From contig CALJMO010000052.1 in assembly GCA_937982065.1 (NCBI GenBank), positions 246,327-310,326 on the forward strand: a DNA stretch of 64,000 nt, read 5' to 3'. This stretch comes from an uncultured Collinsella sp. (lineage in GTDB: Bacteria > Actinomycetota > Coriobacteriia > Coriobacteriales > Coriobacteriaceae). The notes under the pieces were generated by a model. That model saw nothing but the letters and a program-made list of their open reading frames with translations. It was not told the DNA's origin and ran no database searches. Shown here piece after piece: positions 1 to 64,000 of this stretch. How positions within the stretch are numbered: the first letter of the stretch is position 1; each line of letters opens with the position of its first letter. A program made the translations under genes and the position numbers.

Positions 1-30
1 GGGGCGGGACGATCAAGCCAACCCCCAGAG

Positions 31-151
31 CAGTCAATTTGGGACGGGGCTTTTTTAGCTACCCCTATATGCCGACTGATCGTTATCCCAGCTCCAGATG
101 ATTCATCGGCAGTCAAAGGATAGCTAAAAAAGCCCCGTCCCAAATTGACTG
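31..151. repeat. MITE-like element: ~34-bp inverted repeats (31-65 / 118-151, 'cagtcaatttgggacggggcttttttagctacccc') flanking ~50 bp; a third copy of the arm lies at 45053-45080
   Basis: Inverted repeat read directly from the sequence; a similar motif recurs at ~45053. Confidence 0.6.
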
Positions 152-174
152 CTCCACAACGATCATGAGCGGCC

Positions 175-320
175 GTTGGGAAAGCGCGTCCCGGTCTCAG
201 AGCAAATTCCGGGTCGCAGTTTCCGCTTGAGGCGCCATCCGGAAACTACGTCCCAGTCTGAGCGCGGATTCCGGGATGGACTTTCCGCCTGGGCCGCCAT
301 TGGGAAAGCACGTCCCACTC
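175..320. repeat. BIME-like cluster of alternating-orientation ~16-bp motifs (GGGACGCAGTTTCCGC / GCGGAAAGTNCGTCCC); same family as 52700-52850
   Basis: Repeated palindromic units with 6-11 bp spacers; the family recurs at 52.7 kb. Confidence 0.6.
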
Positions 321-335
321 TGCGTCACTGAGGCG

Positions 336-386
336 TTTTCTTTACGCTCGCGCCCTGCACGGAGTTCGATTCTCCGCGGTACGGGG
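336..386 (+). repeat. tRNA-3'-half-like fragment (T-stem CGGAG/CTCCG, loop TTCGATT, then 'cggtacg g'); copy 1 of a ~50-bp direct repeat
   Basis: Canonical T-arm sequence but no matching 5' acceptor strand upstream; near-identical copy at 547-596. Confidence 0.4.
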
Positions 387-546
387 GGATCCGTTGATGC
401 GGCGCATGGCCGGCTGAGATTCGATAAACATCGCATCCATATTGAGCTGATAGTTTGCGCGGAGAATCCGCGTGTTCGCTTCGCGAACCCGCACCGGCTT
501 CGGCCGGCTGCCGCCGTCCTCGCCCGCGGGCTAAAAACGCTTCCGC

Positions 547-596
547 GTTTTCTTTACGCTCGCGCCCTGCACAGAGTTCGATTCTCCGCGGTACGG
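547..596 (+). repeat. tRNA-3'-half-like fragment, copy 2
   Basis: Direct repeat of 336-386. Confidence 0.4.
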
Positions 597-600
597 ACTA

Positions 601-641
601 GAAATAAAAAGGCAGGCAGATACGAATATCTACCTGCCTGT
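601..641 (-). terminator. Rho-independent terminator of ssrA (hairpin ggcaggcagata/tatctacctgcc, then a T-tract on the minus strand)
   Basis: Hairpin 611-640 immediately 3' of the tmRNA CCA end, followed by 'tttttatttc' in minus-strand sense. Confidence 0.7.
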
Positions 642-647
642 GACTTA

Positions 648-1011
648 TGGTGGAGGCGCGGAGAATCGAACTCCGGTCCACGAAAGCCCCCTGATTGGCA
701 TCTCCAAGCTCAGTCGCTGGTTTAGTCTCGGGCGCTTTGCGCGCAGCGACACGCTCGCGGCGTCCTAACCGGTTCGGTCTTAGCCTGCGCCATACCGATT
801 ACGTGCGCAGGAGCATTCCCCTAACATGACGTCGCGCCGGTGTCGGGGAAATCACCGGGTTGACGCGCCGCTATAAACTAAGCAGCGAGAGCCATAGGCT
901 CAAAAGAAGAGTTGTTGTCAATTCAATTTGACGGTACCCCTGTTTAACGAGGCGAGGAGACCTCGGCTTGCTTCCTCTCTCAGAGCTATCGTGTCGAAAC
1001 CAGTCGCCCCC
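648..1011 (-). ncRNA. ssrA: tmRNA (SsrA), ~364 nt
   Basis: Minus-strand 5' GGGGGCGACTGGTTTCGAC... and 3' ...GGACCGGAGTTCGATTCTCCGCGCCTCCACCA (tRNA-like T-arm plus acceptor with encoded CCA). Internal tag reading frame ends ...GCT CTC GCT GCT TAG (…ALAA*), giving a predicted tag ~DNNSSFEPMALAA. Confidence 0.88.
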
Positions 1012-1248
1012 GAATGTCGGGAAAGTCTGGATGACATTGGGCACGAGCACCCAACACCCGTCGACTTTTCAAGGAACGTGCAGGGCGAGCCCCGCTTGTG
1101 GAGTGTTATCTTACCACGTTCTGAAAGCGGACAGCTGTTCTATGCACGAGCTGTGAAGACCCCAATGTGCGCCGCACTTCGCACTTTTGCTACCGATCGC
1201 GTCACGTATATTTTCGCCAAGCAAAATTGACCCGTCGAAAGGACCGTT

Positions 1249-1683
1249 ATGGATACCAAGCAGCAACTCGTCAATGCCCTCGCAGGCCTGGGCTCAACCA
1301 TTACCGAAGCTATGGATGTCATCGAAGGCTTTGTCCCCTGCGGACATCCCGCACTCACGGTATCGAACGCACTCGTCGCGCTGGACGCTGACGATGATGC
1401 AGCTCTCGCCCAGCAGCTTGAGACCGTCGAGGGCTTTATCGACCACGTGAGTGAGAACCGCGGCGTGACCGCCTACCACGGCATCGAGGTCGAGCTCGCG
1501 GGGCCCAAGGCCGATCTGTTCGCAGCAATCCGCGAGGTAGGCGCCCTTATGCAGACCGCAGGCGTCAAGAACACCCAGGTCAACGAGTGGGTCTACCGCA
1601 GTCTGGCAGCACTCGACAGCTCCGATGAAAAGGCAGCCGAGCAGCTCGCAGAAAGCCCCGCCATTAAGGCCGAGCTTTTGTAA
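1249..1683 (+). CDS. hypothetical protein (144 aa), no recognisable motif
   Basis: Codon-consistent ORF with RBS AAAGGA. Confidence 0.5.
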   Translation: MDTKQQLVNALAGLGSTITEAMDVIEGFVPCGHPALTVSNALVALDADDDAALAQQLETVEGFIDHVSENRGVTAYHGIEVELAGPKADLFAAIREVGALMQTAGVKNTQVNEWVYRSLAALDSSDEKAAEQLAESPAIKAELL

Positions 1684-1741
1684 ATAGCAGACGCGGGTCC
1701 CTTGGCGCATTGTCGTCCAAGAGGCCCGCAAACAGTTCGCG

Positions 1742-2257
1742 TCAACCGATAGCCGCGCCGCTGCGTTCGGCCAGAGCAAGAAGCGGCATCATCTGGCGCG
1801 GGGTCTTCGCTGCAAGATCGGCATGTTCGAGCAGTTTGCGATCGTTAGTTACCAAGTAATCAACCTGCGCGCGCTTGCATGCGGCGAGTACCAAGTTGTC
1901 CCCGTAATCGCGATGGAGCGTCAGATATTTGTCGGCTAGCCATAGATCGGATGCATCCGCGCCCACGGCCATAGCGTTTTCGGTCATATTCCGAACAAAC
2001 GCCAACGCCGCATCGCCAATTGCACGGGCAGATTCCTCGTCGAGCGCTCCCCCGCCGGCAAGAACGCTACGCTTCAGCTCATGTTGGACAACGTACAGCA
2101 CGTCCTTGGCAATATGCACCGGAAAGAACAGCAACGCCCCCGTCTCCGTCGCCTGCCCAATAAACGCACGCGCGGCAAGCGACTCGGCATGGTCGACGCA
2201 AAACGAATCGACCCATACGTTGGCGTCTACCATGATCTTGAGAGGCGCCCCACTCAC
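1742..2257 (-). CDS. vapC: PIN-domain toxin (VapC family), type II TA
   Basis: N-terminal 'IMVDANVWVD' PIN signature; its GTG start overlaps the upstream antitoxin stop by 4 nt. Confidence 0.7.
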   Translation of the reverse strand: MSGAPLKIMVDANVWVDSFCVDHAESLAARAFIGQATETGALLFFPVHIAKDVLYVVQHELKRSVLAGGGALDEESARAIGDAALAFVRNMTENAMAVGADASDLWLADKYLTLHRDYGDNLVLAACKRAQVDYLVTNDRKLLEHADLAAKTPRQMMPLLALAERSGAAIG

Positions 2258-2589
2258 TGGATCATCCCCTTTTGGCGATAATGCTCATCCATGGCGTCGG
2301 AATAGATTGTGTCCCAATCGCGATCGTCGGATACGGGCGACGTATCAATACCCAGGTCCGCGTAAAGCTGATCCGCCGCCGCCCATGATGCGGCGAACGG
2401 CGTATCGGGCGCGACGGTCTGCTGCCGGCCATCAACGGCAGACAGCACTTCCTCACACTGCCCGCCACCCTGTGCGACCTTGGCCACCACCTTTTTGATG
2501 AGCTCGGACAGTGATCTGCCCGAAAGCCGCAACGCTTCCTCGGCGCGCTCTTTAACCGAGCGATCTACGCGAACATTCACCTGCGCCAT
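2254..2589 (-). CDS. Ribbon-helix-helix antitoxin (CopG/RelB/DinJ-like) with a C-terminal extension
   Basis: 'VNVRVDRSVKERAEEALRLSGRSLSELIKKVV' RHH motif; translationally coupled to the PIN toxin. Confidence 0.65.
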   Translation of the reverse strand: MAQVNVRVDRSVKERAEEALRLSGRSLSELIKKVVAKVAQGGGQCEEVLSAVDGRQQTVAPDTPFAASWAAADQLYADLGIDTSPVSDDRDWDTIYSDAMDEHYRQKGMIQ

Positions 2590-2624
2590 GCCGCTAACAG
2601 CACCCACGTCGATCCCGCTCCCTT

Positions 2625-2675
2625 CAATTGCTAGCCATGCTAGCACCACTTTATAGAGAAGCTAGCAAATGGTCA
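2625..2675. promoter_or_regulatory. Candidate VapB operator: three GCTAGC hexamer palindromes inside an ATTGCTAGC…GCTAGCAAT inverted repeat
   Basis: Lies 40-90 bp upstream of the antitoxin start; the sequence pattern is read directly. Confidence 0.45.
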
Positions 2676-2750
2676 AATGCAAAAGGCCTGCGCCCGGACG
2701 ACACCGATGCCGTCTGGGCGCAGGCCAGATAACGTGGGCGAACACGTCTG

Positions 2751-4826
2751 CTAACGCAGGTACGCCTTCGCGTTGCCCAGGCTGTAGGCGATCGTTGAGC
2801 CATTGTGCAGCAGTGACGACGTCTGCGGAGTGATCATGCCGGTAATACCCAATGCCAACAGCGCCGAGTTGGTGAGCATCACCTTGGAATACGAACTCGT
2901 CAGACGGTCGATAAGCCCCTGGCTCACGCGGCGTAGACGCACGATTGCAGCCAGATCCGTATCGGTCAGGATGATATCGGCGACCTCCTTGGCGATGTCG
3001 CTTCCGCCGCCCATGGCCAGCCCCACGTCGGCCAAACCGAGCGCCGGCGAATCGTTGACGCCGTCGCCCACCATGGCAACGTGCCGCCCCTCGCCCTTAA
3101 TGCGCTCAACATACGCGTACTTGTCCTCGGGCAGCAGCTCGGCCTTAAACTCGTCGACACCTGCCTCGCGAGCAATGCGCTCGGCCGTGCGCTCCGAGTC
3201 GCCCGTGAGCATGACCACGTGCTTAACGCCCAACGCATGCAGGTCGGCGATGGCCTCGCGGACCCCGGGCTTAAGCGGGTCCTCGATACCGAGCACGCCG
3301 ACGACCTTGCCATCGACCGCCAGATACAGCGGCGACAGGCCCTGCATCTGGGACTCGATCTGCTCCTTAATGTCGGACTCGAGCTGCGCGCCCTCATCGT
3401 CGAATACAAAGTGCGCCGAGCCGATAATCGCGCGACGCCCCTCAATGGACGAAGCGATGCCGTGCGCCACGATGTACTCGACCGCAGCGTGACGCTCGCG
3501 ATGCTCGAGCCCGCGCTCGCGTGCCGCATTGACCACGGCGCGTGCCACCGGATGCGGGAAATGCTCCTCCAAGCAAGCGGAAAGACGCAGGACTTCGTCC
3601 TCGCTCCAGCCATCGGTGGTCAGCACGCAGGCAAGACGCGGCTGCGCCTCGGTGAGCGTGCCGGTCTTATCAAACACAATGGTGTCGGCCTTGGCAAACG
3701 ACTCAAAGTACTTGGCGCCCTTGACCATGACGCCCATCTTTGCGGCATCGCTCATGGCGGTCATGACGGCAACGGAACCCGTGAGCTTGAGCGCGCACGA
3801 GTAATCGACCATCAGCGCCGCTGAGGTCTTGATGAGGCTGCGCGTGGTGAGCGCGACAAGGCCCGCGAGCAGGAAGTTCCACGGGACGATCTTGTTGGCA
3901 AGGTCCTCCATATGCGACTGGCCTTCGGACTTGAGCGAGTCGGCTGTCTGCACGAGCGAGACGATTGAGCGCAGTTTGGTTTGCGCCGTATTGGCGCGCA
4001 CGCGCACCAAGATGCCGCCGTCTTCCACGACGGTACCGGCGAACACGTCGTCGCCCACGCTGCGCTCGACGGCCAGCGGCTCGCCAGTCAGGGTCGCCTG
4101 GTTGACCATAGCGCTCCCCTGCTCGACAACACCGTCGATGCAGATGGACATGCCAGTGCGTACGGCGACCAGATCGCCGGGCTCAAGCTCGGTGGCGGCA
4201 ACGCTTACCTCGGTGTCGCCGACAACCTTTTGCGCCTTGTCGGGTACGTCGAGCAGCGAGTTAATGAGCTCGTTTTCGCTCATGGCGCGGGTGTAGTCCT
4301 CGAGCAGCTCGCCCACGTTGAGCAGGAACATCGTCTGGCCCGCGGTGTCGACATCACGCTTGACGAACGAAATGCCGATGGCCGAAGCGTCGAGCACGGG
4401 AACGGTCAGGCGCGTCTGCGCCAGCTCATGAAGGGCAGCGCGCAAAAATGCCATGTAACCGGCCACGACAAACACCGCACGCAGAGGCGTCGGCAAGAAC
4501 CAGCGACGTGCGTAATGGGCACCGACGAGTGTCGCCAGGTCCATAACGAGTTTGTGCTTGCGCGGCTCGAGTTGCATCACGTAGCCCGACTTGGCATCGG
4601 CGATAGCTTGAGCATCGAGTGCGCCCAAGGCGTCGAGCACGCTCGCGCGGCGCGGCTCGTCGTACTCCAGCGCCATCTGGCCAATGCGGCCATACACGCG
4701 CACCTTGTGCACGCCGTCGATATCGCCGCCGAGCTTAAGAAGTGCATCGAGATCGCTCTCTGGCACAGGACCCGCCAATTGAAGACGGGTCCTGCCGGGG
4801 ATCTCGCTGATAATCGAGAATCTCAT
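2751..4826 (-). CDS. P-type cation-transporting ATPase (P1B-like) with atypical TM6 'SCA' in place of CPC and no CxxC metal-binding domain
   Basis: DKTGTLT phosphorylation motif, GDGVNDSPAL hinge and TGEP motif; N-terminal ferredoxin-like domain lacks CxxC. Confidence 0.85.
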   Translation of the reverse strand: MRFSIISEIPGRTRLQLAGPVPESDLDALLKLGGDIDGVHKVRVYGRIGQMALEYDEPRRASVLDALGALDAQAIADAKSGYVMQLEPRKHKLVMDLATLVGAHYARRWFLPTPLRAVFVVAGYMAFLRAALHELAQTRLTVPVLDASAIGISFVKRDVDTAGQTMFLLNVGELLEDYTRAMSENELINSLLDVPDKAQKVVGDTEVSVAATELEPGDLVAVRTGMSICIDGVVEQGSAMVNQATLTGEPLAVERSVGDDVFAGTVVEDGGILVRVRANTAQTKLRSIVSLVQTADSLKSEGQSHMEDLANKIVPWNFLLAGLVALTTRSLIKTSAALMVDYSCALKLTGSVAVMTAMSDAAKMGVMVKGAKYFESFAKADTIVFDKTGTLTEAQPRLACVLTTDGWSEDEVLRLSACLEEHFPHPVARAVVNAARERGLEHRERHAAVEYIVAHGIASSIEGRRAIIGSAHFVFDDEGAQLESDIKEQIESQMQGLSPLYLAVDGKVVGVLGIEDPLKPGVREAIADLHALGVKHVVMLTGDSERTAERIAREAGVDEFKAELLPEDKYAYVERIKGEGRHVAMVGDGVNDSPALGLADVGLAMGGGSDIAKEVADIILTDTDLAAIVRLRRVSQGLIDRLTSSYSKVMLTNSALLALGITGMITPQTSSLLHNGSTIAYSLGNAKAYLR

Positions 4827-4844
4827 AGTTTGTGCCTGGGAGCG

Positions 4845-5090
4845 TTACTCGGCTGCCTCGTCAGCAGCGGCCTCGCTCTGGGTGATGTAGGCAGCCTCGG
4901 CAACCATGTCGTCGACATTAGCCTTGGCCTGCTCGACCATGTCCTGGTAGCAGTTCTTGATGCGCATGCCGCACGCAATGCCCTGCACGCAGGCGTTCTT
5001 GACCGGAGCGCTGGTAAGCAGCTTGATGCCGGCCGTGCCAAGCAGAAAACCGCCACCGACAAGCAGGGTATTGAACGTCGACTTCTTCAT
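4845..5090 (-). CDS. Small Cys-containing membrane-associated protein (82 aa) upstream of, and co-oriented with, the P-type ATPase
   Basis: Start MKKSTF with RBS GGGAGA; single hydrophobic segment; cysteines in 'KNACVQGIACGMRIKNC'. Confidence 0.5.
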   Translation of the reverse strand: MKKSTFNTLLVGGGFLLGTAGIKLLTSAPVKNACVQGIACGMRIKNCYQDMVEQAKANVDDMVAEAAYITQSEAAADEAAE

Positions 5091-5313
5091 GTTGCTTCTC
5101 CCTTTTACCGCACAAGCGCGGCATGGTGCCTTAGCACCCGAGTTCATTAGTTTGCTCGAGCACACTTTTGAGACTAGTTTAGTATAACTATTTGGTCAAC
5201 TATGGCTAACTTTTTGAAAACATGCGGTCCAGACCGCCCGGTACTCGGCGGTTCACCCACCACGACGCAAATCCGCACTCCCACGGGTATCCGCCCCCGC
5301 CCTTGCCACAGTC

Positions 5314-7071
5314 CTACAGCTGCCAGTCCGCCGACTCCTTTTGCAGCGCAACCATGCGGGCGAATTCTCCGCCTGCTGCCTTGAGCTGCGCCGGAGTGCC
5401 CTGTTCGGCAACCACTCCATCCTTGAGCACAACGATTTTGTCGGCATTTTCCACCGTACGCATACGGTGGGCAATAACGATAACCGTCTTACCTGCAAGC
5501 AGACGGGAGAGCGCCTGCTGCACCACGGTCTCGTTCTCCACATCCAAGCTTGCCGTCGCCTCGTCCAACAGCACGATGGGCGCGTCCTTAAGCAGCGCAC
5601 GAGCGATGGAGATGCGCTGGCGCTCGCCGCCGGAGAGTTTGGAGCCGTTCTCTCCAATCATAGTGTCATAGCCCTGCGGCATGCGGTTCACGAACTCGTC
5701 ACAGTTGGCGGCACGCGCGGCTGCAAGCACTTCCTCATCGGTGGCATCACGACGCCTGAGGCGGATGTTTCCCATCACCGTGTCGTCAAAGAGCAGCACG
5801 TCTTGGAACACAATGGCGTAGTCGCGCAGCAGCACCTCGGGATCCACGCCCGCAACATCCACACCGCCCACGGCAACCTTGCCCGCAGTGGCATCCCAAA
5901 AGCGCGCGGCCAGGCGGCTCACCGTAGACTTACCGGAACCCGAAGGACCGACCAGCGCCGTGACCTCGCCTTCCTTGGCGGTAAAGCTCACATCGGTAAG
6001 AACTTTCTCGCCGGCGCGTCCGTCCTCGCCCGCACCATAGCCAAATGCCACGTGATCGAACACCACATCGTGGCCCGCAGGCTTAAAGTTCTCGCTGCCC
6101 CGCGCCACAGGCTCTTCCATGATGGAACGCATGCGCTTGGCAGACGACTCGGCGGCAAACAGCTCGGACATTAACATTAATGCCTGGTCAAAGGGCGCAT
6201 AGATACGGCTCACCATAAGCAGGAAGGCAAACAACACCAAAAAGTCGACCTGCCCGGAGGCGACCATCGCGGCGCCCGTGACCAGCGTGGTGGCAATGCC
6301 CAGACGCAGGATGGCAAAGGCGGAGTTGACCAAAAGCCCGTTAACGAGCTCGCCCTTGGTGGTCTCGCGCTCCTCGGCATCGATCACGGCGTTGAGTCCC
6401 TCAAGATAATGGGCCTCCTGGTTGGTGGCGCGAATCTCGCGAACGCAGTCGAGCGTCTCTTGAATAGCCTCGGTAACCTTGACCTTCTCGGCGCGCACGC
6501 GATCAAACACCGGAGTCATGGGGCCGCGTGTTAGATACAACACGGCAAAGGCCACGGGAACGCTCCAAAACGCCGCAATCGCCAGCTGCCAGCAAAAGAA
6601 CAGCGATGCCACGAAGACAATGGCGCTTGCGATGATGGCACCCCAAAGCTCTCCCAGCACGTGGCTGTAGGCGTGCTCCATGGCCTGGACGTCGCCCATG
6701 ATGGTCTCGGTTAAATCGGCCAGATCACGACGACCAAAAAACGACAGCGGCAGTTTGCGCAAGCGCTCGGCAATCTCCATACGCTGCTTGCCGCACTCCT
6801 CGTAAAAGATGCAGTAGGTGTAGTAATACTGCTGCCAGTTAGAGGCAAAGAGCAACACGAAAAAGACCAGGAGGCCGCACACAATCGGCAGGGCATCCGG
6901 CAGGTCAGCCCCGCTGGCGAGATGCTCGACAAAGCCGGCCATAACCAGGAATAAAAAGCCCATGCCAGCCATGGTAATAAGATTAGTGAGCGTGGTCCAT
7001 AAAATGCCGCATTTTACGCCGGCGACGCCTTTATCGGATAGGAAATACTTCTTTTGGAATGAGGCGAACAT
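5314..7071 (-). CDS. ABC transporter ATP-binding/permease (type I exporter half-transporter)
   Basis: N-terminal transmembrane domain; Walker A GPSGSGKST, signature LSGGERQR, Walker B ILLLDEATS. Confidence 0.9.
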   Translation of the reverse strand: MFASFQKKYFLSDKGVAGVKCGILWTTLTNLITMAGMGFLFLVMAGFVEHLASGADLPDALPIVCGLLVFFVLLFASNWQQYYYTYCIFYEECGKQRMEIAERLRKLPLSFFGRRDLADLTETIMGDVQAMEHAYSHVLGELWGAIIASAIVFVASLFFCWQLAIAAFWSVPVAFAVLYLTRGPMTPVFDRVRAEKVKVTEAIQETLDCVREIRATNQEAHYLEGLNAVIDAEERETTKGELVNGLLVNSAFAILRLGIATTLVTGAAMVASGQVDFLVLFAFLLMVSRIYAPFDQALMLMSELFAAESSAKRMRSIMEEPVARGSENFKPAGHDVVFDHVAFGYGAGEDGRAGEKVLTDVSFTAKEGEVTALVGPSGSGKSTVSRLAARFWDATAGKVAVGGVDVAGVDPEVLLRDYAIVFQDVLLFDDTVMGNIRLRRRDATDEEVLAAARAANCDEFVNRMPQGYDTMIGENGSKLSGGERQRISIARALLKDAPIVLLDEATASLDVENETVVQQALSRLLAGKTVIVIAHRMRTVENADKIVVLKDGVVAEQGTPAQLKAAGGEFARMVALQKESADWQL

Positions 7072-8898
7072 TTAGGCCTCGCCTCCCTTCGTGACGGCGG
7101 CATCCGCGGTCGCAGCAGTAATCTTCCAGCTCGCGGCCTGCTCGTATTCGGCCCACATCTTGGCATACAGGCCATTTTGGGACAGCAACTCGGCATGGGT
7201 ACCCGACTCCTGCACGCTGCCCTGGTTGAGCACCACGATTTGGTCTGCGCCCACCACGGTCGAAAGCCGGTGCGCAATCATAATGACCGTGCGACCCGCC
7301 GCCAGCTTGCTAAAGGCGCGCTGAATGAGCGCCTCGTTCTCGGGATCGGCAAACGCCGTGGCCTCATCGAGCACCACGATAGGCGCGTCTTTAAGGATCG
7401 CGCGGGCGAGGGCCACGCGCTGGACCTCGCCGCCCGAAAGATATGCTCCGCCGGCACCGAGCATGGTATTGATGCCCTGTGGGAGCTTGGCCACAATGTC
7501 GTCGCACTGAGCTGAGGAGAGGGCCGCACGCACTTCGTCGTCAGTGGCCGTAGGCTTGGAGGCGCGTACGTTGTCGGCAAGTGTTTGCCGGAACAGCTGG
7601 TTGGTCTGGAACACGAAGGCGACCTGGTCCATAAGCTCGTGCGGATCCATATCGCGAACGTCCACACCACCTACGAGCACTCGACCCGAGGAAACATCCC
7701 AAAAACGCGGAATCAGGCTTGCGCAGGTTGACTTACCGCCACCCGAGGGACCCACCAGGGCGAGGGTGCCACCAGCGGGAACGCTGAAACTTACATGGCT
7801 AACGGCGGGTGCTTCGGCACCCTCGTACGTAAAGCTCACGTCCTCAAATCGCACGTCGCCGCCGGCAGGGTGCTTGGGTTGGGCGGGCACGGAGAGCTGC
7901 TTGGAATCCATGACGCTTCGAATACGAGCCAGCGAATCGGCACTCATCTGAGAGGCCTCGCCCACAAACATGAGCTTGGTCATAGCCGTCGGTACCACGG
8001 CCGAAAATATCGCGTAAAACGTGAAGTTGGTCATAAAATGCGCGAAGTCCGTCTCGCCTGGCGCCAACAGCAACGCCACGGGCAATAGGAATGCCACAAG
8101 ACCATTGAGCGCGGTAAGGTTGAGTACCTGCGGACCTCGGCAGAACGTGCCCGCATAGTTTTGTGCCATGTCGGCGTATTCGGCGATCGCATCGTGGAAG
8201 GCCTTAAAGGAGTAGACCGTCTGCTGAAACACCTTGACCACGGGGATGCCACGTACGTATTCGGTTCCGGTCTTGTTCATCTTGACCAGCGCTCCCATGT
8301 AGGCCTTCATGAACTCGGCGCCTTTGCCGCTCATCATGGTGGCCATGGCGCCAAACGAAACGACGACCGAGATAAGGCATGCCGCCCCCAAACGCCAATC
8401 GAGCGCGAAAAGCAGCACGAGCAGGCCTGCGACCATGGCGGTGGCGCCTGCGATATCGGGCAGCATGTGTGCGAGCAAAGTCTCGGTGGAGGCGGCGCAT
8501 CCGTCTACAATACGGCGCAGCTCACCGGTGGCGTGCGTGTCAAAGTAGCCAAGCGGCAGCTTAAGCAGGTGCTCGCTCGTAGTCTTGCGGATATTGGACG
8601 CGCAGCGAAACGCGGACAGATGCGTGCACATGAGCCCCACGAAATAAGCTACGATGCTTGCCAGCGCAAACCCCACGGCCCACCAGCCATACGTCGCGAT
8701 GTCGCAGGCTTCGCTCCAGTTAGGTGCCACGGCGATCAGATCGCGCGCGACAAGCCAAATGCACACGTACGGGCCAAAGCTCAGCAGCTGCGAGAGCGCC
8801 GAGAGCGCCATGCCCAAATACGTTAGGAATTTACGGTCGCCGGCATATGCAAGCAGCTCGCCGATACCGCCGCCTTCCCTTTTTGATCCCTTTGCCAT
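7072..8898 (-). CDS. ABC transporter ATP-binding/permease; heterodimer partner of 5314-7071
   Basis: GPSGGGKST, LSGGEVQR and VVLDEATA motifs; its stop abuts the downstream gene's start. Confidence 0.9.
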   Translation of the reverse strand: MAKGSKREGGGIGELLAYAGDRKFLTYLGMALSALSQLLSFGPYVCIWLVARDLIAVAPNWSEACDIATYGWWAVGFALASIVAYFVGLMCTHLSAFRCASNIRKTTSEHLLKLPLGYFDTHATGELRRIVDGCAASTETLLAHMLPDIAGATAMVAGLLVLLFALDWRLGAACLISVVVSFGAMATMMSGKGAEFMKAYMGALVKMNKTGTEYVRGIPVVKVFQQTVYSFKAFHDAIAEYADMAQNYAGTFCRGPQVLNLTALNGLVAFLLPVALLLAPGETDFAHFMTNFTFYAIFSAVVPTAMTKLMFVGEASQMSADSLARIRSVMDSKQLSVPAQPKHPAGGDVRFEDVSFTYEGAEAPAVSHVSFSVPAGGTLALVGPSGGGKSTCASLIPRFWDVSSGRVLVGGVDVRDMDPHELMDQVAFVFQTNQLFRQTLADNVRASKPTATDDEVRAALSSAQCDDIVAKLPQGINTMLGAGGAYLSGGEVQRVALARAILKDAPIVVLDEATAFADPENEALIQRAFSKLAAGRTVIMIAHRLSTVVGADQIVVLNQGSVQESGTHAELLSQNGLYAKMWAEYEQAASWKITAATADAAVTKGGEA

Positions 8899-9012
8899 GA
8901 GATTCCTTTCTAACGGCTTGAGAGTTAACCGTAATGAACTTATCATTGATGTGTTAGCCATGGCTCACAATTAAGCCAGGCATGGACGTTTCTGCAAAGG
9001 AAAGGGACGCTT

Positions 9013-10017
9013 TTGCAAATACGGCGGGCAGCGACCGACATAACCGAGCTCTACGCACCACAGTTTGAGCAGTTTGGCCTGGAGCTTTCCGGCAAGGGCG
9101 CTGTCTTTACCGGCGAGGTGGCAAACGATCGGGCGCACGGACGCGCATGGATCATGCCCCTCTCCCCTGCCTGCATCGTCATGGAGCATTTCATCACCCC
9201 GACGCACGATATGTACCTGGCCGAATACACACCCGAGCCATATGCCTGCGTGAGCGAGGTCAGCGCGCCCACACTTACATGCATGCCCGAGGCTGGCATA
9301 ACGCCCGCGAACCTCAAACCATTGCATGGACCGTGGCCAAACAATGCCGTTTGCAGCTTTATCCAAGATAACTGTGGCGAGGAATTAAGCCCGCTGTTTG
9401 CGGGGGAGCTCTATCACTCGCGCTCGGTGCTCTTTTTGCCTGGATATTTTGACGAACTGGAGCACCGCTATCCCACCGAGTTCGCGGGAATCTTTGAGGC
9501 GTTTGCCGAGCCATGGCACGAGGAAGCGACGTCTGCCATCTGCCACACGCTGCGCCGGATTAACGAGGACCGCGCTCACACCGTAGGCGGACACGTCTAT
9601 ATGCAGGGCATCGTGGAGACCATGGTCGCGGAGCTCGCCTGTTCGCGCGCGGCCCACAAGCAGGCGCGGCAGGCGGCAGACACACGCGTCAGCATAACCA
9701 TTGCCGAAGAAGCAACGGCAATGATTGAGCGCGCGCTCGACAAAGGCAGACGTGTGGGTATCAACGAGGTGGCCGAGAGGCTCTACACAAGCCGCTCCAA
9801 ACTATGCGCCACCTTTAAGGCCCAAACTGGCGAGTCCCTGGGCACCTACATTCGCAGACGCCGTATGGAGCGAGCAAAGGACCTTTTGGCCGATAGCGCG
9901 CTCACAATAGCGCAGGTGGCAGAGCGTCTAGGCTACCCTCAACAGGCCGCCTTCGCCCAAGCCTTCAAACAATACACCGGCACCACCCCCACCGCTTGGC
10001 GAAGCAAGCATCGCTAA
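9013..10017 (+). CDS. AraC-family transcriptional regulator
   Basis: C-terminal double HTH (…IAQVAERLGYPQQAAFAQAFKQYTGTTP…); divergent from the ABC exporter pair. Confidence 0.8.
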   Translation: MQIRRAATDITELYAPQFEQFGLELSGKGAVFTGEVANDRAHGRAWIMPLSPACIVMEHFITPTHDMYLAEYTPEPYACVSEVSAPTLTCMPEAGITPANLKPLHGPWPNNAVCSFIQDNCGEELSPLFAGELYHSRSVLFLPGYFDELEHRYPTEFAGIFEAFAEPWHEEATSAICHTLRRINEDRAHTVGGHVYMQGIVETMVAELACSRAAHKQARQAADTRVSITIAEEATAMIERALDKGRRVGINEVAERLYTSRSKLCATFKAQTGESLGTYIRRRRMERAKDLLADSALTIAQVAERLGYPQQAAFAQAFKQYTGTTPTAWRSKHR

Positions 10018-10081
10018 GGCCCAAGCTCCCTGGCCGTAACGGAGCGATTAATTAGCCGCCGCCCGTCAGCTCACCCAGGAT

Positions 10082-11446
10082 CTAAACGTCAAGATGCGCA
10101 CAATCAAGCGCCTTTTTGATAAGAGGGACAGATCGATCAGCCAAATACAACGGAATGTTGAGCACCCCGTCGTCGAGCTTTAGGTTCTTAAGTGAGTAGC
10201 GGACCCTCAATGGAGTCGTCTCCGCATGCTTGTCGGCATAGTACTTAAGGCTCTTGGAATGAACGACCTCTCCCGATTTGACCTCGACGGGAACGATTTC
10301 GTTTCCGACTTGAATCAAAAAATCGACTTCGTGCTTCGGCTTCTCGTTTGTCCAATAACGCGGAGCAGCATCTAACTGTGAAAGTAATGCCTGAAGCACA
10401 TAGTTCTCGGCGAACGAACCTTTGAACTCCGAAAATAGCGCATCCGAGATGGCAAAAGCGGACGCATCCAGCCTTGCCATGCGGCGCAGCAAGCCGACAT
10501 CAAGACAGTAGACTTTAAATGCCTTGAGGTCATCGTACGCAGAGAGCGGCACACCACCGGCAGCATTAAGGCGAACCGCCGTGATGAGCCCAGCATCGGC
10601 AAGCCATTCCAGAGCATCCTCGTATTCTCGAGCACGAGCCCCCTCGCGCACCGCACCCCAAACGAACTTTTTGTTCTCGCGCGCCAACTGAGCTGGAATC
10701 GAGTTCCATATTTGCGAAAGCTTGGCGAACTGCGCACGGCCACCATGCTTGGCAAAATCGCGCTCGTAGGAATCCAAGAGATCAGACAACACCTTATCGA
10801 CCTGAACGATATCGCCCGTCTCCGCCCACCGGCCAAGAGCCTCTGGCATGCCGCCGCATGCAAAATAACGACGAAGATGCTCGACGAGACGGACATGGAA
10901 GAAATCGGGCACTGTCTCGATCTGATCCAGGCCGCCAAGGTATTCGTCGTAGTTTGCAGCGCCCTCGGCTTTCAGAAACTCGGAAAAGCTCATGGGGCGC
11001 ATCTCCATGAACTCGACCTTTCCCACCGGAAAAGCGCTGGTCTCACGGGACAAGCGAACGCCCAACAAAGACCCTGCGCATGCGACGTGATACTCGGGGG
11101 CCTCGTCACAGAAGTATTTAAGGGCACCGACTGCAGAAGGACAATCCTGGATCTCATCAATAATAAGCAGCGTTTCGCCGGGCTCGATAGGCTGTCCAAG
11201 TGCCAGGGAAAGATTTGAGATGATCCGTCGAGGATCGCGCGTACCTTCGAAAAACTGAGCGTACTCGCTCTGTACCCCAGGTGACGGCTCCTCGAGCGTC
11301 AGATACACAAAATTGAGGTACGAGGTTCGGCCGAACTCCTTAAGCGCCCACGTCTTTCCAACCTGGCGCGCCCCCTTAAGGATAAGCGGCTTACGATATT
11401 CTGACGCTTTCCAAGCGTTAAGCTTGGCAATGATATCTCGCTGCAT
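10082..11446 (-). CDS. AAA-family ATP-binding protein with a DUF4143-type C-terminal domain
   Basis: 'LKGARQVGKT' Walker A and overall architecture; RBS GGGAGGT. Confidence 0.75.
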   Translation of the reverse strand: MQRDIIAKLNAWKASEYRKPLILKGARQVGKTWALKEFGRTSYLNFVYLTLEEPSPGVQSEYAQFFEGTRDPRRIISNLSLALGQPIEPGETLLIIDEIQDCPSAVGALKYFCDEAPEYHVACAGSLLGVRLSRETSAFPVGKVEFMEMRPMSFSEFLKAEGAANYDEYLGGLDQIETVPDFFHVRLVEHLRRYFACGGMPEALGRWAETGDIVQVDKVLSDLLDSYERDFAKHGGRAQFAKLSQIWNSIPAQLARENKKFVWGAVREGARAREYEDALEWLADAGLITAVRLNAAGGVPLSAYDDLKAFKVYCLDVGLLRRMARLDASAFAISDALFSEFKGSFAENYVLQALLSQLDAAPRYWTNEKPKHEVDFLIQVGNEIVPVEVKSGEVVHSKSLKYYADKHAETTPLRVRYSLKNLKLDDGVLNIPLYLADRSVPLIKKALDCAHLDV

Positions 11447-11465
11447 GACCGAACCTCCCGCAAAG

Positions 11466-11545
11466 AAACTTCCGTAAACGTGATATTTCCCACATTTTAC
11501 CCTAGGTAAAACGTGACATTTATCACATTTACGGAAGTTTTAAGT
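11466..11545. promoter_or_regulatory. 20-bp near-perfect inverted repeat (AAACTTCCGTAAACGTGATA … TATCACATTTACGGAAGTTT) spaced ~40 bp, in the promoter of the DUF4143 ATPase
   Basis: Read directly from the sequence. Confidence 0.5.
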
Positions 11546-11650
11546 TCATTTCGCCACACTTCCATCACATTCAAAAGGCGGAGGCGCATTTTGCGCCTCC
11601 GTCACCATCTTTCCTATCAGCCTACCTGACCCGAACGGCCGAGTCGTTGC

Positions 11651-11793
11651 AGAACCCGGGAGCCCCGGCAGGGCGGGTGCTTGCTCAAAATGAGTTCCGC
11701 ACGCAAAGAAGGCCACTTAATGTGGCCTTCGTCTTGCGCAGGACTGTTCGAAATTTTGAGGAAGCACCCGCCCTGCCGGGGCTCCCGGGTTCC
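11651..11793. repeat. ~31-bp perfect inverted repeat (gaacccgggagccccggcagggcgggtgctt) enclosing an ~80-bp loop that has its own hairpin; sits just 3' of gatB
   Basis: Read directly from the sequence. Confidence 0.6.
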
Positions 11794-11796
11794 CGC

Positions 11797-13473
11797 TTAC
11801 GAGAGCGACGTTCTCAGCAACTCGTTGAAGAGTTTTGGGTTGCCCTTGCCGCGGCTCGCCTTCATGCACTGGCCCACCAAAAAGCCAATGACCTTCTGGT
11901 TGCCGTCACGATACTGCTGCGCCTGCTCGGCACAGTTAGCCAGCACCTCGTCCACGATCGGCTGCAACGCGCCGGCATCGCTCACCTGACGCATGCCGCG
12001 CTCGTCGACGATCTTATTGGGGTCGTCGCCGGTCTGAGCCATGGCCTCAAAGACCTCGTGCGCCTGGTTGGAGCTGATGGCATCGGTCGCCAGCAGCTTG
12101 GCCAGCGCTGCCACCTGAGCCGGCGCGATGCCGGACTCGGTCAGCGAGACGCCCGCACCCTTAAGATAGGCGATCATCTCGTTCACCAGCAGGTTTGCGA
12201 CCGTCTGAGCCTCTTTGCCAGCCATGCCGGCAGCGGCGGCCTCAAAGAACTCGGCAAACTCCGGGTCGCCGGCGATTTGCTCGGCATCGGCCGCCTTAAT
12301 GCCAAAGTCGGCCTCAAAGCGGGCGCGCTTGGCATCGGGCAGCTCGGGAATCTCGCCTCGGCAGCGGTCGATGAACTCATCGTCCAGATCGAACGGCGCC
12401 AGGTCGGGATCGGGGAACAGACGATAGTCGTCGGCCGTCTCCTTCACACGCATGACCACGGTGCGCTTGCGGCTGGGCTCCCAGTGGCGGGTCTCCTGAT
12501 AGATGATGCCGCCCTCCTCGAGCACCTCGGCCTGACGGCAGATCTCGTAGGCAAGGCCATCGTGCAGGCTCTTAAACGAGTTGAGGTTCTTGAGCTCGGT
12601 CTTGGTGCCCAGCTTGGTCTCGCCGCGGCGACGCAGCGACACATTGCCGTCGCAGCGCATGGAGCCCTTCTCCATGGAGCAGTCCGAAATGCCCAGCGTC
12701 ACAAAGATGCGACGGAGCTTTTCCATAAACAGACGCGCTTCCTCGGGCGTGCGCAGGTCGGGCTCGGTGACGAGCTCGATGAGCGGCGTGCCGCAGCGGT
12801 TGTAGTCGACGAGCGACTCGGCCGCGGCGGTAATGCGGCCCTCGGCACCGCCCACATGGACCATCTTGGCAGCGTCCTCCTCCATGTGGATGCGCAGGAT
12901 GCGAATGGGCACCGTGTAGGAACCGTCCTCGCGACGCTCGGGCATCTGCAGGTTGGACGCGTCATAGCTGGCCAGATGGCCCGCACGCCGATTGCCCTCG
13001 CGCATCGTCGAGGACATGGACGTGGACAGGCCTTCGGCATTGGCCGAGGCGCTCGCCAGGCTCTGGGCCTCGGCCTCGCCAAACGCGCAGTCGGGGCGCT
13101 CGGCGGCACCGCGGCCGGTCACGTCCAGGTCCAGGTGACCGTACATGGCAAAGGCGACCGGACCCTGCGTGGTCTGGAAGTTCTTGGCCATATCGGGATA
13201 GAAGTAGTGCTTGCGGTAGAACATCGAGTGACGCTGGATCTCGCAGTTGGTGGCGAGGCCGGCCTTGACGATGCTCTCGATGGCGCGCTTGTTGGGCACC
13301 GGCAGGGCGCCGGGCAGGCCTAGGCACACCGGGCACACGTTGGCGTTGGGCTCGTCATCGTGGCTGAGCTTGCAGTTGCAGAACATCTTGGTATCGAGTG
13401 CGGTGAGCTCGGTATGGATCTCCAGGCCGATCACGGCCTCCCAATCCTGCAGGACCTCGGAAAGCTCCTTCAT
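11797..13473 (-). CDS. gatB: Asp-tRNA(Asn)/Glu-tRNA(Gln) amidotransferase subunit B
   Basis: N-terminal region 'LEIHTELTALDTKMFCNCKLSHDDEPNANVCPVCLGLPGALPVPNK' read as GatB-like. Confidence 0.95.
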   Translation of the reverse strand: MKELSEVLQDWEAVIGLEIHTELTALDTKMFCNCKLSHDDEPNANVCPVCLGLPGALPVPNKRAIESIVKAGLATNCEIQRHSMFYRKHYFYPDMAKNFQTTQGPVAFAMYGHLDLDVTGRGAAERPDCAFGEAEAQSLASASANAEGLSTSMSSTMREGNRRAGHLASYDASNLQMPERREDGSYTVPIRILRIHMEEDAAKMVHVGGAEGRITAAAESLVDYNRCGTPLIELVTEPDLRTPEEARLFMEKLRRIFVTLGISDCSMEKGSMRCDGNVSLRRRGETKLGTKTELKNLNSFKSLHDGLAYEICRQAEVLEEGGIIYQETRHWEPSRKRTVVMRVKETADDYRLFPDPDLAPFDLDDEFIDRCRGEIPELPDAKRARFEADFGIKAADAEQIAGDPEFAEFFEAAAAGMAGKEAQTVANLLVNEMIAYLKGAGVSLTESGIAPAQVAALAKLLATDAISSNQAHEVFEAMAQTGDDPNKIVDERGMRQVSDAGALQPIVDEVLANCAEQAQQYRDGNQKVIGFLVGQCMKASRGKGNPKLFNELLRTSLS

Positions 13474-14987
13474 TACAGCTCGCCTCCCTTCCCGGCAAAA
13501 TCGGGCGCGACGGAAAGCGCGGGCGCACCCGTGGCGGCATCGGCAAAGCCGCGCTCAAGGGCGCGGGCAAACGTGAGCAGCTGACGGTCCTTAAACGCCG
13601 GACCAACCAGCTGGGCAGAAACGGGCAGCTGAGTATCCTCGCCCAGGCCCAGCGGCACCGAGATACCGCCGTTGCCGCAAATGTTGAGCGAGATGGTGTA
13701 CAGGTCGGAGAGGTACATCTGCGTGGGGTCGCTGATCTCGCCAAACTTAAAGGCCGTGCGCGGCGAGGCGGGCATGAGGATGGTGTCTACCTTGGCATAC
13801 GCGGCGTCGTAGTCCTGCGTGATGAGCGTGCGGGCCTTTTGCGCGGCGTAGTAATACTTGTCGTACACGCCCGAGCTCAGCAGGTAGGCGCCGAGCATCT
13901 GACGGCGCTTGGCCTCGGCACCAAAGCCGTGGGCACGCGAAAGCGAGCTCTGGTCGGACAGGTTGGCGCAGCCCTCCTCCTGATAGCCGTAGCGAATGCC
14001 GTCGAAACGTGCCAGGTTGGAGAACGCCTCGGCCGGGCCGATGACGTAGTAGGCGGCGATGGCGGCGTCCAGGTGCGGCAGGTCGACCTCGACCAGCTCG
14101 GCACCCTGGTTCTGCAGCTCCTGGGCGGCGCGCTGAACAGCGGCCTTGACCTCGAGCGTCAGGCCCTCGGCCTCCATAAACGCGGGGATGATGCCCACGC
14201 GCTTGCCCTCGATGCTGTCGTTGAGATGCTCGGTAAAATCGACGGCGCAATCCTGGCTGGTGCAGTCGTACGGATCGTGGCCCGCGCCGGTAAGCGCGTT
14301 CATGGCCAGCGCGACATCCTCGACCGTGCGGCCAAAGGGTCCCACCTGGTCGAGCGACGAGCCAAAGGCAACCACGCCGTAACGGCTCACGGCACCATAC
14401 GTGGGCTTAAAGCCCACCACGCCGCACAGCGACGCCGGCTGGCGAATGGAGCCGCCGGTGTCCGAGCCCAGCGAGAGCGCGACCTCGCCCGCAGCGACGG
14501 CGGCAGCGGAGCCGCCCGAGGAGCCGCCGGGCACGCGCTCGGTATCCCAAGGGTTGTTGGTGCGGTGGAAGGCAGAGCTCTCGGTAGAGCTGCCAAAGGC
14601 AAACTCGTCCATGTTGGCCTTGCCCATGGGCAGGCAGCCGGCATCGAGCATGCGCTGGACGCAGGTGGCGGTGTAGACGCTCTGGTAGTTCTCGAGCATG
14701 CGGGAAGCGCAGGTGGTGCACGTACCCACGAGGTTCATGTTGTCCTTGATGGCCAGCGGCACGCCCGCGAGCGGGGGCAGCGGCTTGCCTGCGGCACGGT
14801 CGGCATCCACGCGCGCAGCGGCCTCGAGCGCAAGCTCGGGCGACACCTGCAGGAATGCCTGGACCCCGCCCTCGCGCGCCTCGATGGCGGCAAGGGAGGC
14901 CTGGGCCACCTCGGTAGCGGTAAAGTCGCCGGCGGCAACGCCCGCGGCGATCTGGGCGGCGGTAAGGGAATCGAAGCTTAGCGCCAT
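13473..14987 (-). CDS. gatA: Amidotransferase subunit A (amidase-signature family)
   Basis: Amidase-signature Gly/Ser-rich segments; start and stop overlap gatC and gatB. Confidence 0.95.
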   Translation of the reverse strand: MALSFDSLTAAQIAAGVAAGDFTATEVAQASLAAIEAREGGVQAFLQVSPELALEAAARVDADRAAGKPLPPLAGVPLAIKDNMNLVGTCTTCASRMLENYQSVYTATCVQRMLDAGCLPMGKANMDEFAFGSSTESSAFHRTNNPWDTERVPGGSSGGSAAAVAAGEVALSLGSDTGGSIRQPASLCGVVGFKPTYGAVSRYGVVAFGSSLDQVGPFGRTVEDVALAMNALTGAGHDPYDCTSQDCAVDFTEHLNDSIEGKRVGIIPAFMEAEGLTLEVKAAVQRAAQELQNQGAELVEVDLPHLDAAIAAYYVIGPAEAFSNLARFDGIRYGYQEEGCANLSDQSSLSRAHGFGAEAKRRQMLGAYLLSSGVYDKYYYAAQKARTLITQDYDAAYAKVDTILMPASPRTAFKFGEISDPTQMYLSDLYTISLNICGNGGISVPLGLGEDTQLPVSAQLVGPAFKDRQLLTFARALERGFADAATGAPALSVAPDFAGKGGEL

Positions 14988-15298
14988 TACTCGCTCTCCC
15001 CCTCTCCCAAAATGGACGGCACGCGGAAGTAGCGGTCGCGCGCGCTGCCGGCGTTTTCCAGCGCAACGTCGAGCGGCAGATCGCGCTCGGGCTCGCGCAG
15101 GTCATCGCCCATCACGTTGGACAGGCTTCCGATGGGATGGAACGTGGGCTCCACGTCGGGCAAGTCATATTGCAAGACGGGCTCGAGCATCTGGACGGCG
15201 TCGTTCATGTAGGACGTCATCTGGGTGAGCTCGTCATCGGTCAGTGCGATCTTTGCGTACTCGGCGATGCCGCGCACGTCTTTCTCGCTGAGTGCCAT
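14987..15298 (-). CDS. gatC: Amidotransferase subunit C
   Basis: ~100-aa protein placed before gatA; start MALSEKDV with RBS GGAAGGGAG. Confidence 0.85.
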   Translation of the reverse strand: MALSEKDVRGIAEYAKIALTDDELTQMTSYMNDAVQMLEPVLQYDLPDVEPTFHPIGSLSNVMGDDLREPERDLPLDVALENAGSARDRYFRVPSILGEGESE

Positions 15299-15369
15299 AG
15301 GCGCTCCCTTCCGCATAACAGATAAACCGCTCTAGTATACAAGGCAACGCCGGCTTGGAGCAGGCGCTT

Positions 15370-15490
15370 TACCCAAACGCAGCGAAAACGTAACGAGGGC
15401 GACAGCTGGCAGGCTGCGGTCTGGCGATTCTGCAGCGAAACCGTACCGTCCGTAGCGAAAACCGTCCCGCCCATAGCGAAAACCATCCCG
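15370..15490. repeat. Degenerate tandem array of a ~21-bp unit (…ccgtNccgNccNtagcgaaaa…) upstream of gatC
   Basis: Three clear units at 15427-15489 plus degenerate copies upstream. Confidence 0.5.
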
Positions 15491-15503
15491 CCCACAACGA
15501 AGA

Positions 15504-15562
15504 CCATCACAACATTCGACACTTTTCGCCATAATCGCGATTTTCATCAAGTGTTGTGATGG
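15504..15562. repeat. REP family B hairpin (CATCACAACATTCGA…TCGAATGTTGTGATGG type, subfamily with 'aatcgcgattttcat' loop)
   Basis: Copies at 27764, 31856 and 33098. Confidence 0.7.
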
Positions 15563-15577
15563 TTTGGAAGCCCCCGA

Positions 15578-15610
15578 CCACCACAAAGATGCCTGTCCCC
15601 ATTGTGGTGG
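15578..15610. repeat. REP family A 33-bp hairpin (CCACCACAAAGgtgcctgtcccCTTTGTGGTGG)
   Basis: Copies at 26741, 27698, 29280 and 40908. Confidence 0.75.
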
Positions 15611-15624
15611 TTCTGGACGATGTC

Positions 15625-16563
15625 TTATGCCGAGGCCTTGGCCTTGCGGCGCTTACGGACCGCGTGGATCACGATGTCCAGCAGCAACAGCACAATGGCC
15701 ACGACCACGATAAGCACGGCAAACTCGCGCTTGCCCCAGTGGCGGCCGGCCAGCGACTTTTGCTTGTCGACGTCCTTCTTGCTGTACTTGGTGCGTACGC
15801 AATGCACCAGCAGGCGATGGTCGTTCACGCCGTAGGGCGTGCAGGTGACGAGCGTCACCTTGTCGGCACCGGGCTCGATGGTCAGCGACTCCATCTCCTC
15901 GGGCAGCACCACCTCGGAGTCCACCATCTTGTAGGCGAGCGTCTTGTTCATGGTGTGCAGCAGCACCAGGTCGCCGGGCTCCAGCGAGTGGATGTCGTCG
16001 AACATGCTCAGGTTGCGCATGCCCGAGTGCGCGGTGAGCACGCAGTGCGTCGAGGTGCCGCCCACCGGCAGGCTCGTGCCCTCCAGGTGGCCGACGCCCG
16101 CCATAAGGACTTCCTCGCTCGTGCCGTGGTAGATGGGCATGCTCACGTCGATGGAGGGGATCTCGACCCAGCTCATCATGGGGTCGCGGTCGAAGATGAG
16201 CTGCTGAGCGTAGGGCTCGATCTGGTCGGCGGGGAGCTCGGTGGCCTCGCCCGCCAGCTGCTCGTTAAAGGAGCGCGCCTGGAGCAGAATGCGCTCGCGC
16301 TCCTCGGCAGACAGCGCGTCCACGGTGCTGGACACCGTGCTGATCTGGTTGAACACGCCCGAGGCCTCGAGCCGGTCCAAGATCCACGGCCAGGTCATAA
16401 GGCCCACGCCAATAAGGATGATGACGATGGTGATGAGACGGTCGGCCCAGCGCGGCAACCGCTTGCGACGACGCTTGGGCTTTGGTTGAGGTTTGGGTTG
16501 AGGGCTTGAGCCGCCGTTGGCCGCGGCGTTATTGCTCTTCATATGTTTGGCGCCCTGCACCAT
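15625..16563 (-). CDS. srtC: Class C (pilus-polymerising) sortase
   Basis: Signal/TM segment, 'TLVTCTPYG' catalytic Cys motif, C-terminal TM plus basic tail. Confidence 0.85.
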   Translation of the reverse strand: MVQGAKHMKSNNAAANGGSSPQPKPQPKPKRRRKRLPRWADRLITIVIILIGVGLMTWPWILDRLEASGVFNQISTVSSTVDALSAEERERILLQARSFNEQLAGEATELPADQIEPYAQQLIFDRDPMMSWVEIPSIDVSMPIYHGTSEEVLMAGVGHLEGTSLPVGGTSTHCVLTAHSGMRNLSMFDDIHSLEPGDLVLLHTMNKTLAYKMVDSEVVLPEEMESLTIEPGADKVTLVTCTPYGVNDHRLLVHCVRTKYSKKDVDKQKSLAGRHWGKREFAVLIVVVAIVLLLLDIVIHAVRKRRKAKASA

Positions 16564-16674
16564 CGCCGGTCACTCCTCTATAGCTCAGGTTGTCTAAACA
16601 AATAATAGCCGATTAGCGAGCTTCCGCGCCGGACAACGCAGCTAGACTGCACCGTCCGGGCCACGTAACCACAC

Positions 16675-17448
16675 TCAACCAATCAAGCCATATGTTGCTT
16701 TCATCGTCTCAAGCAACTGCGCCATCGTTGCGCCCGCAACCCCGATCTGTTTCAGATTGACTTCGCCCACCTCACAATCTTTAACAAACGCAATCATATC
16801 GTCCTTCAGTTCTCCGCGCAGGTCGACACCTTCCGACTCGCCAAGCAGCTGAGCAAGCCTCAGCGCATCGCGTTTATGCTTTTTTACCTTCTTCGAATCA
16901 ACGTTCTCCCCCGCTTCCCTTCTAGCTTTTAGGTCGAGATACGCCTTCGCTTTGAACGGGACAATGTATTCCGTACCCAGGACCGAAACGCCGCCTACGG
17001 TCCGAATTCCCTGAAGGAACAAGCTGTAGTAAGCATCGTCCAACAAAATTGCCGAAAGACTGCTTATGTTTTCATCAACGTGAATTGGCGCCACATCAAT
17101 CTCCTCACGACCCTTTAGAAAGTCGGGGCACTTCGCGAAGAGTTCGATCATATGGGGGTAACCCGGCCTCTTAGGCTCTGTGAACCGATAAAAACATGAG
17201 CCTTTGCCTTCGCCCCAGCCGCAGCGGTAACCGCCATCACGCACCAAAGTCCATATGGCTTCTGCCGTCTGAGGCAACCGGTCATCGGCGACAATTACCA
17301 CATCAAAATCGTGAGTCGCCCTAAACGGAAGTCCCGCCTCCGCGAGCAAAATGTCGCATGCCGTGCCGCCGATAAGGGCATACGATCCTGCAGCTTCTTG
17401 CATATGCTGCTGAAATTCTTGGAGGCCTTCTACAGCGCTTCTTGCCAT
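16675..17448 (-). CDS. Nucleotidyltransferase-fold protein, AbiEii/AbiGii-like (type IV TA toxin candidate)
   Basis: 'ALIGGTACDILL…ATHDFDVVIV' GG[ST]…DxD motif; start overlaps the upstream partner by 19 nt. Confidence 0.5.
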   Translation of the reverse strand: MARSAVEGLQEFQQHMQEAAGSYALIGGTACDILLAEAGLPFRATHDFDVVIVADDRLPQTAEAIWTLVRDGGYRCGWGEGKGSCFYRFTEPKRPGYPHMIELFAKCPDFLKGREEIDVAPIHVDENISSLSAILLDDAYYSLFLQGIRTVGGVSVLGTEYIVPFKAKAYLDLKARREAGENVDSKKVKKHKRDALRLAQLLGESEGVDLRGELKDDMIAFVKDCEVGEVNLKQIGVAGATMAQLLETMKATYGLIG

Positions 17449-18437
17449 GGATATTCCCTTTCAAACATTCGATCGACTTCGAGCTGAATTCGCTCATCGT
17501 CAATTGCCACCAAAGATAGCGCAAGCGAAATGTTGTCGACACGGGAGGAGTCGGCAAACACGGGCGCATAGCGCCACACTTGGATCATCGCCGTCTCGTT
17601 ATCCGGCAACTCCCCGTCTGCGACTTCGAGGTCGCTCAGTTGACGCCATGCACTTCTTAAGACGGCCTTTTGTTCCATGCCCGGCGCAGCGAGCATCGAA
17701 CGCGCGGCGAGCGCCGTCTCCCCGGCGTCAACAAGACAGTCGATCTGCGGCGTCTTCCTTGCAAAAAAGACCTTCGAGACAGGCGAGGAGAGCTCTGCCA
17801 TGTGCTCACTGAGCAAAAGATCAACAGCAACAGGGAACACGACGACACGTCGCTCGCGACGCTCGCGCCTCGCGAGCCCCCTGTCAACAAGCTCGGTTAT
17901 GGCCTCACTCGCGCGGCTTGCCGAAATCCCAAGCGCACGACAAAGGTCATAGGGACGATATGGCTCCTGGGCTACTCCCCAGATTGCGGCAGCCTGTGCG
18001 TTGGGTGACATCTTGGTCGCGCGATTGCGAAACCGGGCACCGCCCCTCTCCGTGCAGGCTGTGCCCATAAATGGAAGAAAAGCCTGTCTACCTGGGCAGA
18101 CAAAGGGAATCCCTTGTGCGATCAATGCTTTGCGCTGACGTGCATCGGCATCAGGAAACGAAACGACAACAGGAGTCTCCGCGCGTAAGGCTAGCTGACT
18201 ATAGACTCTCTTAGCCTCGGGAAGCCCGACGCCAGTAGGCAAACTTGCAAGCAAAAACGAAAAACCGTTTGCGTCAACAGCGCGGACCTCAACCGCCCGC
18301 AGATGCAGCGGCAAGCGTGTGGATCCAGGCCAAGTTTTGGCCTTGGCGGAGAGGCCTAGTGCTTCTTGTAAGTAGATTAGCGCTTCGTTCATTTCCATCA
18401 TTTTCGTTTGATTCCAGTTTATATTGGAATTATACAT
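17430..18437 (-). CDS. HTH protein, AbiEi-like antitoxin/transcriptional regulator candidate (start uncertain; may be ~195 aa from MSPNAQ…)
   Basis: wHTH 'YDLCRALGISASRASEAITELVDRGL'; translationally coupled to the nucleotidyltransferase. Confidence 0.45.
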   Translation of the reverse strand: MYNSNINWNQTKMMEMNEALIYLQEALGLSAKAKTWPGSTRLPLHLRAVEVRAVDANGFSFLLASLPTGVGLPEAKRVYSQLALRAETPVVVSFPDADARQRKALIAQGIPFVCPGRQAFLPFMGTACTERGGARFRNRATKMSPNAQAAAIWGVAQEPYRPYDLCRALGISASRASEAITELVDRGLARRERRERRVVVFPVAVDLLLSEHMAELSSPVSKVFFARKTPQIDCLVDAGETALAARSMLAAPGMEQKAVLRSAWRQLSDLEVADGELPDNETAMIQVWRYAPVFADSSRVDNISLALSLVAIDDERIQLEVDRMFEREYPWQEAL

Positions 18438-18481
18438 AATTTTCGGAATTGACGAGATTCCTTTCGTGCATAAGCCTGCAT

Positions 18482-18741
18482 TTGCGTTTTTAAAATGTCC
18501 CGGATCGGCGGGGCGATTCGGGATACAATGTCAATAGAAAACGACGCATCCCGCGTAAGTGTACGAGAGCGCGGGCGGCCTAGTTTTCAGCTTTTGTTAA
18601 ATGCCCGGGATCCGACCCCCGGGCATTCTTATTTGCGCTTGTTGCGGCGCAAATGCCTTCTACCGTCCGCACCGCGCGTGCGCCTACGGACCTTAAACCG
18701 AACTTCATACGAGTCAAGAAACGCGATGACGAACGTGCCCA
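18482..18741. repeat. ~260-bp direct repeat, copy 1 (two consecutive hairpins: gcccggg…cccgggc and atttgcgc…gcgcaaat)
   Basis: ~90% identical to 18965-19221. Confidence 0.8.
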
Positions 18742-18781
18742 CCGCCGCGAGGGCGGCGAGCGCGTTAAGGAATTTCAGCAT
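18629..18781 (-). CDS. Small hydrophobic peptide with a basic tail (50 aa, MLKFLNALAALAAVGTFVIAFLDSYEVRFKVRRRTRGADGRRHLRRNKRK)
   Basis: Strong RBS GGAGGT 7 nt before the ATG; single TM; 3' end and terminator lie inside repeat copy 1. Confidence 0.4.
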   Translation of the reverse strand: MLKFLNALAALAAVGTFVIAFLDSYEVRFKVRRRTRGADGRRHLRRNKRK

Positions 18782-18964
18782 TTGGGGACCTCCGATCGAG
18801 TCGTCGGCCGCCCGCGCACGGGATGCGTCGCAAAGCCATTTTACTGCGAGTGTATGCACCCACGCCTGGTAAACGCGATTTTGACAAACATTTGTTCGAT
18901 AGTTACAAACACGATCCCTCGCCCAGCGGAGCCTGGCCGCATTGTCCGGTTTTGCCCGACGTGC

Positions 18965-19221
18965 TTGCGTTTTCAAAATGTCCCGAATCGGCGGAGCGAT
19001 TCGGGATACAATAGCTACAGGAAACGACGCACCCCGCGTAAGTACTTAGGAGCGCGGGCGACCAGTTTCCGACGTTGTTAAATGCCCGGGCCTCTAACCC
19101 CGGGCATTCTTATTTGCGCTTGTTGCGGCGCAAATGCCGCCCACCGTCCGCACCGCGCGTGCGCCTACGGACCTTAAACCGAACCTCATACGAGTCAAGA
19201 AACGAGATGACGAACGTGCCC
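18965..19221. repeat. ~260-bp direct repeat, copy 2 (carries only the 3' part of the small ORF, with no start codon)
   Basis: Aligned by eye to copy 1. Confidence 0.8.
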
Positions 19222-19393
19222 GCATCGGACGATGGAGGCTGGCTGCGTTATCTCAAAAAGAACGGGGCAGACTCCAATGCGGAGTCTGCCCCGAAAAGAG
19301 AATGGCAAAGCAAGAACGTTGATGGACGAGAAAAGTGTCCGCAAGTCTCATGGCCATCACATCCCACCTGCCAAGGGGATGGGTGAGCGAGCG

Positions 19394-21193
19394 TTACTCC
19401 TGCTCGGACTCCTCAGCCTGCTTACGGCTGCGGATGAGGTGCGCCACGCCGATGCACAGCACCGCGCCGCCAGCGATCCAAGTAAAGGTCACGCCGTTAA
19501 GGCCGGTAAGCGGGAGGCCGGTGCCCTTCTGGTCGACAATAGTGAAGCTGAGCTTACCGGTAGATACGGCGGCGGAATCTGTCTTAACGACATCCTTATC
19601 AGCCTTGATGTTGGCGAGCTGCTTATCAGGAGTCACATCGGTACCATCTTGTTTAATAGCACCGCGCGCAATGGTAAACGTAACACCATTAGAGGCCGAA
19701 TTATTATATCCAGGAGCAGGCGTAACCTCTTTGAGGATGTAAGTGCCTTCATCGAGACCGACTACATTAATCTGACCATCGCTGTTTGTCTTGAGCGTGG
19801 CATCCTGGGATTTAATGTGTTTTAAGCCTTTGGCGTCAATGTATTGGTCCTGCGGTGTGCCGTTAATAACTTCCTGCAGCGTGAACTCAACATCCTTAAG
19901 ATTTTTATTTTTCCCGCTCTTGTCGAAATCAGAACCCACCTTGGTGACATCGATGCCATAGGTGTAGTCATAGGCAGAATGATCGACCGTAGCACCGATA
20001 CCGTTGCCGTGCGGGTTGTTAGAGTACTCCAGCTTGACCGTGTTCGTCTGAGCCTTGCCCAGCAGCTTATCCTTGTAGATATCCTTAAGCGTACCATCAT
20101 CATTGCAGATAATTTGGGGATCAAGCATGGCCTCATATTCAACGGTCACTCGAGAGTTGGCCGTCACAGGAATCACATGGCCATCCTTGTCCTTGCAATT
20201 CTTGAGATCGCCAAAAGAAACCGTAAACACGTGGTCCTGCTGTCGATAAGCAGGCTCAAATCCTTCCACAACAGTCGTGTCATCGATCTTAACCGTGACA
20301 TTGGGAGTAGTGCTGTTCTCAGCGTCAGTGTACTTGGGCGTCATGGTCTCAGGCAGTTTATCAGTGAAGGTATATTTATAATTACCGAATGTATTGATAT
20401 TATTCGCAACGGTACCGACAAGCCGATACTTAACGTAATCGCCAATAGCGGAGTCTGCACCCTTGTTGGGAGAAGTGAGAATGTCGCTGCCGCCAAACGT
20501 CCAGTTATCATCGTCAAGGACGGCCTTGTTGACTGTAGGAATGCTGGTCTTCTCTGTAACGATAACGGGGTCGCCACCGACAATAGCGAAAATTGGCGAA
20601 GTGCCGGTATTTGCTTTCTTGCTTGCATCAGTTGATGCGCTAATGCTGCCGCTGTCAGTCAAAAAGAGGTAGTAGCCCGAATTATCAAAGGAGACTGGAG
20701 AATTCGCAACGAACGCAGCACCACTAGCACCATTTGGCTTGACGGGATCGGTGGCCTCGACCAAACTGGCAATCTTATTGAGCAGGGCATCGTTATCAAC
20801 AGCCCCCGCACTCTGGATATTCTCAGCCAGCCAGTTAGCAACGTCCTGCGCAGTCGCGCCAGTTTTGGGAAGTTGCTTTTTCGATGTGCTGTAGTTATCG
20901 CTGCTCGTGATTTCCGAGATTATTTCCGCCTGAATCCCAGTATCCACGGCCCATTTGACATTGGAAACAACCTTTTTGTCTCCCTCGTTTATAACATCCG
21001 CATTGAAAATCCGATAGGCCTTGAACTTGGTGAGTGCATTGTCATCAACCTGCCTAATCGTAATGCTGTTGTCCGAAGTCGTCGCACCCTCAGCAAACGC
21101 CATGGTCACCGGGGCCATGACTCCGCCGAAGCTCAGCGCTGCTGTGAGGCCGGCGGTTACTGCCAGGCGTGCGATGTTCTTGCTCATGCTCAT
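19394..21193 (-). CDS. LPXTG-anchored pilin subunit (Cna-B/isopeptide-type), lower-GC gene
   Basis: Signal peptide; E-box-like 'YILKEVTPAPGY'; C-terminal LPLTG + TM + RSRK sorting signal. Confidence 0.8.
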   Translation of the reverse strand: MSMSKNIARLAVTAGLTAALSFGGVMAPVTMAFAEGATTSDNSITIRQVDDNALTKFKAYRIFNADVINEGDKKVVSNVKWAVDTGIQAEIISEITSSDNYSTSKKQLPKTGATAQDVANWLAENIQSAGAVDNDALLNKIASLVEATDPVKPNGASGAAFVANSPVSFDNSGYYLFLTDSGSISASTDASKKANTGTSPIFAIVGGDPVIVTEKTSIPTVNKAVLDDDNWTFGGSDILTSPNKGADSAIGDYVKYRLVGTVANNINTFGNYKYTFTDKLPETMTPKYTDAENSTTPNVTVKIDDTTVVEGFEPAYRQQDHVFTVSFGDLKNCKDKDGHVIPVTANSRVTVEYEAMLDPQIICNDDGTLKDIYKDKLLGKAQTNTVKLEYSNNPHGNGIGATVDHSAYDYTYGIDVTKVGSDFDKSGKNKNLKDVEFTLQEVINGTPQDQYIDAKGLKHIKSQDATLKTNSDGQINVVGLDEGTYILKEVTPAPGYNNSASNGVTFTIARGAIKQDGTDVTPDKQLANIKADKDVVKTDSAAVSTGKLSFTIVDQKGTGLPLTGLNGVTFTWIAGGAVLCIGVAHLIRSRKQAEESEQE

Positions 21194-21301
21194 CTTCTTT
21201 TCCTCTGCTTTCTGCCCGAATTCCATTTGATCTAAATCTGTCTGTCTGTGTCTTAGCATCTACTTCGCTACGTCTCGCCCCGCTCTCTGTGGGGCTGCCA
21301 G

Positions 21302-22972
21302 CTACTCTTTATGGCTGCCACCTCCCCGCTTGACCAGGAGCGCGACCGCGATGAGCGCGGCTCCGGCGACCGCTGCGGCGGCCGCGGCGTACATTGCCAT
21401 ATCGCCAGTCGAGGGCATAAAGCCTCCGGTGGTAATGCTAGGGGGCGTGCCGGTGGGCGTGTTGATGAGCGACGCCTCTAGGCTGCCCGTCGACCCGTCC
21501 GCGCTGTCGGCGCGCAGGGGCGACTCGGCCGTGACGGTGAGTTTGGGCTTGGCGGCGGTCACCTGGTCGACGTCCAGGCCCTCGGCCGTAACCGTCACCG
21601 TACGTTTGCCCTCAAAGGCGGTGTAGCCCTTGGGCGCCTTGAGCTCGCGGACCTCCAGCTTGCCCGAGTCCACGCCCGAGACGGTCACGCGGCCGTCCTC
21701 GCCCGTGGTGACGGTGGCCTTGCCCTCCGCATCCCACGTGCCGTCGGCCGCCAGTGTGCGACCGCGGTCGTCGGCGATGCTCAGGACCGCCCCGGCAAGC
21801 GGCTTGTCGCCGTCGCTGCCGCGCTTGGTGAGCGCGAGATCCCAGGTGTAGGCGCACGCGTCGTCGCTCGGCGTGCGGGTGAAGCCGGCGTCGCCGGACT
21901 GGTCGGCAAAGGGAGAGCGCGGGTAGCGCAGGTAGACCTCGTTGGGGTTGCCCTTCGCGATGCCGTGGTTGCATGCGCCGTTGAGCGGTGCGCTGTACAC
22001 GGCGACCACGCGGGCGCCCGCGGCGAAGGCGTCGGCCCCGCCGAGCTCGGCGATGAGGTCGCCGGTGCGCACGGTGAAGGTCTTACCGTCGGCCGCTACC
22101 TTGGTGGCGCACTGGGCCGTGATGTCGGCCCAGCCCTTCGCGGGCTCGGTGCCGGCGCGGCCGTCCTTGCCGGCCGAGACGGCGTCGAAGCCGCCGTCCG
22201 CGCCCGCCGCCACGTACACGCGCATGCTCGCTGCCACCTTGGAGGGGTCGAGTCCCGCGCCCATGGTGTCGACGAACTGCACCGTATAGGTGTCGTAGGC
22301 AGTGAGCCCGGCCGGGACCGTGGCCGAGAGGCGCCAGTACAGGTCGTCGGCGACCGTGGCGTCGGCGGCCTTCTGCCAGGCGGCTGTGCCGTCCTCCAGC
22401 ACGTGCTTGGAGACCTTGGGGGTCGCCGCCTTGGGCTTGACGGCGACGGCGCCGCCGCCCACCAGGGCCATGATCGGCGCGGTGCCGGCCTCGTTCTGGG
22501 CGATGGCGTCGTCGTCGGCGACGATGAGCCAGTATCCGCTGGGCAGCTCGGCCGCCGTGCCCGCGTTAAGGGCCATGGACACGGCGCCAGAGCTCTGGAG
22601 GGAACGAGCGAGCTGTGCGCTCAGCGCGCTCGTAAGGTGGGAATCGGTGTTGAGCCACTCGGCAGCTTCCTGCGCGGTGGTCTGGGAATTGGGCATGCCG
22701 GCGCTGTGCAGCACAGGCAGCGCAGCGTCGCGCACGGCGTCGCTTGCCCAGGCGAGGTCGGTGGCGATCTTGGCGTCGCTGTCGCCGTCGACGACGTTGG
22801 CGCTAAAGATCTGGTAGGCGTCGTAGCTGCTTGCCACGGTGCCGCTCACCGTGATGGAACCGGTCGAGGTCGGCACGGCCTGCGCGGATGCGGGGAACAC
22901 AACCGCGCAGGTGCCAATCAGGAGGGCAAGCAGCGCAAACAAGATCGGGAAGGAGCAAACTTTCTTATTCAC
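21302..22972 (-). CDS. Pilin-like surface protein with atypical sorting motif (FMPSTG); high-GC gene
   Basis: GTG start gives signal peptide MNKKVCSFPILFALLALLIGTCAVVFPASAQA (RBS GGGAGG); E-box 'LEVRELKAPKGY'; C-terminal MPSTG + hydrophobic segment + KRGG. Confidence 0.7.
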   Translation of the reverse strand: MNKKVCSFPILFALLALLIGTCAVVFPASAQAVPTSTGSITVSGTVASSYDAYQIFSANVVDGDSDAKIATDLAWASDAVRDAALPVLHSAGMPNSQTTAQEAAEWLNTDSHLTSALSAQLARSLQSSGAVSMALNAGTAAELPSGYWLIVADDDAIAQNEAGTAPIMALVGGGAVAVKPKAATPKVSKHVLEDGTAAWQKAADATVADDLYWRLSATVPAGLTAYDTYTVQFVDTMGAGLDPSKVAASMRVYVAAGADGGFDAVSAGKDGRAGTEPAKGWADITAQCATKVAADGKTFTVRTGDLIAELGGADAFAAGARVVAVYSAPLNGACNHGIAKGNPNEVYLRYPRSPFADQSGDAGFTRTPSDDACAYTWDLALTKRGSDGDKPLAGAVLSIADDRGRTLAADGTWDAEGKATVTTGEDGRVTVSGVDSGKLEVRELKAPKGYTAFEGKRTVTVTAEGLDVDQVTAAKPKLTVTAESPLRADSADGSTGSLEASLINTPTGTPPSITTGGFMPSTGDMAMYAAAAAAVAGAALIAVALLVKRGGGSHKE

Positions 22973-25900
22973 GACGCTTACCTCCCTTCGCATTCGCCTT
23001 GCGACGAATGTGCATCCAGGCCGCAGCAGCGCAAAGCACCGCCGCGCCGGCAAGGTATGTCACAGTGACGCCCGACATACCGGATAGAGGCAGAGTGGTG
23101 GAGTAGGTGTTGGTGAAGGTGGAGGCGGGAATGGCGTCGGGCGCGGCGGCGGAGGGTTGAACCACGACGCCCTGCCCGTTCTCACCCAGGGCGTTACCCA
23201 TGTCATCCTTCATCTGCGTGACCGTGGTGGAGGTGGTGAGGCCGGAGTACTTACCATTGTCCCTGGCAACCTTCACCGTGACGGCAACCTGGTACTCGGC
23301 CTTGGAGTAGCGGAGCTTATTGACGGCACCGGTGGCGGGCGCGACCTCCTTTACCGTGTAGGTGTAGGTCTTGGCGTAGTCGTTATCGGTGCCTGCTTCA
23401 GTGGACAGGTGCGACATGTTGAACGTAATCGCGCCAAAGGTCGCCGTGATGTTGTTGAGCCTGGTGGCGTCAGTCTCCCCTGCCTTTGGGGCAACAGAAA
23501 TCTTGAGCTCTTTGGGCTTGGGGGCTGTGTCTGCGTAGTCACCCGTAGCCTCAATGCTGAACTCGAACGGCACATAGCCTTTGTCGCCCTTCGGCCAATC
23601 CATGTTTCGAACCGATTTGATCACCGGGATCTCCACGGACGTGGTGGTGAGAGTGTCAGAGATGTACGTAGTGCCATCAACGATGCTCGGCTTCTCGTCC
23701 CCGGTCCACGCAATGGAACCGTTCGTGTTCACCGTGAACCAATATTCCGTCGGGTTCTTCTCGTAGCCAAACGGAGCCTGGGTCTCAACAAGCGTGTACG
23801 TGCCCGGCAGCAGGCCCTCGAGCGTGAACTTGCCAGGCGCGGTGTCGGTGTCTACCCACGTGGTATCGCTCGAAGTCGACTGGTCGCTCACCTGGTCGAT
23901 CACGGTCCAGGACTGGTCGGCCGTACTATCGGCATCCTTTTTCTTGGTGAGCTTCCACTCAGAACCAGGCAAAGGAGTGTGTTTTGTGTCGTCCTCCGCC
24001 ACCTTGGTCCAAGACACCGTACCGGTGATCCTGGCGTTGGGGATGGCACCCGTAAGGTTATTCTCGAACGGGACCAGTGAGTTGCGATTTGCCGTATCCA
24101 CATAGCCCTGAACGTAGTTGACCGTCTCACCAGCATTGTTCATGGTGGCATAGTAGATCTTGTCCGAAACCTGGTAACCCTCCGGCGCCGTCTCCTCTTT
24201 GATGTAATACGTGAAGTACTTGGTATCCTTGGGATCGCCGATGTTGGCCTTCTGATTCAAATAGTTGAACTGAAGCTCGCCATGAACCGAAGCGTAATCA
24301 TTTGCGCCACCGTCAGTCACCGTCACGATAGCGTGTTGGCCCGCGACAGCATCCTCGACAGAACCATAGATAGCCCACGAGGAACCGGGGAGCAGCGTAG
24401 TGCCGTCCGCAGCGTCGACCTTGCTCCACGCAATGGCAGAGCCGTCCGGTGTATACGACCCGGACCACGGGAAGTTGTGACGCTCCTGATCCATATCGAT
24501 GACGGAAGCCGAGTTACCCTCACCAAATGCTGCGGCAACCTTCGGGCTGTTCATTGAGAAATCGACGCCCACATAAACGCGACCGTTGGTAGTCACATGG
24601 TCGTCGAAACTTCCGTTGGGAACGAGAATCGATCCGATCATAGCCGCCGCAGGATCGTCGTCAGTCCACTTAGCACCGCTGACTGTGCCACTGTATCCCC
24701 AGTCCGCGCGGTCCTCTCCCGCGATGCCGCCTCGAATGGTAAGGCTGGTGGTATCGACGAAGTTCCACATGATGGACTGGGAGGCCAGCGAGTATTTCGC
24801 GTCAAGGTCTTTCTTGGCGTACTGACTCTCGTAACCGCGAGATATTTCTGTATCTCCCCACCAGAAGCGCCAGCCGTTGTGGAACTCGACAGGATTAGTA
24901 CCTGTAACGTTCACGACAATGGATGCGCCTTCGGGGATATTGGTGAACTTAAAGTCGACGCCGCGGTAGTAGACGCCATCCTTCCAGTTGGAGAGCTCGG
25001 AACCGGCGATGGTGAAGACCTGTTGCATAGAAGTTCCATCGCCGGTAAAGGTGATGAGTCGCTCGGTGTTGCGAATCATATTGTTCGGGATTCCGGTATC
25101 GAGCGCACCGGAAACAGACTTGCCGCTACCATCGTCGCTACCATCGAATTTGAGTGTATAGCTTGTTCCGTCGTTATTGTACTTGTTGATGACGTAGTTG
25201 CTATTAGGCTCTGCAAAGCCGTTGACATCCACCTCGCCGGTATCTTCAAACGAGTCGAGCTGTTTCGATAGCTTCGAGAGGTATCCATTTGTACCGTTAT
25301 AGCTCGAATAATCGCTACCGTTGACATTAGTCAAATCAACAGCTTTATTGAACAGGGTGCTTTCCAGAGCAGACAAGCCCTCGTACCAATTACCCTGCAT
25401 TGTCACCACAGACTGGCGTTTATACTCGCTATCGCGCCAGTATGTGATGGGGCCTGCGATTTGCGCGGTGTAGGCAAAGCCGGAAGGAGTCGCGCCCTCA
25501 GAAGGTCTCTGCTGTCCGACCCAAGCGCCTTTGTTCCAAGCGCCAACGGTAGTCGCCCCCGGCAAGTTGCCGTTGTAACCAACGCTCATTTTGGTGATCG
25601 CACTGTCGATTCCGGCGACCGCAAGCACGGTGCTGCCGTAGACAGGACGGAACTGGGAACCAAAACCAACGGTGCCAAAGCGGAAACCAGCGCCGCCACT
25701 ATTATTATAGGGCCAGCTCTCTTTGAGTGGATTCATGGCAAGCTTGCCACGGACCACGGTAAGGCCCTCCGCCTCAGCGGCATATGAGCCGGTGGGGGCG
25801 TTGTCCGCATCAAGATTACTAGTGTCGCTCGGCTTACCACCGATGTACATGTCGCGGCCGACGTAGGTGGCCACGCCGGGATCGGGGGTGGAGACATCGA

Positions 25901-26282
25901 TATTCGTACCGATACCGATAGACGTGGGAACGTAAATTCCCGGCTTCACGGTGGCCGTCGCTCCCGCTGAAGCCGCATTCGCACTCTGAGCCTGCTCAAC
26001 ACTATTTGAAGAGCCAGACTCGCCGCCATCGGTCTCGTCGCTATTCTGGTTTTCGGCATCCTCGCTGGTGTTACCTACAGCAGCGGACTCACTTGAGGAA
26101 CCCCCCCCCATTACAGTTTCCGCGGTAGAAACTGTCTGGGCATCGTTGGCGATGGCCTGCGAGATCGGGGGCATGACGAGCGACAGTACCAGGCTCAACA
26201 CGGAGGCTCCGCACAAAACGCCTGCCAGTACACGGCGCGTCGCTTTTTTGCTCTGCTTAGATTTGTCTGAATTCGCTTTCAT
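22965..26282 (-). CDS. Large LPXTG pilus tip adhesin (1105 aa) with C-terminal Cna-B-type domains
   Basis: Signal peptide; 'TLEGLLPGTYTLVETQAPFGYEK'; C-terminal LPLSG + TM + RRKANAKGGKRRE; strong RBS GGGGAGGAG. Confidence 0.8.
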   Translation of the reverse strand: MKANSDKSKQSKKATRRVLAGVLCGASVLSLVLSLVMPPISQAIANDAQTVSTAETVMGGGSSSESAAVGNTSEDAENQNSDETDGGESGSSNSVEQAQSANAASAGATATVKPGIYVPTSIGIGTNIDVSTPDPGVATYVGRDMYIGGKPSDTSNLDADNAPTGSYAAEAEGLTVVRGKLAMNPLKESWPYNNSGGAGFRFGTVGFGSQFRPVYGSTVLAVAGIDSAITKMSVGYNGNLPGATTVGAWNKGAWVGQQRPSEGATPSGFAYTAQIAGPITYWRDSEYKRQSVVTMQGNWYEGLSALESTLFNKAVDLTNVNGSDYSSYNGTNGYLSKLSKQLDSFEDTGEVDVNGFAEPNSNYVINKYNNDGTSYTLKFDGSDDGSGKSVSGALDTGIPNNMIRNTERLITFTGDGTSMQQVFTIAGSELSNWKDGVYYRGVDFKFTNIPEGASIVVNVTGTNPVEFHNGWRFWWGDTEISRGYESQYAKKDLDAKYSLASQSIMWNFVDTTSLTIRGGIAGEDRADWGYSGTVSGAKWTDDDPAAAMIGSILVPNGSFDDHVTTNGRVYVGVDFSMNSPKVAAAFGEGNSASVIDMDQERHNFPWSGSYTPDGSAIAWSKVDAADGTTLLPGSSWAIYGSVEDAVAGQHAIVTVTDGGANDYASVHGELQFNYLNQKANIGDPKDTKYFTYYIKEETAPEGYQVSDKIYYATMNNAGETVNYVQGYVDTANRNSLVPFENNLTGAIPNARITGTVSWTKVAEDDTKHTPLPGSEWKLTKKKDADSTADQSWTVIDQVSDQSTSSDTTWVDTDTAPGKFTLEGLLPGTYTLVETQAPFGYEKNPTEYWFTVNTNGSIAWTGDEKPSIVDGTTYISDTLTTTSVEIPVIKSVRNMDWPKGDKGYVPFEFSIEATGDYADTAPKPKELKISVAPKAGETDATRLNNITATFGAITFNMSHLSTEAGTDNDYAKTYTYTVKEVAPATGAVNKLRYSKAEYQVAVTVKVARDNGKYSGLTTSTTVTQMKDDMGNALGENGQGVVVQPSAAAPDAIPASTFTNTYSTTLPLSGMSGVTVTYLAGAAVLCAAAAWMHIRRKANAKGGKRRE

Positions 26283-26740
26283 CGATGTCTCCTCCCCAAG
26301 AGACCGCGATCTTGCTCTTTCACTATCAAACGTATCTGCGCAACCTGCAATTGCACACGCTTATAGTACATATTGTAACGATTGTTTGAACATCTAAGCA
26401 AAAATACCGATAGTTTTGTAGCGAATTCTCAATTCTCTTGACATTTGCTCGGATTAACCTTCGTTTATTCGTTATTTAGTTTTTATTTCTGCTGGTAATT
26501 TAGTTGCCTATCATTTTTTAATAGCATTTTATTTATTTGCACAACATTTTGCTCAAGAGTAAACATCCTGTGAACGGTTGAAAATCGACCGTGAGCGGTA
26601 GGTCATCAACCGGGAGGAATACCCTACCAAACTGATGAGAATATCTTTAACCCATCGGTGGTTAGAAGCGTAATGTTCAGACAACTAAATTTGAATTTTC
26701 GCGCAGATTTTAGGCATCAATTCGCCCAAATCGCCTGAGG
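26283..26740. promoter_or_regulatory. AT-rich (~30% GC over 26400-26560) upstream region of the pilus operon
   Basis: Strong compositional break against a ~65% GC background. Confidence 0.5.
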
Positions 26741-26773
26741 CCACCACAAAGGTGCCTGTCCCCTTTGTGGTGG
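26741..26773. repeat. REP family A hairpin
   Basis: Exact CCACCACAAAGGTGCCTGTCCCCTTTGTGGTGG. Confidence 0.75.
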
Positions 26774-26786
26774 TTCTCCCCCGGCG

Positions 26787-27608
26787 CTAAAGCAGATGCT
26801 CCTCGATAAAGATCGCGATGCCGTCTTTGTCGTTGCTCGCGGTTACAAAATCGGCGGCGGCACGGGTGGCATCGCTGCCATTTGCCATGGCCACACCCAC
26901 GCCGGCGTCAGCCACCATGCAGGTGTCGTTGTCTGCATCGCCAAACACGCAGATGTCCTGGAGCTCCATGTCGTTGAGCTCCGCCACGCGCACAAGGCCG
27001 CGCGTCTTAGACACGCGCGGATCCATGAACTCGTAGAGCCGCTGCGTGGTTTGCAGAGCCGCCGCCTTAACGGTGTTATCGGCAAACGTCGATGCTCGCT
27101 CGATGACCTGCGGCATCACCTCAGGCGCCATGGTAAACATCACCTTGGGCTGCGGCTCGCGCAAAAACTCGGCAAAATCGACCACCTGGTAGGGCACGCC
27201 GTCGACGCGCGACAGGTGCTCGACGCACGCGTTGCTCTCGGGCACGTAGAACACGCCGTCTCGGGGACAGACGGGCGTTGCCGGAAGGTCCGCCATGTGC
27301 TTGCAGATGCGCGCGATGGTCTCGCCCGGCAGCGGATAGCTCAGCTCGTTGATGTCGTGCGCACGGTCGATGACCTCGGCACCACCGCAGCCCACCATCA
27401 CGTCCACCAGGCCTTCGATGCCCCAGAGCTCGTACATGGCCTCGGTCGCGTGGGCGTCGCGCCCGGTGCACAGGCCAAAGAGCACGCCGCGCTCGCGCAG
27501 GGCGCGGATCGCCGCCACGGTGCGCGGGGACACCGTGTGCTGGCTCGTAAGCAGCGTGCCGTCGATATCGCAGAACACGGCTTTGATGTGGCTGAAGGTG
27601 GTGTCCAT
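26787..27608 (-). CDS. HAD-superfamily hydrolase, Cof-type (HAD-IIB)
   Basis: 'VFCDIDGTLL' motif I; 'GDADND' motif IV. Confidence 0.8.
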   Translation of the reverse strand: MDTTFSHIKAVFCDIDGTLLTSQHTVSPRTVAAIRALRERGVLFGLCTGRDAHATEAMYELWGIEGLVDVMVGCGGAEVIDRAHDINELSYPLPGETIARICKHMADLPATPVCPRDGVFYVPESNACVEHLSRVDGVPYQVVDFAEFLREPQPKVMFTMAPEVMPQVIERASTFADNTVKAAALQTTQRLYEFMDPRVSKTRGLVRVAELNDMELQDICVFGDADNDTCMVADAGVGVAMANGSDATRAAADFVTASNDKDGIAIFIEEHLL

Positions 27609-27697
27609 GGGGGCCTTTCTGGGTTGTGCGGCGGTGTGGGGCGTATTCGTGAACGGCGTACATGGTATACCAAGGCGCAGGCCGTTGGGGCCCGATC

Positions 27698-27729
27698 GCC
27701 ACAAAGGTGCCTGCCCCCTTGTGGTGGCC
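27698..27729. repeat. REP family A hairpin (variant)
   Basis: gccacaaaggtgcctgcccccttgtggtggcc. Confidence 0.65.
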
Positions 27730-27763
27730 GGACCCGAAGGGTGGCCTGGCCCGGGGCGCAAAG

Positions 27764-27821
27764 CATCACAACATTCGACGTTTTTCGGCAAAATCGCGAT
27801 TTTCATCGAATGTTGTGATGG
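27764..27821. repeat. REP family B hairpin
   Basis: 15-bp stem CATCACAACATTCGA/TCGAATGTTGTGATG. Confidence 0.7.
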
Positions 27822-27824
27822 TTT

Positions 27825-29105
27825 TTACTGCCTTGCGGCACGATCCAAATGCCGGCGTCCAAACAGCAGCAACGCCGCGGGAACTGCCGTCACGACCATG
27901 CCCGCCCCTACGAGCGTCTGCTGCACGCCAAACGTCGCCGCCAGCCACGGGGCAATCGCCAGCGGCGCCACGCCGGCGAACATGTTGCCAAAGCCCATGA
28001 CCGAGTTGACGCGGCCGAGCTGTCCGAGCGGGGCCGTCGTTTGCACGATCGTGTTGTGGAGCGGGTTGACGACGCCCCAGGCCACGCCCAGGGCAATCTG
28101 GCCGACAAGGGCTACGCCCACGTACGGCGTTCCCACGTAGAGCAGGCTTCCCAGACCCACGGACATGAGTGCCACGAGCAGCGTTTTGAGGCTGACGAAG
28201 CGCGGCGGCAAGCGGAGCGCGACCACGGCGCCCAGCACCGCGCCCACACCGCTGGCCGACGAGAGCCAGCCCATCCATTCGACACCGACGTGCAGAATAT
28301 CGCGGTAGAAGAACGACTCCAGCGGGTCAAAGGCGCCATAGCCGAAGTTCGAAAGAAAGATGATGCAGAACAGTAGGGCGAGAACGCTGTTGGTAAAGAC
28401 TGTCTTGATGCTGGTCGCGAAGGTTGCGCGGGTGGATTTGCTGGAGTCGGAGCTTTGTCCCGCACGCTCCCCTTCCTCCGCTGAATCGGCATCCGCATGC
28501 CCGGAGACATGGCTGGTCTGCGGCCTAAAGCTCCAACCGGCAATGAGCGCCAACGCGGTAAAGAGCATCATAAGCACGAACACCGCGCGCGACGACGCAG
28601 CCGCCGCGATAAAGCCGCCCAGTGTGGGGCCAACGATGATACTCACGTTTGAAAACATGGCGATGGCGGAGTTGATGTCTTTGAGCTCGACAGGATCGTT
28701 GGTGAGGTAGGCTGGATAGGATGTGGCGATGGGCTGGGCGAACCCCATCACAAAGCCCAGGAGCGCCGCACCGAGCAGGACGATGCCGGTCGCGCTGCCA
28801 AAAACGAGGATCGCCGCGCCGGTTGCCAGCGTACCCACGATGCTCAGCAAGAAATGGTGGCGCGGGCCCCAGGCGTCGAGCGCAGCGCCGCCCGCAAAGG
28901 ATCCCAGGATCACGAATACGTTCATAAACAGAACGGCCAGCGATGTCGCCACGACCGAGGCATCGTCTGCATAGGTGAGCGTTCCGATGACACCGATAAA
29001 GTAGCTGGTCTGAAAACCGGTGTAGATGAGAAAGCGCATCGCCACCAGGCGCTTGGCCTGCACGGACAGCGATGGTTGAGGTTTTGAGAAAAGAGAGGCG
29101 AGCAT
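27825..29105 (-). CDS. MFS transporter
   Basis: ~12 TM segments; RBS AAGGAG before MLASLF. Confidence 0.8.
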   Translation of the reverse strand: MLASLFSKPQPSLSVQAKRLVAMRFLIYTGFQTSYFIGVIGTLTYADDASVVATSLAVLFMNVFVILGSFAGGAALDAWGPRHHFLLSIVGTLATGAAILVFGSATGIVLLGAALLGFVMGFAQPIATSYPAYLTNDPVELKDINSAIAMFSNVSIIVGPTLGGFIAAAASSRAVFVLMMLFTALALIAGWSFRPQTSHVSGHADADSAEEGERAGQSSDSSKSTRATFATSIKTVFTNSVLALLFCIIFLSNFGYGAFDPLESFFYRDILHVGVEWMGWLSSASGVGAVLGAVVALRLPPRFVSLKTLLVALMSVGLGSLLYVGTPYVGVALVGQIALGVAWGVVNPLHNTIVQTTAPLGQLGRVNSVMGFGNMFAGVAPLAIAPWLAATFGVQQTLVGAGMVVTAVPAALLLFGRRHLDRAARQ

Positions 29106-29279
29106 GGAGACTCCTTGTTTCATACGAATGCGGACGGCGGGCATTCGCCACCGCCTGTCAAATCAATCTATCCGCATGAAACATTAAGGACACATCAAGC
29201 CCCTTCTCTCCGTTTTTCGCCCGTCGTGGACTACTTGGTAGATTATAAGGCATGTCCCACACATCTACTAAAGCAAAAT

Positions 29280-29312
29280 CCACCACAAAGGTGCCCGGCC
29301 CCTTTGTGGTGG
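29280..29312. repeat. REP family A hairpin
   Basis: ccaccacaaaggtgcccggcccctttgtggtgg. Confidence 0.7.
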
Positions 29313-29370
29313 AAATGACGTTTGCCCAGATAAAACCTGCCAAAATAAACCTGTCTCTTTTTGGCAGGTT

Positions 29371-30660
29371 TTAGGCCAGATAATCTTGAATCAGGTCGCA
29401 GATGGCTCGGGCGTCGTTGATGTTGATGGCTCGGGTCGCAAAGCCGGCGTCGAAGGCCTGACGCGCCAGGGCCTCGTTGCAGGCAAGGGCCAGCGTGTGA
29501 CCGTCGACCAGGTCGAGCGAGCTCTTGCCGCGCAGACGGTCGACACCGGAGCGCGCGACCACGATGTTGTCGAAGCCCTCAGTCTTGTAGCCCTCGATGA
29601 TCACCACGTCGACATCGTTGTAGCGCGACAGCAGCTCGCGCGCGGGCATCTCGTCCTCCTCGCGCGTGTCGGCGTACTCCGCCCAGCGCGTGGCGCAGAT
29701 GAGGCCCACGTGTTTGGATCCGGCCTGGTGATGGCGCCAGGTGTCCTTAGCGGGCACATCGATATCAAAGCCGTGATGTCCATGATGCTTGAGCGAACCC
29801 ACGCGCAGGCCGCGGCGGGTGAGCTCGGCGATAACCTTCTCGACGAGCGTGGTCTTGCCCGAGTTCTGGTAGCCGATAAACGCAATCGCAGGGACGGTTG
29901 GAGCGGGCGCGACGGCGACGGGTGTGCTCGCGGGCGCGTTACCGTCTGCGGTGGCGGCCTCAACGGCAGCGGTCTGGCGCCCTGCGCGGTCCCACACGCC
30001 CGAGCGGCCGCCCTCCTTGTGCAGCAGGCGCACGTCGACAATCTCCATACCGCGATCGACGGCCTTGCACATGTCGTAGACGGTCAGACACGCGGCACTC
30101 GCGCCGGTCAGGGCCTCCATCTCGATACCCGTCTTGCCCGTCACGCCGGCCGTAACCAGTACGTGAAAGCCAACCTGCCCGTCCGCGCGCGCCGACGCCC
30201 AGCCCTCGGGCACGTCCTCGGCCGGCGTCCCCGCCGCAGCGATGGGCGCAATGTCGCACTTGCTCTTGGTAATGAGCAGCGGATGGCACATGGGGATGAT
30301 GTCGCTCGTGCGCTTGATGGCCATGATGCCCGCCACGCGCGCGCAGGCGAGCACGTCGCCCTTTTTGGCGCGGTCCTGCAGCACCATGGCCTGCGTCTCG
30401 GGATGCATGAGGATGGTGCCCTCGGCGATGGCAATGCGATGGGTCTCGGCCTTGTCGGACACGTCGACCATGCGCACCTCGCCCTTGGCGTCCACGTGCG
30501 TCAGCTCGTCGCGACGGGCGTCGCGGGCGGGCTCGGTGGCAGCGCTGGCAGTCGACTGCGCGCCTGCAACGGCATCGCTGGCCGCAGCCGTGACTTTGTG
30601 GGCAGACATCGCGGCCCTGCGAGCGGCCTTGGTGGCATCGGCGTACCTGCTCTTGGCCAT
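29371..30660 (-). CDS. moaC-mobB: Bifunctional MoaC (cyclic pyranopterin monophosphate synthase) – MobB (molybdopterin-guanine dinucleotide biosynthesis adaptor) fusion
   Basis: N-terminal half 'HVDAKGEVRMVDVSDK…CHPL' is MoaC-like; C-terminal half carries the P-loop 'IGYQNSGKTTL' read as MobB-like. Confidence 0.75.
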   Translation of the reverse strand: MAKSRYADATKAARRAAMSAHKVTAAASDAVAGAQSTASAATEPARDARRDELTHVDAKGEVRMVDVSDKAETHRIAIAEGTILMHPETQAMVLQDRAKKGDVLACARVAGIMAIKRTSDIIPMCHPLLITKSKCDIAPIAAAGTPAEDVPEGWASARADGQVGFHVLVTAGVTGKTGIEMEALTGASAACLTVYDMCKAVDRGMEIVDVRLLHKEGGRSGVWDRAGRQTAAVEAATADGNAPASTPVAVAPAPTVPAIAFIGYQNSGKTTLVEKVIAELTRRGLRVGSLKHHGHHGFDIDVPAKDTWRHHQAGSKHVGLICATRWAEYADTREEDEMPARELLSRYNDVDVVIIEGYKTEGFDNIVVARSGVDRLRGKSSLDLVDGHTLALACNEALARQAFDAGFATRAININDARAICDLIQDYLA

Positions 30661-30664
30661 ATGA

Positions 30665-31720
30665 TCATCCTCCGATTTGGGACATAAATCGTTGCGTGCC
30701 CTCAATTATCGCGTGTTCCTGCGGTTTGTGGGCCACGGCATCGCGCCAAATCGAAAGTACCTGCATATCATCACCACGGCGCAGCGCCTCACGCACCGAA
30801 TACTCGGCATCGCTGAACAGGCACGGACGCACGTTGCCATCGGCCGTCAGGCGCAGACGGTTGCAATTCGCACAAAAATGGTTGGACATGGCGCTGATAA
30901 AGCCGACCGTTCCCGCCGCGCCCGGAAAGTGCCAATAGCGCGCAGGGCCCGCGCCGGCAGGAGCGTCGTTGATGTCGAGCGGCTCGAGCTCGCCCAGCCC
31001 CACCGTGGCGGCCCCGGCATTGATGCGCGCCCGCAGCTCGTCACTCGGCACGGTATCGCTCGCGTCCCACAGTTCGGGATTGAGCGCGGGCGCATGCGGG
31101 TCCACAGCGCAATGCGAGCTCGTGCGCTCGTCGCCGATGGGCATATATTCGATAAAGCGCAGGTGGATGGGGCGGTCGAGCGTGAGTCGCGCGAGGGCCG
31201 CCACATCCTGGTTGAGCCGGCGCACCACAACGCAGTTGACCTTAAGGGGCTCAAAGCCCCAAGCCAGCGCCGCGTCGACGCCAGCCATGGTCTGTTCGAG
31301 CCGGCCCAGGCGCGTGATCTTTCCAAAGAGCGCGGGGTCGAGCGTGTCGAGCGAGATGTTAACGCGGTTAAGACCGGCATCTTTGAGCTGCGGTGCCAGC
31401 TTGGGCAGCAGGGCGCCATTGGTGGTAAGCGAGATGTCCTCGATCTGCGGAATCGCGCGGATGTCGCGGATGAGCGGAATGATACGGCGGCTGACCAGCG
31501 GCTCGCCGCCCGTCAGGCGCACGCGGCGAATGCCCTCTCCCGCCACCAAGCGCACAAAGCGGGCGATTTCCTCGGCGCTGAGCAGCTCGTCGTGCGCGCG
31601 GGGCGCCACGCCATCGGCCGGCATGCAGTAGATGCAGCGGAAATTGCACTTGTCGGTAACGGCAATGCGCAGGTAGTTGATATCGCGGCCAAAGCCGTCA
31701 TGTTGCACGTGCCCGCCCAC
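30665..31720 (-). CDS. moaA: GTP 3',8-cyclase MoaA (radical SAM)
   Basis: 'CNFRCIYCMP' radical-SAM cluster motif. Confidence 0.9.
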   Translation of the reverse strand: MGGHVQHDGFGRDINYLRIAVTDKCNFRCIYCMPADGVAPRAHDELLSAEEIARFVRLVAGEGIRRVRLTGGEPLVSRRIIPLIRDIRAIPQIEDISLTTNGALLPKLAPQLKDAGLNRVNISLDTLDPALFGKITRLGRLEQTMAGVDAALAWGFEPLKVNCVVVRRLNQDVAALARLTLDRPIHLRFIEYMPIGDERTSSHCAVDPHAPALNPELWDASDTVPSDELRARINAGAATVGLGELEPLDINDAPAGAGPARYWHFPGAAGTVGFISAMSNHFCANCNRLRLTADGNVRPCLFSDAEYSVREALRRGDDMQVLSIWRDAVAHKPQEHAIIEGTQRFMSQIGG

Positions 31721-31855
31721 GCGGCCCTCCCCTCACGCGGCGTTTTATTCTTCGGAAAACATAATACCCCACGATAGAATCATGCCGACACCCGTACGAC
31801 AGGACAGGTCGCTTCGAGCAAGTCCGGCTTCCCAAGCCCATCCTCAGCATACAAA

Positions 31856-31914
31856 CCATCACAACATTCGATGCTTTTCCCGTTTTTGGCAATAAACGTC
31901 GAATGATGTGATGG
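31856..31914. repeat. REP family B hairpin (subfamily with 'cttttcccgtttttggc' loop)
   Basis: Near-identical to 33098-33156. Confidence 0.7.
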
Positions 31915-31955
31915 TTAGCCTGCCCACGGCACCCCGTAGAAGGACCAAAGCGTCC

Positions 31956-32993
31956 CTAAAGGCCGCCGTCCCAGTGCCGAATCACGAATTCTCGCAGGTC
32001 GTTTTGACGTTTCTGGAACGCTTCGCTTCGGTCGCACTTAAGACCCATAGCGAGCGCGATGGCATTCATCGCCCGGTGCAATTGCAGCTGATGGGCAAAC
32101 TGAGTCCCGGTGAGGACGATCATCCTAAAGCCCAGCGCGCTCAGCACGGTCATACGCTCCGCATCCGACGCGCTGCGCTGTTTATCAAGATGGTCCGAGC
32201 CGTTGTATTCAATCCCCGTACCGCTCGCAGGCGCATATACGTCGATTTCGAAATACCCGGCCTTAGCGAGATACTTGAACTCGTTGGGAACATCGACCCA
32301 ATGGTTGAGCTCGACCTTGGCGTATCCCAGCCCGCCCTGGGAACGTTTTGCTACGATCATGATTGCGGTGGCCGTCTCCATGGGCGACCGCGCGCCATCG
32401 TGCACGCGCTTGAGCACGGCGGCCGCGCGTATAGCCCCCTGACGAGATCGGTTCTCGTTGCAATAAACAATCAAGTCGGCAACGGTGTGCCTCTGCCCCA
32501 TCTCGATATAATCGCCTGTCGACAGATGATTCAAATGGTAACGGGCGCAGATTTCATACCCATATTCCAGCTGCTCGGGCTCGCTCATCCACGAACCCGC
32601 CTGGACAAAACACATGGCCTCATCAACCACCAGAAGGCCCTCTGCCACCTCAATAAGATGGTCTGGAGGTACCGGCGCTCCAAACACGTGGCACCTAAAT
32701 CCAGCCGGCGTCGAGCGCTCAAAATCGAAGTTGACGAGCGTGTCGATATGATCGAGCTCTTCTCGTGGAATACCAAGCGAGACCAGATAGTCGGCAACGA
32801 TCCCAACTGCCATTGAAGCCCTCAGCCCCTTGGCATCGAGTCCCAATTTGGGCAGGCTCGCGGTCGGCTCCGCCTCGCTAGCAAGCGAGTCCTCATCGTA
32901 TAGGCTGCTTGCTCGCGAGAGCGGCTCGGACGGGCGCGCCACGTTGTGGTACAGCCAGGCAGTCTTATGGGACAGGACGATCGGCAAGTCCAT
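31956..32993 (-). CDS. DUF559/Vsr-like endonuclease-domain protein
   Basis: C-terminal 'IEYNGSDHL…DAERMTVLSALGFRMIVL' matches the DUF559 pattern. Confidence 0.55.
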   Translation of the reverse strand: MDLPIVLSHKTAWLYHNVARPSEPLSRASSLYDEDSLASEAEPTASLPKLGLDAKGLRASMAVGIVADYLVSLGIPREELDHIDTLVNFDFERSTPAGFRCHVFGAPVPPDHLIEVAEGLLVVDEAMCFVQAGSWMSEPEQLEYGYEICARYHLNHLSTGDYIEMGQRHTVADLIVYCNENRSRQGAIRAAAVLKRVHDGARSPMETATAIMIVAKRSQGGLGYAKVELNHWVDVPNEFKYLAKAGYFEIDVYAPASGTGIEYNGSDHLDKQRSASDAERMTVLSALGFRMIVLTGTQFAHQLQLHRAMNAIALAMGLKCDRSEAFQKRQNDLREFVIRHWDGGL

Positions 32994-33097
32994 GAGCCCT
33001 CCAATGGAGTCGGATAACCAGCCTTATTCCCCTGCCCACGGGTCCGCACACCTTCGTGCGCAAGAAAGCGATTCCACCCGGTCGAGTGGCAGAAAAA

Positions 33098-33156
33098 CCA
33101 TCACAACATTCGATGCTTTTCCCGTTTTTGGCGAAAAACGTCGAATGTTGTGATGG
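33098..33156. repeat. REP family B hairpin
   Basis: Direct-orientation partner of 31856-31914. Confidence 0.7.
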
Positions 33157-33310
33157 TTTGAGGCGAGGTGAGGCGCACGGAGGGGCCAAAGCATCGTGCT
33201 TGGAGCGTGACTATTTTCGCCCCACTGCCAACACAAACCTTGACTCTACAATCGTTGTAGGGTTTTCACTACACTGGTACGTAAACAGACCAAGCCAGAA
33301 AGCCCCGCCC

Positions 33311-34657
33311 ATGGAACACGACCTCACACGCGGCAATGTCCTTAAGACCATCGCGGTCTTTGCCTTGCCCTATATGCTCTCGTACTTTTTGCAGATGCTC
33401 TACGGCATGGCCGACCTGTACATGATGGGGCAGTTTAGCGGTGCCGCCGGCATCACCGCCGTGGGCAATGGCGCGCAGACGCTCTACATCATTACCGTGA
33501 CGCTCGTGGGCCTGGCCATGGGAACGACGGTCATCGTCGGCCACGCCGTGGGTTCGCGCCGGTTTGACCGCGCCGAGACCGCCATCGGCAACACCATCAC
33601 GCTCTTTATGGGTATCTCGGTGGTGCTGGCCGTCATCTTATTTGCACTATGCCCGCAGGTTGTAGCGCTCATTGGCACGCCTGCCGAGGCGGTCGAAGGC
33701 ACCGCCGCCTACCTGCGTATCTGCTTTGTCGGCATTCCCTTTATCGCCGCGTACAACATCCTTTCGGCCATCTTTCGCGGCCTGGGCGATTCGCGCTCGC
33801 CCATGTACGTAATCGGCGTGGCATGCATCATTAACATCGCGCTCGATTTTCTGTTTATCGGCCACATGGGGCTCGGCCCCGTGGGCGCGGCGCTCGGCAC
33901 GGTAACCGCCCAGACGGCAAGCGTTGCCCTCGCGCTCGTGTGGCTCAAGAGCCGTCGCACGAACATCCACGTTAAGCGCAGCGACCTGCGCCCCCAGCCC
34001 GAGGTTCTCGGCAGCATTCTTAAGATCGGCGTGCCTGTGGCTGTGCAGGACGGCTGCATCCAGGTGGCGTTTATGTTTATCACCGTCATCGCCAACCACC
34101 GAGGACTCGTCGACGCCGCCGCCGTGGGCCTGGTCGAGAAGATGATCAGCTTTTTGTTCATTGTGCCGAGCTCCATGGGTGCCACCGTCAGCGCGCTCAC
34201 GGCGCAAAACGCCGGCGTGGGCAAGGGCGACCGCGCACGTCAGGTGCTCAAAGACGCCATGACCATCTCGGTAGTGTATGGCTGCCTGATCACGGTGCTG
34301 ATGTGGCTGGTGGCGCCGGCGTTTATCGGCTTTTTTGCCAAGGACCCCGCAGTGGTCGCCGCCGGCACCGGTTATATGCACAGCTACATTTTCGACGCAA
34401 TCTTTGCCGGCATCCACATTTGCTTTAGCGGCTTTTTCGCTGCGTATGGCAAGAGCTACATCGGCTTTGCGCACAACGTGCTGGCCGTGGCGCTCATTCG
34501 CGTGCCCGGCGCCTGGCTGCTGTCGAACGCCTATTCCGACACGCTGTTTCCCATGGGCATCGCTTCGCCGTGCGGATCGATTTTGTCGGCGGTCATCTGT
34601 GTTGTCGCGTTTACCGTACTCAACCGGCGCGGAGCTTTTGACAAGCTGGTGGCGTAG
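33311..34657 (+). CDS. MATE-family efflux transporter
   Basis: 12-TM profile; N-terminus MEHDLTRGNVLKTIAVFALPYMLSY typical of MATE. Confidence 0.8.
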   Translation: MEHDLTRGNVLKTIAVFALPYMLSYFLQMLYGMADLYMMGQFSGAAGITAVGNGAQTLYIITVTLVGLAMGTTVIVGHAVGSRRFDRAETAIGNTITLFMGISVVLAVILFALCPQVVALIGTPAEAVEGTAAYLRICFVGIPFIAAYNILSAIFRGLGDSRSPMYVIGVACIINIALDFLFIGHMGLGPVGAALGTVTAQTASVALALVWLKSRRTNIHVKRSDLRPQPEVLGSILKIGVPVAVQDGCIQVAFMFITVIANHRGLVDAAAVGLVEKMISFLFIVPSSMGATVSALTAQNAGVGKGDRARQVLKDAMTISVVYGCLITVLMWLVAPAFIGFFAKDPAVVAAGTGYMHSYIFDAIFAGIHICFSGFFAAYGKSYIGFAHNVLAVALIRVPGAWLLSNAYSDTLFPMGIASPCGSILSAVICVVAFTVLNRRGAFDKLVA

Positions 34658-34712
34658 CGAGGCAACGCGAAATCGCCCTCATCGACGATATCATCAGCGA
34701 CGACCCGGCGAC

Positions 34713-34792
34713 CTACGTGACGCAGATCACGGTGCCGGTTGTTCCGGCAAAGTAAGAACCTCCCGAAAGGCATCGTGCTTCCGGGAGGTTCT
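34713..34792. repeat. Boundary repeat L: 'acctacgtgacgcagatcacggtgccgg' plus terminator-like hairpin gtaagaacctcccg…cgggaggttcttac
   Basis: Paralogous copy at 36489-36575. Confidence 0.65.
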
Positions 34793-34794
34793 TA

Positions 34795-35130
34795 CTAATC
34801 ATCATCCAGCAACTCGAATCGATTTCTAGATATCACCAATGCAGCATAATCTTGGCTTTGGTGAAAAATATGGGCAATCACAACGTCCTCGTTATCGTAG
34901 TAATAAAGCATTACATAAGAATTAACGAGGCAAGCATGGTAACCAAGCACTGCAAGCTCGGGTAACTTCGATAAGCCGTAGTCAACTACACCACTTTAAA
35001 GAAGCTGGAGCTGGCTACGGTATTTATCAAGAAAGTGCCGGGCAGTAAAAATACCATGCCCCAATAGATAATCAACGATATCGTCAACTTCTTGTTCAGC
35101 TGAAGGCAGAATCTTGACGTTATAGGCCAT
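34795..35130 (-). pseudogene. parE: ParE/RelE-family toxin interrupted by an in-frame TAA (34996-34998)
   Basis: N-terminal part MAYNVKILPSAEQEVDDIVDYL…; the same frame continues after TAA as …LYYYDNEDVVIAHIFHQSQDY… (ParE C-terminal region). Confidence 0.6.
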
Positions 35131-35389
35131 ATTTTGCCTCAAGGTCATCGAGAGCCTCAAAGGCATCACGTGCCGTACCAGCAGCACGCTCCCGTTCGGC
35201 CACAGCTATACGAGCCATCAGACGAGCCTTAGCCTGTTCCTGAACCATGAGGTCGTAGTCCTCGGATCGAAGTACAACAAATTTGCTATAGCCGTTTTTT
35301 GTAACAGTCACTGGACCAGTAGTAGTTTCAACGAGCTCCGAGAATTTCGCGGTGTCCCGCATATCTTTAATTGGAACGCAAACGGGCAT
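35120..35389 (-). CDS. Phd/YefM-family antitoxin
   Basis: 'TAKFSELVETTTGPVTVTKNGYSKFVVL'; its stop overlaps the toxin start by 11 nt. Confidence 0.7.
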   Translation of the reverse strand: MPVCVPIKDMRDTAKFSELVETTTGPVTVTKNGYSKFVVLRSEDYDLMVQEQAKARLMARIAVAERERAAGTARDAFEALDDLEAKYGL

Positions 35390-35497
35390 GGCACACTCCT
35401 AACATAATTGTGTACATAATTATGAAGTATAGCTCAGCTAACGAGCGTCGGCTACAGGAGAACTACCATGTCGAGGACAGTCCCCGATATGGCGGTT

Positions 35498-35920
35498 TTA
35501 CTCCTCCGGAATCGGAAACGCACGGATGAACTCTGCAGGCGAGAAGGTCTTGATGGTCGAGCGCACAAAAGCGGCGCGGTCACGCGTGATGATAAAGTCC
35601 ACGCCGGCACGCTCGGCCATCGCACGGATACAGCCGTCCTCAAAGTCCGGCTCATCGGAATAGGCGGAGGTAAAACAAGCCTCTTGGTCGAGAGGCTCTA
35701 CCGAGTAGCTCTTAAGGCAGTCGCGCACTACCTCGCGCCCGCGCGCCTCGCCGGCCTGTTTGGTGAGAATGTAGTACGCGTCCTTGAGAGAGCAGGCCGA
35801 AACAACGCCTTCGATAAGCCCCACGTCGACGAGCCCCTTGATCGTTTGCGCCGCTGCGTGCTCCGGCCGGCCCGGAAGCACGCAATCGAGCAGAAAATTG
35901 GTATCGAGAAATGCTCTCAT
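35498..35920 (-). CDS. vapC: PIN-domain toxin (VapC-like)
   Basis: 'MRAFLDTNFLLD' PIN N-terminus; ATGA overlap with the upstream antitoxin. Confidence 0.7.
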   Translation of the reverse strand: MRAFLDTNFLLDCVLPGRPEHAAAQTIKGLVDVGLIEGVVSACSLKDAYYILTKQAGEARGREVVRDCLKSYSVEPLDQEACFTSAYSDEPDFEDGCIRAMAERAGVDFIITRDRAAFVRSTIKTFSPAEFIRAFPIPEE

Positions 35921-36309
35921 AGGTAGCGCTCCCTCGCGACGCGCTTTTCATCTTCAACCGTCATCGTATCGAGCGGCGTTCCCTTTGGCATGTTAGCCAC
36001 GATATCGAGATACTCCTGGTAGTCCTCATTCTCCGCGAGCATCTCGCGAATCTCCTTCCAGGTGATCTTGGGATGCCACATCGTACCCACGTCGCGCTTG
36101 GGCTTGCCCGTGTCGCACGTCGGTTTTGCGCCCCCACGCTCCTGGGCAGCGTCATATTCCACCGTAACTGGACCTTCATAGTCGAGTGGCACGATCTTGA
36201 ACAACGGCTTGCTCCGCTTGAAGACCACAACCTCCTCGCCCTCATTGGCAACCTTTTCGGCCACCTGCGTAAGGTTTTGGCGCAGTTCCGAAAACGCGAC
36301 CGTAACCAT
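35917..36309 (-). CDS. Phd/YefM-type antitoxin with a C-terminal extension
   Basis: 'VTVAFSELRQNLTQVAEKVANEGEEVVVFKRSKPLFKIVP'. Confidence 0.65.
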   Translation of the reverse strand: MVTVAFSELRQNLTQVAEKVANEGEEVVVFKRSKPLFKIVPLDYEGPVTVEYDAAQERGGAKPTCDTGKPKRDVGTMWHPKITWKEIREMLAENEDYQEYLDIVANMPKGTPLDTMTVEDEKRVARERYL

Positions 36310-36488
36310 AACTGCTCCTCTCAACATATATCTTCACTGCTGAGTATACACGTTAATGTTAATGTTAAAGTGTATAAAACTCATCACAATGGGGCAGCCC
36401 CGTTGTGGGACCTCACTGCGGGGCCCCTTTGCTTTGCATGAATCTTCTATCGCTCCGGAACGGCACCGCTCCGCAGGGTCACCCTCAG

Positions 36489-36575
36489 CAACCTACATGA
36501 CGCAGATCACGGTGCCCGCCATCACGCCCAAATAAAAACCTCCCGGAAAGTATCAACCTTTCCGGGAGGTTTTCT
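36489..36575. repeat. Boundary repeat R: 'acctacatgacgcagatcacggtgcccg' plus hairpin aaacctcccggaaag…ctttccgggaggttt
   Basis: Same orientation as 34713-34792. Confidence 0.65.
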
Positions 36576-36593
36576 AATTTGATTATCGATGTC

Positions 36594-38894
<2,301 letters not shown>

Positions 38895-38931
38895 TCAAAC
38901 CGCACCGAAACGGCAGCCGCCAGACTGGGGT

Positions 38932-39133
38932 GGACAGTTAGTTCAGATACGTATAAATCCTAGAGCTGGATCGGGCACAAACACCTCTGTTTCGACTAAT
39001 TTTGGGTTCCTCGAGACCATGTAAACGTCCCACTCTCCCTTCCAAACACCCATCCGAGCCCCATCCCAATCAAAAATTGCTCAAAACGCATCCCAAGCTG
39101 CCCCAGATTTATACGTATATGAACTAACTGTCC
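38932..39133. mobile_element. MITE-like 202-bp element with 28-bp terminal inverted repeats (GGACAGTTAGTTCAGATACGTATAAATC), 1 mismatch
   Basis: Read directly; partial related sequence at ~58010-58160. Confidence 0.6.
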
Positions 39134-39270
39134 AGACCATTACGAACCAGGCCTCATGCCAGCCACAAGTGATCCGTTTTCCTCCGTCCCCAACGGATCA
39201 ATAAGAAAAGAGGGGCTGTCCCGCGTTGATGGGACAGCCCCTCTGGTTTCGATATATGCGATACGGCTCG

Positions 39271-40737
39271 TTAGAAACCCTGACCGTAGCCTTGACCCTG
39301 GCCCTGGCCCTGCTGGCCCAACAGCTCCTCCAGATACTGGCGCAGCTGCTCATCGGTAATACCGCCGTTGCCGGTGTCGGTCGCGCTGTCGTCCTGCTGC
39401 TGGTTCTGCAGCTCCTCATCGGAGCCCAGCTCGACGGTGACCTTCTTCTCTTCCTTGCCGCGCACGAGCGTGATCTCGACCTTCTCGCCCACCTCGTGGC
39501 TGCGCAGTGCGATGATCAGGCCATCGGCGCTCGTGATCTCGTCATCGCCCAGCTTGGTGATGACGTCGCCCTCCTGAATGCCGGCCTTGGCAGCAGGACC
39601 GTCCTCGACGACACTTGCCACATACGCGCCGCTATCGGTGCTCAGCTTGTTAGTGCGGGCGTTAAGCGCATTGACGCTCGAAAGCGTAGCGCCCATGTAC
39701 GGATGCACCGGCGTCTTGCCGTCGATAATCTGGTCGGCAATGTTCTTGGCGTAGTTGACCGGAATGGCAAAACCCACGCCCGAGCTGGAGCCCGAGTAGC
39801 TCTCGATGAGCGAGTTGATACCCACCAGCTCGCCATTGTCGTTGACGAGCGCGCCGCCGGAGTTGCCCGGGTTGATGGCGGCATCGGTCTGGATCATGTT
39901 GGCATAGATGGTGTTACCGCTGGTAGAGCTCATGGCCGTGGAGCGGTAGAGCGCCGACACAATGCCCGTGGAGACAGACTGCTCGTTGCCGAACGGCGAG
40001 CCGATCGCCATAACCCACTCGCCCACGTTGAGCTTGGAGGAGTCGCCGATCTCGATCGGCGTGAGCTTGGAGGCGTCGGCGTCCTTGAGCTTAATGACGG
40101 CGAGGTCGCTCGAAGCATCGTTGCCCACGAACTCGGCCTCATAGGTGGTGCCGTCGTCCATGGTCACCACGTACTGGTCGTAACCATCGACCACGTGGTT
40201 GTTGGTGAGGATGTGGCCCTCGGTATCGAGCACCACGCCCGAGCCGACGCTGCCCGAGCTGTCCGACTCATCAGCAGACTGCGAGAGCGAGCCATTCTGG
40301 CTGCCGCTCGAAGTGGCGGTGATGGAAACCACGGAGGGCAACGCCTTGGCAGAAACGGCCTCGGCCAGCGTAGTATCCTCGGAGTCAATGGTGATCTTTT
40401 GCGTCGACGAACCCGAAGCACCCGCCGTCACGGCGTTCTTGCCGCCGCCGATATCGAGCGTGCCACTCATGATAAGCGCAATGACCAGCAGAGCTCCGCA
40501 GGCACAACCGGCGAGCGCCGTAATAAAGATCGGCAGCTTTTTGGTCTTGGTCTTGACCACTGTGTGCTTGTTTACAACCTGCTGGCCGCCCAGCGGCTGG
40601 CCGGTCTGCGTGTCGTAAGCCTGCACGTAGGGAATGTTGCTGCCGGCAGGCGTCGACTCCACCTGCACACGCGGCTGCTGCTGGGTCTCGCCGGCGTGAC
40701 CCGCATCCTGGGGGCGCTGGGAATCGTTCTCGCTCAT
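39271..40737 (-). CDS. htrA: HtrA/DegP-family trypsin-like serine protease with PDZ domain
   Basis: TM anchor, catalytic 'GNSGGAL', C-terminal PDZ, Q/G-rich tail. Confidence 0.85.
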   Translation of the reverse strand: MSENDSQRPQDAGHAGETQQQPRVQVESTPAGSNIPYVQAYDTQTGQPLGGQQVVNKHTVVKTKTKKLPIFITALAGCACGALLVIALIMSGTLDIGGGKNAVTAGASGSSTQKITIDSEDTTLAEAVSAKALPSVVSITATSSGSQNGSLSQSADESDSSGSVGSGVVLDTEGHILTNNHVVDGYDQYVVTMDDGTTYEAEFVGNDASSDLAVIKLKDADASKLTPIEIGDSSKLNVGEWVMAIGSPFGNEQSVSTGIVSALYRSTAMSSTSGNTIYANMIQTDAAINPGNSGGALVNDNGELVGINSLIESYSGSSSGVGFAIPVNYAKNIADQIIDGKTPVHPYMGATLSSVNALNARTNKLSTDSGAYVASVVEDGPAAKAGIQEGDVITKLGDDEITSADGLIIALRSHEVGEKVEITLVRGKEEKKVTVELGSDEELQNQQQDDSATDTGNGGITDEQLRQYLEELLGQQGQGQGQGYGQGF

Positions 40738-40907
40738 GGCTGCGATCCTTTCGTCAAATAACCAAAGGCCCGCCAAACATGTGGCGGGCCATCATTGTTC
40801 ACGTTGAGTTGTACCCCAATATGCGGGCGAACGTGTATGAGAACGCAATCTTTTAGGAAGGCTTAAGTTCTGCTGCAGATTCGAGAGGAACCCGCACCTG
40901 CGTCAAG

Positions 40908-40940
40908 ACCACCACAAAGGTGCCTGTCCCCTTTGTGGTG
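40908..40940. repeat. REP family A hairpin
   Basis: Exact copy of 26741-26773. Confidence 0.75.
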
Positions 40941-40945
40941 GAAAT

Positions 40946-41608
40946 CTAGTCCTTAAACAGATAGCCCACGCCGCGGACGGTGGTGATGTGTGCCGCGATC
41001 TGCGGGCCCACCTTGGAGCGGATGCGTCGGATGTGCACGTCGACGGTGCGCGTGCCGCCGCAGTACTCAAAGCCCCACACGCGGTGCAGCAGCACCTCGC
41101 GGCTGTAAGCACGGTTGGGGTGCGTTGCCAAAAAGCTCAGCAGCGAGTACTCCATCAGCGTCAGGTCGATGGGCTCGTTATCGAGTGTCACCTGGTAGGT
41201 GGCCAGGTTGATCTCGAGGTTATCGATATTGAGCACATCGTCGGCGGCGACGGTCTCCTCCTCGCCCATCAGGCGCTGCGCACGAGCCTTGAGCTCGTTG
41301 GGCGTCGCCGTGGGGCATACAAAGTCGGCATGCGCGTGATTCGGCAGGCGCAGGGTGCCAAGGGCCTCATCGTCGACGATCACCAGCATGGGGACGCCGC
41401 CACGATCGTCAAGCCACTTGGCAATCTGATCGATGCGGTCGCTGCGAATGCCGTCGGAATCGAGGATCAGCAGGTCAAAGTCGTGCGCCGCAGTCGGCGA
41501 ATCGGGGGTTGCCAGGCTCACCTCGACACCCAGGGTGGTCGTCAAGCTGCGGGCAAACTCGTGGAAGCGCGTCGTGCGCGCCATGAACAGGGCACTCTTT
41601 TCGGACAT
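40946..41608 (-). CDS. glnR: OmpR-family response regulator, GlnR-like (orphan; immediately downstream of glnA)
   Basis: C-terminal winged helix (…LLHRVWGFEYCGGTRTVDVHIRRIRSKV…); receiver-like N-domain; RBS GGAGG. Confidence 0.6.
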   Translation of the reverse strand: MSEKSALFMARTTRFHEFARSLTTTLGVEVSLATPDSPTAAHDFDLLILDSDGIRSDRIDQIAKWLDDRGGVPMLVIVDDEALGTLRLPNHAHADFVCPTATPNELKARAQRLMGEEETVAADDVLNIDNLEINLATYQVTLDNEPIDLTLMEYSLLSFLATHPNRAYSREVLLHRVWGFEYCGGTRTVDVHIRRIRSKVGPQIAAHITTVRGVGYLFKD

Positions 41609-41658
41609 ATCGGCCTCCAAAGAAATGAGCTCAATCGTACTGGAACAAGCCAGCGCGA

Positions 41659-42996
41659 TTAGGAGTTCGCCAGGTAGTGCTTGATCTCCCACTCGGTGAT
41701 CGTAGACTCAAACTTATGCCACTCGTTGCGCTTCTTTTTGAGGAAGAAGCTGTGGATGTGCTCGCCGAGGGCATCCTTCATAAACTGCGAGTCCTCAAAC
41801 ACGTCGAGCGCCTCTTTGAGCGAGCGCGGCAGCGGCGTGTAGCCGGCCTCGAGCATCTGACGGTCGGTAAGCTTGAGCGTCTCGGCCGTTGCCTCGGGCG
41901 GGAGTTCTAGCTTGCGCTCGATGCCGTCGAGACCAGCCGCCAGCGTGACGGCGTTGACCAGGTACGGGTTGGCCATGGGGTCGGGACTGCGCAGCTCGAT
42001 GCGCGTGGACAGCTGCTTGCCAGGCTTGTAGACCGGAATGCGGACCATGCTCGCGCGGTTGCGCAGGCCCCACGTGGCGTACTGCGGTACGGAGTCGCCA
42101 CCCGTGGTGATGCGCTTGTACGAGTTGACCGTGGGGTTGGTGATGGCGCTGATCTCGCGCGCGTGCGCCAGGATACCGGCCATGTAGTGTTTGGCGATGT
42201 CGGAGAGATGGTACTTCTCGTCGTCCTCGCCCCAAAAGACGTTGTTGCCGTCGTGGTCGAATAGCGACTGGCACAGGAACATAGCACTGCCGTCCTCGCC
42301 TGCCAACGGCTTGGGCATAAAGGAGGCGTGGCAACCGCTCTCGTAGGCCTGCTGCTTAATGATGAGTTTGGCCGTGGTGATGGCGTCGGACATGCTCAGG
42401 GCCTCGGCGTGGCGCAGGCTCATGCCGTGCTGCGAGCGGCCGGCGGCATGGAAGGTGTACTCCACGGGCACGGACATCTTCTCGAGCGTGAGGACCGTGT
42501 TGCGGCGCAGGTCGCGAGCGGCATCGCTTACCGAAAGATCGAAGTAGCCCACGTTGTCGAGCGGCTCGGGGGTATGCTCGTCGGGGAAGTAGTAATACTC
42601 CAGCTCGGCGCCCACGTTGAGCAGGTAGCCGGCCTTCTCGGCCTTATAGAACATGCGGCGCAGGGCGTCGCGCGGGTCGCCGGCAAACGGCTTGCGATCG
42701 GGAGTGCACACGTCGCAGAACACGCGGGCGACGCCGTTGTGGCTCGGGCGCCACGGCAGAATCTGGAAGGTCGAAGCATCGGGAAACGCCAGCATGTCGG
42801 CTTCCTCGGGCGTGGCAAAGCCCTCGATGGCGGAGCCGTCAAAGCCAATACCCTCCTCAAAAGCGACTTCGAGGTCCTCGGGGCTAATGGCAAAGTTCTT
42901 GAGGCGGCCGAGAATGTCGACAAACCACAGACGCACAAAGCGGATGTCACGCTGCTCTACGGAGCGGAGTACGTAATCGATGTTCTGCTGGTTCAT
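41659..42996 (-). CDS. glnA: Glutamine synthetase type I
   Basis: GS beta-grasp and catalytic regions. Confidence 0.9.
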   Translation of the reverse strand: MNQQNIDYVLRSVEQRDIRFVRLWFVDILGRLKNFAISPEDLEVAFEEGIGFDGSAIEGFATPEEADMLAFPDASTFQILPWRPSHNGVARVFCDVCTPDRKPFAGDPRDALRRMFYKAEKAGYLLNVGAELEYYYFPDEHTPEPLDNVGYFDLSVSDAARDLRRNTVLTLEKMSVPVEYTFHAAGRSQHGMSLRHAEALSMSDAITTAKLIIKQQAYESGCHASFMPKPLAGEDGSAMFLCQSLFDHDGNNVFWGEDDEKYHLSDIAKHYMAGILAHAREISAITNPTVNSYKRITTGGDSVPQYATWGLRNRASMVRIPVYKPGKQLSTRIELRSPDPMANPYLVNAVTLAAGLDGIERKLELPPEATAETLKLTDRQMLEAGYTPLPRSLKEALDVFEDSQFMKDALGEHIHSFFLKKKRNEWHKFESTITEWEIKHYLANS

Positions 42997-43061
42997 GTCG
43001 CTCCCCTTTCTTTCGGGCGGGTTTCGACTGGTCTATATCGCAGATACTATCGCAGAAAAAT

Positions 43062-43077
43062 GTTTCCGCAGGGTTAA
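43062..43077 (-). promoter_or_regulatory. GlnR-box-like site TTAAC-n6-GAAAC in the glnA promoter
   Basis: Matches the actinobacterial GlnR consensus gTnAc-n6-GaAAc; adjacent TATCGCAGA direct repeats. Confidence 0.3.
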
Positions 43078-43130
43078 AGCGTATCAAGCGCTCAAAAAAC
43101 GTGTGCGAACAGGCAGTTGCGAACGAGCGG

Positions 43131-44153
43131 CTAGCGCGAGGTCGATGCGCGGTGTTCGATGTGGCCGGGGATCTCGATGCGTTTAGGCGCCAGCTTCGCG
43201 GCCTCGCCCACGGTGGTGGTAACGACGTCGATGCGCTCGGACAGGCGCTCGACTACGCGCTCGGCAATGGTGATGGTGTCTTGCGCTGCCGTGGTCACAC
43301 CGCCAAAGAGCACATGGTTCCAGGGGTAGTCGTCAAACGTCGCGATCTTGAGGCCAGCCGGCAATGAGGGTCCCAGCTGTGCTAGCGCCTCGGTCAGACG
43401 CAGGAAAACCAGGCCGTTGACGGCGATGAGGCCGAGCCTTTTGCCCGCATAGCCGCGGATGGTCTCGTCCAAGCGGCCAACGCCAGTGGCACCGCCATCG
43501 GCCAAGGTGACAACCTCGCAGGCAAGGCCGCGTCGCGACAGCTCGTCGGTAAAGGCCTCGGCGCGCTTGCGACGCACGGGGCTGTCGTCGCTTGCCTCGG
43601 TGAGCAGGCACAGGCGCTCGCTGCCAGCGGCGGTCAAGGCGTCTACCAGGCCGGCGACCAGCTCACGGTTGTTAGATGTCACCAGATCGACACCGCCGTC
43701 GGCAACGTCGCGGTCGAGCAGCACAACGGGCAGGCGCCCCGCGGCCGCGGCGATCGCCTTGTCATTGCCTCCGCAGGTGTTGACGACCAGGCCGTCCACG
43801 CCGGCATCGATAAGTCTCGTGAGCGACTCCGCTTCCTTTGCGGGATCGTTGCCGCTAATGGCCGTCATAAGCGAGCAGCCGCGCGCGGCGGCGCTGGCGG
43901 AAAGCCCTTCGAGCATGGCGCTCGAGAACGGGTTGGCGATGTCGGCCAGAATCACGCCGATGAGGTTGGTGCGCGAGCTGCGCAGATTGCGCGCAGCGGC
44001 ACGCGGGCGATAGCCGGTGCGCTCGATAACCGCCGCGATGCGAGCACGGGTCTCCTCGGTCATCTGCCCGGGGCGGTTGTTGAGATAGCGCGAGACCGTG
44101 GCCGGGCTCACGCCCGCCTCGGCGGCAATGTCCTTGATTCTCATCTGCGCCAT
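43131..44153 (-). CDS. LacI-family transcriptional regulator
   Basis: N-terminal HTH 'IKDIAAEAGVSPATVSRYLN'; periplasmic-binding-fold C-domain. Confidence 0.85.
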   Translation of the reverse strand: MAQMRIKDIAAEAGVSPATVSRYLNNRPGQMTEETRARIAAVIERTGYRPRAAARNLRSSRTNLIGVILADIANPFSSAMLEGLSASAAARGCSLMTAISGNDPAKEAESLTRLIDAGVDGLVVNTCGGNDKAIAAAAGRLPVVLLDRDVADGGVDLVTSNNRELVAGLVDALTAAGSERLCLLTEASDDSPVRRKRAEAFTDELSRRGLACEVVTLADGGATGVGRLDETIRGYAGKRLGLIAVNGLVFLRLTEALAQLGPSLPAGLKIATFDDYPWNHVLFGGVTTAAQDTITIAERVVERLSERIDVVTTTVGEAAKLAPKRIEIPGHIEHRASTSR

Positions 44154-44278
44154 AGCGCACCCCGTTTCCCAATTGTCGGCGGTCTGAGTCATTTTAGGCA
44201 TTTTTTTAAAAATCTCGGTTGCAAAACGCTGTAGGTAAGCAGCGTCATTTTTACGTCTCGAGCAGATACGATGATGGG

Positions 44279-44971
44279 CTAGATAGACGAGTCTTTAAGC
44301 AGCTCAAAGTAGTCGGGATGCAAGGCGATAACCGGGCCCTGCTCCTCGGGCATCAGGTGCAAGTGCGTCTCTGCCAGATAGCTCGCCGCATCGGTATCGC
44401 CCCTCTTAATTGCCTCGAGAATCCGGCGATGCTGCCGACGAATCGGCTCCCAATCCAGGTCCTGCGACACCATACGCAACCAGTTGTATCGCTCAAAATG
44501 TGTGTTGACGCTCTTCATCCAATCCCACAACATGTGACGGCCGGCAATCTCAAAACACGTCTCATGGAACAGGTTGTCCAGATCGAAAAAGCGACGCGTT
44601 TCGCTATGGTCGAGCGACTCGGACTCGGCAAGAATCTGCTCGAGCCGCTGCTTTTGCTCGGGCGTAGCAGCCGAACAGCATTTAATAAGCACGCTTCTCT
44701 CGAGCTTCTCGCGCAAGAAACAGGCGTTCTCGGCGCGCTCCATGCTGATTTTTGAGACATAGGTGCCGCTTTTGGGACGCGTTTCCACCAGCTCCTGCTC
44801 ACGCAGGCGCACAAAGGACTCGCGAATGGGCGTGCGCCCGATTCCCGTCTCCTTTTCCAGACCAATCGCCGAAAGGCGCGTGCCGGGCTTGAGCTCGGCA
44901 TAGATAATCTTGGAGCGTAATGCGTTGTATGCCTGATCTTGCAGGCTCTGATAATGCTGGTGCTGTTCCAT
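44279..44971 (-). CDS. GntR-family (FadR/FCD subfamily) transcriptional regulator
   Basis: wHTH 'TRLSAIGLEKETGIGRTPIRE'; helical C-domain. Confidence 0.8.
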   Translation of the reverse strand: MEQHQHYQSLQDQAYNALRSKIIYAELKPGTRLSAIGLEKETGIGRTPIRESFVRLREQELVETRPKSGTYVSKISMERAENACFLREKLERSVLIKCCSAATPEQKQRLEQILAESESLDHSETRRFFDLDNLFHETCFEIAGRHMLWDWMKSVNTHFERYNWLRMVSQDLDWEPIRRQHRRILEAIKRGDTDAASYLAETHLHLMPEEQGPVIALHPDYFELLKDSSI

Positions 44972-45380
44972 AAAGCCCTCGGATAAACCCTCGGTTAGTC
45001 GAATACCACCATGCAATACTATCGCATCGACACGCCCCAGCTCCCAATCAGTCTTTTTGGGACGGGGCTCTTTTAGCTACCCTGGCCCGCAGATCGGCCC
45101 CCTTGCCACAAAAGTGGCCCATCTACTACGTTAACACGGACAGCCTCGGCCATACCGAAAACCGTGAAAACAAAACCGCAGGTAGGCAGCTTGTCGATTT
45201 TCGAAAAAGCCGGCTATGGTTGACCTCTGCGGCTTAAACGTAGTAGATAGGCCCTATTCGTGGCACAGCACCACTCCATCCCAAATTGGCACCCCGAGCC
45301 CTCGTGAGTTGCCAACAAGCTGTTCGACCAGCGCTTTATCCGCGCGGCATTTGGAAAATAGCACCACCGCAAAACCCGCG

Positions 45381-45450
45381 AGTAGCGCTTACTTTGCTAT
45401 ATCTCACTATATTTTGCTATATCTTGCTATACTTTGCTATATCTTGCTAT
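45381..45450. repeat. Seven tandem 10-bp units (aYYttgctat) = helical-phase iteron-like array, between the GntR gene and the AAA ATPase gene
   Basis: Read directly. Confidence 0.7.
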
Positions 45451-45472
45451 ATCTTGAGCAAAGGTGGCTCAC

Positions 45473-46564
45473 ATGCAAACAAACCCTTTTAAGCCCACAG
45501 CAGGTAAAACACCTCCCACGATTATCGGCCGCGAAGATGTACTTGAAGAATTCAGTGAAGGCCTCACCAACGGGCCTGGTGCCCCTGGGCGCCTAATGCG
45601 CATAGCCGGCGTCCGTGGAACGGGCAAGACGGTCCTCCTTGACGAGTGCTCACGTTTGGCGCAAAGCCGTGGCTGGACGGTCATAAAAGAGGTCGCAACC
45701 GAGGGACTTTGCCAGCGCATTCTCGAACAGCTGCAGCCCAAATTCCAGGCCAAACACGCCAGATTTGAGCCCACCGTAGCTGGCATATCCATCGGCAGCA
45801 TAGATATTGAGCGAATCGGCCCATCGCTACGCGACGCCATGAGACAGACAATATCCAAGAATGGAAATGGCCTGCTCATCACTCTCGACGAGGTTCAAGA
45901 CGCAGAGCTCGATGAGGTCCGAACGCTCTCCATTGCGATTCAGCAGGTTATCGGCGAAGACCTTGATATCGCCTTTGTTTTTGCTGGGCTGCCTTCGATG
46001 ATTGAAAGCATCATCAACGGAAAGACACTTACGTTTTTGCGTCGTGCCCTCCCCTTTGATCTGAAGGCTGTGGCAGTAACCGAAGTGTCGTACTCCCTCG
46101 AGGAAACCATTGAAGCGTCTGGCATGGAGTTGCAGCCAGGTATTGCCGGCCAACTTGCCGAGGCAACGCAAGGCTATCCTTTCATGATCCAACTCGTTGG
46201 ATACTACGCATGGCAGCTAGCAAGACGTGCACATACAGCGATTATTGGAGAAGAAGAAGCCGAGCGTGGCATTGCAACGGCACGCGAACGCTTCTGCGCC
46301 ATGGTGATTGAGCCCGCGCTGCAGCGCATTCCGCCCACGTGCATCGCTTATCTGCTGAGCATGGCGTCTTTGGGGCAGACGAGCTCGACCAGCATGGTTG
46401 CCGATGCCCTAAACAAAACGCCTCAACAGGTGAGCTCCGTCCGCAGCCGCCTGTTAAGAGAATCGATTATCGAGGCTCCTTCGTACGGCAAGGTCTCATT
46501 TGCCATCCCCTACATGCGCGACTACCTCTACGAGCACAAAGCCGAACTGGAAGTTGAACTGTAG
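45473..46564 (+). CDS. AAA ATPase of the archaeal-ATPase/ORC-like (AAA_16-type) family with a C-terminal wHTH; function unknown
   Basis: Walker A 'GVRGTGKT', Walker B 'LLITLDEVQD'; RBS AAGGTGG. Confidence 0.7.
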   Translation: MQTNPFKPTAGKTPPTIIGREDVLEEFSEGLTNGPGAPGRLMRIAGVRGTGKTVLLDECSRLAQSRGWTVIKEVATEGLCQRILEQLQPKFQAKHARFEPTVAGISIGSIDIERIGPSLRDAMRQTISKNGNGLLITLDEVQDAELDEVRTLSIAIQQVIGEDLDIAFVFAGLPSMIESIINGKTLTFLRRALPFDLKAVAVTEVSYSLEETIEASGMELQPGIAGQLAEATQGYPFMIQLVGYYAWQLARRAHTAIIGEEEAERGIATARERFCAMVIEPALQRIPPTCIAYLLSMASLGQTSSTSMVADALNKTPQQVSSVRSRLLRESIIEAPSYGKVSFAIPYMRDYLYEHKAELEVEL

Positions 46565-46692
46565 AAACGGCAACTGCCCTGCAAGACGAAAACCGTTCCA
46601 GGAGTACTTCTTTGCCAACGCCACCGACGAGGCCATCATCGCCAAGGTCAAGGAGCTCCTGGGCCCTAATCGGACTATCTGCGCCTTCCCGT

Positions 46693-46740
46693 CGAACGCA
46701 AGCGGCGGCTGCCCAACACACAGGGCAGCCGCCGCTTTTT
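46693..46740 (+). terminator. Rho-independent terminator (gcggcggctgccc…gggcagccgccgc + TTTTT)
   Basis: GC-rich hairpin plus T-tract; follows a short gene-remnant-like coding stretch at 46570-46690. Confidence 0.6.
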
Positions 46741-46766
46741 GCAATCGATTGGTGCAAAGGGGTTGA

Positions 46767-48716
46767 CTAGAGTTCGCAGGCAACCTTGTAGCCGTCGCCG
46801 ATGGCGTCGCGAATGTTGCCGCACTTGTTGGCGTCACCCAACACGTGGGTGGCAACACCGGCAGCGGCAAGGTCGTCGGCCAACTTGGTATTGGGACGAT
46901 AGCCCATGGCAAGCACCAGCGTATCGGCATCGGCGATGGTGTGGACCTCGCCATCCTTCTCGTAGCTGATGGCGTCCTCGGTAATCTCGGTCACCTTGGC
47001 CTCGGTCAGCACGTGAACGCCCTTTGAGAGCATGCGCGTGATGAGCACCGCGCGACCGGCGCCGCCCTCGTTGGCGGCGAGCGTCTTGGTCATCTCGATA
47101 ACGGTGACATCGCGATTGGCCGGCGACAAGTCGTTGACCAGCGGGGCCAGGTAATCTGCCGTCTCGCAGCCAACGGTGCCGCCGCCCACAATGACGATCT
47201 TCTTGCCCGGGAAAGCCTTGCCACCCAGCAGGTCGTCAGCCGTCATAACCTGCTTAAAGCCCTGCATGAAAGCCGGAGCGATGGGCTCGGCGCCATAAGC
47301 CAGGACAACCTCGTAGCCCGCGTAGTCACGCTGAATGTCCTCGGCAGTAAGCTCGGTGCCAAATATGCACTTCACGCCCGCCTCGGCCAGACGACGGTAC
47401 TGATACTTGATCACGCGGGTGAGCTCCTGCTTTGCCGGCGGAACGGCCGCGATGCGCATCTCGCCGCCCGGTTCGTCCTGCTTGTCCACGAGCACCACGT
47501 TGTGGCCGCGCTTGGCGGCAATGTAGGCTGCCTCCATGCCCGCAGGACCGGCGCCCACAACCAGTACGTTCTTGGCCTCGGCGGCAGGCTCGTAGCCGGC
47601 CTCGTCGCGCTCAACATCGGGGTTGACGGTGCAGGAGATGCGCTTGCCAAACATAATGCCGTTCAGGCAGCGCAGGCAGCCAATGCAGGGGCGGATGTCG
47701 TCGGCGTTGCCGGCAGCGGCCTTGTTGCAGAACTCGGCATCGCACAGATTGGCGCGGCCCATCATGCAGATGTCGGCAGCACCGTCCTCGATCAGCTCCT
47801 CGGCAATCCAGGCCTCGTTGATGCGGCCGACGGTGGCGACGGGAATGTTGACGTGCTTTTTAATCTCGCGCGAGCAGGCGGCATGCGAGGCCTGCTGCGT
47901 ACCGGCGGCGGGAATCGCGGAGCCGCGCTTGATGGTGGTACCGCCCGACACGTGAATCATGTCGACGCCGGCCTTCTCCAGGCGACGTGAGACGTAGATC
48001 ATGTCGTTGAGGGTCAGGCCGCCATCGGTGTACTCATCGCCCGAGATGCGAACGTCGATGATAAAGTCCTTGCCGCAGCGCTCGCGAATCTCGGCGATGA
48101 CCTCAAGCAAGAAGCGCATACGAGCGTCGAGCGAGCCGCCGTACTCATCGGTACGCTTGTTATAGAGCGGGGTCAAAAAGCCGCCGAGCATGCCGTGAGC
48201 GTGTGCCGCATGGACTTCAACGCCATCGACACCGGCCTTCTGCATACGCACGGCAGCGTCGCCAAACTGATGCGTGAGCTCGTGAATCTCATCGACCGTG
48301 ATAGGACGCGGTGCCTCGCGGGCATAGGACGGGCCCACAAAGGACGGAGCGATCAGGCGCGGCGTGCCCGGAATGTTAAAGGCCATGTAGGCGGGATGGA
48401 AGAGCTGCGGCATGATCTTGCAGCCATACTCGTGGACGGCCGCGGCGAGCTTTTCCCAGCCGGGGATAAACGTGTCGTCGTAGCAGCACATGTCACCCGG
48501 CAGATAGGTATAGGTGGGCTCGACCGTCACGACCTCGGTAATGATGAGGCCCACGCCGCCCTTGGCGCGGGCACGGTAATGATCGACCAAGTCGTCAGTC
48601 ACATAGCCATGATCGGCCAGGTTGGTGGACACCGGCGGCATAAAGACGCGGTTCTTGACCTCGGTCGTACCGACCTTGATCGGGCTAAAGAGCATTGGAT
48701 AGGCGGAGGACTCCAT
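46767..48716 (-). CDS. Two-domain flavoprotein: OYE-like FMN oxidoreductase with a [4Fe-4S] Cys motif, plus a FAD/NAD(P)-binding domain (2-enoate / 2,4-dienoyl-CoA reductase family)
   Basis: OYE TIM-barrel motifs, 'CIGCLRCLNG', Rossmann 'VVGAGPAGMEAA' and 'IVGGGTVGCE'. Confidence 0.85.
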   Translation of the reverse strand: MESSAYPMLFSPIKVGTTEVKNRVFMPPVSTNLADHGYVTDDLVDHYRARAKGGVGLIITEVVTVEPTYTYLPGDMCCYDDTFIPGWEKLAAAVHEYGCKIMPQLFHPAYMAFNIPGTPRLIAPSFVGPSYAREAPRPITVDEIHELTHQFGDAAVRMQKAGVDGVEVHAAHAHGMLGGFLTPLYNKRTDEYGGSLDARMRFLLEVIAEIRERCGKDFIIDVRISGDEYTDGGLTLNDMIYVSRRLEKAGVDMIHVSGGTTIKRGSAIPAAGTQQASHAACSREIKKHVNIPVATVGRINEAWIAEELIEDGAADICMMGRANLCDAEFCNKAAAGNADDIRPCIGCLRCLNGIMFGKRISCTVNPDVERDEAGYEPAAEAKNVLVVGAGPAGMEAAYIAAKRGHNVVLVDKQDEPGGEMRIAAVPPAKQELTRVIKYQYRRLAEAGVKCIFGTELTAEDIQRDYAGYEVVLAYGAEPIAPAFMQGFKQVMTADDLLGGKAFPGKKIVIVGGGTVGCETADYLAPLVNDLSPANRDVTVIEMTKTLAANEGGAGRAVLITRMLSKGVHVLTEAKVTEITEDAISYEKDGEVHTIADADTLVLAMGYRPNTKLADDLAAAGVATHVLGDANKCGNIRDAIGDGYKVACEL

Positions 48717-48818
48717 GCGGGATTCCTTTCATTTGAGCCGCTAGGCGGCAGTTGCTGACGTACCTATCGTACCAGCAACTGCCGTATCCGCAGTCAAACA
48801 TGCCCAAACGCCGGTCGG

Positions 48819-49019
48819 CTAATGAATACCGCGGCCCAAGTCTTCGGCGATTTTGTCCACGCCCTTAAGTGCGGCGCACGTCTTTTTGTTGGAGCAATGC
48901 CCCGTGCAAACGCCACCCTGAGCGCAGTCAGCGCAGGTGCCCTTGCGGTAGATGCGCACGCATACCGCGACAAACGCAATACCGATAACAGCCAGTACAA
49001 CAATATCGATAGGTGCCAT
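48819..49019 (-). CDS. FeoB-associated Cys-rich small membrane protein
   Basis: Single TM + 'CADCAQGGVCTGHCS' immediately downstream of feoB; RBS GAGGAGG. Confidence 0.7.
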   Translation of the reverse strand: MAPIDIVVLAVIGIAFVAVCVRIYRKGTCADCAQGGVCTGHCSNKKTCAALKGVDKIAEDLGRGIH

Positions 49020-49194
49020 AGCAAGCCTCCTCTAGTTAACCATCACTTACTTTACCCCATTCTCCACCTACCAAAAAGGGACAGGTTTGTTTTGGTCGGT
49101 TTTATCTGCGGAAACGCCACATCTCCCCCACCAAAAAGCCCGAGTGTCGCTGGGACACCCGGGCTCGTGGAAAGGGGTTAATCCTTATTCGGAC

Positions 49195-51522
49195 TTAAGC
49201 GGAAACTGCGGCGGAAGCAGTGTTGGTCTCGTCCTCGTCGGTCCATGCATGCTTGGGCATGGGACGGAAGATCTGGAAGAGCATCGCAACCAGCAGCACG
49301 ATGGCCACAATCGTCCAGATACCAAACTGTCCAAGAACAAGCAAGTTGTAGAACTGGTTGATGAACAGGCCGATCACCCAAGCGAAGGCGCACTCGTAAC
49401 CGATGGCGATCGCAGTCCACTTGCCGGAATCCATCTGGTTGCGGATGGTGCCAATGGCGGCAAAGCACGGAGCGCACAGCAGGTTGAAGGCGCCGAAGGC
49501 AACGCAAGCGCCCATGGTGGGGAACATGCCGGCAAACGCGGTCCACAGGCTCGGGTCGGTCTCGCCCGCGTCGGCGACGGACAGCAGCGAGCCGGCGGTG
49601 GCGACGACGTTCTCCTTGGCGACGAGGCCAGAGACGGACAGTGCTGTTGCCTGCCAGGTGCTAAAGCCGAGCGGGGCGAAGATCCAGGCGATCAGGTTGC
49701 CGAGCATGGCAAGCACGGAGTAGTCCATGAACTCCTCGGGGATGCCGTCCATCGCAGGCAGGAAGCCAAAGGAACCGTTGTAGCTACCAAAGTTGGACAG
49801 GAACCAAACCACAACAGTGGAGGCAAAGATGACCGTGCCGGCCTTCTTGATAAAGGCCCAGCAGCGCTCCCACACGTGCAGCGCCCAAGAGCGGATCGCC
49901 GGGAAGTGGTAGGCAGGAAGCTCCATGACAAACGGTGTCGGGCGACCGGCGAAGAGCTTGGTCTTCTTGAGCATGAGGCCCGAGGCGATGACGGCAAAGA
50001 CGCCCAGGAAGTAGAAGAGCGGGCTGATCCACGCGGCGGTGGTGGAAGAATCGCCGATGATGGAACCCATGAGCAGGGCGATGATCGGCAGCTTGGCACC
50101 ACAGGGAATGAACGTGGTGGTCATGACCGTCATGCGGCGGTCCTTCTCGTTCTCGATGGTCTTGGTAGCCATGACGCCGGGAACGCCGCAGCCTGAGGAC
50201 ACGAGCATGGGGATGAAGGACTTACCGGACAGGCCAAAGCGGCGGAACACGCGGTCCATGATGAAGGCGACGCGGGCCATATAGCCGCAGTCCTCCAAGA
50301 AGGACAGCATGACGAACAGCAGGAACATCTGCGGCACAAAGCCGAAGATGGCGCCCAGGCCGCCGACGATGCCGTCGCAGACCAGCGAATCGACCAGGCC
50401 ACCGTCCTCGGTGCCGCCCGCCACAAGGGCGTCGTGGACCATGGTGGTAATACCCGGGACATAGGGGCCGTACTGTGCCGGGTCGACCGAGTCGGCATTG
50501 TCACCCGCAGCCTCGACGGCCACGTCGTAGGCGTCGCGACCCTGGCCGAGCACATACCAACCGTCGGTACCGAAGAGCTGGTCGTTGGTGAAGTCGGTCA
50601 CCGTGCCGCCCAAGGTAGAAACGGCGATGTAGTACACGCAGAACATGATGACCACAAAGATCGGCAGGCCCAGGATACGGTTGGTAACCACGCGGTCGAT
50701 CTTCTCGGAGGTGCTCATCTTGGCCGGAGCCTTAGTGAGGCACTCATCGATGATGTGCGCGATGACGCCATAGCGCTCACCGGTGATGATGGACTCGGCA
50801 TCGTCGTCGCAGTCCTGCTCGCACTGGGCGACCAGCTCCTCCACGCGAGCAGCCTTCTCCTTAGTGAGGTTGATGAGCTTGCAGGCGTCCGCGTCGCGCT
50901 CGAACAGCTTGACGGCGTAATAGCGGCGCTTGTTAGCGGGAACGCTCGCAGGCAGATTGTTTTCGATGTGGTCAAGAACGTCCTCGATGGAGGAATCGAA
51001 CTTGTGCTCCGGCACCTGGCCCTTGGAAGCAGCAGACTTCTTGACCTGCTCGAACAGCTCCTTGATACCCTTGTTCTTAAGAGCCGAGATCATCATGACC
51101 GGGCAGCCGAGCTTCTTGGAGAGCTTGTCCGTGTCGATCTTGTCGCCGTTCTTCTCGACCAAGTCGGCCATGTTGAGGGCAACAACCACGGGCAGGCCGG
51201 TCTCGATAACCTGAAGCGCCAGGTACAGGTTACGCTCGAGGTTGGTGGCATCGACAACTTGGACGACAACATCGGGCTCGCCGCTCATGAGGTAATCGCG
51301 CGAGCATTGCTCCTCGGGGCTGTAGGGGGAAAGCGAGTAGATGCCAGGGAGGTCCGTGATGGTAACGTTCTTGTCGCTTAGGAGCTTGGCTTCCTTTTTC
51401 TCAACCGTGACGCCGGGCCAGTTGCCAACGTAGCCGTTGGCGCCGGTGATCAGGTTGAAAAGCGTGGTCTTGCCGCAGTTGGGGTTACCCGCCAGCGCGA
51501 CATGGATCTGAGAATCCGCCAT
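49195..51522 (-). CDS. feoB: Ferrous iron transporter B
   Basis: N-terminal G-domain 'GNPNCGKTTLFN'; gate and permease TM domains. Confidence 0.95.
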   Translation of the reverse strand: MADSQIHVALAGNPNCGKTTLFNLITGANGYVGNWPGVTVEKKEAKLLSDKNVTITDLPGIYSLSPYSPEEQCSRDYLMSGEPDVVVQVVDATNLERNLYLALQVIETGLPVVVALNMADLVEKNGDKIDTDKLSKKLGCPVMMISALKNKGIKELFEQVKKSAASKGQVPEHKFDSSIEDVLDHIENNLPASVPANKRRYYAVKLFERDADACKLINLTKEKAARVEELVAQCEQDCDDDAESIITGERYGVIAHIIDECLTKAPAKMSTSEKIDRVVTNRILGLPIFVVIMFCVYYIAVSTLGGTVTDFTNDQLFGTDGWYVLGQGRDAYDVAVEAAGDNADSVDPAQYGPYVPGITTMVHDALVAGGTEDGGLVDSLVCDGIVGGLGAIFGFVPQMFLLFVMLSFLEDCGYMARVAFIMDRVFRRFGLSGKSFIPMLVSSGCGVPGVMATKTIENEKDRRMTVMTTTFIPCGAKLPIIALLMGSIIGDSSTTAAWISPLFYFLGVFAVIASGLMLKKTKLFAGRPTPFVMELPAYHFPAIRSWALHVWERCWAFIKKAGTVIFASTVVVWFLSNFGSYNGSFGFLPAMDGIPEEFMDYSVLAMLGNLIAWIFAPLGFSTWQATALSVSGLVAKENVVATAGSLLSVADAGETDPSLWTAFAGMFPTMGACVAFGAFNLLCAPCFAAIGTIRNQMDSGKWTAIAIGYECAFAWVIGLFINQFYNLLVLGQFGIWTIVAIVLLVAMLFQIFRPMPKHAWTDEDETNTASAAVSA

Positions 51523-51645
51523 TCAATCCTTCTTCCTTGTGTGCCTGCGCTGCTTTCTCCGCGCAGGCTGGATAATGTGCTTCAAAGATGCTGCATTAAG
51601 TTAGAAATACCTAACTTTATCTGCAGAAATATACGCCGCGAGCCC

Positions 51646-51867
51646 TTACTGGACCTCGACGACGGCCGCCTCCTCCTTGCGGATGGAAAGCTCGTAGCCG
51701 CGCACGTTGATCTCGACCGGATCACCGAGCGGTGCAACCTTCACGACCTTGAACGAAGTGCCCTTGATGAGCCCCAAGTCCATAAGGTGGCGGCGAAGCG
51801 CACCCTCACCGTGAAGCTTGACGATGGTAGAGCTCTCGCCCACCTTAACGTCACCCAACGTCTTCAT
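51646..51867 (-). CDS. feoA: FeoA (SH3-like)
   Basis: ~73-aa FeoA fold. Confidence 0.85.
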   Translation of the reverse strand: MKTLGDVKVGESSTIVKLHGEGALRRHLMDLGLIKGTSFKVVKVAPLGDPVEINVRGYELSIRKEEAAVVEVQ

Positions 51868-51906
51868 CCTCTTGTCCCCCTTTCGGTTTTTATGAAATGC
51901 TGCTGA

Positions 51907-52149
51907 CTAACCGACGGTCATGATGTGCATGGCAACCTTGGAATCGATGCCAAAGCGTGCGCCCAGCACCGTGACGATGATATTGGCACCACTCGAGCTC
52001 ACCACGTGGATTTCGTTGCCCTCGACAAAGCCGAGGTCCTTGAGGTGGTGTTTCATGTCCTCATTGCCCTTTACACGAGACACGCGCACGGTTTCGCCCG
52101 CTTTTACCATCGAAAGCGGCATGGCCGGCATCTGCGGTCCGCAAGACAT
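51907..52149 (-). CDS. feoA: FeoA, second copy
   Basis: Paralogous FeoA domain; RBS TAGGAGC. Confidence 0.8.
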   Translation of the reverse strand: MSCGPQMPAMPLSMVKAGETVRVSRVKGNEDMKHHLKDLGFVEGNEIHVVSSSGANIIVTVLGARFGIDSKVAMHIMTVG

Positions 52150-52192
52150 GAGTTGCTCCTAACGTCAGTTCGTCCTCAACATCGACGCGATA

Positions 52193-52244
52193 AAAGTTAA
52201 CCACGTCTATGTTCGCTTTAGTAAACTAGCACGTGGTTAACTTT
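52193..52244. promoter_or_regulatory. Perfect 14-bp inverted repeat AAAGTTAACCACGT-n24-ACGTGGTTAACTTT upstream of the feo operon
   Basis: Read directly; lies between the HPr terminator and the feoA start. Confidence 0.5.
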
Positions 52245-52286
52245 TTGGAAAGGGTCCCTATTCAGATTTCGAAAAAGTTTCCTATA

Positions 52287-52326
52287 CGAAACAAAAAGGC
52301 GCGGCAAAGGACCATCCTTTACCGCG
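52287..52326 (-). terminator. Rho-independent terminator of the HPr gene
   Basis: ggcgcggcaaagga…tcctttaccgcgcc hairpin, then a T-rich tract in minus-strand sense. Confidence 0.6.
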
Positions 52327-52337
52327 CCCTATCATGC

Positions 52338-52586
52338 TTAGAGCGAGAGATTTCTGATCGATGTGACACAGGAGGCCTCATCCACGCCCGAAACGCGGAA
52401 CACGATGTCCTCGCCACATTCGCCACAGAGTGCCATGAGCCCTATAACGTCGCGGCCATCGACATGACGATTGCCAATCGAAACCGACACGTCACTACGA
52501 TGCTTGGCGATAATGTCATAAAGCAGCGCAACCGGGCGGGCATGCAATCCCAACGGATCTTTAATCGTCTTCGTAAATTCGACCAT
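52338..52586 (-). CDS. HPr-family phosphocarrier protein (standalone; no PTS genes in the window)
   Basis: 'GLHARPVA' active-site His motif; RBS GGGAGGGG. Confidence 0.75.
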   Translation of the reverse strand: MVEFTKTIKDPLGLHARPVALLYDIIAKHRSDVSVSIGNRHVDGRDVIGLMALCGECGEDIVFRVSGVDEASCVTSIRNLSL

Positions 52587-52699
52587 GTCCCCTCCCACGA
52601 CATCGCACATTCGGCCGGCAAACCCAGCCACGTGGTAGCTATTGTAGCGTTAGATGCTTGTTGAGGGCGGGACGGAAATCGCATCCCATTTCGAGCGTC

Positions 52700-52850
52700 A
52701 ATGATGGGACACAGTTTCCGCCAGAAGGCTCAACCGGAAAGTGCGACCCGTTATTTGGCTGGATTCTGGGACGCAGTTTCCGCTGAGCGACCCTGGCGGA
52801 AAGTACATCCCATTCTGGACGCAAATTCCGGGACGCAGTTTCCTCGACGT
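52700..52850. repeat. BIME-like cluster (family C), same motif family as 175-320
   Basis: Alternating GGGACGCAGTTTCCGC / GCGGAAAGTACATCCC units. Confidence 0.6.
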
Positions 52851-52942
52851 CCGGTCACCCCATGCCCTCACAACCTCGGCGCATAAAAAACGAGGGAAGG
52901 CACGCGTCCTTCCCTCGTTACGGGCAATATGTAGCCGCTTGC

Positions 52943-54730
52943 CTACATCAGGCGCAGGCTGACGTCCTTGAGCTGGGCGCCACTAACGGCACTCGGAGCA
53001 CCCGACATAAGGTCGGAGCCGCTGGCCGTCTTGGGGAACGCCATGACGTCGCGGATGGAGTCGGAACCGGTGAGCAGCATGCACACGCGGTCCAGGCCCA
53101 AAGCGAGACCGCCCATCGGGGGCGCACCAAACTTGAGGGCCTCCATGAGGAAGCCGAACTGCGACTCGGCGCGCTCCTCGGTAAAGCCCAGAAGCTTGAG
53201 CATGGACATCTGCATCTCGGCGTTGTGGATACGCATACCGCCGCCGCCGGCCTCAAAGCCGTCCATGACAAAGTCGTAGGTGCAAGAACCGGCTGCCAGC
53301 GGATCGGCCTCGATCTTGGCGATGTCGGTCTCGGTCGGCAGGGTAAAGGGCTGGTGCTCGGCAGCATAGGCCTTGCGATCCTCGTCCCAATGGAACAGCG
53401 GGAAGTTGACGACCCACAGGAAGTCGTGACCCTCGCGCTTGATCTCGAGCGCATTGGCCATGTGCGAACGCATGCCGCCCAGGATCTCGTCGGAGAGCAG
53501 GCGCGGGCCAGCAGCGAACATCACAAGGTCGCCGGGCTCGACGTCCATGCGCTCGCGCAGAGCAGCCATCTCCTCGTCCGAGAAGAACTTGACGATGGGG
53601 CTGTTGATGGAGCCGTCCTCGCGGAAAGCGATCCATGCCAGGCCCTTGGCGCCAAACGTGGAGGCCACGCCGGCGAGCTTATCGATCTTGGCACGTGCCC
53701 AGGCACCGGCGCCCTTGGCGTTGATGGCCTTGACGACAGAGCCTTCCTCGTTTGCGGCAGTCGCAAAGACCTTGAACTTGGAGTTGGCAAAGATGTCGGT
53801 CAGGTCGACCAGATGCATGCCATAGCGGGTATCGGGCTTGTCGGAGCCATAGGTGTCCATGGCCTCCCAGTAGTTCATGCGACGCAGCGGCGTGGGCATC
53901 TCGACACCCATGCGACCGAAGGCATCGGCAAGAACCTCTTCGAGCGCGCTCATGACATCGTTCTGGTCCACGAAGGACATCTCGATATCGACCTGGGTGA
54001 ACTCGGGCTGACGGTCGGCACGCAGGTCCTCGTCGCGGAAGCACTTGGCAACCTGGTAGTAGCGCTCAACGCCACCGACCATGAGCAGCTGCTTCAGAAG
54101 CTGCGGGGACTGCGGCAGGGCGTAGAAGTTGCCCGGCTGGATGCGGCTGGGAACGATGAAGTCGCGGGCGCCCTCGGGCGTGGACTTGAACAGGGAGGGC
54201 GTCTCGACCTCCATGAACTCACGGTTGTGCAGTGCCTCGCGAATGGCAAAGGTAAAGTCGGAGCGCAGCTTGAGGTTGGCCATCATCTCGGGACGGCGGA
54301 GGTCCAGATAGCGATAGCGCAGGCGGGTGTCCTCGCTGGTCTCGATGCCGTCCTCGATCTGGAACGGCGGGGTGACGGACGTGTTGAGAACCTTGGCGTG
54401 GTCGGTCAGGACCTCGATCTCGCCGGTCGCGAGCTTGGTGTTGGTGGTCTCCTCGCCACGGGCGCGCACGACGCCGTGAATCTTGATGGGCCACTCGGGA
54501 CGCATGGTCTCGGCGATCTTAAAGGCATCGCCGTCGGAGTGCTCGGGGTCGAAGGTGAGCTGCGTGATGCCCTCGCGGTCGCGAAGGTCGCAGAAAATAA
54601 GGCCGCCGTGGTCGCGGCGACGGCTCACCCAACCGGTGAGGGTGACCTCTTCGCCCACGTTCTCGAAGCGAAGCTCGCCGCAGGTACGGGTGTGCATGGA
54701 ATGCTCATCGATGGGACGGGTCTGGCTCAT
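52943..54730 (-). CDS. aspS: Aspartate--tRNA ligase (probably non-discriminating, given gatCAB)
   Basis: Class II aaRS motifs, OB-fold N-terminus; RBS AAAGGAGGA. Confidence 0.95.
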
Positions 54731-54986
54731 ACCAGTGATCCTCCTTTATGGATCTGTGCCGCCCCGTGTCGTTCCGGGCGGCGTCGTACAGATTTGCCCA
54801 GCCTGCGTAAACCGCGCAGCCGGACATGGCGTTCTATCTTATCGCACCCACGTCGATGTGCCGCGGAAAAGTAGCTCATGCCCAAAGACTTGACGGAGAC
54901 GAAACAATTGATGCGCCGTGGCCGTCGCCAAGGCGCGCCGCGTGCGACAATGTGCCCCAATACAACTGCACTCGGAAAGGCCCGCC

Positions 54987-55622
54987 ATGACTGCACGCCT
55001 CATCGTTATGGATATCGACTCTACGCTCATCAACCAGGAGGTCATCGACCTGTTGGGCGAGGAGGCCGGCGTGGGCAAGCAGGTAGCGCAGATCACCGAG
55101 CGCGCCATGCGCGGCGAGCTTGACTTTAAGCAGGCGCTCGAGGAGCGCGTGGGGCTGCTTGCCGGCCTGGACGAGAGCGTGTTCGAGCGCACCTTTGCGC
55201 GCGTGACGTTTACCCCCGGCGCGCTGGAGCTTGTGCGCTCGGCGCACAGCAAGGGCTGGAAGGTCGGCGTGGTAAGCGGCGGCTTCCACGAGGTCGCCGA
55301 TAAGATCGTGGCCGCTGCGGGCATCGATTTTTGTCTAGCGAACCGCCTGGAGGTCGTAGACGGCAAGCTCACCGGTAAGTTGGCTGCCGACATCGTGACC
55401 AAGGAATCCAAGCTCATCCAGCTGCTGGATTGGGCAGTTGAGTGCGGCGTCGATATGGCCCACACCGTCGCGATCGGCGACGGCGCCAACGACATCCCCA
55501 TGATTCAGGCCGCGGGCACGGGCATCGCGTTTTGCGCCAAGCCCAAGACGCGCGAGGCCGCCCCGTTTGCCATCGACGAGCGCAATCTGATGCTCGCCAT
55601 GGACATCATCCTGCGCGACTAG
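54987..55622 (+). CDS. serB: Phosphoserine phosphatase (HAD-IB)
   Basis: 'VMDIDSTLI' motif I, 'GDGANDIPM' motif IV. Confidence 0.8.
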   Translation: MTARLIVMDIDSTLINQEVIDLLGEEAGVGKQVAQITERAMRGELDFKQALEERVGLLAGLDESVFERTFARVTFTPGALELVRSAHSKGWKVGVVSGGFHEVADKIVAAAGIDFCLANRLEVVDGKLTGKLAADIVTKESKLIQLLDWAVECGVDMAHTVAIGDGANDIPMIQAAGTGIAFCAKPKTREAAPFAIDERNLMLAMDIILRD

Positions 55623-55738
55623 TCAATCCGTCTAACAACAGAATCAATTCCTCTATGTCTAGTTTCCGAACGATTTTGTTCTAATGTTCGGAAACTACCC
55701 TTCTCGTGCTAGACTTTGCACCGTCGAAGGGAACATAT

Positions 55739-56521
55739 ATGGATAAGCGAGATCTTGAGCAATTGCTGAGCGATGTTGCCGACGGAACAGTCACCCCGGC
55801 AGTCGCCCTCACGCGCATCCAGACGGCGCCAACCGCCAATCTGGGTTTTGCGCAGCTCGATCTTTCACGCGGGGTGCGCCAGGGAGCCGGCGAGGTTGTC
55901 TACGGCGCCGGTAAAACCGCCGAGCAGATTGCCGCCATTATCAAAGCATTACTCAATGCCGGCCAGGTGCGCATCCTGGTCACGCGCCTGGACGCCGAAA
56001 AGGCAGCCCGCGCCTCGAAGCTCCTCGGCAACGGCATCGACCTGGGATATGTCCCAGACGCACAGCTCGCCCTCGTGGGCGGCAAGCCCTCCCCTACCGG
56101 CAACGGACGCATCGTTGTCGCCTGCGCCGGTACGAGCGACCTGCCCGTCGCCGAGGAAGCCGCGTTGACGGCCGAATTCTATGGCAACGAGGTCGACCGC
56201 CTCTACGACGTAGGTGTCGCAGGCCTGCACCGCCTGCTCGCGCATGCCGAGGAACTTGCCCAGGCGCAGGTGGTCATCGCCATCGCCGGCATGGAAGGCG
56301 CCCTGGCGAGCGTTATCGGCGGTCTGGTGAGCTGTCCGGTCATCGCCGTTCCCACCAGCGTGGGCTACGGCGCAAATTTTGGAGGCGTAGCCGCGCTGCT
56401 CGCCATGCTCAACTCCTGCGCCAGCGGCGTATCGGTCGTCAATATCGATAACGGCTTTGGTGCCGCCTACCAGGCAAGTCTTATCAATCATCTGAGCGCC
56501 GGCACATCCTGCGCCCGTTAA
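55739..56521 (+). CDS. larB: LarB (PurE-like pyridinium-3,5-biscarboxylic acid mononucleotide synthase)
   Basis: PurE/AIRC-like 'VVACAGTSDLPVAEEA' segment, ~260 aa with an N-terminal extension. Confidence 0.7.
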   Translation: MDKRDLEQLLSDVADGTVTPAVALTRIQTAPTANLGFAQLDLSRGVRQGAGEVVYGAGKTAEQIAAIIKALLNAGQVRILVTRLDAEKAARASKLLGNGIDLGYVPDAQLALVGGKPSPTGNGRIVVACAGTSDLPVAEEAALTAEFYGNEVDRLYDVGVAGLHRLLAHAEELAQAQVVIAIAGMEGALASVIGGLVSCPVIAVPTSVGYGANFGGVAALLAMLNSCASGVSVVNIDNGFGAAYQASLINHLSAGTSCAR

Positions 56522-56531
56522 GGAGCATTCC

Positions 56532-57455
56532 ATGTCCAACCATCAGCACACGCTTATCATCGACGGCACTTCGGGCATCAGCGGCGATATGACCGTCGCG
56601 GCCCTGCTCGACTTGGGCGCCAGCGAGGAGCACCTGCGCGAACAGCTCGCCACGCTGCCGGTCGACGGCTTTTCGATCGCTGTAACGCGCGTAAACAAGC
56701 ATGGCATCGACGCCTGCGATTTCGACGTCCAGCTTGCAGAGGGCCTCGAGAACCATGATCACGATATGGCCTGGCTCTACGGCAACGAAGCAGCTGTCGA
56801 GCATATGCATGAGCATGAGCATGAGCACCACCATCATGGCCATGGCGAGCACGAACACGAGCACACACACGACCATGACCATGAGGCCCACGGCCATGGT
56901 CACGAGGGTCACCATCACGCCCACCACCATCACCACCGTTCTTTGGCGGACGTCACCGCCATCATCGACGGCTCACAGCTAAGCGATGGCGCCAAGCGTC
57001 GTGCGCTCGCCATCTTTACCGCACTTGCCGCCGCCGAGGCCAAGGCCCACGGCAAAACGCCCGAAACCGTCATGTTCCACGAGGTGGGCGCCGTCGACTC
57101 CATCGTCGACGTCTGCTCTGTCGCCATCTGCCTCGATGACCTGGGTATTGAGGACATCGTTGTCGAGTCGCTTTCCGAGGGCCACGGCACCATCCGCTGC
57201 GCCCACGGCCTCATGCCCATTCCCGTCCCCGCCGTTGTCAACCTATGCCAGGCGGGCAATATCGCCCTCACGCCCGTACCGGTCGCCGGCGAGCTCGTGA
57301 CGCCCACGGGCGCCGCCATCGTCGCCGCGCTGCGCACGTCCGAGCACCTGCCGGCACGCTACCGCATCGAAGCCGTCGGCTACGGCGCCGGCAAGCGTCC
57401 CTACGAGGGTTGCTCCGGCACGCTCCGTTGCCTGCTTGTTCAAGTGGATGCATAA
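56532..57455 (+). CDS. larC: LarC N-terminal domain (DUF111-type nickel insertase) with a 60-aa His-rich insert; no LarC C-terminal (CTP) domain
   Basis: 'DGTSGISGDMTVAALLDLG' N-terminal signature; HEHEHEHHHHGHGEHEHEHTHDHDHEAHGHGHEGHHHAHHHHH. Confidence 0.7.
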   Translation: MSNHQHTLIIDGTSGISGDMTVAALLDLGASEEHLREQLATLPVDGFSIAVTRVNKHGIDACDFDVQLAEGLENHDHDMAWLYGNEAAVEHMHEHEHEHHHHGHGEHEHEHTHDHDHEAHGHGHEGHHHAHHHHHRSLADVTAIIDGSQLSDGAKRRALAIFTALAAAEAKAHGKTPETVMFHEVGAVDSIVDVCSVAICLDDLGIEDIVVESLSEGHGTIRCAHGLMPIPVPAVVNLCQAGNIALTPVPVAGELVTPTGAAIVAALRTSEHLPARYRIEAVGYGAGKRPYEGCSGTLRCLLVQVDA

Positions 57456-57457
57456 CC

Positions 57458-57997
57458 ATGGATGCCCGCAAAGAAAAAAGCCGCGCTGCCATCGTTGCGG
57501 CGTTCTCCGAGCTGCTACGCGAAGTGGACTACGGCAAGATCACTGTCGGCGACATCATCGCTCGCGCCCACGTAGGCCGCGCGACATTCTACGGCCTCTT
57601 TAAGAGCAAAGACGACCTACTGTCCGAGCTCGTGAGCGACATCTGCACCCACGCCCTCGACGACGATGGTACGCCGCTCGACGACCCACTCGTGCAAGTC
57701 GAGCATATCCTCAACAACCTCTGGGAGCGCCGTCAGGGCGTACGAGCCCTCGTAGCCGGTGCCGGCTCACGCGTCTTCGCCGACTGCTTACGCAAGACCA
57801 TCATGTCACGAGCAGCCGAAACCGTCCCTACCGACCCAAACGGCCCCTCCGCCACCATGGACCGAAGCTTCCTACTACACCACATAGCCTCAAGCTTCGT
57901 AGCCACCGTCCAATGGTGGGCCTGGCACAACTTCCAAGCAAACAAAGCCGACGTAGCCAAAGACTACCTCTCAGCCATAAAACCCCTCTTCAACTAA
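57458..57997 (+). CDS. TetR/AcrR-family transcriptional regulator
   Basis: HTH 'ITVGDIIARAHVGRATFYGLFKSKDDLL'; starts 2 nt after the larC stop. Confidence 0.85.
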   Translation: MDARKEKSRAAIVAAFSELLREVDYGKITVGDIIARAHVGRATFYGLFKSKDDLLSELVSDICTHALDDDGTPLDDPLVQVEHILNNLWERRQGVRALVAGAGSRVFADCLRKTIMSRAAETVPTDPNGPSATMDRSFLLHHIASSFVATVQWWAWHNFQANKADVAKDYLSAIKPLFN

Positions 57998-58191
57998 GTA
58001 ACTATCCCTTCCCAAAGTGGGAGCCCCATCCCAAAGCGCGAATCCCATTCCAAAGTTCCGCTCCGACTCAAGACGCCACGCATCCCAAAGTGCCACTCGC
58101 ACCTCAAAGCGCCTAACAACAAAGTGCCCACCACATCCAAATTCAGATATATATGTTGGTTGCTTGTTCGAACGCAACTGGATTCCCGCAG

Positions 58192-58316
58192 GGTCCGGCA
58201 TAGGTTAACTTTCCGCCGCACTCCGCAGGACGCAAGAAGCTCCCGCCGCACGAAGTGCGCAGCGGGAGCTTCTTGCATGTCCGAGGACGCGGCGGAAAGT
58301 TAACCTATGCCGGACC
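58192..58316. repeat. ~125-bp nested imperfect palindrome (family E; core 'ccgcaggacgcaagaagc…cgcacgaagtgcg…gcttcttgcatgtccgaggacg')
   Basis: Core shared with 61249-61367. Confidence 0.65.
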
Positions 58317-58341
58317 CGGGCGTTATATCAATTGTCTTGGA

Positions 58342-59073
58342 CTAGAACATGCCCAAGAAACCATGCACAAACAGCGCAGCCAGAGCGGCACCGACAAACG
58401 GCGCGATGCCAGGAACAAGCAGGCCGTACTTCCAGTTGTTGTCAGCCTTGTTCTTGATCGGCAGCACCTGATAGGCCATGCGAGGACCAAGGTCACGAGC
58501 CTGGTTCATGGCGAAGCCGGTGATACCGCCCATGCCCATGCCAACAGCCCAAACGATCAGACCGACGCAGATGGCGAGCATCAGGACGTTCTCGCCAGCA
58601 CGGTTAGCAGCAGCAAGGATGGCGCTGATGAACACAAAAGTGCAGATAGCCTCGCAGAAGAAGTTGCGGGCATAGTTCGTACCCTCGGTGGTGGGGTTGG
58701 TCGAGAAGATATTGCGCTGGGCAATGGGATCGACGACACCATCGGAAGCCTTGAACTCATCGGCATACATAAGCCACGCGATCACGGCACCCGCAAAGCC
58801 GCCGAGCATATCGGCAATCATGAAGGGGATGCAGCTGCTCCACGGCACCAGGCCGACGATGCACTGGGCAAGCACCATGGCGGGGTTCATGCACACGGCG
58901 CCGCCAAAGATAAACAGAGCAACCGAGATGCCAAAAGACCAAGTGGTGATGGCAAACATATGACCAGAGCCCTGATACTTGGTGCCCTTGAGCACGGTAT
59001 CGCAGTGCACGCCCACGCCAAAGATGATCATGAGGGCCGTTGCGCCGAATTCGCAGAGGAGTTTGGTAAGCAT
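58342..59073 (-). CDS. MIP-family channel (aquaglyceroporin-like; LarD-like position next to larA); second NPA box reads NQA
   Basis: 6-TM profile; 'CMNPAMV' and 'AMNQARDLGPR'. Confidence 0.75.
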   Translation of the reverse strand: MLTKLLCEFGATALMIIFGVGVHCDTVLKGTKYQGSGHMFAITTWSFGISVALFIFGGAVCMNPAMVLAQCIVGLVPWSSCIPFMIADMLGGFAGAVIAWLMYADEFKASDGVVDPIAQRNIFSTNPTTEGTNYARNFFCEAICTFVFISAILAAANRAGENVLMLAICVGLIVWAVGMGMGGITGFAMNQARDLGPRMAYQVLPIKNKADNNWKYGLLVPGIAPFVGAALAALFVHGFLGMF

Positions 59074-59122
59074 AAAACCTTATCTTTCTTGTCGGTTATA
59101 AACGATTCGTTTAGGCCGCGTA

Positions 59123-60400
59123 CTAGTGCTGAGCGACGACAACGCCCAGGCCATCGGGAATGACGGCCACCTTGGCATCGGCACCCTTCATCTCAAAGGC
59201 GAGCTTGAGCGCCTCATCGAGGGTGTTAACCGGCGTCATGTGCATATCCTTGATCATCTGGTGATCGCACAGGTCGGTAACCATGATCACAGGGTGATGC
59301 GCCAGGATGCGGGCAAAGATCTGGCTCGTCCACTGGTCGGGCAGGGTCTCGTCCTTAGGACGGTCGATGCAGGCGCGCTCAAACTCTGCCGGATCATTGT
59401 CGGCGATGTTGTGATAGAAGCCCTCGCCACCGTGACCGTCGGCACAACCGGCGACATCGATGATCACGCCGCCCTCGGGAAGTGTGGCCTCTGCAGAGCA
59501 CATGCCCTTCACGGCCTGATAGATGTTCTGGTCGAGCGGGTAGCCGCCGTTGGTGGTAATGGCAATCTCGCACTCGACGGGCTCAACGCCGGCAAGGCTC
59601 TTCACGAACTCGCAGCCAGCCTCGTGCGCCTTGTGGATGTCGCCGGCAAAGGAGCCGATGACCTCGTGCTTGCCGTTGAGCACCACGTTGAGCACAAAGG
59701 CAAGGTGAGCCATCTCGGCAGCGGCAAACATGTCCTCGCTCACGTGGTTGTGGCACAGGTTGCCGGCACGCGAGTGGGAATCATTCACAAACTGACCGTT
59801 GTGGTTGTACATGATGGTCTTGTAGCTGGCGATACCAGGCAGAACGGACTTGCGGCTACCAGAGAAACCGGCAAAGAAGTGCGGCTCAATAAAGCCCTCG
59901 GCAAGCAGCAGATCGCAATCGGCAGCAATCTTGTTGATGATGCACTCGCCGCCAGAAGGCAGGGTGCCGATCTTTTTCATCATGCTGTCATCGGTCGCGA
60001 CGTGCATAACGATTTCCTCGTTGGCAACAATCTCCTCGCCGTACTTGTTGACGAGCTCCTCGTGCGTCGAAGGACGATGCATACCCGTAGCAACCAAAAT
60101 ACGCACGCGAGCCTCGGGCGCAGCGGAATGGATGTGATGCAGCAGAATAGGCATCGTCACACGCGAGGGAACGGGGCGCGTATGATCGGAGCTAATGATG
60201 ACAATATCCTTCTTGCCAGCACAAAGCTCCTCGAGCGAAGGCGAGCCATAAGGGTTGGCAAGTGACTCCTCTACCAGCTCTTCCTGTGATTTCGTGGTCT
60301 TAAACTCGTTTTGATGACCTTCCATCACACCCGCGAAGTTCTTATCCTCGAGCTCCAGATGCAACGTCTTGTGGTCAAACGGCAGTTCACATTCAAACAA
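59123..60400 (-). CDS. larA: LarA-family nickel-pincer-cofactor-dependent 2-hydroxyacid racemase/epimerase (lactate racemase homolog), TTG start
   Basis: 'ELPFDHKTLHLELEDKNF…IVIISSDHTRPVP' LarA N-terminal pattern; RBS AAAGGAAGAGGG 9 nt before TTG; ~426 aa. Confidence 0.75.
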   Translation of the reverse strand: MFECELPFDHKTLHLELEDKNFAGVMEGHQNEFKTTKSQEELVEESLANPYGSPSLEELCAGKKDIVIISSDHTRPVPSRVTMPILLHHIHSAAPEARVRILVATGMHRPSTHEELVNKYGEEIVANEEIVMHVATDDSMMKKIGTLPSGGECIINKIAADCDLLLAEGFIEPHFFAGFSGSRKSVLPGIASYKTIMYNHNGQFVNDSHSRAGNLCHNHVSEDMFAAAEMAHLAFVLNVVLNGKHEVIGSFAGDIHKAHEAGCEFVKSLAGVEPVECEIAITTNGGYPLDQNIYQAVKGMCSAEATLPEGGVIIDVAGCADGHGGEGFYHNIADNDPAEFERACIDRPKDETLPDQWTSQIFARILAHHPVIMVTDLCDHQMIKDMHMTPVNTLDEALKLAFEMKGADAKVAVIPDGLGVVVAQH

Positions 60401-60980
60401 TGACGAGCGCCCTCTTCCTTTCAACTGACACATTAGATAAACCGTTGGAAGGATACGCCGCTCACCGAAAAACACCACCGTCCACCGACTCATTAACACA
60501 ACGTTCATATTTGACCCACAACAAAACAGCCGCGACCCCAAACGGGACCGCGGCCGCCTGTCAAAGACACTACAGACAGGATGACTTACGCAGCGCCGAG
60601 GCAAACATCTACCCCGAGACGTACGCACGTAAGCCATTTTGCATAAATGCGTTAATTAATTGCATAAAATGGCGCATGGATTTCTAGCCGTAACAGGGTA
60701 GTGCCCTCCGGAGCGTGCATTTTTGCGAGTATTCAGCATCGCGAGATAAGATTTTGGTGTCAAAAGTCTTTCAAAAAGTAGATAGTCCTCATGACTCGAC
60801 CCATCTGAATAGCATGCGGCGAGAAACCAGCCATATATGAATATCACCAAAGCCCAATCGTCGTGCAAAAGCATCAACAGGGGCCGCAAACGTCACCCAT
60901 AGCCTTATGCACCAATCTTTGGCTGCTGAAAACTCCTTTTTTTGCACGTCGCCCCAAGCACCACCCTCACCCAGCGGCTG

Positions 60981-61064
60981 ATCCGCCGAAGACCGGACAT
61001 CGCAGGGCCCGCCATTAGTTTACTTTTAGGCACACTCCGCAGGACGCAAGAAGCCCTCGCCGCA
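60981..61064. repeat. Family E repeat, partial copy (direct repeat of 61220-61303)
   Basis: ~84-bp near-identical direct repeat. Confidence 0.7.
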
Positions 61065-61219
61065 CTCCGCATTGGACGCGAAGCGCACTTTAATCCCTTC
61101 AGCCCCAATCCCTGAAGACCGAGGACGAAGGGACCCGACGGGTTTCCCTCTGAATGCATTCCGCAGCACGAAGCCCCTTCCAAACGCGCGAAGCGCGCCA
61201 TTAATTCCCCCAGCCAGTA

Positions 61220-61367
61220 ATCCGCCGAAGACCGGACATCGCAGGGCCCGCCATTAGTTTACCTTTAGGCACACTCCGCAGGACGCAAGAAGCCCTCGCC
61301 GCACGAAGTGCGCAGCGAGGGCTTCTTGCATGTCCGAGGACGTGCCTAAAAGTAAACTAATGGCGGA
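61220..61367. repeat. Family E repeat, full copy with ~120-bp palindrome (ccgccattagtttacctttaggcac … gtgcctaaaagtaaactaatggcgg)
   Basis: Read directly. Confidence 0.7.
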
Positions 61368-61391
61368 CCCGGACGACTACAGGGCTATCGA

Positions 61392-63977
61392 TTACCCCGT
61401 GTTCTGCAGTCCTGCCGAGACGCCGGTCACAGTCGAAAGAATCAGGCTCGTGTACTCGGCCTTCTTCTCCTCGGCCATCTCGTCCTGGTTCATACGCACC
61501 TCGCGAAGGGCACGGACCTGGGCGATGGACAGAGCGTCGACGTAGGGGTTACGCACGCGAACGGCGCAACCGAGCACGCGGCGGCGCTGCAGTGGCCACT
61601 CGTCACCGACGATGGCAAGGACCCACTTACGCGTGAGCTGCATCTCGGTAAAGACCTTCTCGGACAGATCCTGGCGATCGCCCAGGTGCAGATACATCTT
61701 GGCGATGCGCTGGTCGGTCTTGGCGATCGACATCTCGATGTTGTCGATGAACGTGCGGAAGAACGGCCACTCCTGGTAGGCAGCCTTGAGCTGGTCAAGA
61801 TCGCCAAGCTGCTCGCAGGCGGTGCCCAGACCGTACCAAGCGGCCAGGTTAATGCGCGCCTGGCTCCAGCTGAAGATCCACGGGATGGTACGCAGGTCGT
61901 CGAGCGACTTGGCACCCAAGCCGCGCTTGGCAGGACGCGAGCCGATCGGCAGCAGACCGACCTCGGTCAGCGGCGTCACGGTCGAGAACCACGGTGTAAA
62001 GTCCTCGGTGTTCAGCAGGTCCAGATAGCGCTCGTGGCTTGCGGCGTTGAGCTTCTCGGCCATATCCCAGAACTTCTGAGTGGTCTCGGTGTTAGTCTTC
62101 TCGACACTCGGGGCCGACTGCAAAAGCGTTGCAGCAGCAACGGACTCAACATGGCGCTGAGCCAGCGTGCGGTTGCCGTAACGGGCAAAGATGACCTCGC
62201 CCTGCTCGGTGAGCTTAAAGAAGCAGTTGACCGAACCCTTGGGCTGCGCCAGCACGGCCTTGTTGGCCGGGCCGCCGCCACGGCCCACGGCACCGCCGCG
62301 ACCGTGCATGAGCACCAGGTCGATATCGTTCTTCTCGGCCCACTTGGCGATGCGCTCCTGCGCGGAGTGCAGTGCGAGCATGGCCGTGGTAGGACCGGCG
62401 TCCTTGGAGGAGTCGGAATAGCCCAGCATAACCTCCATGCGGCGGTTGGTCTGGGCAAGGCGCTTTTGCACCACGGGCAGCGTAAGCATCTGGTCGAGCA
62501 CGTCAACGCAGCCCTCGAGGTCCTCGAGCTGCTCGAACAGCGGGATCACGTCGAGCTCGGGAACGTCTTCCTCGTGTGCGAAGGACAGGTGGGCCAGCTC
62601 AAAGACGTCGGCCACATGCTGGGCACTCTTGGTAAACGAGATGATGTAGCGGTGCGCCATCTTCTTGCCGTAGCGCTTTTGGATGGAACCGATGGCACGG
62701 AAGGTGTCGATGACCTCGCGCGTCATGGGCTGCAGGTCACCATGGATACCGTTCTCGTGGATATCCTTGAGGGCGCGGGCGTGCACCACGGAGTGCTGAC
62801 GGAACTCCATCTCGACCATGTGGAAGCCGAAGGACTCGACCTGCCAGATGATGGTCTGGACCGGGCCGTAGGCAGCACGGACGGCACCGCAGGCAGCAAG
62901 CGAACGCTGGACGACGCGCAGGTCATCCAGGAACTCGTCGGCGCTGTGGTACATGGTGTCGGTGATACGGCGCACGGTGGCGTTCAGACGGTCGGCCATG
63001 ACGAGCATGACGGCGCGATGCGGCTCGTGCTCGGAGATCAGCTCGGCGCGGGCCGTGTACTGGGTGCTCATCTCGACCTGATGGTTCCACAGGTTGATGA
63101 GCTCGGCCGACGGCTTGCTGTAGGTGGCCTCGAGCGTGAGGTTGCGGCCGATGCGACGGCACTTGTCCTCGAGCTTGAGCACCATGTGGGTGAAGTACTT
63201 GGCGGCGACCTCACGGCTCACCTTGGCGGTGACGTTGGGGTTACCGTCGCGGTCGGAACCGATCCAGCTGCCGGGATGGAAGAACGCCGGGCACAGCGGC
63301 GGCACGGTACCGGCCTTGTCGCCCAGCACCCAGTCGTCAAAACGACGATAGATGACGGGGATAACGTCGAACAGCGTGTTATCAAAGATGTCGATGATGG
63401 TATCGGCTTCCTCGACCGGCGTGGGCTTCTTGAGCGCGATGGGGCTCGTACGCACCAGGGCGTCGATCTCCTGCAGCATATGGCGCTCGTTCTCCACCAG
63501 GTCGGAGCCGCCCAAACGCGGACGCTCCTCCAGCAGGTTGGAGATACGGCGAATCTTGCCCTCGACGGCCTTACGACGGGCCTCGGTGGGATGTGCGGTA
63601 AAGACAGGGTGGAACTCGAGCTTGCCGAGCAGCTCATTGGCACCCTCGACGCCCATCTCGTTTACCAACTGGTGATAGGCGACGGTGAGTTCGTTGGCGG
63701 GATCGACCTCGGTATCGGTCGATGCGCCGGCCTCGCGCTCGCGCAGCTGCGCCACACGGTAGTTCTCCTCCGACAGGTTTGCCAAGTGGAAGAAGCTCGT
63801 AAAGGCGCGAACGATGACCTGCTGCTTATCAAGCGGCAGGCTGTCAATCAGATCGACGACTTCGCGAAACGCCACGGCGGTGGGCTCGTCGGCAGTGGGC
63901 ACGCCCTGTTCGTCAACGGACTCGTCGGCAGCGCGGCTACCGGGGTTGCCAGCATTGGCCACAATCTCGGCTGTCAA
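61392..63977 (-). CDS. ppc: Phosphoenolpyruvate carboxylase (N-terminus may extend to the window edge)
   Basis: PEPC catalytic motifs ('VMLGYSDSSKDAG', C-terminal '…AGLQNTG'). Confidence 0.9.
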   Translation of the reverse strand: MTAEIVANAGNPGSRAADESVDEQGVPTADEPTAVAFREVVDLIDSLPLDKQQVIVRAFTSFFHLANLSEENYRVAQLREREAGASTDTEVDPANELTVAYHQLVNEMGVEGANELLGKLEFHPVFTAHPTEARRKAVEGKIRRISNLLEERPRLGGSDLVENERHMLQEIDALVRTSPIALKKPTPVEEADTIIDIFDNTLFDVIPVIYRRFDDWVLGDKAGTVPPLCPAFFHPGSWIGSDRDGNPNVTAKVSREVAAKYFTHMVLKLEDKCRRIGRNLTLEATYSKPSAELINLWNHQVEMSTQYTARAELISEHEPHRAVMLVMADRLNATVRRITDTMYHSADEFLDDLRVVQRSLAACGAVRAAYGPVQTIIWQVESFGFHMVEMEFRQHSVVHARALKDIHENGIHGDLQPMTREVIDTFRAIGSIQKRYGKKMAHRYIISFTKSAQHVADVFELAHLSFAHEEDVPELDVIPLFEQLEDLEGCVDVLDQMLTLPVVQKRLAQTNRRMEVMLGYSDSSKDAGPTTAMLALHSAQERIAKWAEKNDIDLVLMHGRGGAVGRGGGPANKAVLAQPKGSVNCFFKLTEQGEVIFARYGNRTLAQRHVESVAAATLLQSAPSVEKTNTETTQKFWDMAEKLNAASHERYLDLLNTEDFTPWFSTVTPLTEVGLLPIGSRPAKRGLGAKSLDDLRTIPWIFSWSQARINLAAWYGLGTACEQLGDLDQLKAAYQEWPFFRTFIDNIEMSIAKTDQRIAKMYLHLGDRQDLSEKVFTEMQLTRKWVLAIVGDEWPLQRRRVLGCAVRVRNPYVDALSIAQVRALREVRMNQDEMAEEKKAEYTSLILSTVTGVSAGLQNTG

Positions 63978-64000
63978 AATCTTGTCGAACAGGTCCGCGA

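What the first reader, a model, noticed from the sequence alone, without database searches (positions are those of the whole stretch)
1..1011. tmRNA gene with an unusual predicted tag, followed by a repeat-dense flank holding tRNA-3'-end-like direct repeats
ssrA is confidently identified (5' GGGGGCGACUGG…, 3' …GAGUUCGAUUCUCCGCGCCUCCACCA). Its tag frame ends …ALAA* but the body reads ~DNNSSFEPMALAA, unlike the common actinobacterial ADSHQRDYALAA type. The 650 bp 3' of ssrA has no gene. It instead carries a MITE-like palindrome at 31-151, a BIME-like cluster at 175-320, and two ~50-bp direct repeats (336-386, 547-596) that look like a tRNA 3' half (T-arm CGGAG-TTCGATT-CTCCG). ssrA and tRNA 3' ends are classic integrase targets, so this may be the scar-rich edge of an integration hotspot that continues left of the window.
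Basis: partly seen in the sequence, partly recalled or inferred. Interest (0 to 1): 0.55.

Follow-up and report, generated by a model that had tools for sequence, protein, structure and literature searches.

The report
Insertion modules stacked behind the tmRNA gene
The tmRNA gene of this gut Collinsella is real, and the "tRNA-like" repeats behind it are the ends of a small hairpin-rich insertion module, apparently undescribed, that sits behind the tmRNA gene and at least four tRNA genes in this lineage, each time with a duplicate of the gene's last 18-20 bases and an inverted copy of that gene's own T-loop.

Summary
ssrA lies at 648-1011 on the minus strand (Rfam 147 bits). All three repeat classes are at the stated places.

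The tag DNNSSFEPMALAA is correct. ARAGORN's different tag call is wrong. Variation among 79 Collinsella tmRNAs is synonymous in the DNNSSFEPMALAA frame, and the stop switches TAG/TAA.

- Left of the window lie patatin-rplM-rpsI-glmM, with no island or integrase.
- The 52-nt repeats are not tRNA relics. They sit on the opposite strand to ssrA and carry its own T-arm (19/19 nt).
- They are the gene-proximal ends of two stacked copies of a ~135-nt module ("E"). The proximal copy is bordered by an eroded duplicate of the ssrA 3' end (457-468). That duplicate is 20 nt plus a second terminator in a relative.
- Homologous E modules lie behind tRNA-Arg(ACG), Leu(CAG), Ser(GCT) and Phe(GAA). Each carries an 18-20-nt duplicate starting at the same T-loop position, and an inverted T-loop copy matching its own target. 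An empty and a filled allele exist.
- The hairpins covary (0/500 shuffles).

Best reading: a non-autonomous, T-loop-specific insertion module whose recombinase is unknown. The palindrome is a sporadic MITE. The 62-nt units belong to a dispersed REP/BIME-like family. Serine-integrase prophages do use the ssrA 3' end in about 10% of related species.

The parts
648..1011 (-). ssrA (tmRNA gene), one-piece
   Evidence: ARAGORN. Rfam RF00023 at 147 bits, full length. Of the 110 related loci where the gene was recovered, 109 have it at 364 nt.
878..919 (-). Tag reading frame GAC AAC AAC ... GCU GCU UAG = DNNSSFEPMALAA*, with an Asp resume codon
   Evidence: The Rfam alignment places the resume codon at GAC. 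The substitution pattern in 79 tmRNAs is synonymous or stop-preserving. The distant relative L139 reads DKNSSFEPQLALAA*.
610..639 (-). Intrinsic terminator of ssrA (13-bp stem followed by a U tract)
   Evidence: Terminator scan. The stem is conserved and the loop varies in 109 sequences.
597..665 (.). Proximal copy of the duplicated segment (spacer, terminator and the last 18-20 nt of ssrA). The left limit is approximate.
   Evidence: By analogy with L141 and with the clean empty/filled tRNA-Leu alleles, where the duplicate is about 70 nt.
469..596 (+). Complete E module. It holds hairpin B (474-479/483-488), a CCGGC-UUCG-GCCGG hairpin (494-507), CGGC-UGCC-GCCG (505-516), AAAACGC-UUCC-GCGUUUU (534-551), an alternative hairpin (545-559) and a T-arm-like hairpin (572-588). 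Bases 574-590 equal the ssrA T-arm, inverted.
   Evidence: More than 90% conserved in 109 sequences. Covariation is shown. Homologues lie behind four tRNA genes.
457..468 (.). Eroded displaced ssrA 3'-end fragment GCGCGGAGAATC, identical to 656-667
   Evidence: Direct repeat D6. In L141 the same position holds a terminator followed by TGGTGGAGGCGCGGAGAATC.
385..456 (.). Variable inter-unit spacer. It occupies the place of the distal terminator.
   Evidence: Low conservation. It is present between the units of the three-unit array in L065.
333..384 (+). Remnant of an older, distal E module (last hairpin plus T-arm-like hairpin, 19/19 identical to the ssrA T-arm).
   Evidence: D3 and I3. Distal truncation points differ between species.
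166..322 (.). Array of 31/62-nt hairpin repeats in alternating orientation (REP/BIME-like)
   Evidence: Copy number runs from 0 to about 5 between strains. A second array lies at window 52664-52845, and another lies behind the tRNA-Phe module in L252.
28..154 (.). MITE-like palindromic insertion (37-nt terminal inverted repeats)
   Evidence: It is present in only 5 of 134 related sources, at different positions. A solo end lies at 45049-45079.

Best explanation
The 650 bp behind ssrA is a stack of three kinds of non-coding repeat.

What E looks like. E sits at the 3' end of stable-RNA genes in Collinsella. Its insertion point is the T-loop, between tRNA positions 58 and 59. The gene stays intact because about 65-85 nt are present twice, flanking E. 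This segment is the last 18-20 nt of the gene plus its terminator. E's gene-proximal end is a T-arm-like hairpin on the opposite strand, and its loop and flanks match the T-loop of the gene it sits behind.

The window. It holds one complete E (469-596) next to ssrA. Beyond it lies an eroded displaced ssrA 3' fragment (457-468), then the tail of an older E (333-384). Arrays of 0.25 to 3 units in relatives are read as repeated insertion or unequal crossing-over, with loss by recombination between the duplicates.

Shown:
- The architecture at five genes.
- The common T-loop boundary.
- Homology of the E cores.
- Structure-preserving covariation.
- Empty versus filled alleles.
- Absence of any coding capacity.

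Inferred:
- E is, or was, mobilised in trans by an unidentified site-specific recombinase.
- The T-arm mimic either takes part in target recognition or is kept matched by template switching against the adjacent gene.

The 62-nt units are a separate, dispersed REP/BIME-like family. The palindrome is a sporadic MITE.
For: Conservation and placement:
- All 119 genome hits to the inverted T-arm 20-mer lie at this one locus in Collinsella species.
- Window 455-596 is more than 90% conserved, while neighbouring sequence cannot be aligned.

ssrA duplication:
- L141 shows terminator', then TGGTGGAGGCGCGGAGAATC, then E, a terminator and ssrA.
- Arrays of 2-3 full units occur in L020, L103 and L065.

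The same architecture at tRNA genes, each with the gene's own 18-20-nt fragment and terminator:
- tRNA-Arg(ACG).
- tRNA-Leu(CAG).
- tRNA-Ser(GCT).
- tRNA-Phe(GAA).
- A fifth tRNA fragment in L107.

The inverted T copy matches its own target: ssrA 17-19 nt, Ser 17, Phe 13, Leu 12, Arg 11-12.

An inverted T-arm copy of at least 11 nt lies 20-180 nt downstream in 99/107 tmRNA, 42/48 Ser, 14/18 Leu and 109/137 Arg genes. Upstream control windows give 0, apart from 25 at tRNA-Arg, where genes stand in tandem arrays. Viral tRNAs give 0/18.

Alleles and homology:
- Empty L222 and filled L227 share the same flanks.
- E cores align at about 80-85%.
- In the formal pair count on 17 E elements, 91% of cells are paired and 11 pairs change on both sides. 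0 of 500 shuffles reach this, and slid controls are far lower.
- No Rfam family matches.
Against: - No recombinase or transposase, and no autonomous copy, was found.
- No circular or excised form can be shown.
- A 65-85-nt duplication is far longer than ordinary target-site duplications. The inverted T-arm copy is not predicted by classical integrase chemistry.
- The empty tRNA-Leu allele has a hybrid duplicate, so it is a secondary loss, not a pre-insertion site.
- Strong conservation plus covariation could equally mean a host function.
- Sampling is biased. The ssrA and Arg loci were fetched through E sequences. Only Ser, Leu and Phe are bystanders.
- The functional strand is undecided, since G-U versus A-C counts are balanced.
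Confidence: 0.55

Rival explanations
1. E is a host-beneficial structured element of stable-RNA gene 3' flanks. It could be a small RNA, or a termination/processing insulator between the heavily transcribed ssrA or tRNA gene and the next operon. Its sequence complementary to the T-arm would act on read-through precursors. It would have spread by duplication or conversion and been kept by selection.
For: - Conservation is close to that of tmRNA across species, and extends to the diverged L141.
- Compensatory changes occur in several hairpins.
- The hairpin AAACGC..GCGTTT is invariant in all five target types.
- Minus-strand folding has z = -3.6.
- E is always placed immediately after the terminator.
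Against: - No promoter-like site was found and there is no Rfam match.
- Copy number ranges from a fraction of a unit to 3, and some tRNA-Arg and tRNA-Leu genes lack E.
- The distant relative L139 has ssrA without it.
- A function does not explain the duplicated 18-20-nt gene ends.
Confidence: 0.2
2. The pattern needs no mobile element. It would arise from local rearrangement scars. A break in or near the T-loop is repaired by fold-back priming on the terminator hairpin, which gives the inverted T-arm. Tandem duplication then follows, and template switching homogenises the quasi-palindrome.
For: - The T-arm and its inverted copy lie almost symmetrically, about 18 nt on each side of the terminator stem (coordinates).
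- The units are tandem and in phase with the gene end.
- The duplicates include the terminator.
Against: - The same ~100-nt E core, unrelated to tmRNA, is present at five different genes. Independent local rearrangements cannot produce that.
- The boundary falls at the same T-loop position in all of them.
Confidence: 0.12
3. The repeats would be att-site scars of conventional kb-scale islands or prophages integrated into ssrA or a tRNA, with the hotspot continuing to the left of the window.
For: - ssrA is used by prophages in 12/119 species. A large serine recombinase sits at the junction in those examined.
- A displaced 3' fragment exists.
- L139 carries a 62-nt scar with a second GCTCCACCA.
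Against: - Housekeeping genes lie left of the window, with no integrase.
- The phage attP lacks E and the T-arm copy.
- E is absent from viral contigs other than as host flank.
- The 52-nt repeats are inverted relative to ssrA.
- The insert between the duplicates is only about 135 nt at every locus.
Confidence: 0.08

Closest known systems
Tandem genomic islands and their scars at tRNA/tmRNA genes (Williams 2002, 2003, 'Traffic at the tmRNA gene'; Islander criteria as quoted in PMC7192596). The Williams papers are recalled from memory and were not readable here.
   Same: There is an intact gene plus a displaced 3' fragment in direct orientation. The boundary is in the T-loop sublocation. The element side supplies the terminator. 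Older units are pushed outward in arrays.
   Different: The insert is about 135 nt with no integrase or any gene. The duplicate includes the whole terminator. An inverted copy of the target T-arm is part of the insert. The same insert occurs at five different genes.
CIMEs (cis-mobilisable elements: att-flanked remnants of integrative elements lacking recombination genes), from general knowledge
   Same: Non-autonomous, bounded by duplicated attachment sequence, and presumably dependent on a recombinase supplied in trans.
   Different: CIMEs are kb-scale decay products of a known parent ICE. No parent is known here, and the element is uniform and hairpin-rich at all loci.
REP/BIME and REPIN elements, and IS200/IS605-derived palindrome-associated elements
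   Same: Short, non-coding, hairpin-forming intergenic repeats lying just after genes. Their structure is conserved by compensatory change, and they persist vertically. The 62-nt units of 166-322 fit this class well.
   Different: E is not a simple palindrome doublet. It is tied to tRNA/tmRNA T-loops and is accompanied by a long duplication of the target. No RAYT or TnpA link was tested.
Large-serine-recombinase prophage attB sites
   Same: In related strains the extreme 3' end of this ssrA (TGGTGGAG on the plus strand) is such a site, with the recombinase gene at the junction.
   Different: The site is unoccupied in this window, and it is unrelated to the repeats that were flagged.

Membership tests
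tmRNA (RF00023) | Full-length match to the covariance model, including acceptor/T-arm domain and pseudoknots | tested here: met
   147 bits against a gathering score of 47, model positions 1-374. ARAGORN agrees on the coordinates.
tmRNA (RF00023) | In-frame tag ending in a hydrophobic ...ALAA followed by a stop, and evolving as coding sequence | tested here: met
   DNNSSFEPMALAA*. Only synonymous changes, stop-to-stop changes and one conservative change occur in 79 sequences. L139 differs by one inserted codon.
tRNA gene or pseudogene (for the 52-nt repeats) | Detected by tRNA covariance or heuristic models, or alignable to a tRNA beyond the T-arm | tested here: not met
   There is no tRNA call by ARAGORN or by Rfam even at E<=10. 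Identity to ssrA is confined to 17-19 nt of the T-arm. The only other matches are the T-arms of phage tRNA-His genes.
Integrase-type island at a tRNA/tmRNA gene | Displaced 3' gene fragment in direct orientation downstream of the intact gene | tested here: met
   Window 457-468 holds 12 nt. L141 holds 20 nt plus a terminator. The tRNA loci hold 18-20 nt.
Integrase-type island at a tRNA/tmRNA gene | Integrase gene inside the element, close to one att site | tested here: not met
   The insert is about 135 nt and non-coding, with a 1-nt indel polymorphism. There is no integrase within 9 kb to the left.
MITE (for 28-154) | Terminal inverted repeats, small size, presence/absence polymorphism, several copies | tested here: met
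   The arms are 37 nt. It is present in 5 of 134 sources at different positions, with a solo end at 45049. A target-site duplication and a parent IS were not identified.
REP/BIME-like repeats (for 166-322) | Short imperfect palindromes in alternating orientation, intergenic, dispersed in the genome | tested here: met
   A second array lies at 52664-52845 behind aspS, and another in L252. Association with a RAYT gene was not tested.
Known RNA families (Rfam 15) | Match to any curated model in the E module | tested here: not met
   Only sub-threshold chance-level hits appear in window 1-1300. Nothing but tRNA and tmRNA is found in L284, L252, L227, L065 and L141.
Large-serine-recombinase attB | Prophage with a Resolvase + Recombinase + Zn_ribbon_recom protein at the junction in lysogens, and a matching attP in free phage contigs | tested here: met
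   Met for related strains only. The window itself is unoccupied.

The most novel reading that the evidence does not exclude
E is a new kind of non-autonomous mobile element that colonises the 3' ends of tRNA and tmRNA genes. Its terminal T-arm mimic specifies the target (a sequence-matched, re-programmable recognition hairpin). Its insertion chemistry duplicates the whole gene end plus terminator. Most stable-RNA genes of Collinsella aerofaciens-like bacteria would then carry element-supplied terminators.
Probability: 0.2. Interest if true: 0.85.

Novelty: new variant of a known kind. Interest (0 to 1): 0.66.

Why it matters
tRNA and tmRNA 3' ends are the classic landing pads for integrative elements. 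The scars known so far are simple direct repeats left by kb-scale islands.

Here a 135-nt, gene-less, structurally constrained module repeats one architecture at five or more RNA genes of a very common human gut bacterium. That architecture is a gene-end duplicate, a terminator and an inverted target T-loop. If the module is mobile, it points to an unrecognised insertion mechanism, or to a recombinase with structure-guided specificity that may be re-targetable.

There are also practical consequences:
- The module fools tmRNA and tRNA finders. ARAGORN called a spurious permuted tmRNA across it at one related locus.
- Host flank carrying the module sits at the ends of predicted provirus contigs, so it may affect provirus border calls.
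- ARAGORN's tag call for the Collinsella ssrA genes examined here is wrong.

Tried and rejected
- Island left of the window: rejected. The genes there are patatin, rplM, rpsI and glmM.
- Repeats as tRNA pseudogenes: rejected.
- Module derived from tmRNA sequence: rejected. There is no similarity beyond the T-arm bits.
- Module supplied by the serine-integrase prophages: rejected. Their attP lacks it. The E-core HMM finds nothing in 74 further viral loci.
- Invertible switch between the T-arm and its inverted copy: no inverted state was seen in any locus.
- Small protein in E: rejected, because of a 1-nt indel polymorphism in half the species.
- Promoter search: nothing found.
- Strand assignment from G-U versus A-C counts: inconclusive.
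- Long-range helix 458-468/579-589: invariant, so neither supported nor refuted.
- Parent IS for the MITE at 45049: not found.
- Literature: no paper was found on Collinsella ssrA, on this tag, or on such modules. Williams 2003 could not be opened.
- C. tanakaei-type genomes have no ssrA next to patatin, so the test in other genera was limited to L139 and L141.
Full report
**1. The observation**

ARAGORN and Rfam both place a one-piece tmRNA gene at 648-1011 on the minus strand (147 bits, full length).

- Palindrome arms at 28-64 and 118-154.
- A 62-nt tandem array at 166-322.
- A 52-nt direct repeat at 333-384 and 545-596.

An intrinsic terminator for ssrA lies at 610-639.

The 19-mer CGGAGTTCGATTCTCCGCG occurs three times in the 64 kb: twice in the 52-nt repeats on the plus strand and once in the ssrA T-arm on the minus strand. 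Shuffles give 0.08. The repeats therefore carry the T-arm of ssrA itself, in inverted orientation.

**2. The tag**

ARAGORN reports ARQPGDFPDTGATSC. The Rfam alignment instead puts the resume codon at GAC, which gives DNNSSFEPMALAA*.

Seventy-nine distinct Collinsella tmRNAs were compared. In the DNNSSFEPMALAA frame they show only:
- three third-position synonymous changes,
- a TAG/TAA exchange in 25 sequences,
- one N->S change.

ARAGORN's frame takes non-synonymous and stop-destroying changes. A more distant relative (L139) reads DKNSSFEPQLALAA*.

It is the lineage's normal tag. The Asp resume codon is uncommon but has precedents (my own knowledge). No paper mentions this peptide.

**3. Organism and surroundings**

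An exact-protein look-up with the 144-aa ORF at 1249-1683 returned human-gut contigs. A genome scan named Collinsella, mostly C. aerofaciens-like.

Left of the window lie patatin (start about 40-80 nt before base 1), rplM, rpsI, glmM, a PTS EIIA gene and nagB. There is no integrase.

The patatin-ssrA spacer varies from 356 to 740 nt between strains:
- The palindrome is present in only 5 of 134 related sources, at different positions. This is MITE behaviour.
- The 62-nt units vary from 0 to about 5 copies. They recur at window 52664-52845 behind aspS and behind a tRNA-Phe module. This is a dispersed REP/BIME-like family.
- The stretch 455-647 is conserved in all strains.

**4. ssrA as a phage site**

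In 12 of 119 species representatives the terminator is followed by TGGTGGAG and then foreign DNA, with at least five different junction sequences.

The adjacent ORF is a large serine recombinase followed by a CI-like repressor, or, at the other phage end, a GH25 endolysin. Two viral contigs carry what appears to be the matching attP. It has no T-arm copy and no module sequence.

So the integration-hotspot idea holds for the genus. These phages, however, insert between the terminator and ssrA, and they did not create the flagged repeats.

**5. What the 52-nt repeats are**

*Placement and conservation.* All 119 genome hits to the inverted T-arm 20-mer lie at this locus. In an alignment of 109 sequences, window 455-596 is more than 90% conserved, while 385-455 and everything further left is variable or cannot be aligned.

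*The key relative.* L141 (patatin 84% identical) reads, in window orientation: terminator', TGGTGGAGGCGCGGAGAATC, about 113 nt of hairpins, CAGAGTTCGATTCTCCGCGG, terminator, ssrA.

*Reading of the window.* The 12-mer GCGCGGAGAATC at window 457-468 equals 656-667. It is therefore an eroded displaced copy of the last 20 nt of ssrA. Bases 469-596 are an insert, here called E, lying between two copies of "terminator + gene end".

*Arrays.* Some species have two or three complete ~210-nt units in tandem. Others have a single unit.

**6. The same module at tRNA genes**

In L062 and L107 the E core is preceded by a terminator plus the 3' fragment of a tRNA instead of ssrA.

A metagenome scan with the L062-type hairpin found 98 gut contigs. 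In the 20 examined with ARAGORN, each match lies about 140-220 nt downstream of a tRNA-Arg(ACG) gene, and these genes often stand in arrays of 1-3.

Sequence reading shows one common architecture: terminator', an 18-20-nt gene-end fragment, the E core, a T-arm-like hairpin, a terminator, then the intact gene. It is seen at:
- tRNA-Arg(ACG),
- tRNA-Leu(CAG),
- tRNA-Ser(GCT),
- tRNA-Phe(GAA).

In all five genes the fragment starts at the same T-loop position, leaving the last 2-4 loop bases (tRNA positions 58/59).

The E cores are homologous, at about 80-85% identity.

The T-arm-like hairpin carries the T-loop and flanks of its own target:

| Target | T-loop | Length of identity |
|---|---|---|
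| ssrA | TTCGATT | 17-19 nt |
| tRNA-Ser | TTCGAAT | 17 nt |
| tRNA-Phe | TTCGATT | 13 nt |
| tRNA-Leu | TTCAAGT | 12 nt |
| tRNA-Arg | TTCGAAT | 11-12 nt |

A blind count looked for an inverted T-arm copy of at least 11 nt lying 20-180 nt downstream of each gene:

| Gene set | With inverted copy downstream | In upstream control window |
|---|---|---|
| tmRNA | 99/107 | 0 |
| tRNA-Ser(GCT) | 42/48 | 0 |
| tRNA-Leu(CAG) | 14/18 | 0 |
| tRNA-Arg(ACG) | 109/137 | 25 (genes stand in tandem arrays) |
| tRNA-Phe(GAA) | 1/2 | 0 |
| Viral tRNAs | 0/18 | 0 |

Ser, Leu and Phe are bystanders in loci fetched for other reasons, so they are the least biased.

At tRNA-Leu an empty allele (L222) and a filled allele (L227) share identical flanks. 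The filled allele has about 135 nt of E plus a ~70-nt duplicate. The empty allele's single copy is a hybrid of the two duplicates, which indicates loss by recombination between them. One tRNA-Arg copy in L223 has a plain terminator and no T-arm copy.

**7. Structure**

Across 91 ssrA-type sequences several hairpins change on both sides:
- 474/488: AT versus GC.
- 477/485: TA versus CG, with TG intermediates.
- 507/514: CG versus GC.
- 534/550: AT versus CG. This coordinate is approximate, because a gap column was dropped in that analysis. In the formal count below the pair corresponds to window 534/551.

A formal count was made on 17 E elements from the five target types:
- 91% of cells are paired.
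- 11 pairs change on both sides.
- 0 of 500 shuffles reach these values, and slid controls are far lower.
- Hairpin B covaries at 7 of 10 pairs (GTTCGC/GCGAAC, ATTTGC/GCAAAT, ATCCGC/GCGGAT).
- The hairpin AAACGC..GCGTTT is invariant everywhere.

Several points stay open:
- The strand cannot be decided from wobble counts.
- No promoter-like site is found.
- No Rfam family matches.
- The E core has no similarity to tmRNA beyond the T-arm pieces.
- No inverted state of the terminator segment exists in any locus.

**8. Interpretation**

One ~100-nt core sits at five different RNA genes. Each time it is joined at the same T-loop position to a duplicate of that gene's own end and terminator. Independent local rearrangement cannot explain this. 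It is the signature of a site-specific insertion process.

I therefore read E as a non-autonomous insertion module for stable-RNA gene ends (confidence about 0.55). It would be stacked by repeated insertion or unequal crossing-over, and lost by recombination between its duplicates.

Unexplained:
- The enzyme.
- The unusually long duplication.
- The inverted, target-matched T-arm.

The T-arm copy could be a recognition or synapsis determinant. It could also be kept matched by quasi-palindrome template switching against the neighbouring gene.

A host function (sRNA or termination/processing insulator) is the main rival (0.2). It would explain the conservation, but not the duplicated gene ends or the variable copy number. 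Pure rearrangement scars (0.12) and classical island scars (0.08) fit less well.

**9. Verdict**

The finding is real. Its "integration scar" intuition is partly right, but the specifics were wrong on four counts: it is not a tRNA relic, it does not continue leftward, no integrase is present, and the repeats are inverted relative to ssrA.

What lies there is more interesting than proposed. It is an apparently undescribed family of hairpin-rich modules that pervades tRNA/tmRNA 3' flanks in a dominant human gut actinobacterium. No description was found in the searchable literature. The library is incomplete, so prior description cannot be excluded.

Noticed in passing
window 52664-52845: A second array of the 31/62-nt GGAAAGCGCGTCCC-type hairpin repeats. 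It lies just after the terminator (about 52886-52920) of the aspS gene (ORF 52943-54730, minus strand; aspS leader RNA RF02930 at 54742-54825).
   Followed up: partly
window 45049-45079 and 45104-45265: A solo copy (3 mismatches) of the MITE terminal repeat, followed by another 29-nt-arm palindrome in an intergenic gap. No transposase lies nearby.
   Followed up: partly
window 648-1011; L001 9004-9492: ARAGORN gave the same kind of wrong tag (ARQPGDFPDTGATS[CF] and close variants) for every Collinsella ssrA it called in these loci. In L001 it reports a spurious permuted tmRNA spanning the E module. Rfam's permuted-tmRNA model also gives a weak hit at 560-675.
   Followed up: yes
L093 2831-4992; L143, L145 (attP); window 648-655 (unoccupied attB): Temperate phages with a large serine recombinase and a CI-like repressor integrate at the last 8 nt of ssrA (TGGTGGAG core). 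A TCGAAC motif lies 19 nt from the start of the core in attB and 24 nt in the attP half-site. Whether this 5-nt offset corresponds to known serine-integrase half-site geometry was not checked.
   Followed up: partly
L139 2760-2860: A distant relative has ssrA inverted relative to patatin and no E module. It carries a 62-nt scar: ssrA 3' end, a terminator, then a second GCTCCACCA.
   Followed up: partly
L284 6080-7480; L223 5040-6100: tRNA-Arg(ACG) genes stand in tandem arrays of 1-3 copies. The period is about 430-455 nt when each copy carries an E module and about 235-265 nt without it. The arrays lie between tRNA-Ser(GCT) and tRNA-Leu(CAG).
   Followed up: partly
L107 (upstream of its E core); L288: Further E variants joined to a 3' fragment of an unidentified tRNA (TGGTAGGGGCGGTGGGAC), or carrying another T-arm variant (GAGTTCGATTCCCCGC). 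These suggest more targets than the five characterised.
   Followed up: no
window 1742-2649 (minus strand): A PIN-domain protein with a small upstream partner (a likely toxin-antitoxin pair) lies next to the 5' side of ssrA. It is followed by a P-type ATPase and two ABC exporters.
   Followed up: no

What the first reader, a model, noticed from the sequence alone, without database searches (positions are those of the whole stretch)
55739..60660. Rearranged lar cluster: larA homolog + MIP channel opposite larB + His-rich LarC N-domain only + TetR; no LarC CTP domain or LarE in the window
In Lactobacillus plantarum the operon is larABC1C2DE under the Crp-type regulator LarR. Here a LarA-family enzyme (TTG start, 426 aa) and a LarD-like aquaglyceroporin (second NPA box reads NQA) are transcribed on the minus strand. 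larB and a LarC N-terminal domain with a 60-aa poly-His/Glu insert, fused in an operon with a TetR regulator, sit on the plus strand. The LarC C-terminal CTP-hydrolysing domain and the sulfur-inserting LarE are absent from the window. LarA-family members are now known to act on several 2-hydroxyacids, so the substrate here is open. The AT-rich larA promoter carries a TTGCATAAA(A)TG direct repeat at 60640-60680.
Basis: partly seen in the sequence, partly recalled or inferred. Interest (0 to 1): 0.7.

Follow-up and report, generated by a model that had tools for sequence, protein, structure and literature searches.

The report
Collinsella lactate racemase locus, truncated LarC
This is the lactate racemase gene cluster of the gut bacterium Collinsella, intact and under selection, but its nickel-insertion protein LarC lacks the CTP-using half and no sulfur-inserting LarE lies nearby, so either those parts are encoded elsewhere or the nickel cofactor is made in an unusual way.

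Summary
The window is Collinsella (aerofaciens group) DNA. Plus strand: larB, a LarC that stops at the LarC1/LarC2 linker, and a tetR starting 3 nt after that stop. Minus strand: larA then larD, converging on them. LarA is not of open substrate. It passes NCBI's lactate racemase equivalog cut-off (599 vs 460 bits), is about 70% identical to L. plantarum LarA, and keeps His108, His174, Lys184 and His200. LarC1 keeps all seven acidic-pocket residues. No LarC2 or LarE is found in the window or within 10 kb of the cluster in 86 Collinsella contigs. All five genes are intact there, with dN/dS of 0.006 to 0.10, so the system is in use. A sister lineage (72% identical LarC1) has full-length LarC, and relatives have larE next to larB-larC. 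Unlinked larE is common: 14 of 16 well-flanked metagenomic larE loci have no larB or larC nearby. A free-standing larC2-larE pair exists in a Firmicute contig. I could not scan a whole Collinsella genome, so whether larE and larC2 lie elsewhere stays open. Three indirect searches found no Collinsella-like candidate, but each has a sensitivity gap. Verdict: a genus-wide variant of a known system, of moderate interest.

The parts
55663..55694 (.). Inverted repeat TTTCCGAAC-N14-GTTCGGAAA in the serB-larB gap, 45-76 nt upstream of the larB ATG. Candidate operator of the co-transcribed TetR (inferred).
   Evidence: It is unique in the window, with 0 expected by chance. The arms are invariant in 35 distinct Collinsella sequences, while the spacer and flanks vary.
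55739..56521 (+). larB, pyridinium-3,5-biscarboxylic acid mononucleotide synthase (first step of nickel-pincer cofactor synthesis), 260 aa.
   Evidence: NF033503 LarB equivalog 286 bits against cut-off 175. Full-length match to L. plantarum LarB structure 7MJ0, E = 2e-77. Intact at 260 aa in 57 of 57 Collinsella loci, dN/dS 0.099.
56532..57455 (+). larC1-only gene, 307 aa: the nickel-binding and nickel-insertion domain of LarC, ending inside the LarC1-LarC2 linker. No CTP-binding LarC2 domain follows.
   Evidence: Pfam PF01969 positions 1-234 of 375. The alignment to M. thermoacetica LarC (12bi) keeps D15, R71, E104, E119, D124, D128, E187 and H108, H118, H160, with H72 changed to S and H116 to M. 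All close homologues are 285-333 aa. dN/dS is 0.097.
56751..56939 (+). His/Glu-rich tract of LarC1 (residues 74-136; 28 His in 63 aa), built of short imperfect tandem repeats and polymorphic in length between strains.
   Evidence: Residue counts and tandem repeats. LarC1 is 298-315 aa in 57 loci and 285-333 aa in the protein database.
57458..57997 (+). tetR-family regulator, 179 aa, translationally coupled to larC1 and lying where the linker and LarC2 coding sequence lie in relatives.
   Evidence: TetR_N E = 1e-9. Best PDB match is 3KKC, E = 2e-18. The ATG is 3 nt after the larC1 stop. It is 179 aa in all 65 loci where tblastn found it, dN/dS 0.10.
58187..58322 (.). Hairpin-forming palindromic repeat element of about 130 nt in the convergent tetR/larD gap. 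Probably a two-way terminator and/or a mobile REP/MITE-like element.
   Evidence: Inverted arms of 29 nt (100% complementary) and 18 nt. RNA fold -115.8 kcal/mol, z = -14.8. A second copy lies at 61240-61375 and a half copy at 60967-61065.
58342..59073 (-). larD, a lactic acid channel of the MIP (aquaglyceroporin) family, 243 aa, 49 nt downstream of larA.
   Evidence: NF043012 LarD equivalog 418.8 bits against cut-off 390. 62% identical to the LarD of L. paracasei plasmid pBD-II. dN/dS 0.056.
59123..60400 (-). larA, nickel-pincer-dependent lactate racemase, 425 aa, TTG start.
   Evidence: NF033504 599 bits against cut-off 460. Lar_N plus LarA_C domains. E = 2e-179 to L. plantarum LarA structures, with His108, His174, Lys184 and His200 conserved. 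Intact in 86 of 86 loci, dN/dS 0.006 at dS 0.14.
60401..60640 (-). Conserved 5' leader of larA of about 240 nt, with a terminator-like hairpin plus U-run at about 60516-60556. Possible attenuator; function unknown.
   Evidence: The leader fold has z = -3.8 and shows the hairpin GGCGGCCGCGGUCCC-GUUU-GGGGUCGCGGCUG followed by UUUUGUUGU. It is highly conserved in 44 loci. No Rfam family matches.
60639..60668 (.). Direct repeat TTGCATAAA(A)TG, two copies with starts 21 nt apart, in the AT-rich region upstream of the larA leader. Candidate regulator site or promoter element.
   Evidence: These are the only two copies in 64 kb, with 0.16 expected. The core TTATGCAA is largely conserved across Collinsella loci.

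Best explanation
**What it is.** This is the working lactate racemase locus of Collinsella, a gut genus of the Coriobacteriia (Actinomycetota).

**Roles of the genes.**
- LarA interconverts D- and L-lactate using the nickel-pincer nucleotide cofactor.
- LarD, transcribed just after larA, lets lactic acid cross the membrane.
- The convergent operon larB-larC1-tetR supplies the first cofactor step (LarB carboxylates and hydrolyses NaAD).
- It also supplies the nickel-binding and insertion half of the last step (LarC1) and a TetR regulator. The TetR probably represses its own operon through the conserved palindrome upstream of larB.

**How it arose.** Relatives carry larE next to larB and a full-length larC. 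The Collinsella lineage kept only larB-larC1. The coding sequence was cut exactly at the LarC1-LarC2 linker, and tetR now starts there. larE is no longer upstream.

**The missing steps.** Sulfur insertion by LarE and CTP-dependent CMPylation by LarC2 are most likely carried out by unlinked genes elsewhere in the chromosome. LarC would then work as two separate polypeptides.

**Shown here:** gene identities, the truncation point, conserved active-site residues, genus-wide conservation, purifying selection and local absence of larE and larC2.

**Inferred:** that unlinked larE and larC2 exist, the TetR operator assignment, the direction of the rearrangement, and that lactate is racemised in vivo.
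For: - **Gene identities.** LarA, LarB and LarD each exceed NCBI's curated equivalog cut-offs.
- **LarA residues.** LarA keeps His108, His174, Lys184 and His200.
- **LarC1 residues.** LarC1 keeps all seven acidic-pocket residues whose alanine substitution markedly reduces LarC activity, plus three of the five conserved His.
- **Conservation.** The five genes are intact in 57-86 Collinsella contigs: LarB 57/57, LarA 86/86, LarD 83 of 85. dN/dS is 0.006 for LarA, 0.056 for LarD, 0.099 for LarB, 0.097 for LarC1 and 0.104 for TetR. The flanking aspS, serB and ppc give about 0.03.
- **Abundance.** The exact LarC1 protein is indexed in 423 blocks of the assembly collection.
- **Ancestral state.** The sister sequence P0122 (72% identical LarC1) is a full-length LarC with LarC2. 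The loci L088, L089 and L091-L093 show larE divergent from larB-larC full length.
- **Unlinked larE is usual.** 14 of 16 well-flanked metagenomic larE loci have no larB, larC or larA nearby.
- **Split LarC has precedent.** L. paracasei/plantarum encode LarC1 and LarC2 as separate ORFs. A 51% GC Firmicute contig carrying PolC encodes a free-standing LarC2 directly followed by LarE, with no larB or larC1 within 10 kb.
Against: - **No whole-genome scan.** No Collinsella larE or larC2 was actually found, and I could not scan a whole Collinsella genome.
- **LarC2 search.** A search with the sister lineage's LarC2 domain returned only clusters of 70 members or fewer. Collinsella LarC1 clusters hold 26,068 and 13,891 members.
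- **LarE protein search.** The 120 best relatives of an Atopobiaceae-type LarE included no Collinsella-sized cluster.
- **LarE metagenome scan.** None of 80 metagenomic larE loci, some from human gut assemblies, has a Collinsella-like tetranucleotide signature. Their correlation with the window is 0.89 or less, against 0.97-0.99 for true Collinsella loci.
- **Limits of these negatives.** needs several shared 5-mers and missed even L. plantarum LarC2. The one search list stops at 59% identity, while LarE at this distance is expected near 50-55%.
- **Published linker data.** In M. thermoacetica LarC, deleting or altering the LarC1-LarC2 linker drops activity below 10% (PMC13510736). That argues against easy function of unlinked halves.
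- **Parsimony.** Both ends of larB-larC1 were trimmed, which is explained more simply by loss than by two separate relocations.
Confidence: 0.55

Rival explanations
1. Non-canonical cofactor maturation. Collinsella has no LarC2 at all. LarC1 inserts nickel without the CTP-dependent CMPylation step, or after activation by an unrelated nucleotidyltransferase. LarE may be present elsewhere or be replaced by another PP-loop sulfur transferase.
For: - LarC1 is cut exactly at the domain boundary and stays under purifying selection with an intact acidic pocket.
- No LarC2 lies in any frame of the window or of 86 Collinsella loci.
- No abundant free-standing LarC2 related to the sister lineage's domain exists in a database where Collinsella LarC1 has tens of thousands of copies.
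- No Collinsella-like larE contig appears among 80 metagenomic larE loci.
- Both sides of larB-larC1 were trimmed relative to the arrangement in relatives.
Against: - CTP binding by LarC2 and the covalent linker are reported as needed for LarC activity in the two enzymes studied (PMC13510736).
- Every negative search here has a known sensitivity gap.
- Free-standing larC2-larE pairs exist elsewhere, so an unlinked copy is a simpler explanation.
Confidence: 0.25
2. LarC1 here is only a nickel store or chaperone. L. plantarum also makes free LarC1. A second, complete set larE-larB-larC elsewhere in the genome would do the actual cofactor synthesis.
For: - The His-rich tract is very large (28 His in 63 aa) and its length varies freely between strains, as expected for a metal-buffering segment.
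- Cofactor genes are often dispersed.
Against: - The local LarB and LarC1 are the Coriobacteriia-type copies: 65% and about 55-62% identical to L088, and LarC1 72% to P0122. They look like the native set rather than an extra one.
- The catalytic pocket residues of LarC1, not only the His residues, are conserved.
- No second Collinsella LarC showed up among the 120 best LarC1 relatives, although a copy with lower identity would not be listed.
Confidence: 0.1
3. A decaying remnant. After loss of larE and LarC2 the pathway is dead, and the remaining genes are on their way to becoming pseudogenes or have been put to another use.
For: Two of the four functions known to be needed are missing locally.
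Against: - All five genes are intact in 57-86 contigs from many Collinsella species-level groups.
- dN/dS is 0.006-0.10 at dS of 0.14-0.30. The LarA value is biased downward, because loci were picked by LarA identity, but LarB and LarC1 were not selected that way.
- The larA leader and the operator-like palindrome are also conserved.
Confidence: 0.05

Closest known systems
Lactiplantibacillus plantarum / Lacticaseibacillus paracasei lar operon (larA-larB-larC1-larC2-larD-larE with LarR). Reference copy used here: plasmid pBD-II, locus L087.
   Same: - The protein families match: LarA about 70% identical, LarD 62%, LarB 58%, LarC1 36-38%.
- LarA keeps the catalytic His pair, the Lys tether and the His nickel ligand.
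- LarC1 is a separate ORF ending at the same point as the L. plantarum larC1 ORF.
- The second NPA box of LarD is non-canonical in both (NLA there, NQA here).
   Different: - No larC2 ORF follows larC1, so no frameshift can restore a full LarC, and no larE follows larD.
- larA-larD form their own unit, convergent with larB-larC1.
- A TetR replaces the Crp-type LarR.
- The His-rich tract is about twice as long.
Coriobacteriia (Atopobiaceae-like) cofactor clusters: larE divergent from larB and a full-length larC (loci L088, L089, L091-L093; protein P0122).
   Same: These hold the closest LarB (60-65%) and LarC1 (about 55-72%) relatives. They have the same larB-then-larC order and a large His-rich tract in LarC1.
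   Different: - Their LarC is one polypeptide of 487-555 aa with linker and LarC2.
- larE sits directly upstream of larB.
- No larA or larD lies within 8-10 kb.
- In Collinsella, serB lies upstream of larB and tetR follows LarC1.
Free-standing larC2-larE pair in a Firmicute gut metagenome contig (L094/L095).
   Same: It shows that LarC2 can be a separate protein (181 aa) encoded away from larB and larC1. That is the mirror image of the Collinsella larB-larC1 unit.
   Different: It comes from a different phylum (51% GC, PolC present). It is only 48% identical to the Coriobacteriia LarC2. Its own LarC1 partner was not located, and no equivalent pair was found for Collinsella.

Membership tests
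LarA, nickel-pincer-dependent lactate racemase (NCBIfam NF033504 equivalog) | Whole-protein score above the curated equivalog cut-off, and higher than for the sister LarA-homologue families. | tested here: met
   599.2 bits against cut-off 460. The malate racemase models score 340 (cut-off 500) and 262 (cut-off 462), and LarAH10 scores 282 (cut-off 540). All three fail.
LarA, nickel-pincer-dependent lactate racemase (NCBIfam NF033504 equivalog) | Catalytic His108 and His174, cofactor-tethering Lys184 and nickel ligand His200 (L. plantarum numbering; roles as stated in PMC11770544 and PMC9283937). | tested here: met
   All four align identically to L. plantarum LarA (6C1W/5HUQ) over residues 3-423, E = 2e-179.
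LarA, nickel-pincer-dependent lactate racemase (NCBIfam NF033504 equivalog) | Racemisation of D/L-lactate by the nickel-pincer holoenzyme. | not testable with these tools
   This needs an enzyme assay. Purifying selection (dN/dS 0.006) and the adjacent LarD are indirect support only.
LarB (NF033503) | Equivalog-level score and full-length similarity to the solved LarB. | tested here: met
   285.9 bits against cut-off 175. Residues 8-254 align to 7MJ0 residues 6-248.
LarC, CTP-dependent nickel cyclometallase | LarC1 domain with the His cluster and the acidic pocket (D15, R71, E104, E119, D124, D128, E187 in M. thermoacetica numbering). | tested here: met
   All seven pocket residues are conserved, as are H108, H118 and H160. 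H72 is S and H116 is M, within a tract of 28 His.
LarC, CTP-dependent nickel cyclometallase | LarC2 CTP-binding domain on the same polypeptide, or on an adjacent ORF joined by frameshifting. | tested here: not met
   Pfam coverage stops at position 234 of 375. The protein ends within the linker and tetR starts 3 nt later. The LarC2 HMM finds nothing in any frame of the window or of 86 Collinsella loci.
LarC, CTP-dependent nickel cyclometallase | A LarC2 domain somewhere in the same genome. | tested here: inconclusive
   The search with the sister lineage's LarC2 found no cluster of Collinsella-like abundance. That search misses sequences sharing few 5-mers. No whole genome was available.
LarE, ATP-dependent sulfur insertase | A PP-loop (SGGxDS) LarE gene in the cluster. 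| tested here: not met
   tblastn and the LarE HMM are negative in the window and in 86 loci. Annotated neighbours to +10 kb on the right, and 10 kb beyond the left edge, hold none.
LarE, ATP-dependent sulfur insertase | A LarE gene elsewhere in the genome. | tested here: inconclusive
Unlinked larE is the common case.
LarD lactic acid channel (NF043012) | Equivalog-level score within the MIP family. | tested here: met
   418.8 bits against cut-off 390, with Pfam MIP E = 2e-28.
Canonical L. plantarum-type lar operon | Gene order larA-B-C1-C2-D-E on one strand under the Crp-type regulator LarR. | tested here: not met
   There are two convergent units, larB-larC1-tetR and larA-larD. Neither larC2 nor larE is present, and the only regulator in the cluster is a TetR. 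No systematic search for a Crp/Fnr regulator was made across the rest of the window.

The most novel reading that the evidence does not exclude
Collinsella makes an active lactate racemase with LarB and a LarC1-only protein and has no LarC2 anywhere in the genome. Nickel would then be inserted into the pincer precursor without the CTP-dependent CMPylation that is currently thought obligatory, or after activation by an unrelated enzyme. In the extreme version LarE is also absent, and sulfur comes from another PP-loop enzyme or the pincer is sulfur-free.
Probability: 0.2. Interest if true: 0.8.

Novelty: new variant of a known kind. Interest (0 to 1): 0.4.

Why it matters
Collinsella is one of the commonest Actinomycetota of the human gut, and lactate stereochemistry matters for cross-feeding to butyrate producers.

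The current model for the nickel-pincer field rests on a 2026 cryo-EM and mutagenesis study (PMC13510736). In that model LarC2 CMPylates the precursor and hands it through an interdomain cleft to LarC1, and the covalent linker is critical.

Here a whole genus keeps, under selection, a LarC cut exactly at that linker.
- If LarC2 is encoded elsewhere, this is a natural test of whether the two halves can work unlinked.
- If LarC2 is absent, the CTP step is dispensable or replaced.

Either answer is cheap to obtain. If both genes simply sit elsewhere in the chromosome, the locus is an ordinary dispersed arrangement.

Tried and rejected
1. **Wrong first guess of organism.** I guessed Bifidobacterium from GC content and gene content. 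The genome scan showed Collinsella.
2. **Genome scan swamped by Collinsella.** It returned only Collinsella contigs at about 100% identity. That was useful for conservation but gave no diverse clusters and left no scan for LarE.
3. **LarC1 protein search.** It was likewise swamped by Collinsella variants. The longer hits (369-471 aa) are a duplication, frameshift read-throughs or a lost stop, not real full-length LarC.
4. **LarC2 search.** A search with the sister lineage's LarC2 found no Collinsella-sized cluster. It proved blind to sequences sharing few 5-mers.
5. **LarE search.** A search with the closest available LarE stopped at 59% identity. That is above the 50-55% expected for Collinsella.
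6. **Cluster-member look-up.** It gave almost no organism names.
8. **Literature.** Nothing was found on lar genes in Collinsella. Supplements of three lar papers either do not mention Collinsella or are not held. Two older key papers are not held.
9. **Other negatives.** Plasmid megablast of the locus found no match. Rfam on the locus gave only spurious miRNA hits on the palindromes. The sigma-70 and terminator scan gave nothing above chance.
10. **LarC1-TetR fusion rejected.** The genes are in different frames, and the single fused database entry differs from the rest at the stop.
11. **LarC2 remnant rejected.** The six-frame HMM finds no trace of LarC2 in the 344-nt gap after tetR.

Full report
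**What is in the sequence.**

| Gene | Coordinates (strand) | Size | Key evidence |
|---|---|---|---|
| serB | 54987-55622 (+) | 211 aa | TIGR00338 |
| larB | 55739-56521 (+) | 260 aa | NF033503, 286 bits vs cut-off 175 |
| larC1 | 56532-57455 (+) | 307 aa | Pfam Ni_insertion positions 1-234 of 375 only |
| tetR | 57458-57997 (+) | 179 aa | ATG 3 nt after the larC1 TAA |
| larD | 58342-59073 (-) | 243 aa | NF043012, 419 bits vs cut-off 390 |
| larA | 59123-60400 (-) | 425 aa | NF033504, 599 bits vs cut-off 460 |
| ppc | 61392-63977 (-) | 861 aa ORF | PEP carboxylase |

The two lar units therefore converge on a 344-nt gap.

The TTG start of larA is supported by three things. A Shine-Dalgarno sequence lies upstream. 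The alignment to L. plantarum LarA starts at residue 3. A 1-nt indel in some relatives breaks the longer upstream ORF.

LarD has NPA at residues 63-65 and NQA at 190-192. The L. plantarum-type LarD has NLA at the second box, so a non-canonical second box is normal for this subfamily.

**Organism and spread.**

The exact LarC1 protein is indexed in 423 blocks of the public assembly collection.

The best 80 are nearly all labelled Collinsella aerofaciens or Collinsella sp., and three carry generic or Firmicutes labels. LarA is about 100% identical in all of them.

The same order aspS / serB-larB-larC1-tetR / larD-larA / ppc-hisS is seen in all six fully annotated contigs. Upstream gene content varies between them.

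**Local absence of LarC2 and LarE.**

I took a canonical larB-larC1-larC2-larD-larE set from L. paracasei plasmid pBD-II.
- tblastn of its LarC2 and LarE against the window gave nothing better than E = 0.14.
The targets were all six-frame ORFs of the window and of 86 Collinsella loci, each reaching up to 10 kb either side of the cluster.
- These HMMs hit only the three non-Collinsella control loci. The best Collinsella E-value was about 4.
- On the right of the window come ppc, hisS, an MFS transporter and an M20 peptidase.
- Ten kilobases beyond the left edge of one contig hold a prophage, not lar genes.

**LarA is a lactate racemase, not an open-substrate homologue.**
- It passes the lactate racemase equivalog cut-off.
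- It fails the malate racemase and LarAH10 models.
- It matches L. plantarum LarA structures at E = 2e-179.
- His108, His174, Lys184 and His200 are all conserved.
- It is followed by an equivalog-level LarD.

**LarC is cut at the domain boundary.**

According to the 2026 cryo-EM study of M. thermoacetica LarC (PMC13510736):
- LarC2 binds CTP and CMPylates the precursor.
- LarC1 carries the His cluster and an acidic pocket where nickel is inserted.
- A 13-residue linker (residues 236-248) joins them, and altering it drops activity below 10%.

Aligned to that protein (PDB 12bi), the Collinsella protein ends at about residue 240, inside the linker.
- It keeps D15, R71, E104, E119, D124, D128 and E187.
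- It keeps H108, H118 and H160. H72 is Ser and H116 is Met.
- These sit within a tract holding 28 His in 63 residues.

All 120 best database relatives are Collinsella proteins of 285-333 aa that differ mainly in the length of this tract. The few longer ones are assembly or frameshift artefacts.

A library clustered at 50% identity shows that the nearest non-Collinsella sequence, P0122, is 72% identical. It is a 487-aa full-length LarC with a clear LarC2 domain. The truncation is thus a derived, genus-level state.

**Ancestral arrangement.**

Contigs carrying the closest LarB (60-65%) and LarC1 (about 55-62%) show larE divergent from larB, followed by a full-length larC. No larA lies within 8-10 kb. 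These are L088, L089 and L091-L093, with 60-66% GC.

In Collinsella both ends of this unit are changed. serB lies where larE would be, and tetR lies where the linker and LarC2 would be.

LarA (about 70%) and LarD (62%) are closer to the Lactobacillaceae proteins than LarC1 is (36-38%). This suggests a mosaic origin, which is an inference.

GC3 of the five lar-region genes is 0.68-0.78, against 0.83-0.84 for aspS, serB and ppc. The larD-larA unit is bracketed by copies of a 130-nt palindromic element.

**The system is under selection.**

| Gene | Intact in Collinsella loci | dN/dS |
|---|---|---|
| LarB | 57/57 (260 aa) | 0.099 |
| LarC1 | 57 of 65 (298-315 aa; the other 8 could not be scored) | 0.097 |
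| TetR | 65/65 | 0.104 |
| LarD | 83/85 | 0.056 |
| LarA | 86/86 | 0.006 |
| AspRS, SerB, PEPC (controls) | not applicable | 0.028, 0.032, 0.031 |

These are Nei-Gojobori ratios, with dS between 0.14 and 0.30.

The LarA figure is biased low, because loci were chosen by LarA similarity. The others were not chosen that way. A dead pathway is therefore very unlikely.

**Is larE or larC2 elsewhere in the genome?**

Three indirect tests all came back negative, and each has a gap.
- **LarC2 search.** A search with P0122's LarC2 domain returned 100 short LarC2-like proteins. None belongs to a cluster of more than 70 members, while Collinsella LarC1 clusters hold 26,068 and 13,891. The search needs several shared 5-mers and missed even L. 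plantarum LarC2.
- **LarE protein search.** A search with L088's LarE listed 120 relatives down to 59% identity, none of Collinsella-like abundance. LarE diverges faster than LarB. Between L088 and L089, LarE is 53% identical where LarB is 65%. A Collinsella LarE would therefore fall below the listing.
- **Metagenome scan.** A scan with a LarE profile gave 80 loci, several from human gut assemblies. None has a Collinsella-like tetranucleotide profile. Their correlation with the window is 0.89 or less, against 0.97-0.99 for true Collinsella loci.

**Context that lowers the surprise.**
- Of 16 metagenomic larE loci with at least 7 kb on both sides, 14 have no larB, larC or larA nearby. An unlinked larE is the rule rather than the exception.
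- Split LarC also recurs. L. plantarum-type operons split it by frameshift.
- A 51% GC contig carrying PolC encodes a free-standing 181-aa LarC2 directly followed by LarE and then DHFR. No larB or larC1 lies within 10 kb.

**Regulatory anatomy.**
- **Upstream of larB.** A palindrome TTTCCGAAC-N14-GTTCGGAAA lies at 55663-55694. It is unique in the window. Its arms are invariant in 35 distinct Collinsella sequences, while the spacer and flanks vary. This fits an operator for the co-transcribed TetR, which is an inference.
- **Upstream of larA.** A conserved leader of about 240 nt contains a terminator-like hairpin plus U-run. The leader fold has z = -3.8, and no Rfam family matches.
- **Beyond the leader.** Its two copies are the only ones in 64 kb.

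**Verdict.**

It is wrong about an open substrate, and it over-weights the missing larE.

The best-supported reading (about 0.55) is a working, selected lactate racemase locus whose missing cofactor steps are encoded elsewhere, with LarC working as separate halves. A serious rival (about 0.25) is that LarC2 is truly absent and nickel insertion runs without the canonical CTP step.

No paper in the searchable library mentions lar genes in Collinsella or a LarC1-only system. I file it as a new variant of a known kind, of moderate interest. One whole-genome HMM scan would settle the open question.

Noticed in passing
window 58187-58322, 61240-61375, and a half copy at 60967-61065: A family of palindromic repeat elements of about 130 nt, with 29-nt outer and 18-nt inner inverted arms. 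The RNA fold is -115.8 kcal/mol, z = -14.8. Copies bracket the larD-larA unit. The larA-ppc gap differs between Collinsella contigs (374, 660 or 899 nt), as if such elements come and go. Rfam's only hits on them are spurious miRNA models.
   Followed up: partly
window 60401-60640 (minus strand): The 5' leader of larA is nearly invariant across Collinsella contigs. It contains a strong hairpin followed by UUUUGUUGU at about 60516-60556, which looks like a transcription attenuator. No known RNA family matches.
   Followed up: partly
window 55663-55694: A perfect 9-nt inverted repeat with a 14-nt spacer lies upstream of larB. The arms are invariant in 35 distinct sequences while the spacer varies. 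It is a candidate TetR operator.
   Followed up: partly
window 56751-56939: The His-rich tract of LarC1 is encoded by short imperfect tandem repeats (periods 6, 12 and 21). Its length varies between strains, giving proteins of 285-333 aa, while the rest of the protein is conserved.
   Followed up: yes
L094 10001-11887 and L095 (gut metagenome contigs, 51% GC): A free-standing LarC2 (181 aa) is immediately followed by a LarE-like PP-loop protein (279 aa) and by DHFR. The contig carries PolC, so it is from a Firmicute, and it has no larB or larC1 within 10 kb. LarC can evidently be split into unlinked halves in nature.
   Followed up: partly
L096-L175 (metagenomic larE loci): In 14 of 16 larE loci with at least 7 kb of flank on both sides, no larB, larC or larA is nearby. 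Only 12 of all 80 loci have a LarC2 hit. Some (L153, L154) show overlapping LarC1 and LarC2 ORFs like the L. plantarum frameshift arrangement.
   Followed up: partly
L088 4381-5253 and L089 5385-6203: The LarE proteins of the Coriobacteriia relatives carry the CxxC plus distant Cys motif. PMC9283937 links this motif to a [4Fe-4S]-dependent, non-sacrificial LarE, unlike the single-Cys L. plantarum enzyme.
   Followed up: no
L090 14285-22076 (contig region beyond the left edge of the window): In one Collinsella contig, a prophage lies just past the P-type ATPase gene that corresponds to window 2751-4826. It carries tail genes, an amidase and a reverse transcriptase (RVT_1, 396 aa), so it may hold a diversity-generating retroelement.
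   Followed up: no
window 49195-52149: feoB and two feoA genes (ferrous iron uptake) lie upstream of aspS, followed at 52338-52631 by an HPr-like gene. In one Collinsella contig (L005) this block is replaced by a lacZ-lacI unit, so the left flank of the lar region is variable.
   Followed up: no
window 16600-21300: This stretch has lower GC (about 0.54) than the rest of the window, and its ORFs have weak GC3 bias. It may be a foreign insertion. It was not examined.
   Followed up: no
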